The notes beneath the pieces were generated by a model, which did no database searches, was not told the DNA's origin, and saw only the letters and a program-made list of their open reading frames with translations. From the NCBI RefSeq assembly GCF_001186125.1, contig NW_014040537.1, positions 118,971-170,623 on the forward strand: DNA of 51,653 bases. The letters run 5' to 3'. Position 1 is the first letter of the stretch. The number at the start of each line of letters is the position of its first letter. Below are positions 1-51,653 of this stretch, piece after piece. Both the position numbers and the translations under genes were made by a program. Source of the stretch: Sphaeroforma arctica JP610. Its lineage: Eukaryota.

Positions 1-6
1 TATATA

Positions 7-44
<38 letters not shown>

Positions 45-45
45 G

Positions 46-92
<47 letters not shown>
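1..92. repeat. (GT)n and (TA)n microsatellites
   Basis: Direct inspection. The ORF 9..299 is an artefact of these repeats. Confidence 0.95.
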
Positions 93-95
<3 letters not shown>

Positions 96-129
96 ACTAG
101 TAGTGTTTCAACAATCAAGAGAACTGAAG

Positions 130-660
130 CAAGCATTTATAGCACACATACCAGTTGTACATCGATATTCATACACAAAGCAACCTTTCTGCAACCCAAA
201 ATAGTTGTAATCAAGAACAACAATCAACTCATGCGTGTACTCGTGGAGATTGCCAACAGAGCTACTCTCGAATGCAAATTCGTAGAGTTTTTAGTATAAT
301 AAAGCGCTATTTTGTACACGACGGGAAACCTACGCCGCGTTAACCTCGTTGAAACTACATTATGTGCACACCTTTGTATTTAACTGGATATAATACGCCA
401 AATAAGTCATGAACGGCACTCTACCATGCACATACCTTTTCGAAGGGTTCTTCTCCCGCTAAAAGACATTTTTTGTGAAATCACAGTTGGGCGTGACTAC
501 TGGTATTCTATAAACCGCCAATCATTAATAGTGATATATATTGTGTCATACAGAGGGCTAGTAAGGAAGCATTTATATAAACGCACTTCTTAGTGTACGC
601 CAGCAACCTTGTATCTGTGGATGGACGGACAACAGTCACCCAATATACGATTGTAGAATA
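130..660 (+). ncRNA. Candidate structured non-coding RNA of unknown family
   Basis: Nested complementary segments: TTTATAG 136-142 / CTATAAA 508-514; ATACCAGT 148-155 / ACTGGTAT 499-506; CGTGTAC 234-240 / GTACACG 314-320; ACTCTCGAAT / ATTCGTAGAGT 264-288; CCTT-TTCG-AAGG 435-446. No credible ORF. Confidence 0.35.
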
Positions 661-812
661 AATACACGTAAATAAGCAAATGACTGTCGTATTACGAAAA
701 CTGAAAAGACTATAAAAATTATTGTAGACTGTATATATGTATTCATGATATTTTTTGGAAAAAAGCAATATAAAACAAACAAAAATTATATACGAATAAA
801 AACAAATATTGT

Positions 813-1670
813 TGTAAAAGTTTTATTTACAAAAATTATCAGAGACTTTTTAAAATATACAAAAATATAAAAATATCAAGAGAAGAAGTCCCAACAATTG
901 AACAAGTGGCAACTTGAGGCAACTCTCAGAACTCTGGGGCAAGTAAAATTGCCGTCGTTTTTAAATAAAAATTATTTACATATCTATTTATGTATATATT
1001 TATGTAATTTACATATCTTTTTTTCTTTTTTGTGTTTTGTGTTTTTGTCTTTTTTTTTATAATAAAACAACCCCCAGAGAGAGAAAAGGAGGTTTTGAAA
1101 AATATAAATAGACTTCTGTGTGTATTTTCAACAAGGCTTGCTTCAAGGTGAGAAAAGTGGGAGTGTCCCGTGGTATCTGTGAGACTTACTTAGATCCCCC
1201 GCCTCGCGCGCTTTCTGTTGCTCGCTGATCTTTTATCAGTGCTCGTTGCTGTTGATTTTGTTGATCTTGATTGCCTTCGTTTACAAAAGAGAAGACCCGA
1301 GTAAGTAGGTTTAATAGTAAAGTACGAAATGGTCAGGAACAACAAACAACAGGTAGTTGTCACTGATACCCATTATTTGTGAGCGTCACAACCATGGGTG
1401 TCTCACGCAGTCGACCCTGTGATAATAGAAGAAAGAGGACAGTACAGTATTATTAGAGTCAATATATAGCATAATGGTAACCGCCCGCACCATAGGCGGA
1501 CGAGAAGCGAACAATCTTTGTTGAGGTTCATAAACGTTATGCTTTTAATCATATGCGTTTTGGCATCAGCGACTGCAATGTCTGACTCATGCGTCCAGGT
1601 ACGCTCCCCACCTGTCCAATACTATAGGGATAGGGATAATATTATTTATTTCAACAAAAAAAATGTTACA
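813..1670. mobile_element. Probable LTR (family D), solo or recombinant
   Basis: Begins TGTAAAA and ends TGTTACA. The reverse complement of its right end reappears at 12630-12668 (TGTAAC...TTGAAATAAATAATATTATCCCTAT). Flanks TTGT/ATGT differ by one base. The left boundary is less certain. Confidence 0.5.
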
Positions 1671-1955
1671 ATGTATGTGATGTTATAATGTATGAGCATG
1701 TGGTATGGCTCTCATAGCCGTTGTAGTGGTTCGGGAAAAATCGATGGGAAGAAGTAGTCAGTAAATTCCCGTTTGAAGATTGGACCAAGTGAGTCGACAA
1801 TGGAGGATATGCGCTGAGTCAATTCGGGCCGGTGCTGACAAAACACTGATACTATCGAATGTGCTATGTATTTGCTTGCTGACCTACTAAGTAGCGTACC
1901 CACCTCTGTTGTACGGATCGTGTCTGCGCCGTGTAGTGTCGAAATACCGAGTAAG

Positions 1956-3120
1956 ACCAGGTTATCCGTCATAATTCGGTCGAGGAGCGAGGATGGTGGT
2001 GAGACAATGCCGCACCAGACCTCAAGCAATGTATATCTCAGGTGTATCACAAATGTAACAACTGCGAAGTTAACCGGATCAAGCGCTACGGATACGCACC
2101 TTTACGCAGCGTATCAGAAGACGAGCCGTGGCGCCGGGTTATCATTGTTTTGGTTGAGCTACCCACGTCCGAACACACGAAGAATAAATATGTCTGTCAC
2201 GTGTTTGATGTCGCTTCAAGATATGATGTAATATATCCGCTGAAAGATAAATCGACACAAACTGTGGCTGAGTGCATTTGTAAGTGCTTCGCGGATTTCG
2301 ACTGGCCAGCTATTGTATGTTCCGACAACGGTAGTGAGTTTACAAGAGACATCATGGCGACACTGTTACTCGTTGCGGGATCATGCCATAAGATGGGTGT
2401 ACCTTACAAGCCTCAGACGCAAGGTGCGAACGAGGTAGGACACAGAAAGATGAAGGAGTTCATGCGAGCAGCACTCCTTGATGATGCTGATATATGGCCG
2501 TACTCAATCAACTGGGTACAGACACAAATGACCGAATCCCCTAATTCAGTCACTGGTACAACACCCACTCACTATTTCCGGGGCCGTTATAGTGAATTAC
2601 AGATTCCCTTCAACAAGGAGTCTCAAGATGATCAAGTGTTACCATGGTTAGAGAAGATGCGTCGGGCCAGAGATGTGGTTTATCCTTGTTGAAGGGAGAT
2701 GAAGGACATCGCTCTCAAGAAGAGACAAAAGCGATGGAACGATACAAAGAAAATAGTCGAGTTTGAGGTAGGCGAAATAGTCAGCATTATGGCTCGCAAC
2801 TCCGATACAACTGTGCTTGCGGCTAAATATATTGGACCATTTATGATCTCTGTGGCCGATAAGAAGAGCGGAACGTATGAAGTTAACAACGTTGACGGCT
2901 CTAATGCCTTAAATATCGGGTCACATCGAATCCCTATGACAGAGATCATTCTTCGTCGCACACGTGAAGCTATTACACCTCTTATGTCTTCCGAGTTTAA
3001 AAAGATTCTAGGAAAGTACAAACATGAGGATATGACATATTACACTATGATCTTCCACCATCAGCATTTGATGATCCGGATGTACTAAAGGCTTTTAATA
3101 GGAAGTTTCGCAAACGCCTA
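1956..3120 (+). pseudogene. Gypsy integrase (zinc-finger CxxC, rve core, GPY/F, possible degenerate chromodomain)
   Basis: GWW*...KCNNC; FDVASRY; CSDNGSEF; PYKPQTQGANE; KYIGPF; EFKKILGKYK..YY. Interrupted by stops. Confidence 0.9.
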
Positions 3121-3484
3121 CACAAAATAAGGCTGATGCAGAAGCAATCTTACCATCGAATAAGCGACCCGACGTGGTTAAGATCTATCCACAGACATCA
3201 TACATTCCCAGCTTTAAACAGCATGGAATGTACGTACCTCCAAAAGGCATTAAGAAACGTCCTATCCACCATCGGGGACCACAAGGACCAAAGCCCAAAC
3301 ATAATAGAGTAACCGAGTAACTTATAACGTCTAAGTATACTTTGTCTAAGAGAGTATAACATAAGCATTGAGGCCGTTATATGATCGAAACCCGTTTCTT
3401 TTCTTTTCGCTTGTACAATTCATGTGAGCTTTTTGAGTCTATGTGCTAATACCACATATACGCCAACATTGTAATTTTCAAGCT

Positions 3485-3505
3485 GAGAGGGGGGAGGGGG
3501 GGGGG
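3485..3505 (+). other. Polypurine tract of element A
   Basis: 21-nt pure purine, G-rich run ending 3 nt before the LTR TG. Confidence 0.85.
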
Positions 3506-3508
3506 CTA

Positions 3509-4412
3509 TGTAAAAATAGCGGGTTCCTAATAGTAGTTGCACAGTTAACGTATATTAAATCGTATTAACGTATTAGCGTTTATACTTATAATACTGAAAT
3601 GCGTTTAACGTATTGGACATGAACAAGAATTGAGATATTCAAGATTCTGAACATGTGATAGTACTCAGTAAAGTATGGGCTTCTACTGTGGATAATTAGG
3701 TGGTTTTCCAAATATAGATTGGTTTTTTCCACTGAAATTAGAATTGTACATAATATAGGAATGATACAAATCTGACACCTGAAAATGACACTTTGGGGAT
3801 CTCTAATCAACGGGAGTACCATGAGAGAGGGTCTCAGGCATGAAATGGTTGTTGGTACAAACCTATGGTATAATTCGATAATATTCTCAGAGCAAGATAA
3901 TCCACTGAGAAAAGGACAGGATCAGAGTTGTTAGAATTTTGGACAACCTGGTTTTGATTCCTCCTAGCCAGCCAACTAGATGTGCCCGTCTATGCCTTAA
4001 ATTGGATGGGGAGCTAGGTACCAAGTGATGGAGTATATGTGCAGATATATACTTCACCAGCTTGGTGTTTTGATTTTCTTTTTCTTTTCTTAAGTTGGAC
4101 TTAGATATATTTTATTGCTTATTTTGAGTAGATAATTGGTTCGAGGCGTGAAATGTAAAATATGCGTCCAATGAAATGATATCTAGTCTTAGAAACTAAA
4201 ACATAAATAAATTTAGACCGAAGTAGTGAGTGATTAGAGCGGAGCATATAGACAATAGTCTCAGTCTAGAATCCCCTAATCTTTTGCTCACTACCAAGGG
4301 CTGAAGCTAAACTTATTTTTAACATTTTATATTTTAACGTTTAAACGTATTGTCTTATTAACGTAAACGTCTTGATATCGTATAGTCAGCCTAGAGGAGA
4401 CCGACTTTTACA
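3509..4412 (+). mobile_element. 3' LTR of element A (904 bp)
   Basis: TGTAAAA...TTTTACA terminal inverted repeat, directly after the polypurine tract. Non-LTR element sequence begins immediately after it. Confidence 0.8.
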
Positions 4413-5191
4413 CTGTCGTGTCTGGCTTTGTCTCAGTTTGAGGTGGGCGGCTTACCCATAACTAGTTGGTAGTAGTATTGGCGCCGGACTATTGCCGCGA
4501 TCTCCTTGTTGGACCAGCGTTTTGTTGAGTTCTTCCTGGTGTCGTCACAGCGTTGGCGGAGGGCTACATGGTCGGGTGTACGCCCGCCCGTGGTTTTGTG
4601 TACAGTTTTCAGGTGAGCATAAATACTGTACGGGAAGCGCAGTGATGGTTTGTCGTGGGCCCAGGCCGGTTGCGACAGAGGGGTGAGTGGATTTGTGCTG
4701 GCCATTGGGTCGAGTTGTATTCTCAGGCAACCTCCGAGGTACCGCGAATGGTCGCGCGGGCAGCAGGCCACAAAAGTGGAGTAAGTTTGTTTGATGTTTG
4801 GGAAACCGATGGTATTTAGTGCCCGTGATGATAGCTGCTGCTTGGATGAGTGCTGAGTTAAAGCGCTCGAACAGGGGGTCCAATGCATCCTTCCATATAG
4901 GCGGAGCCCAGGCAATGATGTTCAGGCCATATGTAGCCGTGGATATGATAAATGTTTTGAACAGCACCAGTCGGTTGCGGGAGTGTCACCAGCTGAAGCC
5001 ATGGAAGCCATAAGCGCGGAAAGAGGCTACCCTCAGAGACAATGCTGCAACCAGGGATTTCATATGTTTGGTGGGATTTATTCCTGGTATTCCGTGAGAG
5101 AGTGTGAACCCCAGATATTTGGAGTGTTTCGGTTTGGCATGTGTGGACGCCATCTTCAGGGGGAGGTAACGTGTGTTCCAAGGTGCGTCTG

Positions 5192-5791
5192 TGTAAAGTT
5201 CGATGGATATTTCTATGTTTTAAACTATGTTATATAAACTAAGATACAATTTAAGTCAGTTAGGATTTAGCAGTGGTAGCTTGTGTAAGAACGATCGGGA
5301 CTGCCTTTTGGAAAGAGCCTTATTATCCTCGATCCCACAGGACGTACCTCTAGCTGATCTTTGTTAAATAATTTTCACTAGAAGTACTAAGTGTTCATGA
5401 CCACATGTCTAATTTGTAAATATACATAAGAACGTAAGTCAGGTTAATATATTAACTAATATAGATAAAGTTCCATCTGAAGAAAAGTTAAAAAAAGAAA
5501 AAGACTTATTGAATTTTGGAGATTGGCGGGAAGACCAAAATCTGTAAGTAGTAGTTCAGAAATTATAAAATTTAGTTTATGATATCCTACATCTACTATC
5601 GTCTCAAATAGATCCAAGTAAATGAGTCATACCAAATACTCAGGCTATTAGAGCCATCAAGGTGAATTTAGAACACTTTGGAAATATTGGAAAAAGAACT
5701 TGTATTAAATTTTTTTAAATACAAATAAAAACCAATGTGTTATCTCATTTGATCTTGATATTTTAGACTGACCGGAGGCCATATTTCTACA
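5192..5791. mobile_element. Solo LTR (family E, 600 bp) inserted in the non-LTR RT
   Basis: TGTAAAG...TTCTACA ends with a 4-bp TSD TCTG at 5188-5191 and 5792-5795. Confidence 0.9.
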
Positions 5792-6842
5792 TCTGCAAGC
5801 GTCGGCGTGAATACGGAGGGTTGGCGCCGCGTGCCACAAATCGGTAGATCGTACTCGGGGTTTAATGACACCCTGTTCGAGGCCAGATTTGCCTCCCCAC
5901 ACATCAATGTCATCTAAGAAGGGCTGGATCGGAACCGATTGAGGGGCTTGGATCCGTGTGTCATCGACAAATAAATAAAAGCGGAGAAGCTTGGGCCAAA
6001 ATTGTGCTAACGTGACAGCTAAGGAATCCATGTAGATAATAAAGAGCTGGGGGCCGACGTTTGATCCTTGTAGGATGTTATTCGTTCTATGGAATAGAGG
6101 CGAGAGCGTACCACGGTATATCACTCGGGTAGGGACCCTCTCAAATAGCGCGCGGAGGCAGTTGATCCAGTTTTCGGGCATTCCAGCGTGGCGCAGGAGT
6201 ACCCATAGGCGTGGGAGAGCAACCTTGTCGTATGCCTTAGTAATGTCCAGACAGACGTCGTTCCACTCCTCTTCTGACTGTGTCTCAGATTCCATGGCGA
6301 CAAGTGCTTGGGTATGACAGGAGTACCGTGATTTGAAGCCAGCTTGGGTAGCATGGGTAGCAGAGCCGGGGTGGCTCGTGATCAGATTAAAAAAGCACTT
6401 TTCAAAGATGCGTCTGACTATTTGCGTAAGCGTGATGGGGCGGAAGTCAGCGCGGGAGATGATATCTGCATTGGCTTTCTTTGGGTGCGCTGTCAGGAGG
6501 CTGCAAGGAAGGGCTGCAGGGAAGGTACCCGCCTTCAGTAGCTCAGTGAATGCTTCGGCAAGGAGTATAATCAGTGGGCTATTGGCGTCGGGGCGTCCTA
6601 ATGTCCGGCGTTCGGTGGAGCGCTCCACTGCGGCCTTCAGGATGAGGATGTGGATCTCGTTGGGGCCAGGCCCCTTATTGGGATAGCGTAGTATAGCCTC
6701 CATTACATCGTCGGGGCGTATGGTGGAAGTGACATAGGGAGAGGGTTCGGTATCCGGTGGAACCACGTACGGGTTTGTAGAGTTGAATAGGTTCTCAAAG
6801 TAGCCAGCGAGGGTGGTGCCTGTGTCATCGGTACCCGGTATG

Positions 6843-6989
6843 TGTAGAAAATCGGCCTCCGGTCAGTCTAAATATCNNNNNNNNNNNNNNNNNNNNCTTA
6901 GACAAGCTACCACTGCTAAATCCTAACTGACTAAATTGTATTTTAGTTTAATATAGTTTGAAACCTAGTAATTTCCATCGAAGTTTACA
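6843..6989. mobile_element. Second family-E LTR insertion in opposite orientation, spanning an assembly gap
   Basis: Both ends match the reverse complement of 5192-5791 (TGTAGAAA..GGCCTCCGGTCAGTCTAAA and CATCGAAGTTTACA). 4-bp TSD TATG at 6839-6842 and 6990-6993. Confidence 0.9.
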
Positions 6990-8055
6990 TATGCAGGGTT
7001 GGCGCGGAGACCGTCGTTGGTACGCAATATCTTTGAACATTTGAGCATTGCCTTGGGCGATCAGACGTGGGCGGAACGAGTGGTTTGGCAGCCGCTGAAC
7101 CCAGGGTCTGTTTACGTCATAGTAGAACCATCCGAAGACTTATGGATTAGCAGCATAGCGCCAGATGCGGTCGAGGATCCGTAGTAGCCCTTCAGCTGGT
7201 CCGTGCAAAGTGAGATACGACCGTAGTAGGTTCTGATGAGCCCGGAATTCGGCTTGGAATAGTCGCGCGCGGGATTTGTTGCTTAGGTGATACAGTCGAT
7301 GGCGATATCGGTTATATCCATGGGAGGGGAGGCGTTGGTCCGGCATTGTTGGCATTGTTGTCATTTGTTGGGGCCGATGGATTTGATTCGTGGGAAGTAT
7401 CTGGAGATCGAGTCCAAAGGTGTGATCACCAAAGATACCGTAGTCCGTCAGCTTATAAGTCTGGAGGGAGGCGGGGGTGGTAGGCGATGATATACATGTT
7501 CTGTACCAGTTGAGCCGCCAGCATAGAGGTGGTCCAAGTGCCACGTATTACGCAGGGTAGTCTCAATCGTTTTCATACATAGTCCGTGATTTGTAGATGC
7601 GTGGCCATACTTCCGGGCTTTGAAGTTGAAATCTCCCCACACGACATCTGGTTCGAAATCGCCAATCCCGGGGGGATTCATGTATCGCCTGACGTCTTCT
7701 TCAGTAAGTGATTTGAGTGGAAGGTAGAACACGGCCATATGAACGCCAAAACACACAAAGAACACCGCCTACGGTGAAGAGTGTACAAGTTGAAAATTCG
7801 ATGGGTTGTGTTTGGAAAAGATGCCAATACCCCAGTGTGACGGGTGTAAGATATTGTGCTGTGCAGTGTGATGTAGAATATGGTAGTATGTGTTCGAGCG
7901 TATATGATTAAGAAATGTGGTGTTATGCCAGGTTTCAACCACACACATAACATCAACCTGATTTAAAATCGATATAACGTTCAAACACTTATCGGTATGT
8001 GCTGTGTTGTCCATGTTGAGTCATTGTGGGTTGAAGAACGTCATCCTCATTGGTC

Positions 8056-9356
8056 CTAACATTGTCCATCGTCGGTCAATACTACTGGGCTCTCTTCTTT
8101 AACGATGTCAGCCATTTCTATATCCTTGCCTGTCGTCGAAGAGTCAGTCGTGGAAAGTTGAGGCTGCGTATTGGTAAACATCGTGTCGGATGGTTGTGTC
8201 GGGAAAACTGTTGGTATATGAAGTCGTCCGGGTTCCGCACGCGCTGGTTCTTTAGCTTTTGCTGGAATTCGGGTTAGGTGAGAAGAGGTTTGCATCATGT
8301 TTTACTTGGTAAGCCTTCTGGAGACGGTCCGCGGTAGATCGGAGGATGTCTGTGTTAGTGGGAGTTGACAAGGGGGCTCAGTAGTACATCCATGCTGCGG
8401 GCAAGAATTTTTGGCGCTCGTTCATGTGTGCAACGGGCCTCCCGCTTGGTGCGAAGATAGTGGATTAAGGCTGCTTTCGTAGCGTCGGGTTGTTGTTCGG
8501 AACGGGGGTCGATGTTTTTATCAAGTTGCCATTTCCACGTAAGTGCTGCATGTCGTTTCACCTTGGCAACAGCGTCGCTAGGAACACAAAGGCGTACGAA
8601 ACTGGTGGAGCTTCTGCGGCGATTTGGTTGAGATACCGATTTAGACGGGAGATACCAGAGAAAGTGATGGCGATTGAGGACTGGTTGGGCATGCCAATAT
8701 TTTTCAAATACTGATTGGGATGGGGGCTTGCCGTTAGGGAAAATTGCTCGGAATAATAGCCATATCGGAGTTATGTCATCCATTCCATGAAGAGTTTTGT
8801 CCGGCATCGGGCGGCCCACCACTTTCGTCAAAAGGTGTTCGGGTACTGGCAGCTGCGGTAGGGACTGAGAAACTGGTGGGGTCGGGCGTGTTTTAGGGCT
8901 CGGGTTTTCAGGTTTGTCCACTTTTGAGCGGTAGCTGGGAGGCTCACTGCTGCTATTGGGCGCCTGTGACCGCGGTCTTTTTGCTGGCGGAGCAAGCGGG
9001 TTTGTGGAGCCAAATCGGAAAGTGTCGGGTGTGTCTTCATCTATAGGTGCACGGGTTTGGGATTTAAGGTCCCGGAGTTTGGATTCGAGGTTGTTTACTT
9101 TTGCACATAGGTTAGAAAGCATTTGATGCATGGTTGATTTCCATTGGTCATCAGTCAAAGGCTCCTTGGAGATGGACCCATTATTGTTCGGGGTTGGTAG
9201 AGCCGGTCCCAAAATTTGGTTGAGATTTGCCTGTAGAGTATTGACCTGGGCAGAGAGGTCTGTGATAGATTTTTGTAAGTCCAATTTCTATTGGTCATTG
9301 GGCAAGAAGTCCTTGGGGACGAACGCCTCAGTTGAGGATTCGGCCTGGCCCGACAT
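8056..9356 (-). pseudogene. ORF1 of the non-LTR element (coiled-coil-like N-terminus, Pro-rich linker)
   Basis: 309-aa ORF 8355-9284 extends to ATG 9356 through one TAG that is TGG in the second copy. 8056-8298 may be a frameshifted tail. Confidence 0.75.
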
Positions 9357-9584
9357 TTTTAGCTGCTGTGGGACTGTGGGTCCCCAGGCTTTCTACTGGA
9401 TTTTATTTTGTTTTGTTTGAAAATCCAAATTTCAAGTCTGGTATTTATGTGACTTTTTGGTTACTCGTGGGATCTATCACCTCGGATGGACGGCTTGTGG
9501 TCGACTATCGAGGATAACCGAGTCTCTTCGGTTTCAGGCCGGAGCATTGGTCCTTTTTACGAGTCCAATTAGCTCATCACACTG

Positions 9585-10545
9585 ACCAAGTTAGGATATT
9601 CAGGGGCTTTAGTCCCATCAAGGTTACAGATAAAATACCCGTTGCCCTCCCTGCATACTACTTTGTATGGTCCGCCATATGGTGATGTCATCTTGTTCAT
9701 TTTACCTTCATAGCAGACCATGACAATGTCCCCTTCCTGGAAGTGTATACACTTCTTTTGGTATTCTAGGTCATATGCTGAGCGTATCTTCCCGTGATAT
9801 TGCGCAGCATTAGAATATAGTTGGTTCTTCCCATGATACTGTTGTACTGGGTGCGATCACTGATGTGTTGTAGTCTGTGAATAGATTCTGTCTGCGACCG
9901 AATTACACATTAAATCTCGGTGACTTATGCCTTCTTGAAGTGCGCAGATTGTGGCCCATCTGTACGAAGGAAAGTAGGGAACGCCAGGTACCTGGGTTTT
10001 GTTCAACAAACTTCCGTAACAGTGGTATGAAATCTCTGTGTGATTTTTTGTTCGCATCTAAGACTTTAGGTTGGTAAGGGCCAGCGACTAGATGTTGTGT
10101 CGGCGCTTGTTCGATGACTCTTGCAAGTATGTTTTTAACATATTGTCAGTGTGTGTCTTGATCGGTCTGTATGATTTATGGGAACCAATGTTGGCACATG
10201 ATTAATACCAGCATACGTGCTACAGTAGCCGTTGATATGTCCAACATTGGTCTGAGTATGACATATGATGAGTGCACATCTAGCCATACTAACACATATA
10301 TGTGTCCTTTGTTTAAGTTTAGTAGTGGTCAAATGGTGTCCACTTGGACAAAATGCGGCTGTGATTGATTGTAAAGGATGAAATTCCTTTTGTGTATCGT
10401 ATTTTTGAGACATGATACACATCCTTCGATATACCTATTTACATATTGCTAAATTTGTGGACAATCGTGTCCATCTGCTTGCGACTTGTTTACCGTTTCC
10501 TCAGGGGTGTAATGTCCTATGTTGTGGTCTTGCTCGATGATGCTG
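9585..10545 (-). pseudogene. DDE integrase of element C
   Basis: Manual translation: DHNIGH...GCVSC (HHCC); VQVDT; YVLVWLDVHSSYVILRP; IIQTDQ; PYQPK; FQEGDIV..PYGGPYKV (GPY/F). Several stops and frameshifts. Confidence 0.85.
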
Positions 10546-10661
10546 ACACGTGTTTCGTATTCTATTTTATGTGATACATCTCCATAATTAACTGTTTGGG
10601 ATGCTGAAACATGTATGGCAGGTTGTTCCCGCATTGAGTCAAAGTTTGAAGGCTTCACTTC

Positions 10662-11054
10662 TATCTTTGCGACTAATGTGACACCCCATGGAGTCTTGCC
10701 AAAGGCTTTCGTGCCTCCTTTGAATAACGTATTGTTTGTGCATTCCACTAGCATCGGGTCTTCTTCTAGTAAAGACAAGAACTTCGGAAATCACGTTGCA
10801 TTGGGGTAGTATGGTACCCATCTCGTGGTGCTGGTTGTCTCTTCAATGACTTTGCCAAGGGAATCAGGTATGAGTTTCCATGGTGGATTTGCCCATGTAT
10901 TCACTTCCTGCGCCCATTTTTGTAAGATTGCATTATGTTCTTTTGTGTAGTATTTATCAGTGTGTGCATTGTGTGCCGATGCAAACACATCTACTGTGAA
11001 TTTCCCAAATAGTCTTTCAGCTTCCTTGTAGAATCTGGGGTGTAACATCCAGTC
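10662..11054 (-). pseudogene. DNA N6-adenine methyltransferase domain (phage Dam / DIRS MT type) in element C pol
   Basis: DWMLHP..FGKFTVDVFASAHNA..KYYT..NAILQKW..WANPPWKLI..VPYY..KTPW. One in-frame TGA at 10791-10793. Confidence 0.85.
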
Positions 11055-11179
11055 AATAGCTGATATGGTTATGGGCATGTTTGTTTCCAAGGTGGTGTAC
11101 TCTTGGCTGTTGTGTGTTTTTTTATTTGCGTCTTGTAATACCTCAGACTTTTATTATCAAATGTGTCTTCGTGTAGACG

Positions 11180-13700
11180 CAACAACAATCTGCCATCTGA
11201 TTGTCCTGGTCTGGGACATGTATGATGGAGAAGTGGTGGTGGTATATTTCTGCTATTTATTTGGCTAGCATTGGGTGTAACGTCTGTTGGCTGTTTATTT
11301 GCGTAAGCGCTTTATGATCTGTCCTTAGCGTCATATCCTTTCCTTTGGTGTATTCAGATAAATGTTCCGGGCTATATATCAGTACTAGTAGCGTTTTTAG
11401 TGTTTGTTCCATAACGTTGTTGTGCTAAATTTAAGCGTTTGAAGAAGTAGAGAATATCTCTCCTGAATCTATCAATGACTTGAAATAAACATACTCTCTG
11501 ACCCGCAGGTCACCAGTGTAAAACGGACTACCCAATTTCAAAACCCCACAGACCCCACCAATAAGTCACATACTAGACCTGGAATGTAGAATTTATTTTT
11601 GTTTTTAAACAAAAAATCCAGTTGGGACCCACAGCCACCATTGGTGGGCCAGGACAAACCCCCAACTAAGACGTTCGTCACCAAGGACTCCTTGCCCAAT
11701 GACCAATGGAAATTGGACTTACAAATATCTATCACATACCTCTCTGCCCAGGTCAATACTCTACAGGCCAATCTCAACCAAATGTCAGGACCGGCTCTAC
11801 CAAACCCGAACAATGATGGGCCCATTTCCAAGAAGCCTCTAGCTGACGACCAATGGAAATTAACCATGCATCGTGTCAAGGTGAACAACCTCGAATCCGA
11901 ACTCCGGGACCCAAAATACCAAACTTGGGCACCTCTAAATGAAGGCACACCCCACACCATCCGAATCGGCTCCACAAGCCCGCCTGCCCCGCCAGCAAAA
12001 AGACCGCGGCCGAAGGCACCCAATAGCAGCAGTGAGCCTCCCAGCTACTGCTCAAAAGTGGACAACCCCGCAAACCCGAGCCCCAAAAAACGTTCGACCA
12101 CACCAGCTTCTCAACCCCTACTGCAGCTGCCAGTACCCACACACCTTTTGGCAGAAGTGATGGGCTACCCGATGCCGGACAAAACTCTCCACGAAATGGA
12201 TGACGTAACTCCGGTATGGCTCTTCTTTCGGGCAATTTTTCCTAATGGCAAGCCTCCATACCAATAAGAAATTGAAAATTACTGGCACGCCCAACCGTAC
12301 CTCAATCGTGATCACTTCCTTTGGTATCTCCCGTCTAAACCGATTTCTTAACTAAATCGCCACATCGTCCCGGGAGTTCCACCAGTTTCGTCCGCCTTTG
12401 TGTTCCTAGTGACGCTGTTGCCCAGGTGAAACAACATGCAACACTTACGTAGAAATGACAGTTTGATAAAACTATCGACCCACGCTTCAAACACTGTCCC
12501 GACTCTACGAAAGAAGCTTTAATCCACTATCTTCATACCAAGCGGGAAGCTCGCTGCACACATGAACGAGCGCCAAATGTTCTTGCCCGCAGCATGGATG
12601 CTCTATTGAACCCCCTTGTCAACTCCACTTGTAACTTATCTCTTTTGAAATAAATAATATTATCCCTATGCCGTAGTTACTAGCGTCGTTCATGATTTGG
12701 AACGGTACCCCATCTACAGGGTATGCTAGTGTCGCCGAACATGCGATAGCTTCTTTGAGTTCTTCCCACTCCTTTTTCAGTTCCGGTGTTCATATGTTTC
12801 ATTTTTCCTTTCATTTGGTTCCGGAAGTGTTTAGTTGTGTGGACAAAGTGGACATGGTCGCGCATATAACTCGTGAGTCCCACCGCTTTGTGCAGATCTC
12901 GTTTTGTTATGGGTAATGGCCAGTCCATTATTATTTTATGTTTTTTAGTATCCGCTTTGAGCCCTTGTGTGGTGACTTTTACACCTATAATGTTGACCAC
13001 TTTGACCGCGAAGGCATATTTGTTGTAATTAAGTCTGAAGTTTGCTCCATTCAACCGTTTGAATACTTTTCGAACTGTCTTGCGGTGTTTTCTGTAAGAC
13101 TTGCAATGACTGTGTCATCGACATACACTTGTACTCATTTGATGTCTATAGGTAAGTTTGCCATGACTCTCTCGAGTTGTGCTATGAGTTGAGTGTAGGC
13201 CAAATGGTTCTGACTTGAATGAGTATTGCGCTCCTCTCCACGAGAACGTGAAGAAGTGTTGGCTTGCTTCGTCTACTAAGAAGTAGTGGAGCCCCCCATG
13301 AGATCTAGCTTGGAGAAGAATAGTGCACCTTGTATGTTGTGCAATACTTCCTTTTTTTTTGGTAGCACGAAATTATCACGTTCATATTGTTATTTGATCT
13401 CACGCAAGTCTAAACATGTACTTACTTTTTTGAGGAGACCTGTTTGGTCATGTTCAACCGTTGATAACAGCGGTAAATTTACCGTTGTTCGTATAGTTCG
13501 TTTGTATTTGTGGCCGTCTGTAAATCACCTCTTCACATTTTCATCCGTTTGTGGGGTATACTTGTGTGGTACGAAGTTTACATTGGCGTGCCTCGTTTGT
13601 CTTATTACTTTCATTTGTGGGTACTGTGACTGTAGAACCTGGTAGGTTACAATGTTGTGTTGGTATCTAAGAGGTCTGCAAACCTTCTTGCTCATGCTCT
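11180..13700 (-). pseudogene. RT and RNase H of element C, interrupted by an insertion at about 11497-12664
   Basis: FSKLDL, FTFSW, PFGL, YVDD (13114-13125), DWPLP, NDASNYGIG then (after the insert) VCLFQ, TDHKAL, HVP..NQMAD. Confidence 0.85.
11497..12664 (+). mobile_element. Fragment of the same non-LTR family (5' UTR plus ORF1 only) fused to about 35 bp of a family-D LTR end
   Basis: 11599-12267 translation is highly similar to 8355-9284. Homology stops at 12629, where TGTAAC... matching the 1670 terminus begins. Confidence 0.85.
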
Positions 13701-13719
13701 GGGTTTTCCTCATGTGGAT

Positions 13720-14163
13720 TATGTAATGTATCCCACTTCGCATCTGTTGGTATAAGTGGATTTATTAATCCTGCTATGTATATACCTATGTATGGAAGTA
13801 TGTATATACCTAGAACTATTGGTGCCTTCTTGTCAGGTAGGTCCAACACTTCAAACCCCTGAGAGGTTTTCCTTCCTTGGGTTGACCCTGTTCTTCGTAT
13901 TCTAGCGTCTATTTGTGCTAGTTGTATGTGACCCGGCTGTGGTCTGACTGATAGATATGGTTCAGTTACTGTATTTTGTCCATACATGTGCGTTGTGCAC
14001 CGAAGTCTACTAGGGCGTTGTATGTGTTGCCATTGATTTGTATGTCAATGTGTAATTTTTGGTCTCGTGGTGCGGGAAGTAAGGATAAAGGTTGGTAATT
14101 TATATCATCTGCATTTAGTATCATCATTTCTTCATCTGTATTTACATTTAGCCTGTCAGCCAT
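13720..14163 (-). pseudogene. Aspartic protease of element C
   Basis: IQINGNTYNALVDFGAQRT and downstream PIVLG. Confidence 0.75.
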
Positions 14164-14196
14164 GTCAATTATGTTTGCTTCCGCCCACTAGTTGTT

Positions 14197-15300
14197 TCAG
14201 GACTCATCGCTATTTGTTATCTGTTCTACCTTCCCGGAGGTAATTGGTAGTCTAGCTACATGCACATCGTTCTGGACACGCTCCTCCACCTTCTTGTTCT
14301 GATTTGATGCCTTCACAGGACATTGGCTAAATCGATGTGCGGCTGGTGACACCTTACAATAGGAACATGCACGTATTGTCGCTCCTTTCTTCTCATGGGG
14401 TTGTCCTATTGGGTTGGGTTTGTGATTTAGTGGTAGCATCCTGAGGCTGGCTGTGCGTGGCCGCGTGATAATTATATCTCTTGCACTCTCGGTGCATACA
14501 ATCTGCCTGCACCTTGGCTGCTGCTCTTATGATTGCTTAAGTAAGAGAGTGGAACACGGTATGTTTCATATCTGATAAGTGCCCGTCACTTCCATCGGGC
14601 AGTTTGTCTGCTTTAATGATGGCGTCCACTTTCTCTTGCTGTCCAATACACATGAGTGCCTGGTAGCTCGCTACCTTGAGTATTTGCTTGTGTATGGGCT
14701 TTTTGTCCGTGTTTTGGTAGCACTCATCTAACACTTACATCACTCTATGCAACCGCTCTGTGCGTACCTCTACGTTCAGTGCCTTGTTCTCCATGTCATA
14801 GAAACATTTCTAACAGAAAGTCTACTGAATAGTGTCTGAGTTTGTCAATAATAACTCTATTGAATTGCTCAGGATCTTTGTAGTGCTTTGTGATCTGTGT
14901 TTCTGAATCACATACCTCATTGAGTACCCCCTTGGTCTTCTCAGTTGCGTCAGTGGAATCTAATAGATATCTCACTAGCGCTGGATACTAACATAGTGGC
15001 ATAGATTTGGTTACGAACAGGTGTCTATATTGCGTAGTAAACTCTATAGTCTTCACAATTTTCATTTTGAAGTAGCTATCTCTTGGTAACTTCGCAAATT
15101 ATGAGGTCTTTAGTAGTTTCGATGGTGCAGGTTCACTAACCCTATCACCTAAGCGTGAACACATAAGCTCTATCTTGTTAATGTACTGACTGGTTAGAAT
15201 TATATCATCTTCCTCATCGTCACCGCACTCATTGATAGCTTGATCGTATCTCTTTATAGTTCTGCGTCTAATAATGGTATGCAACGTTCTGGTTACTGGT
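14197..15300 (-). pseudogene. gag of element C
   Basis: Fragmented ORFs between the leader and the protease. C-terminal knuckle CSYCKVSPAAHRFSQC. Confidence 0.6.
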
Positions 15301-15404
15301 CATGAATGCCTACTCTCATTTTGTGTAGACTCGCAATGTTAACTGGTGCAGTTCGTTCTAATTTAGCTACAAACCTACTAACTAGAACATAGTTGCCTTG
15401 ACAA

Positions 15405-16462
15405 CTGATTTTGCTATTTCTAGACGCATGGCTGATGCCTGTATGGGCATGCAACCCACCCGGTGATGATTGGCTTGAGCCACTGCCTTGGTTTGTCCTC
15501 CTTGCTGGGCTGTCCCCCCCACCGTCCGTGGCAGCGTCACCCTCTTCACTATCTTACATGTCTGTTCTGGTTCCCGTTGGCATCTTGTGATGTCGGTGTT
15601 GGTGTGCGTGTATTATAAGTTATTAGTAAAGACTTGTGCTAGGTTTGCTGCGAATGAGTGCCTTACTCCCTATTGTCTTTACTAGTTAATTGTATGAAAA
15701 TAAATAAAAATTGAATTTATCTCACTTAGCTTTGTCGTGGTCACGCCTTGCTGCACTCCCAGGGGAAGTGTTTACCGTCCTGTGTTATGCAGTGGCTTGT
15801 TGCGTTCCTTCCTGTGATTGTAAGGTGTATATGGTGTTTGTTAGTTCATCTTATTCAGTCACGCGTGGACTTCCTTGTGCTTATTTTGTCATATGAGAAA
15901 TTATTTCTCACTTGATCTTAACTTGATGTTGGTCCTAGTGACGATGATTTTGTCTATTTCTAGACATATGGCTGATGCCTGTATGGGCATGCAACCCACC
16001 CGGTGTTGATTGGCTTGAGCCACTGCCTTGGTTTGTCCTCCTTGCTGGGCTGTCCCCCGCACCGTCCGTGGCAGCGTCACCCCCTTCACTATCGTACATG
16101 CCTGCTCTGGTTGCCGTTGGCATCTTGAGATGTCTGTGTTGGTGTGCGTGTATTATAGGTTATTAGTAAAGACTTGTGCTATGTTTGCTGCGAATGAGCT
16201 CTTTACTCTGTATGAAAATAAATTAAAATTGAATTTATCTCACTTAGTTTTGTCGTGTTCACGCTTTGCTGCACTCCCAGGGGAAGCGCTTACCGTCCTG
16301 TGTTATGCGGTGGCTTGTTGCGTTCCTTCCTGTGATTGTGAAGTGTATATGGTGTTTGTTAGTTCAGCTTATTCAGTCACTCGTGGACTTACTTGTGCTT
16401 ATTTTGTCATATGAGGAATTATTTTCTCACTTGATCTTAACTTGATGTTGGTCCTAGTGACG
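15405..16462. repeat. Tandem duplication of a ~520-540 bp unit in the element C leader
   Basis: 15405-15942 and 15945-16462 are near-identical; both end GGTCCTAGTGACG. Confidence 0.95.
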
Positions 16463-17086
16463 TCACCGAGGAAGTTCAGTCATATTGACGTCACCTATGA
16501 TGTTCGGTCTCATTGACAGCACCTCTAGTGTATCGTACTTCTTGTGTTTTTTAGTATGCCGTAAACTTTTATATACCGAGCTCTCCTATTTCAGTATGTG
16601 TTTGTCGGTTTGTGCCCTTTTGTACCTGCTACTATCAATATGGTCTTCGTTTTGCTGTTGTTATGTACCTCCTGGTCACTGTGTTTTAATCACACTGAAT
16701 GTTTTACATGTTTTGTACATGAATTCGTCACACCCGTAATTCAACTTGATACGTGTGTGTGTTATTGTGTGATGTCCTCAACTTTAATGTGCGGACTTCG
16801 TTGCACCCTTGATGTATGTCTTAAATCAAGTTGTAAACTTGTGCTGTTCGTCTTGATGTTTGCTGTCAAACTCTGTTGATGCCCATCCTGTGTTGAACAG
16901 TGAGGGTGTGAGGTTGATGCATGTTCTGTTAATTTGTGCATAACTGATTTGAATGTCAATTTTTGGACTGTCAATGGTTATTTGTGTGCCCCCTCACCTT
17001 GTTGATTTGTTCGTCAAATTTGTGTTCAATTACGTAGAGAAGGCTTATTTTTACGGTGGATGTCATATTTTTATATAGTATCGTCT

Positions 17087-17100
17087 TGGTTCGCTTACCA
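17087..17100 (-). other. Primer-binding site of element C
   Basis: Minus strand reads ...AGGTCA-tat-TGGTAAGCGAACC; TGG is complementary to a tRNA CCA end. tRNA identity not determined. Confidence 0.7.
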
Positions 17101-17103
17101 ATA

Positions 17104-17488
17104 TGACCTAGTCTTTTGTGCCACTCTTCGACTGTGCTCGTTGTGAGTTGCGCGGGTGCGTACTGGTCACTGTATAGTATGGAGAGTAGCAGAAAGATAC
17201 GACCAAAGGAAACAATAGACGTCTTCTCAAGTACAATTGTCTCAGCTAGGAATAGTCAAATGCAGGTTAAGATGTCACCAACGCAAATATTAGTATAATT
17301 AAGTCCATAGATTCCCACCAAACTTTCATTTATCGCAAGTAGACTTGACAGACGACCCCATGTCTACTCTAAAAGTATAGTGGTAGTGGGTTCTGATTTC
17401 ACGGGACATATCAGTTCTAATACTTCTGTTCTATACTTGGTGTGGTGGGGCCCATATACAATCTTCATGAATTTCAGAACGGAGGTCA
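17104..17488 (-). mobile_element. 5' LTR of element C (385 bp)
   Basis: TGACCT...AGGTCA perfect 6-bp terminal inverted repeat adjacent to the PBS. Confidence 0.7.
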
Positions 17489-17589
17489 GAGGAGTGCCGA
17501 GGAGACAGGAATAATATGGTCGTTTAACTTAGTTAGTACATAGTTTCTTATGTACATTAACAATATAATAAAGTATATAGTTAACAAAG

Positions 17590-19025
17590 GCGATAGATGC
17601 ATGGTATAGACGCAGGAGATAAATGCATGCGATAGGCAAAAGGCACATGTACCACATCAATAATATAATAAAGTCCATATAATCAAAAACTACAAGTATA
17701 GACACGTGCAAAAAAAAAACTCATGTATAAGAACCATGCGATAGATGCATGCGAAAAACGCAAAATAAAATAAAATGAAGACGAACGAAAGACATGCAAA
17801 AGACTCGTGTATAAAACGAATACGATAGATGCATGCGAATGACGCATGTATAGGAAACATACGATAGATGCATGCGATAGTGTAATAAGCCGGGCCTCCA
17901 CACTAGACTCTATGTATAAACGTACTCTTAAGCAGTACGCAAATTTTAAACGTACTCTTAATAGTACGAGGCACTTAAGTTTCCTAAATGTACTCTTAAT
18001 AGTACGAGGAACTTAAGTGTCCTAAAATGGTTTTTAATGCTTTTATTAATTAAACTTTTCCATTTAACATATTTGGATGAGGCCATTAAAAGGCCTCAGT
18101 AAAATACCAAACCTAAAAGAGTTGATCTAGTTCTATTAATAGAGCTTTATTTACTTTGCAATTTTATTTATATCTGAATACTCCGGTAGCGAGATGGCTC
18201 AACCGAATATAGGTTTCTAGGGACTATTAACGTTACCTAGTTGATCCTCCAATAAGCCAACCATATGTGCCAGTCTGATGAAGGCTAAGTCGGTAATTCT
18301 TGATAGTGGCAAGTTATTGGTTAAGACAATAACTAAGGACGTCAAGAGTAAAATATTTCTTCGTCTAAAGATAGGATTTTAAGAGTCTCTCGGATTCGCC
18401 CCAGAATAGAGCGACAACGAAACACTAAATAAAATCCCTTCGGCGGATACAGTACTGAGAGGATTATATATAGGCAATATCTCAGCCTCACAATCCCTCA
18501 GAGTATTGCTATTTTCACGAGGCAAATCTAAATTTATTGAACGTCTCATTTCGTTTATTTATATCGATATTTACACGATATTTAGAATTTACCTACACGT
18601 TTATTTATTCTAAAGCATTAGTATCGCTTTTATTAGACCGAATCTTACAATAGTCGCATGCGAAAGATGCATGTATAAAACGCATGCGATAGCCGCATGC
18701 GAAATAGGCAGATAAGATGCATACGATAGATGCATGCAAATTACGCGAAAATAAGATTTAGGTGAAAGACGCATAGATAGATGTATACGATAAATGCATG
18801 CAAAAGGCACAAAAATAGGATGCAGGCGAAAGACGCATGCGATAGTCACATACGAAAGACGTATGTACAAGACGCATACTGTATAAGACGCATACGATGG
18901 ATGCATGTTATGGTCGCATTTGAAAGAGACGCATGTGTACAATGCATGCAAAAGCTGTATGCAACCGATGCATACAAAAGACACGAAAAATAAGATGTAG
19001 GCAAAAAACGCATGCAATAGTCGCA
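17590..19025. repeat. Degenerate minisatellite (core GATAGATGCATGCGA / AAGACGCAT), split by LTR insertions; resumes at 25576-25670
   Basis: Many imperfect copies at 17590-17880, 18650-19025 and 25576-25670. Confidence 0.8.
17881..18649 (+). mobile_element. Solo LTR of family B (769 bp)
   Basis: TGTAA...TTACA ends, 4-bp TSD ATAG, homologous to 19308-20565. Confidence 0.92.
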
Positions 19026-19026
19026 T

Positions 19027-19307
19027 ATTTAACGGTTTTTATTAATTAAATACCTTTTCCATTTTACATATCAGATATTTGGACAAGGCCATTAAGAGGC
19101 CCCAGTAAAATACCAAACGTAAGATTTGGTCTAGTTCTATTAATAGAATTATATTTACTTTCTAAATCTATTTATATCTGAATACTTCGGTAGCGAGATG
19201 GCCCAACCGAACATAGGTTTCTAAGGACTATTAGTGTTGCTTAGTTTATCCTCCGTTCAGCCAACCAGATGTGCCAGTCTGATGAAGGCTAAGTCGGTAA
19301 TTCTGGA
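19027..19307 (+). mobile_element. Internal fragment of a family-B LTR
   Basis: Matches about 19421-19699 and the corresponding part of 17881-18649. Confidence 0.9.
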
Positions 19308-20075
19308 TGTAATAGCCGGGCCTCCACATTAGACTCTATGTTATAAACGTACTCTTAAGCAGTACGTAAACTATAAACGTACTCCTAATAGTACGAGGAA
19401 CTTAAGTTTCCTAAATGGGTTTTTAACGGTTTTATTAATTGATACCTTTTCCATTTTACATATCAGATATTTGGACAAGGCCATTAAAAGGCCTCAGTAA
19501 AATACCAAACATAAGATTTGGGTTAGTTCTATTAATAGAACTATATTTACTTTCCAAATCTATTTATATCTGAATACTTCGGTAGCGAGATGACTCAACC
19601 GAATATAGGTTTTTAGGGACTATTAGCGTTACCTAGTTTAACATCCGTTCAGCCAACCAGATGTGCCAGTCTGAAGGAGGCTAAGTAGGTAATTCTTGAT
19701 AAGTGGCAAGTTGCAATAACTATGGACACCAGGAGTTTTTTTCTTTTTTTTCCTTTCTTTTTTTAATTTAATTTAATTTAATTAAATTTTTTATTTTAAA
19801 GATAGGATTTTATGAGTCTCTCGGATTCGCCCCAACGAAACATACCATAGTTTCTAATAGAGCGACAACGAAACACTAGATAAAAATCCCTTCGGCGAAA
19901 ACAGTACTGAGAGGATTATATATAGGCAATGTCTCAGCCTCACAATCCCTCAGAGTATTGCTGTTGCACGAGGCATACCTAACTTTACCAAAAGACTCAT
20001 TTCGTTTATTTTTTTTTCGAATTCCACGATACTTAGACTTAACCTAGGCGTTTAATTACTCCAAGGCGTTAGTAT

Positions 20076-20536
20076 TGTTAGAGTACAATGTAGTAGACTT
20101 CAAATAAAGTGCAAATGTATTTAAAGTAAGGTGCATTCGAATGAATTTATTTATGATCTCACCCTCAGCTATATACTGATGGTGTTTGTACTAATGTTCA
20201 ACCACTTGGGTTGGCCAGGGTAAAAACTCATATGATCAGTATGAGAAACCTTATGCAGAACACTTTAGCACTCGGATATATTTTCTAGAAATATATATAT
20301 CATATTCTCTGTTACTACACTCAGCGAGATCTCGGACCTCGGCTCTCGGCTAGCCGGTGGCCCGTATCCTATAAATAGAATAATCTGAGAAGAAGTCTCA
20401 AATTACTCTTACGTTCTCTCGGACTGACCCACCTATACTTATACTAATTTGAGAACAAGTCCCAAATTACTCTTGGGCTGACGACGTAAAACGTTATTAA
20501 CGTATATAGAAATACGTCTACTACTGTAGTCTCTCA
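20076..20536. mobile_element. Solo LTR (family F, 461 bp) nested in the element B 5' LTR
   Basis: TGTTAGAG...CTCTCA ends with extended imperfect inverted repeats (GTAGTAGAC/GTCTACTAC). 5-bp TSD AGTAT. The host LTR is continuous once it is removed. Confidence 0.85.
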
Positions 20537-20692
20537 AGTATCGCCTTGATAGACCGAATCTTACACATTTTAAAGTTAGCAATGGTAATAACATTTAGAC
20601 TACTTGAACGTAAAGGTAGATAACTACCACGAAATTTTTCCTAAACACAGTCATTCCTTAAGAGAAAAAGACTGAAGTCATAAGTTAAGATT

Positions 20693-22865
20693 ATGACAAA
20701 GAAAGACAATACACCTGCAAAGAGACGCAAGGCTGAACGTAAGAAGATGGAGAGAGAATCCGCTAGCGCTGCAGCAGCTACTGCTGCTGCAGAAGCAACC
20801 GCCGCTGCTGCCGATGCGTTTAACCGCACCGTAGCTGAAGCTCTTGTCTCCGACAATAATAGTCAACAGGACAATGCTTCGGATAAGGATGTAGCCATTC
20901 CGATTAAGGAGACTACTCCTACAGACAGAGCCCGAGGGCCAACTATTGCTTCAACTTCAAAGCTTGCATTTACGAAGCCAGGAAGTGAAACAAGGGACAC
21001 GTCTCAAGACGCCCCAACCAATTCTTCTGACGAAACTCAGAAAGAAAAGTCCCCAATTATAGGGGACAGAGACGAATCTCAGAAGGTACCTATTACCGAA
21101 CCAGAAGAGAAGGTAAGCTCAAGTGGCAACCCCGAATCTACGTCCGAGACCACTGAAATAAGGCGTATAAAGTAAGTTAATTACTGAAAACACTGATCTT
21201 AAAAATCAGTTTGCCATCCTTATAAAAGACATGACTGTTGAACAGGTAGATCGATTGTATAGATCAGGAAAACATGCACAACACTTACGCGAGCATGTTT
21301 CTCCGGGCATTACTGAAGCCCTACAGAAGTGGACAGAACGTCAACATCGAGCGCCACACCTGAGCCAGATGTGCTCAGCGTATCTATACCTTACGAGGTA
21401 CTACCACCAGAACTTGCGGCTAATTACTCACCTGTTCTGACACCCGTCCGTGAGTCACCCGTCCTTGAGGGTATTATAGACCCAGAGGCAGGTAAAAATA
21501 CTCCGCCACCTTTACCCAATTGGGATGCCAATCGTCGGAAACCCGTTAAGACTGGGTATGTTATCCAGACGCATGAATCACCGAAGATTATAATACCAAC
21601 TACTATCCGAGGGACAGAGCACGGAAAGGCCTCGACCATGGACTTTACAAGGAGTAATAAACATTCCCGTAAATGTGTTAACGATGTCGAATTTAATCGC
21701 TTCGATCGCACAGCAATACGCCAGCCAGCAGAGAATTTTTACTCTGACGAGGTGACCGAACTTAATAAACCGGTCGACGAGCACCGAGCTGATGACGTAT
21801 CATATTTTGCTAACATGATCGCGATCAAGCAGAAGTGCATCGATCAGCTACCTTAGGCCCAACGTGGGCAAGAGCACAGGGATAGCCAGAAGTACAAGGG
21901 ACAGATCAGTCGACTTATGTCAAACTGGGATGCCAACAGCAAGCAGGTCGAGTTTATAAACAACCATGACCTCGACACGCTAACCCGTACGGTTAATGCG
22001 TTTACGGTCATGCTGGAGACAAATGATTGCTCCCCAACAATGAATTTCAACTTTAATGCAGTCATTTGACCCTACAGGAACAAGTTACTTGATCCTGCAG
22101 CGACACCAGCGTGAGCTAGACACTTGTCGTGACTGGCCAGCTGTGTGCTGGTTTGTTACGTCCTTATTAAGCAAGGACATGCGCAGTCCAGGACTAAGTT
22201 CCATCTTGACTGAACCATTTGAGAATACTCCTATTCAGAGTTACATTCTGAAACTTGATGCTGATCTAAAACGCCCAGATATAACAAAGGACAAGACGCA
22301 GCGATGGTACGAGCTCCTGGTTATGCATGTATTCTGTAAAAACATAGGGAACAATGACCGTGAAAGTCTACACACCGAGTTTCGACGTAAATACGCTACT
22401 GAGGCTCGAGACAAGGGACATAAAACAAAGTATCATCTATCCCGACTTACGTGGGAACAGTTTTATGACACTGTATTCACTCTTTTCCCCGCACACCGAG
22501 TAACCTCGAAGGGAAAGGCGGTAAATAAGAAACCGCGCGAGCTCACTGATCAAGGATACCTCTCACGCCAGACGTCAGATGATAAACCTCATCAGACGCG
22601 TCCTAACCAGACACGCAATTACACACGACCCAATAAACGGGCACGTGCAGAGGCGAAAGACAAGGAAGCTCCATTTAAGGAGATTAAAAAATGTGCCGAC
22701 GCACTGTGCGGGTATGACATGTACCAAATGACCCCTAACGGTTATTGGAATGGCAGACATGCACCCACCTGTACACACTTTCTTACTAAGTGTGACAAGT
22801 GTGAGAAGACCAATGTCTATCACACCAAGTCGTGCGACAAAAATCCCGACATTAAGTTGGAGTGA
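20693..22865 (+). pseudogene. gag of element B
   Basis: Collinear ORF fragments 20693-21175, 21329-21856 and 22056-22865. C-terminal CDKCEKTNVYHTKSC knuckle. Confidence 0.75.
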
Positions 22866-24734
22866 CGGTACTACAAGGTACAATCGTTAAAAAGAAAATA
22901 CAACGACCTTTTAGACGAGCGTGTAATAATACCTGTATATTGCAATGGAAATAAAGTCCTTGCATTGATTGATCCTGGTTCAGAAATTTCATGTATATCC
23001 GACCACTTTGCAATAATGAAAGACATTGATAGGCGCACTCAAACTACTCACCTAATCTTAGCAGATGACAAAACTTCTAAGTGTGATACCATGATCACAG
23101 ATGTTAAAATCTCCCAGGCCTATGATAGAAATATCACTACCCAAGCTGTGATAGATAAGATGTCACAGAAGTACGACTTAATAGTCGAAATGAGTGACTT
23201 ACTCACCCTAGGTATAACCGTAACTGGTTTACCAAATAACATAGATCCATTAAAGGATCAATCAGGCGATAATTGTCTGACACCATATAAGCCCCCGTCA
23301 GACACAGTCAAGGCATTAATACCTGAGTTTGCGAACAAAATTATGGATCTGGTTCTAGTAAATAAAAAGATAAAGATCACAGATTGGGAAAAATTCCGTT
23401 TTAACGACGGATATGTCAGCCTTGACTTAACCAAGGTAGAATTTACTAAGCTCAAACACCCTTCAAGAAACTATGTATCTTGGAGACACGAAGCTGTAGT
23501 CAAATAACAAGTTGAGAAATGGTTATCCGACGGGGTAATTGAAATCAATTACCAACAAACGCCAGTTAACGTAGCATTATTGGCAGTTGATCAACACAAA
23601 TCTGACGGAACATTTAAAAAAGTCAGAATATGTCTAGATATGAGTCCAATAAATAAGTTATTGCCGACTCATAGTTTCCATTTCCCTCGTATAAACGAGT
23701 TACTGAGACGAATGGAAGGTGCTACGGTGTTTACATCTAAAGAACTAACACAGGGGTATCATCAAATGCAAATTTATAAACCCCATCGTAGGTACTTTAG
23801 TTTTACCTGGAAAGGTAAACAATACAGGTTCAGAGGTGCACCTTTTGGGTTGTACTCCTTACCAGCATTCTTCCAACAAGTAATAGAGTAAATATTTGCA
23901 GACATGCCTAACGTGCAAGTCTATATAGATGACATAGTCATCTGTTCTAAGACTAAGGGCAAACATGCCGCATTAGTCAGGCGAGTCCTTCAGAGACTCA
24001 ACGAACAAAACTTCAAGATTACCGAGCAGTAATGACACTTCGCCATGAGCGAAATACAGCTCTTAGGCTACCGTATATCTGGGGAAGGTATTAAAATCGA
24101 CCACGGTAAGGTGGAACACCTATTAGATTGGCAAACACCAACTACAGGAAGAGATGTGAACAGCATGTATGGGTTTATAAACTTCTTTTCAGATGGAGTA
24201 CCACACTTGGCTGATTATCTTAAACCCTTTGGACACTTAAGATATCATAAAGGCAAACTAGGAGACTTGTGGACTGAAGAGTGTTATGACGCATTTAAAG
24301 CGCTCAAGCACGCAGTCCAACAAGCCCCTGTTGTACAAGGACCAGTCAATGGCGTGCCTTTTGAAGTAGCAATGGACGCATCAGACTTAGCACTCAGAGG
24401 TGGACTATACCAGTTTATATATAATAAACCTAGGTATATACAATTCTTTAGCCGAGCAATGAATGCATCACAGTCGAATTATCCAACTGTGAAGCAAGAG
24501 CTACTAGCCATAGTAGCAGCTTTAACACACTTCTGCGATTACTTATACGGAACCGCTTCTACGTTGATGTGTGATCAGAAGTCCCTTCAATATATGAAAG
24601 AAATGAAGCCAGACTCTCAATTACTAAGCCGATGGCATGATACACTATCAAAGTTTCATTTTGGTATCAAACACCTACAGGGATACAATCACGCTTTGTA
24701 CCGGACTCCAATAAACCCGTACGTGAGTTACTAG
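22866..24734 (+). pseudogene. pol of element B: protease, RT, RNase H
   Basis: ALIDPGS; VRICLD; GYHQ; APFGL; YIDD; LLGY; MDASD; ELLAIV; CDQKSL. Several stops. Confidence 0.92.
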
Positions 24735-24739
24735 CCACT

Positions 24740-25225
24740 GATTGGAAATGTAACCCCAGGTGGGTTGAACTGGCTCAAAAGATATTTGGGCCACATACAG
24801 TTGACATGTTTGCTGCACATCATAATGCACAACTTAAGAACTACAGGACTTTAAATCATTCTTTAGGAGATGCCTTTCAACTAGACCTCTTCAAACATAA
24901 TGCGTGGGCTAATATACCATGGCAGTTAATTGCCCAGTTACTAAATTATGTTTATATGCACAAAGCTATCATCACGTTGTGTTACCCATTACGGAGTAAA
25001 GATCCATGGCTCAATAAATTAATAAGCATAATACAATGCGAGCCAATATATCTAGATAGGGAAGTAGATACTTTCCTATATCAGGGTACCCGAGCCGTCC
25101 AGAAGACACCCTGGAGACATACTATAATATGTCGTATAGGTTCCATTGGAACAACCAAATGGACCCCTTCTGAGACCTTCTTAACAAGATCAAAGTATCG
25201 GAGATTCCACTCTCCACTAGATTGA
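24740..25225 (+). pseudogene. DNA N6-adenine methyltransferase domain (Dam / DIRS MT type) in element B pol
   Basis: DWKCNP..FGPHTVDMFAAHHNA..DAF..WANIPWQLI..YP..W..KTPW. Aligns by eye with 10662-11054. Confidence 0.85.
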
Positions 25226-25812
25226 ACGTTAAGCAGTTCAAAGGCAACACATCACTTGAAGTCTGTGCACAATAAATACAATCTACTAATGGTACTACAG
25301 TTAAGAAGCGTCAGTCTCTAACTAGGACTCTGTTCAATAACATAAAGTTCGACAACGATAAAATCCCTTCGGCGAAAACAGTACTGAGAGGATTATATAT
25401 AGGCAATGTCTCAGCCCCACAATCCCTCAGAGTATTGCTGTTTTCACGAGGCATACTTAACTTTACCAAAAGACTCATTTCGTTTATTTATTTCGAATTC
25501 CACGATACTTAGACTTAACCTAAGCGTTTAATTACTCTAAGGCGTTAATATCGCCTTGATAGACCGAATCGTACAATAGATGCATGCAAAACACACAAAA
25601 ATAAGATGAAAACAAAAGACGTATGTATAAGACGCATACAATAGATGCATGCAAAAGACGCAAAATAAAGTTAATGCGTATCTGACTTTTTTTCTCTTAT
25701 GTTTATACTTTATTCAAGTATCAATCAGTACTATTCACAAGCTAAGCGACACCATTGTATACTACACAAAACAAACTTCTCCTTCTTCCTTTGTTTACGT
25801 TTTTGGCTACTC

Positions 25813-26125
25813 ACGACTATAGTACTTGCTAGGGAACTATACTCGCGAACCAACGGCCACACAATTACGAATATAGTACTTGTTAGAGAGCTATACTCGC
25901 GAACCGACGGCCTCACTATTTCAAAATTCCACATCCACATGCCTTTCCATTCCAGATTCAACGGCTTTCCATTCTCTAATTTCACATCCAACGGCCTTCC
26001 ATTCTTTAATTTCGTATTCAACGGAACGGCCTTCCATTCTCTAATTTCAATCCAACGGCCGTCTATTCTCTAATTTTACATTCAATGGCCCTTTGAAAAA
26101 TTCTTCATTTCACATTCAACGGCAA
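25813..26125. repeat. Two ~54-bp direct repeats followed by degenerate ~30-bp CAACGGC-containing repeats
   Basis: TATAGTACTTG.TAG.GA.CTATACTCGCGAACC.ACGGCC occurs twice; then CAACGGC...CCATTCTCTAATTTC units. Confidence 0.75.
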
Positions 26126-26339
26126 CAGTTCATTGAACAATTCGAAAATCTTTCCGTTCATGTTGTTCAGTGAGTCTGTGATTTTCCGTTCATTAATATA
26201 TATATGTTACAAATTTTTTATTTTTTATTTTGCTAAAATCATAAATATTATTTTTCCCATATAATATGAGACAATATATACATATTTTATATTTTATTAT
26301 GTATTTTATATTTATAGCGCCCAATGTCCATAGCCCTAA

Positions 26340-27105
26340 ATGTTTACGAATCTTGTTGGGGCAGAATTCGTAATCATAGACTGCTGGTATTTATATATAT
26401 TATTTAAAAAAATAATTAGTAGAAACTCTAGAGCGAGAAACACTAACTATTTAGAATACATAGTATTTACACATAGGCAGGCAGTAAGTAGTACTATAGC
26501 TCAGTAGGCACTAGTAAGTAGCACATAGATAACAGTTTATATGCATTAAACGATCGACTCATATGTAGTATATAACAATGTTACTATATAATATGCTTAA
26601 AAAGTGTGTAGATGTACACATCATTACATATACAGTTTTAAATAAACATATAATTAAACATATACGTCTTCGATTCTCAATCCTTCTCATTTTATGGACG
26701 AGATCGAATTTTAAAACGTAGCTAAAGATAGCTAAACAAAACATGCTAATATCGTCCGTAATTGAACTCTGCAGAGTTCCATTCGACGTTAATGAAGTGG
26801 TCGATGTACATATTACACCAATCACTTCACTGGGGGCTCGAAACTGCTCATTTCGATTCAAGTGGGCAGTGTCCCGGTCCCCGGAGTTTGCTACACAGTC
26901 CGATCTGCTGCTAGCAGATTGGTTGTTGAACAACAGAAACATAGCTATCGTGAAGATAGCTATGTATACTGTTGTTTCCGTAGCTACGCTAGTCTTTATA
27001 GTTATATTAAACGAAGGGAGAGTGGTCCTCTCCCTTCGAAACGATCGCCTGCATCCTACGCGATGTCAGGCGATATCTTTAGTATAAATAAATACTGAAG
27101 TAGAG
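26340..27105 (+). ncRNA. Candidate highly structured non-coding RNA of unknown family
   Basis: More than ten consecutive stems with G-U pairs on the + strand; see findings. Confidence 0.5.
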
Positions 27106-27372
27106 CTGTATACAAGTCGACCGACAACTGTATACAAGTCAGCCGAAAACTGTAAACAAGTCAGCCAAAATCTGTATACAAGTCAGCCGAAATCTGTATA
27201 CAAATCAGCCAAAATTTGTATACAAGTCAGCCAAAAGCTGTATACAAGCCAGCCAAAAACTGTATACAAGTCAACCGAAAACTGTATACAAGTCAGCCAA
27301 AATCTGTATACAAGTCAGCCGAAAACTGTATACAAGTCAGTCAAAAACTGTATACAAGTCAGCCGAAAACTG
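27106..27372. repeat. 22-bp tandem array, 12 copies (CTGTATACAAGTCAGCCGAAAA)
   Basis: Direct inspection; head-to-tail with no spacers. Confidence 0.95.
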
Positions 27373-27518
27373 CGAACTGGCATCAGGCAATAAGCGATAA
27401 AGGTAATTATTGTTCATAATAAAGGAAATTGTTTTCTTAAACTTGTTTATAAATGTTTATTGAATATATATTGAATGTTTACTATATATAAATAATATAC
27501 AGAGTGAGTATCAAGACC

Positions 27519-28201
27519 TCATTTGCGTCTGCTGCGTACGCGAGATGCGACTGATTCTATTGGTTTTTGGGTCTGCTTTGACGACTTCGACCCAGCACTG
27601 CCAGCAGGTGCAGTAGTTGAACCCACAGCAGTTATAGTAGGCATGTTCGGCACAGCACCTATATCAGCTGTAGCCTGCGCGAACTGCAAAAGAGATGCAT
27701 AAGTTGTAGCAGGGTTCGCCACAGCAGCTGTTACAACATACTCAAGCCTAAGCATCGAAGTGCTAGTGCTTTTAGGAAGCAAAGCATTTAATTGTGCTGC
27801 TGTTATTACTTTTATATTTTCACCGAGTGGAAATGAAATAGCAGTCTGAGTCCCTGCGTCTCGACCTCGGCCTAGACCACGAGCAGGATGGCCTTGCAAA
27901 TTCCGAAATCCAAATTCCGAAATCTTCCTACCCGAGAAGGTCTTTGAGCATTTTTATCAAGTGCAGGACCCAGATGTTACGATGGTATAGCCCCTCGTTC
28001 GACCATATATCGAGGCGGATTAAAATTTCCATATCGTACAATTTCTGTTTTGAGAAAGTGACGGTTGCAGATATAATCAGCCTTCACATCTTCCAAAAGA
28101 AAACCTTGCAGTGCTGTCATCATTTCACCTCTGATATTGTGCAAGGTTACTTCCGGTCTGAATTTTTGGCAATTATAAACTCTTCATTTGCCTCCAGCCA
28201 T
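27519..28201 (-). pseudogene. THAP-domain protein pseudogene 2
   Basis: Manual translation from ATG 28201: MAGGK*RVYNC...YICNRHF...RGAIPS*, i.e. a C2CH THAP with AVP-like box and the first Cys position a stop. Continues into the Ala/Thr-rich ORF 27519-27899. The THAP part is missing from the ORF track. Confidence 0.65.
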
Positions 28202-28478
28202 AGTACCAAGTGTAATTCTGTGTGATGTTATCTATATGCGAGTATATCCTTGTTACGTTGGTCTAATATTGTCAATTTTCGAAACTGGTTTGAGTGACAC
28301 GTTCTGAATTTAGGATCACGCATAGATCACGCATTTGCTATAGGGGGGTGTTTTTGCACCCAACATAACGTGAATAATCGAAATTAGTGCGGATCAGTTT
28401 GTTGGGGTCTGAAATAGAATTAGTTATTTTAGAAACACCTGGCACAGATTATAAAGAGTTTATTAACAGTTTTTTTAC

Positions 28479-28632
28479 GAGTTTACTAATAGATAATTGC
28501 GAGTTTACTAACTGATAACTGTGAGTTTACTGACGGATAATTGCGAGTTTACTGACGGTTAATTGCTATTTTACTGACAGATAGTTTTGAGTATACTGAT
28601 ACTGAAAGATTATTGTGAATTTACTGACGGTT
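28479..28632. repeat. Degenerate 22-bp tandem array (GAGTTTACTGACGGATAATTGC), about 7 copies
   Basis: Direct inspection. Confidence 0.85.
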
Positions 28633-28741
28633 TATATGTGCATAGTATATCAGTTTGCACATAATACAATCTGAATAAATGCAAGCTAAATATACAATTA
28701 CCTATGTGTCTATTACTATGAGTGCACACATTCGTACATAC

Positions 28742-29495
28742 TTACATACTAGAAGTAGCTCTGTTCATGTCCTTCGTAATGCAACGTGCTTCTGCCGCGA
28801 CCGACGTCAGGTCGACCACGTTCCCAGTGATAGCCCCATACATCTTTTAACTGCTTGTGTGTTTCAAGATTTCTCGCACTATCCAGCGATCCCACGTCTC
28901 GCGCCATGAATCCATGTATTGATGTGAATTACCATCGTTGCATTCAATGGCTTGGAATTTAGTAGAACGTACATACTTCAGTTGAAGCGGATTTTCATTG
29001 AGTACGGCAACTAATTCACAGGCTAGGGGACTCATAAATGGGTCACCACGTTGTGTGTATCGGCCAAAAACTACTTGCGCTTCGGAATCTAACATTACTC
29101 TCCATGTTGTTTCTACATAACATTTCGAAAGTACTGCATCACGTCACTAAGGCTGTGAAGCTGTATGGTTTCATTAAAAGGAATCGCTGCTAGCGTACGT
29201 GTAGTAGCTGTATTGCCAGACGGCGTAGCCGCTCCTTCCTCTGAGCTACGGTTATGGTGTGCACCCAAATGCCTCAATGGAAATGCATCTGCTAATAGCT
29301 TTATACCCCCACTAGCCGTTTTACACATATCCACCTGCGATGCGTCCAGTATAACGGGAAAGATGTCTCTTTTCTTGTGTAGTCATCCTTAGCTTTCAAA
29401 GCCTCAGTCCATATATTTCTAATGTCAATGTCTGTAGGGAATTTCACCAAATTTGACCTTGAGCTGCAATTTAATACTGAACACTGAGGTGGCAT
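28742..29495 (-). pseudogene. THAP-domain protein pseudogene 1
   Basis: MPPQCSVLNC...KFPTDIDIRNIWTEAL, then after a frameshift KLLADAFP (AVP-like box). The central CxxHF motif is not visible. Followed by fragments 29113-29334 and 28847-29095. Confidence 0.65.
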
Positions 29496-30245
29496 ATTTG
29501 AGCATGCGGACTTATGTTTGTTATTGCAGATAAGTAATATAAATTAGTGATCGGTGTGTTGCCTTGTGCTTGCTATATTGGCCACAAGTGTAAAAATAAA
29601 TATGTAAAAATTTTGCCATCTTTTTTTTGTACCAAGAAACAATCAATTTTCAAACTGGTAACAATTTGCCACCTTTCTTGAAAAGGTGGTCAGCATGCGT
29701 CGAGCGGAGATGCAACACGATAGCTCTGAAATTGAAAACAGAGCTCAAGGACAACACTATCGATAGGGTCGATAGGTGTGAGCAATCATGTGTATGCCTG
29801 TGAAATATAAAGTTCACAATGCACCTTCTGGCAGGATAAGTGACAAGTGTGGTTTACGCCCTCCGTGACCTAAAAAATGGAATTGGCGTGCATTGCAAAG
29901 AAGTGTTTATCGCGTTTCACTCGACTAATACAGTGTAAAAATGAGTGTCCAATATGTCGGTTTGCATTTATTAATGTTATTTCGTCCTATTTGGTATTTC
30001 CCAATATACACGATATTTCACCCGTACTCGTGAAGTGTAGCAAGGTAGCACAACTTAATATTTGGTCACATACGTCAAGGAAAATACGTACGTATTTACA
30101 CAGACAGTAAGACGTATACACACAAGAACACACACGTACACACGCACTCATACACACACACACACGCACACGACACACTAACGTAACGTACTAACGTACG
30201 TAACTAACTAACGGAACACCTACCTTACTACGACTACTCTACAAC

Positions 30246-30602
30246 NNNNNNNNNNNNNNNNNNNNNNNNNNNNNNNNNNNNNNNNNNNNNNNNNNNNNNN
30301 NNNNNNNNNNNNNNNNNNNNNNNNNNNNNNNNNNNNNNNNNNNNNNNNNNNNNNNNNNNNNNNNNNNNNNNNNNNNNNNNNNNNNNNNNNNNNNNNNNNN
30401 NNNNNNNNNNNNNNNNNNNNNNNNNNNNNNNNNNNNNNNNNNNNNNNNNNNNNNNNNNNNNNNNNNNNNNNNNNNNNNNNNNNNNNNNNNNNNNNNNNNN
30501 NNNNNNNNNNNNNNNNNNNNNNNNNNNNNNNNNNNNNNNNNNNNNNNNNNNNNNNNNNNNNNNNNNNNNNNNNNNNNNNNNNNNNNNNNNNNNNNNNNNN
30601 NN
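30246..30602. other. Assembly gap flanked by simple repeats
   Basis: N run. Linkage of the sequences on either side rests on scaffolding only. Confidence 0.95.
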
Positions 30603-30711
<109 letters not shown>

Positions 30712-30794
30712 TACGCGCGCGTGCACACACACACGCATGGACATACGTTATTGAAGGTATTATATAGGTAGATTGACTTTTATTGAGCTTTGTT

Positions 30795-32967
30795 CTAGTT
30801 AGTATCTGTTGCTGCATTTTTCTTTATCGGAGTGCTTTCCGACAGACTATCTACCAGTTCAGAAAGAGGGGGTATCAGACTGGCATTGCCCTTGACGAAC
30901 GTCATATTTTTAAATGTACTCTCATTGAAGGTCGCTTTCCGACTATCATCGAGGAGATTGCCGGATAATGAGATGACGCTCTCGGATTGACATGATATGA
31001 TGTAGGCTTGAATGAAATGGGTAATGTGTTCCGAAATTTCAACCAGTACTCTGTTGCCTGCAAAGTAGGATTCATCAATTTGCCTTCGCTTAACGTGATG
31101 GGCAGCTGAACTGGCAGATTTTCCCATATATCTAGTTCCCTATCTACACTGTTCTCCATCTCCCGGTGCATAGTTTCCTCTGAAGGTGTGTTAGAAGAGG
31201 TGTCCACCACAACATTCCTTTGTGCTTTCTTAGTTTGCAAAAGTCGGCGACGCTTGCTGGCTGGACTTGCTTCTGTGTCTTCCGCCATATTCTCTAGCCA
31301 ATCCAAAGATGACTTTGATACCGAACTGGTTTTCGAACTGCCCTGTACTGAAGTTGTTGTTAAACAATCGATCACTTTCTCGTTGGCGTCAGCTAAACAT
31401 TGCGTATATGTTTGAATTCTAATTTGTAGTACCATAAGTGGCCACAAAACTCCAATAAACTGTCGTCGTAGTGTCTTCACAATTATTGACGATTCGCACT
31501 TATTTTTCCTATTTTTGTCATCTCTCCCATACCACAACCCAGATGGACGGTTTTCCAGTGGATCCTCCAAAATTGCGGTTACTGCAGGATCAATTAGATT
31601 ATCTCTTTTAGCCATCGGATACAGCCCTAACCATCGTGTTGATCCATTGGTCCTAACCTTCTTCACCTCGTGACCGATTTTTTGCTGGGCTAAAGCTAGT
31701 TTGTCACTAGCTACAGTACTCTTATTGAAATATGCAGCTCTCGTCGCAATGTTGGTTATTAATGCCTCTATCACCGTGGTATCGTAAGCTTCCGTTGTGG
31801 ATGCAAGATCAGCAAGATCCGTATCCATATTTATAATCCGCTCCAGAATATCAATTTGAAGGTCTTCACTCTCATTGTGTAGACCTTCTCCCCGCAACAG
31901 TGTAACCTGATTACTTGCTGTTTTGATATCACCACTAACTGCGTTCTTTAGGCATAGCTGTACCTTATGTGATAGACAACCAAGTGTGTAGAGGGCAGTG
32001 TCTCTCATGGCTTTCATGACATTCGCTGCATTATCTGGGGTACCGCTGAAAAAGATCTGTTTCAGATCTAACTTTCCATTCGACCTCTTGTCCGCCTGAA
32101 TCCAGTCATTTAAAATGTCTCGTTGCCATTCTACTAAATTTTTGCCTGAGTGTCCTCCTCGTACAGCTAGTAATCCAATGAATACAGTTTGCATCACAAA
32201 GGTTTCTGGGTCGTTGAAATGAACAAGCAAGCCTGGCCAGTTAGTACCATTTGCATCCTTCCAAAGATCGCTTTCTACTGCGACAAAGGGACCATTGTAG
32301 TAGAAACAAGCCACATGCCAACGTCGGAGTGCATTAGCTCTTATACCTGCCTTAATGAAGGGTAAGTACTTGCAAACAGTTGCCGGTGCAGGCAGATTGT
32401 ATCTAGACTTTAAGGTGTCCGGAACTTGCTTCGCTAAATGAAACCAGTCACGGAATTGCAGTTTATGACCCGAGTGCAAAAGGTACATCGTTTACACAGG
32501 TCATGATAGCCCACTGCATGTCTGCCTTAGTTTTGCTATGCGAGAATTGTGACACTACCTTGTCAGTCTTCTTCTCTAAGAAAGGTACCTTTAGCTGCTC
32601 GTGCTTCACTCCCTCATCGCAAACACGTTTCTTTTCAGTTTTGAGTGTTTGATACCAATTCTTTGCATGTTTGCCCTCATAATGAGAGATAGCATTATTC
32701 ACCGTTTTACGCTTCCATACTCTAACTTTTTTGGCTTCTTTTTTTTAGCTTTCCAGTACTTGACTTTTGCTTTAGCTACTTCAGCGCAGAAGTTACATGT
32801 TGCTCCCTCTCCGCCGTCTACCTCAGTCCATTGCTTAATTTCAAGTGCTATACGGATATCCTTTTTCATACCATCGTATATTTCTGCAGGTTTATCCTTA
32901 GTAAAGGCTCGTGTATCATAGCCTCTACATCAACATCCTCGTAAGTAATTTTTGCAAGTTCCCCCAT
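30795..32967 (-). pseudogene. hAT-superfamily transposase with BED zinc finger
   Basis: W...ATCNFC...SHYEGKH (BED); ESDLWKD; TPDNAANV; CLSH; STRW; YWLK and SCQSESVIS (C-terminal dimerisation region). Several frameshifts. Confidence 0.9.
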
Positions 32968-33917
32968 TGTAATTGTAGCTAACTCTGAGCTGGTATACAG
33001 TTGATAGATAGTATAGAGCTAATATTCTAAAAGTTTACAGACAGTCATATTCAGTTGATGGACAGTTGATAGCCAACTTATTAATAGTTGACAGATATAA
33101 TGTGTGCAGTTTACTGTTATAAAATAGACAGTTTTTAGCTAGGTTATAAAGAGTTAACCAATACTTTGTGTACGTTTGTGGTTATATTACAGACAGCTTA
33201 CGGATTTTTCGAAGCTAGTATATTAATAGTTATCAAGCTTGTGGTCAGTGTGTATGTGATATTGCGGTGTTGTACAGGTATTTACTTAGTGGTGACTTGG
33301 TGAATCATAACTCTCCGACTTCCGTTTGTCTATGATTATTAGATATTATTTATTTAGTATATTGCCACATATAGTGTGGCCAACGAAACTTATCTTGTAT
33401 GTACTCAACAGTTATTAGCCAATAATAGTATGCTTTATTCTGTAATCCTATCTAAGCACGTTTACCCGGTTCATTTATACAGTAAGTGGCACTGGGTGCA
33501 AAGTGCACCCACTACACACTGTGCAGTAACTCACTGTACACAGTGCACAACTGCACATTGTACAGTGTACAGTGTACAGTGGTGGAATACCACAGGAATT
33601 AGATTATCTTTTACTCAGTCACTATCATCCAATCAGATGTACGCGATTACAACTATTTTACTGAGTCTAAGACAACTATCTCTGCTCAATAGTTTACGTG
33701 CCAACCAGATGTCAACAGTCAAATGATACTCGCTTTAAAGATGACTTACATATACATATATAACTTCAGGTTGCATTTTGGCGGTGCTGGCCTGGTGTGT
33801 ACCACTGTACTGTGGAGTCTGTGGTACTGTGTAGAATATATTTGCAACATATATAAATTAATATCGCAAATCAAATAAATTTCAAATAGTATATTATATT
33901 ATATTTCGTATATATGA

Positions 33918-34043
33918 CACATGGCATATTTTATATAATATGGCATATTTCATAAATATGGCTTATATTTTAGAAATATGGCATATTTCATAAATATGGC
34001 GTATAAATGGCATATTTTTGCCATATTTTTGAAATCAACACTC
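33918..34043 (-). repeat. ATATGGCATATTT repeats and possible hAT terminus
   Basis: About seven short repeats. Minus strand from 34043 reads GAGTGTTGATTT, resembling CAGTGTT-type hAT ends. The partner end is not visible. Confidence 0.4.
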
Positions 34044-35988
34044 GTATTACGTATTTTTTTCTCCAAATTTCATATCATATCTAAAATTTTACACTTAACG
34101 TTTTTAGTGCATATTTATTAATTTTTAATAGTAAAATGCCAATTTTTCGCCATATTTATTTTCGGAAAATACGTGTTCCATGGTCAGATCTGCTCCTTTA
34201 TTTTATTTTGTTAAGAAAAATCGAACTTCGAAGATGTACGGTTCCACGGACCACGCCCGCCAAACGTTTGGTATTTGTTCCACGGACCACGTCACCACGC
34301 CCGCCACACTGTAAAAAAAAGAAGAAGCAGAAAATCACGGTAGATGAGATTCCGGAATATAGGAATGAAGCCTCGAGGGCTGAGGACCAGGGGGCCCAGG
34401 ATTCTGGAATGTACCATACCACAGAAAGCCACGTGAAGCATCAAGATTTCTGCAATGATTGGCCATATAGAATGCGTATCACCCTCTCAAAATAGTCTAT
34501 TGACAAAGGTTTTGTATATGAGGTTTTTAGTGGATGATAGATTGTGATTTGTTTGACGGCGTGCGACTGTGTAACAGTGTAAGAGTCTAAGAGAGTGTGC
34601 AACTGTGCGGTGTGCGACTGATTGACTGTGTGCCATGTACTGGCCTTGTGTGTACAGTTGTGCACTGTGTAGAATTGCAGGTTGCACCGTTGCAGTCTGC
34701 ACTCTGCACTCAAGACTACTGTACAAGAAGAGAGTTGCATACTGCATCTTAATAACTGCAGACTGCAGTCTCAGTGCAGTGTGACTGCGTGTCGAGTCGT
34801 CGACTGGACACATGACTGCTTGACTGTTGGGTATTTTACCTGTTTTATTTTATTTTGTATTTTATTGCTTAAAAGAAAAGAAAGAGCAAAACAAATCATT
34901 GTCAGTGGAAGTTGAAATTGATATAAAAAAAGTATTTCGAAGAGTTCTATTGAAAAGCCGCGGACAACTCAGATCTTTAAATAAAAATATTCTTTTCATT
35001 CTCTCCATTTCATAGCCAAAAAATTCCAGTTTCAGGCCACCGTCACTGGTAACTAGTCTACTGTGTAGCTCCCCCAGCCCTACCGCCCGCCGGCCTGCCC
35101 TCATCATGGGAAATGTATAGGTTTTGCATGCAAGCTGCAGCCTGCACTTCAAGGCTCAAGGCCTCGAGCCCACAACAAAGTTTGTCGTAAAAAAATACAT
35201 AGGCAGGAGTAACAGGACAGGTTAGCCTTCTGAAATAGAAACACAGGTTTTTATCTTTACAAATCCGATATTTTTTTAAACAATAGTCAAATTTGGGATA
35301 GTGCTAAAACTCTTTCTCACCGAAAACAATTACAAAGTCAAACTATTTTCCTCTGTTCGTTCCAATTTTCTACTTTATTTTGAAAAATAGAAACAAAGCA
35401 ATTCCATATTCCTGCTCTTTCTAAAATATAGATTATACTGAGACCTGAGTCCGAAAGTCTGAAATATCTGACATATTATAGCCTAAAAATATAGTAGTCT
35501 CATCATTTCTCTACTAGACCCTGAGATCTGAATCTGATTGAGAGGCCCGAAGCCCGTCTGATGAGCCGAAGCCCGAAGGCCATGGTCACTTTTCAGAATG
35601 TGATGTCGGATACTCGGAATATGTGTCATTGTGTGACAGCTATTTTCACAAGTGATATTCCTGTGAGTAAAATATTCATTTTTGAAGTACAGTAAGTAAA
35701 ATCTGGGCAGTTGTTGACGGAGACGAGAGTCTCAGTCAGGTCACGACGGTCAAACAACTAAATTATAGAGTAAATAGTAAATATACCCGTCACAAGTTGC
35801 AACTCTCTCCCACCTCAGAGGCTCCGAGCCTCTGATGCTCCGTCGGACCGTCCGACTCCTAATAAAAGTTCTTTCTCACTTCTTCTGTCAAATGTCAGTC
35901 AACTTGTTGTCGCAACAAGTCATAACTCTGAACTCAGTGACCTACTGACCTCACAGCCACAGGCTCACAGTCTCCCTCTCACAAGAAG

Positions 35989-36100
35989 TCACAACTCACA
36001 ACTCACAACTCACAACTCACAACTCACAACTCACAACTCACAACTCACAACTCACAACTCACAACTCACAACTCACAACTCACAACTCACAACTCACAAC
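35989..36100. repeat. (TCACAAC)16 heptanucleotide repeat
   Basis: Perfect tandem array. Confidence 0.95.
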
Positions 36101-36867
36101 AACAGGTTCACAATAGTGGAGTAAAGTGTGGAACCATTACTCTCAATTGGTCAAAAAAAATGAATGAAAAATACTTCATCCAGTACAAGGTCAAGTATGC
36201 AGTTAGTACACTACTACTAGTACCCCAGACTCCAGAGAGAGTCCCAGACCGGAGAGTCTGAGACCCGGGACCCCAGTCACCGTGCCGAGTTCATACTAAT
36301 AACAATAAAATATAACACAGGGCCAGAGTCCAGTCCCAGAGTGGCCCAACTTCCAAGGCCCAAGAGGGCCCCACTCTGCCCAAGGCCTTGGGGCTTGGGC
36401 AACGGACAGTTGGGCACCGACTACCAAATCCCAAGCTCCAAAGGCAACGGCAAATATGTCTGAAATACGGCCCAGGGGCAAAATTAAATAAAAACATTCA
36501 CTTCTACTTTTTGCAGATTCAATGTTTTGCAATAACATGTGCAACATAGTGTGCAGAGAGTCACTGTAGACTCCAGAGAGTGCAACGCTGACTACTGAGG
36601 GCAGAGTGCAGAGTGCAGAGTACAGTCCACAGAGTGAAGACTATTTACCAGCAGGGTGATATAGAGTCAGACTATAGTGTATACGGTATAGTGTAGACCT
36701 TTTTTTATTTTAAATACTGTATACCTTCAATACTCTAGACAGGGTTTGGTTTGTTCTTTTCATATAACACGGATGCAATATATTAATACTTATTATTAGC
36801 AATACTGTATAGCCTTTAAATTCATCGTACATTCGCATACATAGTCTCGCATATACATAGTCTAACT

Positions 36868-39225
36868 ATGAAGAAACTATATTCGCGTCTCGCTATTGTA
36901 GCTATGTGCCAGGTTGCATGCTTGGCACGCACAGAAACTGAGCAGGATTTTTCGATCGGTATGAGGACACTTGTGCTCACCTCCGGTGCTAATACTTTTG
37001 ATGAGTTACCCATATGGGTGTCGCAAGCATACGGAGTGAATTTCGATACAGTATCAATCACGGAGGAGTCTGAGTTTAGGTTTCCAGAATGTACTGATTC
37101 TTCAGCGAACTCAGAGAATTGTGGTAGCATGGGAACGAATTCGACACGACGTGATTTTAGCAGGATAGATCTGTACGATCCCGAAACGAACGATCCCAAG
37201 TATAACTCTATCGTTCTTACAACGCTGAATTTAGGCTTTGCCTCTTACGATGAAAATTTTAATTCCATTTGGAATCAATATGGTCTCACGCAGGAAACCT
37301 CGGATGAACTAGACAAGTATTGTGTGAAGTACGGCGTTCGCACAGTGTCTCTGAATAGCAGTCCAATCGAAATTTTTGATTTTGCTATGGCACCTGCAAT
37401 TTCAGAAGGAGGCGTAGCCGCTGATAATATGACGGTGTTGAGCTTTGCGTCGAACAATTGGGCAAATGACATGCGTAATATACTGAATCAAGACGCGCGG
37501 ATACGCGTGGGAAGCGAAACTGAAGTATCAGCGAATGGTGCATATTGGCTTACACCAGCGCTCATTAGAGAAGATCAGAATGTTGATGGTCACATGCAGC
37601 CAATATTAAATCTTGATTACACCTGCCCGAACGGCCAGGCTTGTACTGGAGTTGGTGCTACGCTGGTACGGGATCGCCTTTCCGCGCGTGAGACTCTTCA
37701 CTTCCATATAAACATGGATTTATTCGGATTGCACGGAGTGACTCTAGCACATATGTGGTACCCTTGGGTCGTACGAGGTCTTTTTTTGGGAGAGCGCAAG
37801 GTTGTTCTTGACTGCCAAGTCGACGACGCCTTGCTTGATACCAAAATTTACGACACAACTGGCACACAAAACAGCAGTACTGAGAAATACCGAATGACGG
37901 AAATCGATCTCAAAGCTCACCGGGACTTTCAGCGCAACTTAAATATTGCATTGCCTTCTGGCTCGAACTTCACATTACAAATGGCATTCAACGGTGTTGG
38001 TTGGGAAGAGTTTGGTCAAAGAAAGGACTACGAACCTAATCTGAACGAAGGGGTCACGAAGTACTTTGATGAGTTTCTTTGGGTTTCACATACCTGGAAT
38101 CACATTGATATGTACTGCCTGAATTCTGATTGTAGTCAAGCGGACCCTGTCGATGATCCATTATTTGAGGCATGTTTTGACTGGAGTGACGGACCCTGCG
38201 ACTACGAAGGGGAAGAGCCTGCGTATTATGCACCTATCAGTGGTTATACACCCTACGAATACGAAACATATGAACTGACTCGCAATCAGTACTTTGCAGA
38301 GGAAGTTTTAAATGTGCAGGAGCATGAGGAGGCGTGGTCTCCAAGATCAATGGTAACGCCGAGAATTTCCGGCCTTAACTACACTGAAGGTGTCAGGGCA
38401 ATGCTTGCGGCCGGAATTTTCAATGCAGTGGGAGACAATAGTCGTTTAGATCTTAAGCCAGCAAACCCATGGCATCCTTTCCTTGCCATAGCGAAGGTGA
38501 ATGGCGATGGAGAAAAGCTCACCACCGAAGACAGGGAGGATTTCGAGGAGGAGATGCTCGAACTCTATGGTGCGAGATCGGTTACTATTATCCCCAGGTT
38601 TGCTACCAGGGTATATTTCGACGTTTCGCTACCAGTGGAGTTCGAGATGGAACATAACTCCATCTACGGGCCCAACTGTACGCTTTGTAAGAATGATACA
38701 TTTAAGTATGACGACAACCTCACTGTTGACACATTGATGGAAATTGAAGGCTTTGAAACGGCACGCAACCTACTATCTCTGCGAATTGAGCCATATATGT
38801 TCCACCAGGCGAATCTTCGAATGTACAGTGATGGCAGGTTTTCGACTTCCTTGATACAGGAATGGATCGTTGCTTCGTTAAGATGGGTGAAAGACTACAC
38901 TACGTTCCCCGTATACACATACAAAATGGACGATCTCGCAGAATATTATCGTCAAAGACAGGAACGAGACGAGTGTGGTCTCGCAGGCTCGATCAAGTAT
39001 TCGAACGGCAGACCTGTTTCAGTAAGCATCTCATCTGACAGTAGTTGTCAGGCCAAGCTGACGTATACCAAGACCACAGATTCGGCCATGATGCAACCTG
39101 TAACCTTTGAAGGCTCTGCAACTGACATATCTAACATTCTCATTATGGAAGGCAAGGAGTCGAAGGGAGATACAGTCCAGTTGGAGCTGTTTGGGAACCT
39201 AATGGGTGTCTCGGAAGACAGATAA
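36868..39225 (+). CDS. Secreted Agd3-like (CE18) polysaccharide deacetylase, 785 aa, intronless
   Basis: Signal-peptide-like N-terminus. Motifs QVDD, FNGVG, WVSHTWNH, VTPRISGL, GDNSR, IPRFAT and PYMFHQANL, recalled from Aspergillus Agd3. Confidence 0.8.
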   Translation: MKKLYSRLAIVAMCQVACLARTETEQDFSIGMRTLVLTSGANTFDELPIWVSQAYGVNFDTVSITEESEFRFPECTDSSANSENCGSMGTNSTRRDFSRIDLYDPETNDPKYNSIVLTTLNLGFASYDENFNSIWNQYGLTQETSDELDKYCVKYGVRTVSLNSSPIEIFDFAMAPAISEGGVAADNMTVLSFASNNWANDMRNILNQDARIRVGSETEVSANGAYWLTPALIREDQNVDGHMQPILNLDYTCPNGQACTGVGATLVRDRLSARETLHFHINMDLFGLHGVTLAHMWYPWVVRGLFLGERKVVLDCQVDDALLDTKIYDTTGTQNSSTEKYRMTEIDLKAHRDFQRNLNIALPSGSNFTLQMAFNGVGWEEFGQRKDYEPNLNEGVTKYFDEFLWVSHTWNHIDMYCLNSDCSQADPVDDPLFEACFDWSDGPCDYEGEEPAYYAPISGYTPYEYETYELTRNQYFAEEVLNVQEHEEAWSPRSMVTPRISGLNYTEGVRAMLAAGIFNAVGDNSRLDLKPANPWHPFLAIAKVNGDGEKLTTEDREDFEEEMLELYGARSVTIIPRFATRVYFDVSLPVEFEMEHNSIYGPNCTLCKNDTFKYDDNLTVDTLMEIEGFETARNLLSLRIEPYMFHQANLRMYSDGRFSTSLIQEWIVASLRWVKDYTTFPVYTYKMDDLAEYYRQRQERDECGLAGSIKYSNGRPVSVSISSDSSCQAKLTYTKTTDSAMMQPVTFEGSATDISNILIMEGKESKGDTVQLELFGNLMGVSEDR

Positions 39226-39800
39226 ACAATTAGATTAGTAAATTAGTACATGATGATCATACACTATGGATCCTCATTCATCCTAGTATCGCATTTCAGT
39301 CCAAATTAGATCGCATATATTTAGATCACTATACTATTGATTATTCTTCAGAGATTGATCACTCATTCAATATTAAAATAAGCGCACATATAATATACAG
39401 GTGTGTATGCAAAAACTTAAAAACGTAATTGAGGTGTGGATTATCATCTCGCGTAAATGTATCTATAGAGGTTTGATATATGCGGAAGCCCCACACGGTT
39501 CTATAAGTTAGATAATCATATACGCGTGTACATAAAACATTGGTTTAAAGATACTAATATACCCGACATGAATATATGAGAATAGGCCAATGTATGCGTG
39601 CACAATCAGATAATATCAGAAAGGCTGATGGAGAGCAAGAGTATATGGTACTTTCTAGCAATACAAAACTGCAGGAATACGTTTTCTACATAGCATTGCA
39701 CCTTATATGCCCTTACGGTACACAACAACTCAGTCCCTTATACATTGGCTCGTCTAAAATAGTACACTTTTATCCGCGGTAGCACCTATTATACGCTCGT

Positions 39801-42158
39801 TCACCAGGATTTTCGTTGCTTCTTATGGTCATAACCATCTCCACCGCCTCGACCACCGCCTCGACCACCGCCTCGACCACCACCTCTACCGCGACTGCCA
39901 CCCCGCCCCCTTAAACTACTGCTGTTCGGTTTATACTCGGCCTTTGCCTTGGCCTTCTCCTTTTGATTCTCTTCGTGCATCTTTACGGTGTCGGTTGCCG
40001 CGTGCCGTTTCTTAACCATGCCGTGCAGGTAGGCTTGCCGATTCTCAATCGAATGCTGCTCGTCAAGATTGATGAACTGGTAGTTGTGGGAATATGTGCA
40101 TGTGTTTAGCCAGAGAAACCTATGATAAGGCGTATGATGATTTAGTTGGGAAATATACTGGATTGGTAGTGCACATGCCAACAATCCGGCATACGCCAGA
40201 ATACAGTACGAAAACAGGTCATATTAAGGCCACAAGGTATAAGCACATAGAATCTGTTTGACATTGTAATATCTTGTAGCGAGAGTATAATTGAACCGTA
40301 TATTCTGAAAATGCCTCATACTAGTTGACAACAAACCAATGTACATTGACAATAGCGATGACGAACGTACAACTGACAAAATCCAAAGGTATCACAACGC
40401 TTTTTATACAGGTGATACCCACATTAATCGTCGGAATAAATAACTGTACACACACACACTCTCTCTCTCTTATATATATATATATATATATATACCTAAA
40501 CACACACATATATACACATACATACATGCTTACGTACATGAATGAAAAATTACCTACATACATATAAACGCGTAGACATTACTATATATAGAATATTTAA
40601 TATACAGATTGATACACGCTCTCATGCATAGACTCACGAACCTACACATATACAAACGTGTACACACGCGCACACACACACACGCATATATATATATGTA
40701 TATTATATCTATGAAATAATAAATTTGAATTTATATATACATAACAAATATGAAACCAACTTTTTATATACATACAATATACATATACACGTTGACCGTT
40801 CGATAATGATAACAAAGAAATACATGCGATATCTAATAGTGGTTTAAACAGCTAACACGAGGATTTTCAATTACAACTTTCCACACGGAACTATGATACG
40901 TATATACTGAACATTCCACCTATAATTTCTGAGGAAATACACGAACAGAGCGTAGACATACTTCTTTCAGTGCTTTCTCTGACACGCTAATTGGCACCCA
41001 AGTCATAAAATCGAATAGCGAATCATCAACATCTTCTGCGAAAAGCTTTCCGTCATTATCTTCAAGCAATCTAAAAGGGAGGGGGAGGGTGATATATAAG
41101 CTTGTTTCCAAATTCGCGGTGGAGACTGGAACATAAAAAGTAGGTATATCACAACATTATGCTTCACAAACTAGTATATATACAAGTGCTATACAGTGCA
41201 ATTAGACCGAATATTTAGCTCGGTGATCAAGCGGATATCATAGGCGAAGACCCATTTAAATACAAGCGAGTGCGAACCCGAGAAACAAACAACATCTATG
41301 CGGTGGCGGGCTGTATGCCGACAAATAATATATTGAACAGGCATGCTATCAGAAAGAGATACCCAACTGACACACAAGACTTGCATGGTTCTACACATAC
41401 AAAAACAGTATCTCCTACGTGTCTACTAGAAATTCACACTAAATTCGTATCGGCGAACACACCGATCAATCATTTTGCGGATGCTCTCCTTCTTCTTCTT
41501 TAACGCCGCCTCTTTAGTCGTCCTGTTCTCAACTGTTCGCCGGAGTCCTTTGCCACCGCCTTGCGCGGACTTTTCTATGTTTATTCTACGACCATCCATT
41601 TTAGTGTGGTGCAGCTTGCACGCCACCGTCAATGCCTTGTTGGTCTTGAAGTCCACAAATGCCATGCCCCTCGACTTATTTGTGCCTTTCTCTGTCAGCA
41701 TGCGAATACCCAATATATCATCTCCTATATTGCCCAGACGCGTTAAGTGATCTCTAATCTCATCCGCCCCGACTGTGTAAGGCAGTTGACCGACAAAGGC
41801 GATGTATTGCTCGGGCTGTCCTCCATCCTGAGAAGCAGAAATTGTGCCGGCTTGGTCAGTGAAGATATGCAATGATAAGACTCGCAGGATATTTATGTAC
41901 GCTTGTGTCCATAGTGCGAAAGTCTCTACTTATGTAAGCTGCTTATAACTAATCATTAAGCAATAAATGACTGTCGTATATGCTAAGGGGCATACTAGCT
42001 CTACATACGTTCAATAAAAACCAGGTATATACATTTCTTAGCCAACGATATATATCCAATTATGTATCATCATTATCGTATACAGGTGGAATAAGCTGCG
42101 TAACAAATATAATTAAAAAATGTATGAATAGACTAATACGTTTACCCCACGGCGATAT

Positions 42159-42198
<40 letters not shown>

Positions 42199-42202
42199 TA
42201 TA

Positions 42203-42281
<79 letters not shown>

Positions 42282-42348
42282 TTATATACATGCATGCATA
42301 CATACATGCATATATACATTCATACATACATACATACATACATACATT

Positions 42349-42379
<31 letters not shown>

Positions 42380-42815
42380 ACGTTTATTCAGCAATAAATA
42401 CATATTGTATATAGAAGCCAAACCTTATCTGTAACTCTCATTGTATTCTACATAGCTTGACATCGCAAAAAAATCCGAGAAGTATAGAAATGTACACTTA
42501 CATCATCCCTTTTCCGCTTCCTGCTAGCTTGTTCGGGCTCTTTAGTATTATCTGTAGATTGTGTAAGTGTAGGCGCGGTTTTACCGGCTTCGGTGGTGGT
42601 ACTGGCTGGAGGCATAATTACATACTTTTAACTACTAGGATATACTCAGCTACTTGTTCAATAGAGACACCGCTTAACTTATAGATTGAATGTACAGGTA
42701 TTAGAATGTGATAGTAGTGATTGAGGTTATCACTTCGACCATCCTTAGCAAAAACACTCCACAGGCCATTTTTCAAGCACAATTAACATTCAACCTCCTG
42801 GATTTTGCCTGCCAT
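39801..42815 (-). CDS. Nop6-like single-RRM protein with C-terminal RGG tract; exons 42502-42605, 41463-41827, 40962-41070, 39801-40076; first exon uncertain
   Basis: RNP2 AFVGQL, RNP1 RGMAFVDF, H...INIE..QGGG. GT-AG boundaries keep frame across the four listed exons. The start at 42815 is tentative. Confidence 0.75.
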
Positions 42816-43521
42816 TGACTTACAGATAGAAGCACGTGCCAGCTATTTAGAGTTTAGGGTTACACATATTTCTTCTTCTTTTTTTTGTGTGCTAAATTCT
42901 AGCTAGCCAATGATTGAAGGTAGTTGAGTTGCAGCAATCAAACCAAAATCAAACCGCAAATCGTATACAGAAGTAGAGAAAGAAGGAAAATCAGAAATCT
43001 CTATTTAGAAGAAGGCTATGAAATCTCAGCCACTTGTAGCCATTGAGGAGCGTTTTATACCAATCATAATTAAGTATTACTGATTGTGAATGTGACCACT
43101 GGCCTCTTATTCATCACAAATTTTTGTGCCGAGACAAGGCCTGGGCCATCAAGTGTATTTCAATACGTTAATATCAACTGAGTTGGTGGCGTGTAACGTT
43201 TATCGATTTGTAAACGTTTGTTTCAAATTTTTAAAAGTATTAATATGTAGTCAGTGTTTGCAGGCAGTCTGAGGGCGCTCGGGTCGGGGATCGCCCAAAT
43301 ATAGTATTTTTGAAGTTTTATCAGAGAGCACGTATGATAAATGCACATATCACCATAGCGGCATAGTCCGAGATAAAAGTAGAATGCTAAAAAAATGCGA
43401 CTGTTATGTCGAGTCCGTCGAGTGTCGAGTGTCGAGCATATGTGCTGACATAAAACAGAAACGAACGTTGCCATCCGTATCAGAACTATCAGCAGAACAC
43501 ATTATACACAAATTTGCGGTA

Positions 43522-44894
43522 ATGTGTGCAGATAAGAACCTTTACATTGGAGTCGACCTGGGTGGCACTAATGCCAAAGCTGGCGTAATTACATTAGAAG
43601 GCGAGCTTGTGTGTCGCAAAGACCTCCCAATCACAGACTTAGAAGAGAACGCTGTCGCAGAAAGACTAGTAGAGTGTATTCGAGAAGCGTTAAAGTCATG
43701 CAACCACACACTTTCCGAAGTTGCATGCATTGGCGTAGGGTCTCCAGGAGGGATTAGAGATGGCCTGGTTACAAGCGCAGCCAATTTCCCTTTGTGGAAA
43801 GATGTTCCGCTCGCACAGATGATCAAAGATCGATGTGAGGGTGTTACTACAATTCTTGCAAATGATGCTGATGCTGCGATTGCCGCAGAAGTATGGGTAG
43901 GAGCTGTAAAGAAACACGGTGCTAGAAATATGGCTATGTGGACGTTGGGCACAGGCGTTGGGTTTGGTGTAGTGATTGAAGGCGCCGTTGTCAAGGGTTA
44001 CTCGGGATTAATTGAAGGAGGACACGCTATCGTTGTTCCCGACGGTGACCTGTGTGGGTGCTCGCAAAAGGGTTGTATAGAGATGTACGTATCTGCGTCG
44101 AATGTGGCTCGTATCGCCAAGGAGGCAGCACGGAAACCTGGGGCTAAGTCATGCCTGCCTGTGGGTGATTTCGGATCGTACGAAGTGTTCCAGGCAGCGG
44201 CAAAGGGAGACGAGGTGGCCAATGCGGCGATCGACCAAGCGGCGGATAAGCTCGGCATGATGAGTGTCAATGTGTCGAGATTCCTAGACGTCGAACTAAT
44301 AGGTATGTATTCAATGTGGTTGTGCGCATATGTTCATTTGTTTCACGTTTATTTGTACGTATGTATCAGCTCTTACATTTGTACGGAGAAAGAGACGATT
44401 GTGAGCGTTCCAGAAGTGTTGATCCCCTTCATATTTTCAAATGTGCATCAATCCCGATATGATACGCGGTGCAGGTTAAAGCATTTTCAAGAATCAGAAC
44501 CCAAAACTTTCGTGGTAAACGTTATGCATAAGAGTCCGCACCGATACCCGTGTAAAATACGTTTGATGTATATAGTTGAAATTTTAGCAGCTGGAAATCT
44601 ACATACGTGGGCTTGTGGCTGTTTAAAAACTATACAATAATCTATCTTGTTCCATCCAATAAGGGTTGATCCGGTGCTGAACCTTTAATGAACCTCTTTT
44701 ATTGTATAGTGTTCGCCGGAGGAATGACCAAGGCCGGCGATATCCTACTCGAGAAAATCCAAACTGCTTTCGACAAGTACACTTGGACCAAGCTGCCCAA
44801 TAATGCAAAGCTAGTATATGCCGAGGTGGGCGAGGACTCTGGCGTTATTGGTGCCGGGGCGATGGCTAAGTTACATGTGACTGGCGAAATCTAA
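43522..44894 (+). CDS. ROK-family sugar kinase; exons 43522-44302 and 44710-44894
   Basis: GVDLGGT, GVGSPG, NDA, TLGTGVG, EGGH, CGCSQKGCIE, FAGG, GVIGA. In-frame GT-AG intron 44303-44709. Confidence 0.92.
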
Positions 44895-45862
44895 GTGCCA
44901 GAATGCAGTCGAATAATATAGTTGAAAATAAGTGACAGAAACGAACCATGAACATAGGTACGCTATAATTAGTACTTCACACCGAAACGCGGATGTCAGA
45001 TAAAAGGCACATACAAAACAGTACGTGTACCAACTCTTGTGAGAACTCTGTCAAAGTCCATATATATATCAGTCGTTAAAGTATTCCTAGAGGATAATTG
45101 TAGATAATTTACGCATAGGAATGGTCTAGTTAAGTAATTCCGAACTTGGGTCAAAGAATGACGGCTACAGAGACAGCATTGTTGCTTTCTCATGAAAAAC
45201 ACGCTGCGTTCAAAATATCACTCACGGCACGCATGCGTACACATAATTCTACGTTAGTTTGTATATCCAATAGTAGTGCGTATACGTGTACAAATCTAAC
45301 CACATATGAAAATTCTGATAGTCAGTTCAGAGCCTGTCATTGTTGCGAGTAGGAAAGAGAAAAAGTGGACATTAGAGCGGAATAAAATCGATCGCGTACA
45401 CATACACGCATAGGCATATGTGTTTACAATTGAGCTTGAGCTGACTCTTAAGTTGAATGAATATGTGTCGACCCAAATCGGAATATAACCCGTTTCTTGT
45501 TCGTTATAGCGTGTATACACGCTCACTTCCTGAGCGGAATTATGCAGAATTCTTACAATGCTACCGCGTACATTCTGAGGAAGTACGGAATTCAAAATAC
45601 CGCACAGCATGCAGCGACTGACAGTATCAAGCCGATACCTCTAGGGGATCGGCATCCAATGGGACCACTTTTGCCATATCTACAGCTAGGCAAGTTCTGG
45701 TCATAATTTATCAGCTATCCGTTGACAATGTGATTAGCTTAACACTGCGAGAACTGAAATAAATGCACAATACTTGCAGATGTGTTGTTAGCAAATATAT
45801 GGGACGATGAGTCTGTTTCTTACCTGTGGAAAAAGCAAACCACACGTATATCCTCCTGAATC

Positions 45863-45921
<59 letters not shown>

Positions 45922-46102
45922 GTAGTAGTAGACGTAACGTACGTAGTAGTAGTTAGTTAGTACGTAAACGAACNNNNNNNNNNNNNNNNNNNNNNNNNNN
46001 NNNNNNNNNNNNNNNNNNNNNNNNNNNNNNNNNNNNNNNNNNNNNNNNNNNNNNNNNNNNCGTTACGTACGTAAGAACGAACAACAACTACTACTACTCT
46101 AC

Positions 46103-46164
<62 letters not shown>

Positions 46165-47337
46165 CTGTATAGCAAGTCATGAGTGTTATAGCAACACGCA
46201 TAGCTTTCAAATATGGATAAGAAACAGTTTTTGAATCGAACCGAATGTGCACATTAAGATAATTCTCAATATTCAGGCCACAAATCTATTCGTGGCCGTA
46301 CGATATATGATTGACTTTAGACCATTTGCAATAGTAATGGCCGCTGATACATGATCCGACATACGTATATAGCTGTGTTGACCCCTTCGCGTGTTGAGTA
46401 TAAAAAAATCTTCCCATATGTTCAATGAAAGCTTAATAGAACATATATACATCGATTCTTACTGGGCTACAAAACGAACTGTCAACCAAGATATACCTTA
46501 CACTTACATATATCGAAACACACGCATGTATGAGTAGGCGAGCGGGTTTCGGAGGCCAAAATACATTTTCTTGGAGGTCATATTTTTAACTAGTAGTAGG
46601 CAGACGCTAGTATAAAATGAATTAATTTTTAATTTAGACAGCTATCCCTTGTGAAAGTTCCAAAAGTAAAACAGCGTGAAGCGATATGGAAGTAAAATCT
46701 TCAAATACGTAGTAGAATAGTTGGCAATGTGGCTTTATAACACAGCTTCTCTCTTATAGTGCGGTTTTCATTAGCGAATTGCAGCGAATTGAACTACATC
46801 CAAACTATGCGTACAGTATTAACATATAGCTCTTCATTTTCCGCCTGTAGATATAGATAGATTATGATCTTCAATTGTAAACGGCCTCCTCAATTGTAAG
46901 TTTGTAACCTCTAATGATATTTAACGCTCTTTGTGATTTTTTCCAATTCACCCGCGCAAACTGGCCTTTACTCATATCATGATGGATGAGCAGATTTGCC
47001 ATACAGTTTCTCTAGAAAAAAAACATAAATTTTCAAAGCTCACTCTGAAGAAGTCTGCCGACTTCAGTTCGAAAAAAAATCAGGGTTCTAAAAATAGATT
47101 ATTGCAATATCTACCCCCGTGTGACAGTACAATTTCACCCACAGGCCCATGTAGAGGCCCACAGTCCCATCGGTCCATCCATGTGTAGCTGTTTTAAAAT
47201 TACCACGAGCGGCAAGTGATTCGGTGACGTGCACACAGCGGAAACTCTTGCGAATCGCAAAAATAATTGTACATAGACTACACAACACCGTTACACTACG
47301 GTCTTTTTGCAATAACGTAACCGTATTTATTGTCAAT

Positions 47338-47853
47338 ATGGGTAGATACGCCGCTGCTCCTCTAGACGAGAGCAAGTCTGCCAAGGCCAAGGGGTCTCAC
47401 CTTCGTGTGCACATGAAGAACACGCGTGAGACTGCCATGGCCATCAAGAACATGCCTCTAAAGGGTGCCATTCAGTACCTTGAGGATGTCAAGGAGAAGA
47501 AGCGCATCATCCCCTTCCGTCGCTTCAAGGGAGATGTCGGACGCCACGCCCAGTGCAAGGAGTTCGGAGTGACCCAGGGACGTTGGCCCGTAAAGTCCTG
47601 TAACTATCTTTTGGATCTTCTGCGCAATGCCGAGAGCAATGCTGAGACCAAGGGACTGGACATCGATAACCTTACCATCAACCACATCCAGGTTAACCAG
47701 GCCCCCTACATGCGCAGACGTACATACCGTGCACACGGTCGTATCAATCCTTACATGTCCTCTCCTTGCCACATCGAGCTTATCGTAGGCGAGAAGTTCG
47801 AGAACGTACCCAAGGCCGAGGAGACCGCATCCGTGCGCAAGACCACTCGTTAA
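47338..47853 (+). CDS. RPL17: 60S ribosomal protein L17 (uL22)
   Basis: [51 protein letters not shown]. Strong codon bias; CDS has no intron. Confidence 0.97.
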
Positions 47854-50653
47854 GTGCATCTAAGCAGTGGAGAGTTAATTCACATTTAGAATTATAATGC
47901 GAAGCCGTGTGTGGTTCGAGGTGTGTGTATATACAGGCATGTGGCGGAGGATATAGCTGAGGAGAAAATAGGAAAAAAAATTACACTAGCTAAAGGGTGT
48001 ATATCTACAACAATGTCAGCAAACTAGTATATTATTACAGTGCTACTTGGTCCAAGTCGATGGGGCACACAAAACGACGATAGAAGCCGGACGATTATTT
48101 TTGTGCACAAGCAAATTACGCACAACAATGTCCGTATTGTGCGGTATATGTGTTGGCTGTGCAATGGGACGATCAAGATGGATACAGAATGGATGCGCCT
48201 GAGATAGCTGTGTAAGATACTGTGTGCTTTTGTTGTAATAAAGCCTGCCTGTGTTAACATCCTTTGTCTGAATATAAGTATGTTTTCTTTTGTGTGTGGC
48301 TACGTACATCCGTTTAGCTTTACTGCGTTTATTCAGGAATCAATATTTGTTTGTGTATGCATACAAGCATATACCAAATGTTTCTTTATGACCTTGTTTG
48401 TATGGAAGTGCATTGTGAACGAATACATCGGAAGTAGTGCGACTGCTTTGAAAAATTTGCGCGTGGAAAGTGTTCTGCATCCGTGGTATGTTTGCCAGGC
48501 GTGTGAATACGTTTCTTATTATGCTGTGCTGTCGCATTCAAAGCATATAGTTTATTTTGGTAGTATATGCTAGTGATATCATTTGACGCAGATTATAGGC
48601 TTCACGAGTCTGGACTCTGGTACGATTATGTTTCTATATTTGATGCAATATACGCTAGTGTTAGCTCGTGTATGTGAATAATGCTAGTGTCAATTTTTGT
48701 TTGCATAAATATACTATATTTCGAGACATCAAGTTTGTCAATTGTTCTTTTCTTGTTCATCGTAATATTTGCATGACCAGTCAGTTATGTATACGTTTGT
48801 GAGTTTTTTTATCAGTTACAATATGCGCTGTGCTATTTTCACGTATAGTCATGCGCTAGTGCCTATACTCTTCAGGTTTACGATTCAGTTGGATTTGGGT
48901 TATTAGTGTGTATTGATGCTATCATGATTTGTGATGATATTCATAGTTGCTGTCGATTCTCGAATTAGAAAAGTAGCTATATCTTATGTATGTGTCTACA
49001 CTTGTACAATACCGCTTGTGGAAAGTTATATCATTTCGTGGCTCGTATGCCTTGGATTGTGTTGATATATTCCATATTTTCTGTGGAAGTAGCTCCTTCA
49101 GGGAATACAAGTCGAGTGTGGATATAGAAGTAGTAGCATCCTTGCGTATATTGATACTGCAGACCATGGAAAGTGGTACCATACTTTCAGTGCTTCAGTT
49201 ACACGGTAGGTGATCGAGTGGCTGAAGATGCCGTATAGGTCCGAGTTGTATGCAAACAATAAGCTCAGCGCCGCTGAGAAATATCCGAAGGCGTGTAGTA
49301 TACTACATTTTACGATGGTAGGGCTATACCGCTAGAATGGAGTGTTACTATCTTGTAAAATAGATTTTGCGATTCGAAAGTGGTACTATCGGTTTATAGT
49401 AATCGGCAGTACAACAAGCCAGTCTCCTGTACAGTATTTCAGAAAATTATCTTTGTTATAGGTTTTACCCGTGGCTAGGGAAGAAGATCTAGTACTCCAC
49501 CAGTTGTCACTAGCGTGTGAAGTACAACTATATAAAGTAGAATTTAGACAGTGTGTTGTGTATTTGCTAATAGAATCATTATAGCAATATCCGTACGAGC
49601 CAGATCAACAGTAACAGTGCGAAGGGGTTGAAGTAGATTTTGGTGGTGCAATGTTTGCACGTGTTGGGATAGAGATGACCTCGCCAATTCGCTGTCTTGG
49701 ATGAAAATTTGGATGTTGTCCTCGATACTGTACACGGGGACGGGTTTGCGACATCCACACACATTAGAAGGGGCTAGCTACCGTTCGATAGTCACATCTT
49801 TTATTGGAGAGACGCAGTCCGCTTGCGTTGGAGTATTCACCGATGAACCGGAAACTCAGCTGTGGCGGAATGACTCGATAGTGAAGATCTTCCTGACAGG
49901 TCGAGACTTGGTAAACGACATAGTTGTGTTGGCTACGAGAGACAAGAACGCATCTGAAACTTGTATAAACTCGATGATGAGAAGACGATGGCTATACTGT
50001 CCACCAGATCGTGTATGCTTTCTCTAAACAATAGGGCATCCCATCGGGTGTGGGGTCACAGGGACCAACTGAAAGGCGTAAATAAATGACTGGCCCATCT
50101 GTCTCGAAGTAAATCAACCCTCAAACCGTTTTTGATGAAATATTTATATTGTTTGCATTGCTTGTTAGCGAGTACGTTATTAGAACTCGTATGGTTTGAC
50201 CTGAGGGCTGAGGCCTACACTAGATGTCATATATAGTTGGAAATCACTGCAGATATTGATTCTCAGAATCATTTGAAAACAGACTTGGTTATATCTCAAA
50301 TACATGTACATTTGTATGTTACAGAACTCAAATTGAGTTGAGATTCATGTACATAAAATGACGGGTGGATACAGGCGAATTTATATTCGTTTTCGCTTGG
50401 CATGTGCACTTGCACCGCAAGTGCATAACGGTGGCGGTACATAGAAGCTACTTCCAATGACTTGTTAAATTTATTGTGTATGTTCTCGCCGACTAACACG
50501 GTGCATCCCCTCATCCCTCGGCCTCCATCGCCATTTCTATGTAACTGCCTTGTCCAGCAGAATAAATATATACCAGTGGAGCTTCACTTTTTCACATAAT
50601 AAGTTATACAGTGAAGACTATGTATTTCCCCTATGAAAAGTACTCGTTAAGTA

Positions 50654-51267
50654 TTAGCCAGAGCATCCTCGGCAACCACAGTGCACGCACTCGATAACCT
50701 TCTCCTCTTCTAGTTTTTTCTTTGGCACGCGACATATACACTGAGTTCCAAAGTTGGTGTCGCGGGTTTGAATACACCGCAGGCAGCAAAGATTCTCATA
50801 TCCAGACTGGAAGTGAAGGGTAGGAAAAACATGTGTGTTGCGTTAGTATTGATAGGATCCAAGACTAGAGTTCAAAATTGAAAGCACGGGCGATGTATCG
50901 AAGTACAATAAAAATGGATGCAGACAGATCCGGTGAATATTTGCATGTAATAGCTGCATATGTTTAAATAAATATACGGAACACTTTTGAACCAAGGTTG
51001 ATAAACGATCAAAGCCTTCTAGCCATAGCTCAGGGCTGCGCCAGTCACGCAAGAGCAAGTGACACCGACCGATACATACCTTCTTCCATTTGGCGATTAG
51101 GTTAGCGTCCGCATACTTCTCCTTTAGGCAGTATTCATAGAGATCCTTGGAAATAGCTTTGCGCTTGTAGAACAGATCGTATACGTATTTCGAGCGTTGA
51201 TGGTGCACTCGAAAGATAGGCCACGTCGATTCTGATTTACGTTTGCCCTCGTGTGATTCATTGACAG
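50654..51267 (-). CDS. BUD31: BUD31/G10 splicing factor, last two exons (51080-51267 and 50654-50806); 5' exon not seen in the window
   Basis: [30 protein letters not shown] spliced to [42 protein letters not shown] intron. Confidence 0.96.
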
Positions 51268-51525
51268 CTGTGCATAAAAATATTATGTACAATAAGTAAT
51301 GATATACCGTATTCGAAGTCGAGGAAAAGTAACACAACATGGAAGCCACTCATGATACAAAGGCACGCGACAAAACAAGGTCCTTTCTAATCATACGCGC
51401 GACGATAAACATAAATTGACTACACATGTAGAATAATCATTGACGATACCATGACTATTTACATACGTAGAAGTGTATATATTATAACAGCGAAATATAT
51501 ATATTTATATATATATACATATATC

Positions 51526-51630
<105 letters not shown>

Positions 51631-51653
51631 ACTAATATATATGTATACAGCAC

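Follow-up and report, generated by a model that had tools for sequence, protein, structure and literature searches.

The window, a stretch of 51,653 nucleotides from Sphaeroforma arctica JP610, carries on its minus strand a dead copy of a Ty3/Gypsy LTR retrotransposon (element A), which we assign with high confidence to the ichthyosporean DAM-LTR lineage. A Pfam scan and alignment to the relatives P0001 and P0002 gave the Pol order protease, reverse transcriptase (RT), RNase H, Dam-like domain and integrase. The initial annotation had read this order behind an LTR, a primer-binding site (PBS) and gag; gag and all the Pol domains, including the YVDD motif of the RT, were located, but the LTR and the PBS were not.

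All features of element A are on the minus strand. The decayed gag (14197–15583, starting at 15583) was assigned by position and has a cysteine-rich, knuckle-like motif near 14367, and Pfam gave no match on the single piece of it that was scanned. The leader and the start of gag are duplicated in tandem at 15406–16462, as two units of ~540 nt that are 90% alike. The aspartic protease and linker (13604–14175) are frameshifted, with a gag-asp_proteas match (E 5e-4), the protease motif at 14013 and 49–57% identity to P0001 and P0002. The RT and connection (12794–13605) are interrupted by stops and frameshifts, have YVDD at 13125 and are 58–64% identical to the same two relatives. RNase H is split into a first part at 12652–12789 (RT_RNaseH_2, 33.2 bits) and a frameshifted second part at 11144–11491 (RT_RNaseH, 27.5 bits), whose end, HVP..NQMAD, lies at 11220–11188.

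The Dam-like N6-adenine methyltransferase domain follows at 10650–11084, and the integrase zinc finger (HHCC, 10526–10410) and catalytic core together occupy 9860–10530. The core matched rve with E 9e-7 and 29.5 bits, slightly short of the 32.6 cut-off, and its third acidic residue is replaced near 10049. As initially annotated, the methyltransferase and the zinc finger share one reading frame broken by single stops: the frame runs with the core from 11150 to 9860 and contains six stops, one in the Dam-like domain (10793) and five in the integrase (10451, 10331, 10178, 10148 and 9905). RNase H is out of frame with the Dam-like domain in element A and in frame with it in the intact relatives. 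The GPY/F region (GPYK at 9673) and the first part of a chromodomain-like segment occupy 9464–9823, with 48% identity to residues 1100–1227 of P0001. The element had been thought to end at 9585, but the pol matches continue to 9464 and resume at 1618–1553 with the second part of the chromodomain-like segment (59% to P0001 residues 1232–1253, E 8e-4). A weaker match at 1282–1196 (48% to P0002 residues 1259–1287, E 0.11) is the likely basic C-terminal tail, with which pol would continue to ~1196.

Two sets of insertions interrupt pol. Nested insertions of ~7.8 kb on the minus strand (1625–9455, boundaries approximate) lie within the chromodomain-like segment and comprise a LINE, with ORF1 at 8355–9287 and an RT at 5705–6862 (RVT_1, 65.1 bits), and a plus-strand Ty3 integrase piece at 2003–3300 (rve, 42.2 bits) that sits inside the LINE. 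RNase H is split by a plus-strand, internally deleted insert of 1169 nt (11496–12664), which consists of the 5' end with ORF1 and the 3' tail of a LINE like the neighbouring one (83% over 999 nt at 8361–9351 and 87% over 45 nt at 1627–1671). This insert is missing from other copies of the family, as contigs from all four of the four sequencing runs skip it.

No LTR pair for element A was found in a self-comparison of the whole window or in a sensitive comparison of 15301–18100 with 1–9600 (best E 0.08). The TG..CA repeat at 17881–18649 (plus strand, TGTAA...TTACA) repeats, in direct orientation, the LTRs of the neighbouring plus-strand element; it is 74% identical to 19308–20075, has no partner downstream of element A and is a separate LTR of that neighbour's family. 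The PBS-like TGG near 17099 was rejected, as it lies inside a Copia GAG-pre-integrase-like frame (16971–17255; E 6e-5, below cut-off).

The neighbour, element B, is a second Dam-carrying Ty3/Gypsy copy (19308–25575, plus strand), with gag-like frames, protease, RT, RNase H and Dam, and with integrase absent. Its 5' LTR (19308–20565) contains an insert of ~460 nt, its 3' LTR remnant lies at 25360–25575, and the TG..CA direct repeats are 94.8% identical over 194 nt. The Dam-like domain of element B is at 24710–25150. In both the RT and the Dam trees, element B is sister to the integrase-bearing P0106.

P0001 and P0002, two intact relatives, are proteins of 1288 aa with protease, RT, RNase H, Dam and integrase in one frame, and P0003 and P0111 (Abeoforma whisleri, according to EukProt) also have all domains in the same order in single intact ORFs. 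Pfam Dam was above cut-off in P0001, P0002 and P0003, and among solved structures the sequence of P0001 matched Ty3-G Gag-Pol best (E 2e-65). The Dam-like domain of element A is 71% identical to that of P0001 and 70–72% identical to those of P0001 and P0002. Contigs from other genomic copies span the junctions between RNase H and Dam (X1 11005–11324, 41 other letters) and between Dam and the zinc finger (X1 10473–10795, 53 other letters). Of 68 pattern matches to P0001 in a metagenome scan, none was confirmed.

In the RT tree (162 rows), P0001–P0003 and element B fell within Gypsy in a clade of 13 (support 0.988) that also contains P0111 and is nested among 91 integrase-bearing Gypsy rows. Element A was placed through these relatives, its own RT being left out. 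A separate clade (support 0.998) was formed by 44 of the 46 RT-RNase H-Dam proteins without integrase, rows that were labelled DIRS-like by architecture and not by name. In the Dam tree (152 rows), both domains of the window were in a clade of 22 (support 0.94) with P0111 and with none of the 44 DIRS-like rows; the ichthyosporean grouping in both trees rests on one named member, P0111. The host gene RPL17 had named matches at 63–71% identity spread over animals, fungi and plants, with no near relative among them. These results bear out a Gypsy lineage with its own Dam-like domain of DIRS type. DIRS1-like tyrosine-recombinase retrotransposons have the same domain directly after RNase H, whereas element A has a protease and a DDE integrase and its relatives have RTs outside the DIRS-like clade, and a DIRS identity was rejected. 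No tyrosine recombinase family matched among the 25 window frames scanned. That a one-off DIRS fragment entered a Gypsy copy, or that nesting created a false domain order, might be suspected at a heavily nested locus in which both RNase H and the tail of the integrase are interrupted by pieces of LINEs, but this explanation is virtually impossible: it is refuted by the four intact single ORFs, and the bridging contigs and the second Dam-carrying copy in the window also stand against it. None of three contrary results (no Dam-profile match, copies lacking the domain, or a DIRS-type RT beside a separately nested integrase) was seen, because the Dam profiles match, other copies carry the domain, and the relatives have a Gypsy RT with the integrase in the same ORF.

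The initial annotation had taken the architecture as possibly undescribed. A preprint of 22 May 2026 (Fernandez-Moreno et al., bioRxiv 10.64898/2026.05.21.726589) describes both the architecture and the ichthyosporean DAM-LTR lineage, and novelty is therefore not supported. In the accessible portions of PMC11673190 and PMC12477816, no Gypsy element with a Dam-like domain is described. Like the published elements, as compared through the main text of the preprint, element A belongs to Ty3/Gypsy, combines a PF05869 Dam domain with an integrase and keeps NPP, and its relatives group in RT and Dam with the Abeoforma whisleri element; unlike them, it is dead and fragmented, and 10 of 11 relatives tested have a divergent chromodomain-like tail. 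The proposal that DAM-LTRs may let a transposon write an active-chromatin mark on itself has already appeared as a preprint, this lineage included. What the locus contributes is a further, dead copy and two refinements open to testing, namely a likely divergent chromodomain in a lineage reported to have none and a methyltransferase fold nearest to that of an RNA-cap methyltransferase.

The methyltransferase assignment itself held. Against Pfam PF05869, the Dam-like domain of element A scored 51.2 bits (E 1.5e-13; cut-off 28.1), and it also matched phrog_111 (E 5e-14) and, below the 97.05 cut-off, TIGR01712 (44.7 bits, E 1e-11). VDVFAS lies at 10994–10977 and an intact NPPW at 10889–10878. These phage N6-adenine methyltransferase families were the top sequence-profile matches; about half of the profile is covered, and, unlike the phage enzymes, the domain forms part of a Pol polyprotein. 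Searching solved structures with a profile built from 51 Dam rows returned no relative by sequence. The predicted model of the domain had a methyltransferase fold (pLDDT 93.5), and its nearest solved fold was PCIF1/CAPAM (PDB 6IRX, 6IRV, 6IRW; Foldseek E 1.7e-4, TM 0.67). With VIA, PCIF1 had Z 10.6 (rmsd 2.7, 136 aligned), 1.5 above the following row, compared to Z 7.7 for E. coli Dam (rmsd 2.9, 108 aligned) and Z 7.6 for T4 Dam (rmsd 2.8, 106 aligned). However, PCIF1 is a cellular enzyme with ~480 modelled residues, versus ~145 in the Dam-like domain, the identity is 13–18%, and neither Pfam nor a solved-structure profile search gave a sequence match to the PCIF1 family or chain.

As for function, we tentatively favour the reading that the Dam-like domain puts N6-methyladenine (6mA) on the element's own reverse-transcription products, which we regard as close to evenly balanced. 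As part of Pol, the domain would be packaged in the particle beside the RT and integrase and its target could be either the cDNA or the RNA-DNA hybrid. Once the element has integrated, host AMT1 would keep up the mark and promote transcription, as in the model of the preprint, and the chromodomain-like tail may guide the integrase to chromatin. The initial annotation had likewise proposed a marking of the cDNA or the insertion that favours expression. Taken jointly, the identity of element A and a cDNA-marking domain are quite probably the best explanation of the locus. In Abeoforma and Sphaeroforma, DAM-LTRs have more 6mA-marked copies and higher expression than other LTRs (bioRxiv 10.64898/2026.05.21.726589). 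This enrichment is a correlation that could also arise if transcribed copies are methylated by host AMT1.

A rather unlikely alternative is that the domain has lost all or nearly all catalytic activity and is kept for binding nucleic acid or SAM, or to space RNase H from integrase. Such a loss would fit the heterologous assay of the preprint, in which Dam domains of transposable elements did not raise 6mA in Dam-deficient E. coli, and the judgement of Iyer et al. 2016, in the part of PMC4738411 available, that the DIRS copies are likely inactive. The NPP motif is altered to NIPW in element B and also differs in 2 of the 26 LTR-type relatives, and conservation is lower in the Dam-like domain (80%) than in RT, RNase H and the integrase core (92–95%). 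On the other hand, NPP with an aromatic residue is retained in 24 of the 26 LTR-type rows of the Dam tree alignment (as NPPW in 21), the D-x-F-A motif is present in most, and the predicted fold is complete and confident. The favoured reading also draws on conservation: the domain is 80% identical between P0001 and P0002 and 58% identical between P0001 and P0003, compared with 39% and 29% in the linker behind it.

The domain may instead be PCIF1/CAPAM-like and methylate adenosine in the element's RNA, at the cap-adjacent A or in packaged genomic RNA, and not in DNA; 6mA on genomic copies would then stem from host AMT1 on well-transcribed copies. We consider this unlikely. PCIF1 tops both structure searches, the rows ranking after it are the RNA adenine methyltransferases DIMT1, KsgA and Erm, and the domain of DIRS elements was called PCIF1-related and put in the PCIF1 clade by Iyer et al. 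2016 (PMC4738411, same part). RNA substrates would also account for the negative E. coli DNA assay, and PCIF1, CAPAM and m6Am are absent from the main text of the preprint. Nevertheless, the sequence matches are to phage Dam families and not to PCIF1, PCIF1 may be simply the nearest fold available when no solved relative is found by sequence, and a common fold at such low identity does not prove function. That the nearest fold is that of an RNA-cap methyltransferase makes a case for including RNA substrates in an enzyme assay, in which the intact P0001, P0002 and P0003 could serve directly as natural proteins.

At the C-terminal end of Pol, a divergent chromodomain-like segment closes the protein in 10 of the 11 relatives tested; these tails scored above all 200 shuffles with a profile built from 22 chromodomains outside the clade, and Atlas assigned Chromo to 28 of 30 matches. 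With Pfam, the tails fall below the cut-off or give no score; no Chromo match was found in the three window pieces scanned, nor in P0002, P0106, P0111, P0113, P0120 and P0125. A single-sequence model of the segment was of middling confidence (pLDDT 68.7). In a Foldseek search nothing matched at E 0.001 (best E 0.16, with mostly chromodomains in the top rows), and VIA-align was uninformative, with a best Z of 3.7 to unrelated folds and 3.4 to chromodomains. By eye, the aligned tails of P0001 and P0002 have the central tryptophan, and the first and third cage aromatics are absent. Judging from sequence, the Pol of the intact relatives likely ends in a divergent chromodomain. The preprint describes the ichthyosporean lineage as lacking chromodomains, which we read as a probable limit of detection that leaves the lineage membership of these elements unaffected. 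The position of the segment behind GPY/F resembles that in group II chromodomain chromoviruses; those chromodomains were described from plant elements, as far as the accessible text of PMC3350952 goes.

A bolder combination, and a quite unlikely one, is that the retrotransposon Dam is a PCIF1-like RNA adenosine methyltransferase marking the element's own transcript, paired in ichthyosporean DAM-LTRs with an overlooked, cage-less chromodomain. If so, the elements would carry an RNA-marking enzyme together with a chromatin reader, and not only a DNA methylase; the negative DNA assay would then make sense, and the account in the preprint would need revision.

Element A, a Ty3/Gypsy copy on the minus strand, encodes protease, RT, RNase H, Dam, an integrase zinc finger and core, and a GPY/F region, as revealed by a Pfam scan of the three-frame minus-strand translation with X placed at stops. 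Its Dam-like domain (10650-11084) matched PF05869 with 51.2 bits (Pfam cut-off 28.1), and two further profiles, NCBIfam TIGR01712 (E 1e-11, under the TIGR01712 cut-off) and phrog_111 (E 5e-14), agreed. On the minus strand, the YVDD motif of RT (13125) is followed by the VDVFAS (10994) and NPPW (10889) motifs of Dam and by GPYK of the GPY/F region (9673), consistent with the initial annotation, which placed Dam between RNase H and integrase of a Gypsy element. Dam and integrase share a frame, which was said to be broken by single stops only, and six such stops were counted. The copy is dead.

The protease-RT-RNase H-Dam-integrase architecture is a trait of the family. A search for longer proteins yielded two matches among 226 candidates, the intact relatives P0001 and P0002 (each 1288 aa), which are 70–72% identical to the window Dam domain and in which one frame spans all domains from protease through RT, RNase H, and Dam to integrase. 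An RT-region search returned 105 proteins, four of them with Dam by precomputed Pfam annotation, and from the 3912 proteins of a profile search at E 0.001, the best 150 were taken and typed with local profiles. In the sequencing runs, contigs of diverged copies spanned both the RNase H-Dam and the Dam-zinc finger joins. At the stop inside Dam, 4358 of 4489 depth units in run X1 (19 contigs) differed from the window; in the remaining three runs the differing share was roughly half or higher. Together with a second Dam-carrying copy, element B, these results contradict a one-off insertion of the domain.

Two integrase-bearing relatives, P0123 and P0147, carry Dam ahead of RT rather than after RNase H, and therefore the domain position varies among LTR elements with a Dam domain (DAM-LTRs). 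A circularly permuted contig of ~325 nt, with seven gap letters, was ~85% like the Dam segment (window 10671-10985). It looped back 315 on itself in four of five runs (X1, X9, X12, X16), and a contig in X2 had the same gaps. Its depth greatly exceeded that of locus-identical contigs in X1 (5490 vs ~60–80) and X9 (2782 vs 34–41), and was just 8.3 vs ~3 in X16. The contig probably represents tandemly arrayed sequence that arose from the Dam segment; depth gives no copy number.

Among PDB sequences, P0001 matched Ty3-G Gag-Pol best (E 2e-65). The RT tree (FastTree, matches <120 residues excluded) comprised 162 rows: 91 proteins with integrase and without Dam, 19 with both, 46 with Dam and without integrase, four others, element B, and, as the outgroup, the LINE of the window. 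Element A, whose RT is frameshifted, was represented by its relatives. P0001, P0002, P0003, and element B fell into a clade of 13 (0.988) inside Gypsy, apart from a separate clade (0.998) of 44 of the 46 Dam proteins without integrase, which were labelled DIRS-like by architecture only. EukProt assigns P0111, which lies in the clade of 13, to Abeoforma whisleri; of ten proteins looked up, no other had a cluster with a species name. In the Dam tree (152 rows), both window domains grouped with P0111 in a clade of 22 (0.94) without DIRS-like rows, the LTR-type label of P0110 and P0114 being drawn from the RT tree. The RT tree bore out, through the relatives of element A, the proposed Gypsy affinity. 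The host gene RPL17 did not settle the lineage of the host, as its named matches in animals, fungi, and plants were all 63–71% identical and none was close.

The Gypsy element with a Dam domain is real and already described, contrary to the initial suspicion of a new architecture. Fernandez-Moreno et al. (bioRxiv 10.64898/2026.05.21.726589) first reported Dam in non-DIRS LTR elements, which by their account received it from DIRS in four or more transfers; one lineage of such elements is ichthyosporean and occurs in Pirum, Abeoforma, and Sphaeroforma. Modest refinements of this picture are a likely divergent chromodomain and a likeness to PCIF1.

The main text of that preprint describes the ichthyosporean lineage as being without a chromodomain. 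Our results indicate that a divergent chromodomain is quite probably present after the integrase. Pfam Chromo matched P0001, P0003, P0109, P0112, and P0116 under the cut-off and gave no match in six others. With a profile of 22 chromodomains taken from elements not belonging to the clade (the training boundaries came from an earlier profile including clade members), 10 of 11 post-integrase tails, including that of Abeoforma P0111, scored above all 200 of their shuffles (8.3–24.6 bits). The P0106 tail failed the shuffle test, and the P0113 tail matched over 20 residues only. Atlas had Chromo in 28 of 30 matches (0.91, 173 shared features). P0001 and P0002 were 88% identical in the chromodomain-like segment and 48% in the tail. 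Structure searches with this segment were not decisive.

The Dam domain of P0001 was modelled with confidence from a 51-row alignment (pLDDT 93.5). We tentatively take as its most likely function that it would self-mark the cDNA or hybrid with 6mA; the preprint reports DAM-LTR copies enriched for 6mA and expression, and proposes that reverse-transcription intermediates are marked, with upkeep by AMT1 (bioRxiv 10.64898/2026.05.21.726589). A dead binding module is a less likely rival, in favour of which the E. coli assay was negative (bioRxiv 10.64898/2026.05.21.726589), and a passage of Iyer et al. 2016 (PMC4738411) links the DIRS domain to PCIF1 and judges it likely inactive. NPPW is retained in 21 of 26 LTR-type rows and the domain is more conserved than the linker behind it, a pattern expected if selection acts on a domain that either works or binds. 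Action on an RNA substrate appears improbable; PCIF1 ranked first for the P0001 model in Foldseek (E 1.7e-4) and VIA-align (Z 10.6, rmsd 2.7, 136 aligned), followed by RNA adenine methyltransferases, E. coli Dam (Z 7.7), and T4 Dam (Z 7.6), but this fold hint is weak because no phage-family member was found among solved structures. The preprint's main text contains no mention of PCIF1, and Iyer et al. was the only literature found linking PCIF1, DIRS, and retrotransposons.

The pol of element A extends beyond 9585, its initially annotated end: P0001 residues 1100–1227 correspond to window 9823-9464 and residues 1232–1253 to 1618-1553, the two parts being separated by ~7.8 kb of nested elements; the P0002 tail weakly matched 1282-1196. 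RNase H is interrupted by 1169 nt that resemble, in reverse orientation, the 5' portion of the adjacent LINE (83% identity) and terminate in that LINE's tail. This insert is absent from other copies, since contigs of all four runs join 11495 directly to 12665. One LINE family struck element A twice, once as a long copy interrupting the integrase tail (1625-9455, minus strand) and once as an internally deleted one in RNase H (11496-12664, plus strand), both finishing with the same AT-rich tail and then CCCTAT. Nested in the LINE is a Ty3 integrase piece (2003-3500, plus strand), 23–27% identical to the element A integrase, with a purine-rich tract near 3485 and then a likely LTR start downstream.

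Comparisons within the window found no LTR pair for element A. The TG..CA repeat at 17881-18649 falls in the family of element B, the neighbour on the plus strand, and the PBS-like stretch near 17099 sits within a Copia-like frame; a Copia-type GAG-pre-integrase fragment was matched at 16971-17255 (minus strand; E 6e-5, under cut-off). Element B (19308-25575, plus strand) has a Dam domain 42% identical to that of P0001, with NIPW instead of NPPW. It lacks an integrase and its 3' LTR is cut; over 194 nt the two LTRs agree at 94.8%. An integrase deletion is likely because its sister P0106 has integrase. ATGCAT-rich degenerate repeats adjoin the LTRs of this family (17560-17880, 18650-19030, 25576-25670).

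Elsewhere in the window, a 529-aa frame (30902-32491, minus strand) had no Pfam match and gives the impression of a hAT-type transposase, and an 801-aa frame (36820-39225, plus strand) encodes a fungal-like cell-surface enzyme with an Agd3-type deacetylase (161 bits) and CBM87 (35 bits), although the host is probably no fungus. A host-gene block spans 41426-51349, with genes for an RRM protein (41426-41929), a ROK-family kinase (43273-44640), RPL17 (47338-47850), and BUD31 (50843-51349).
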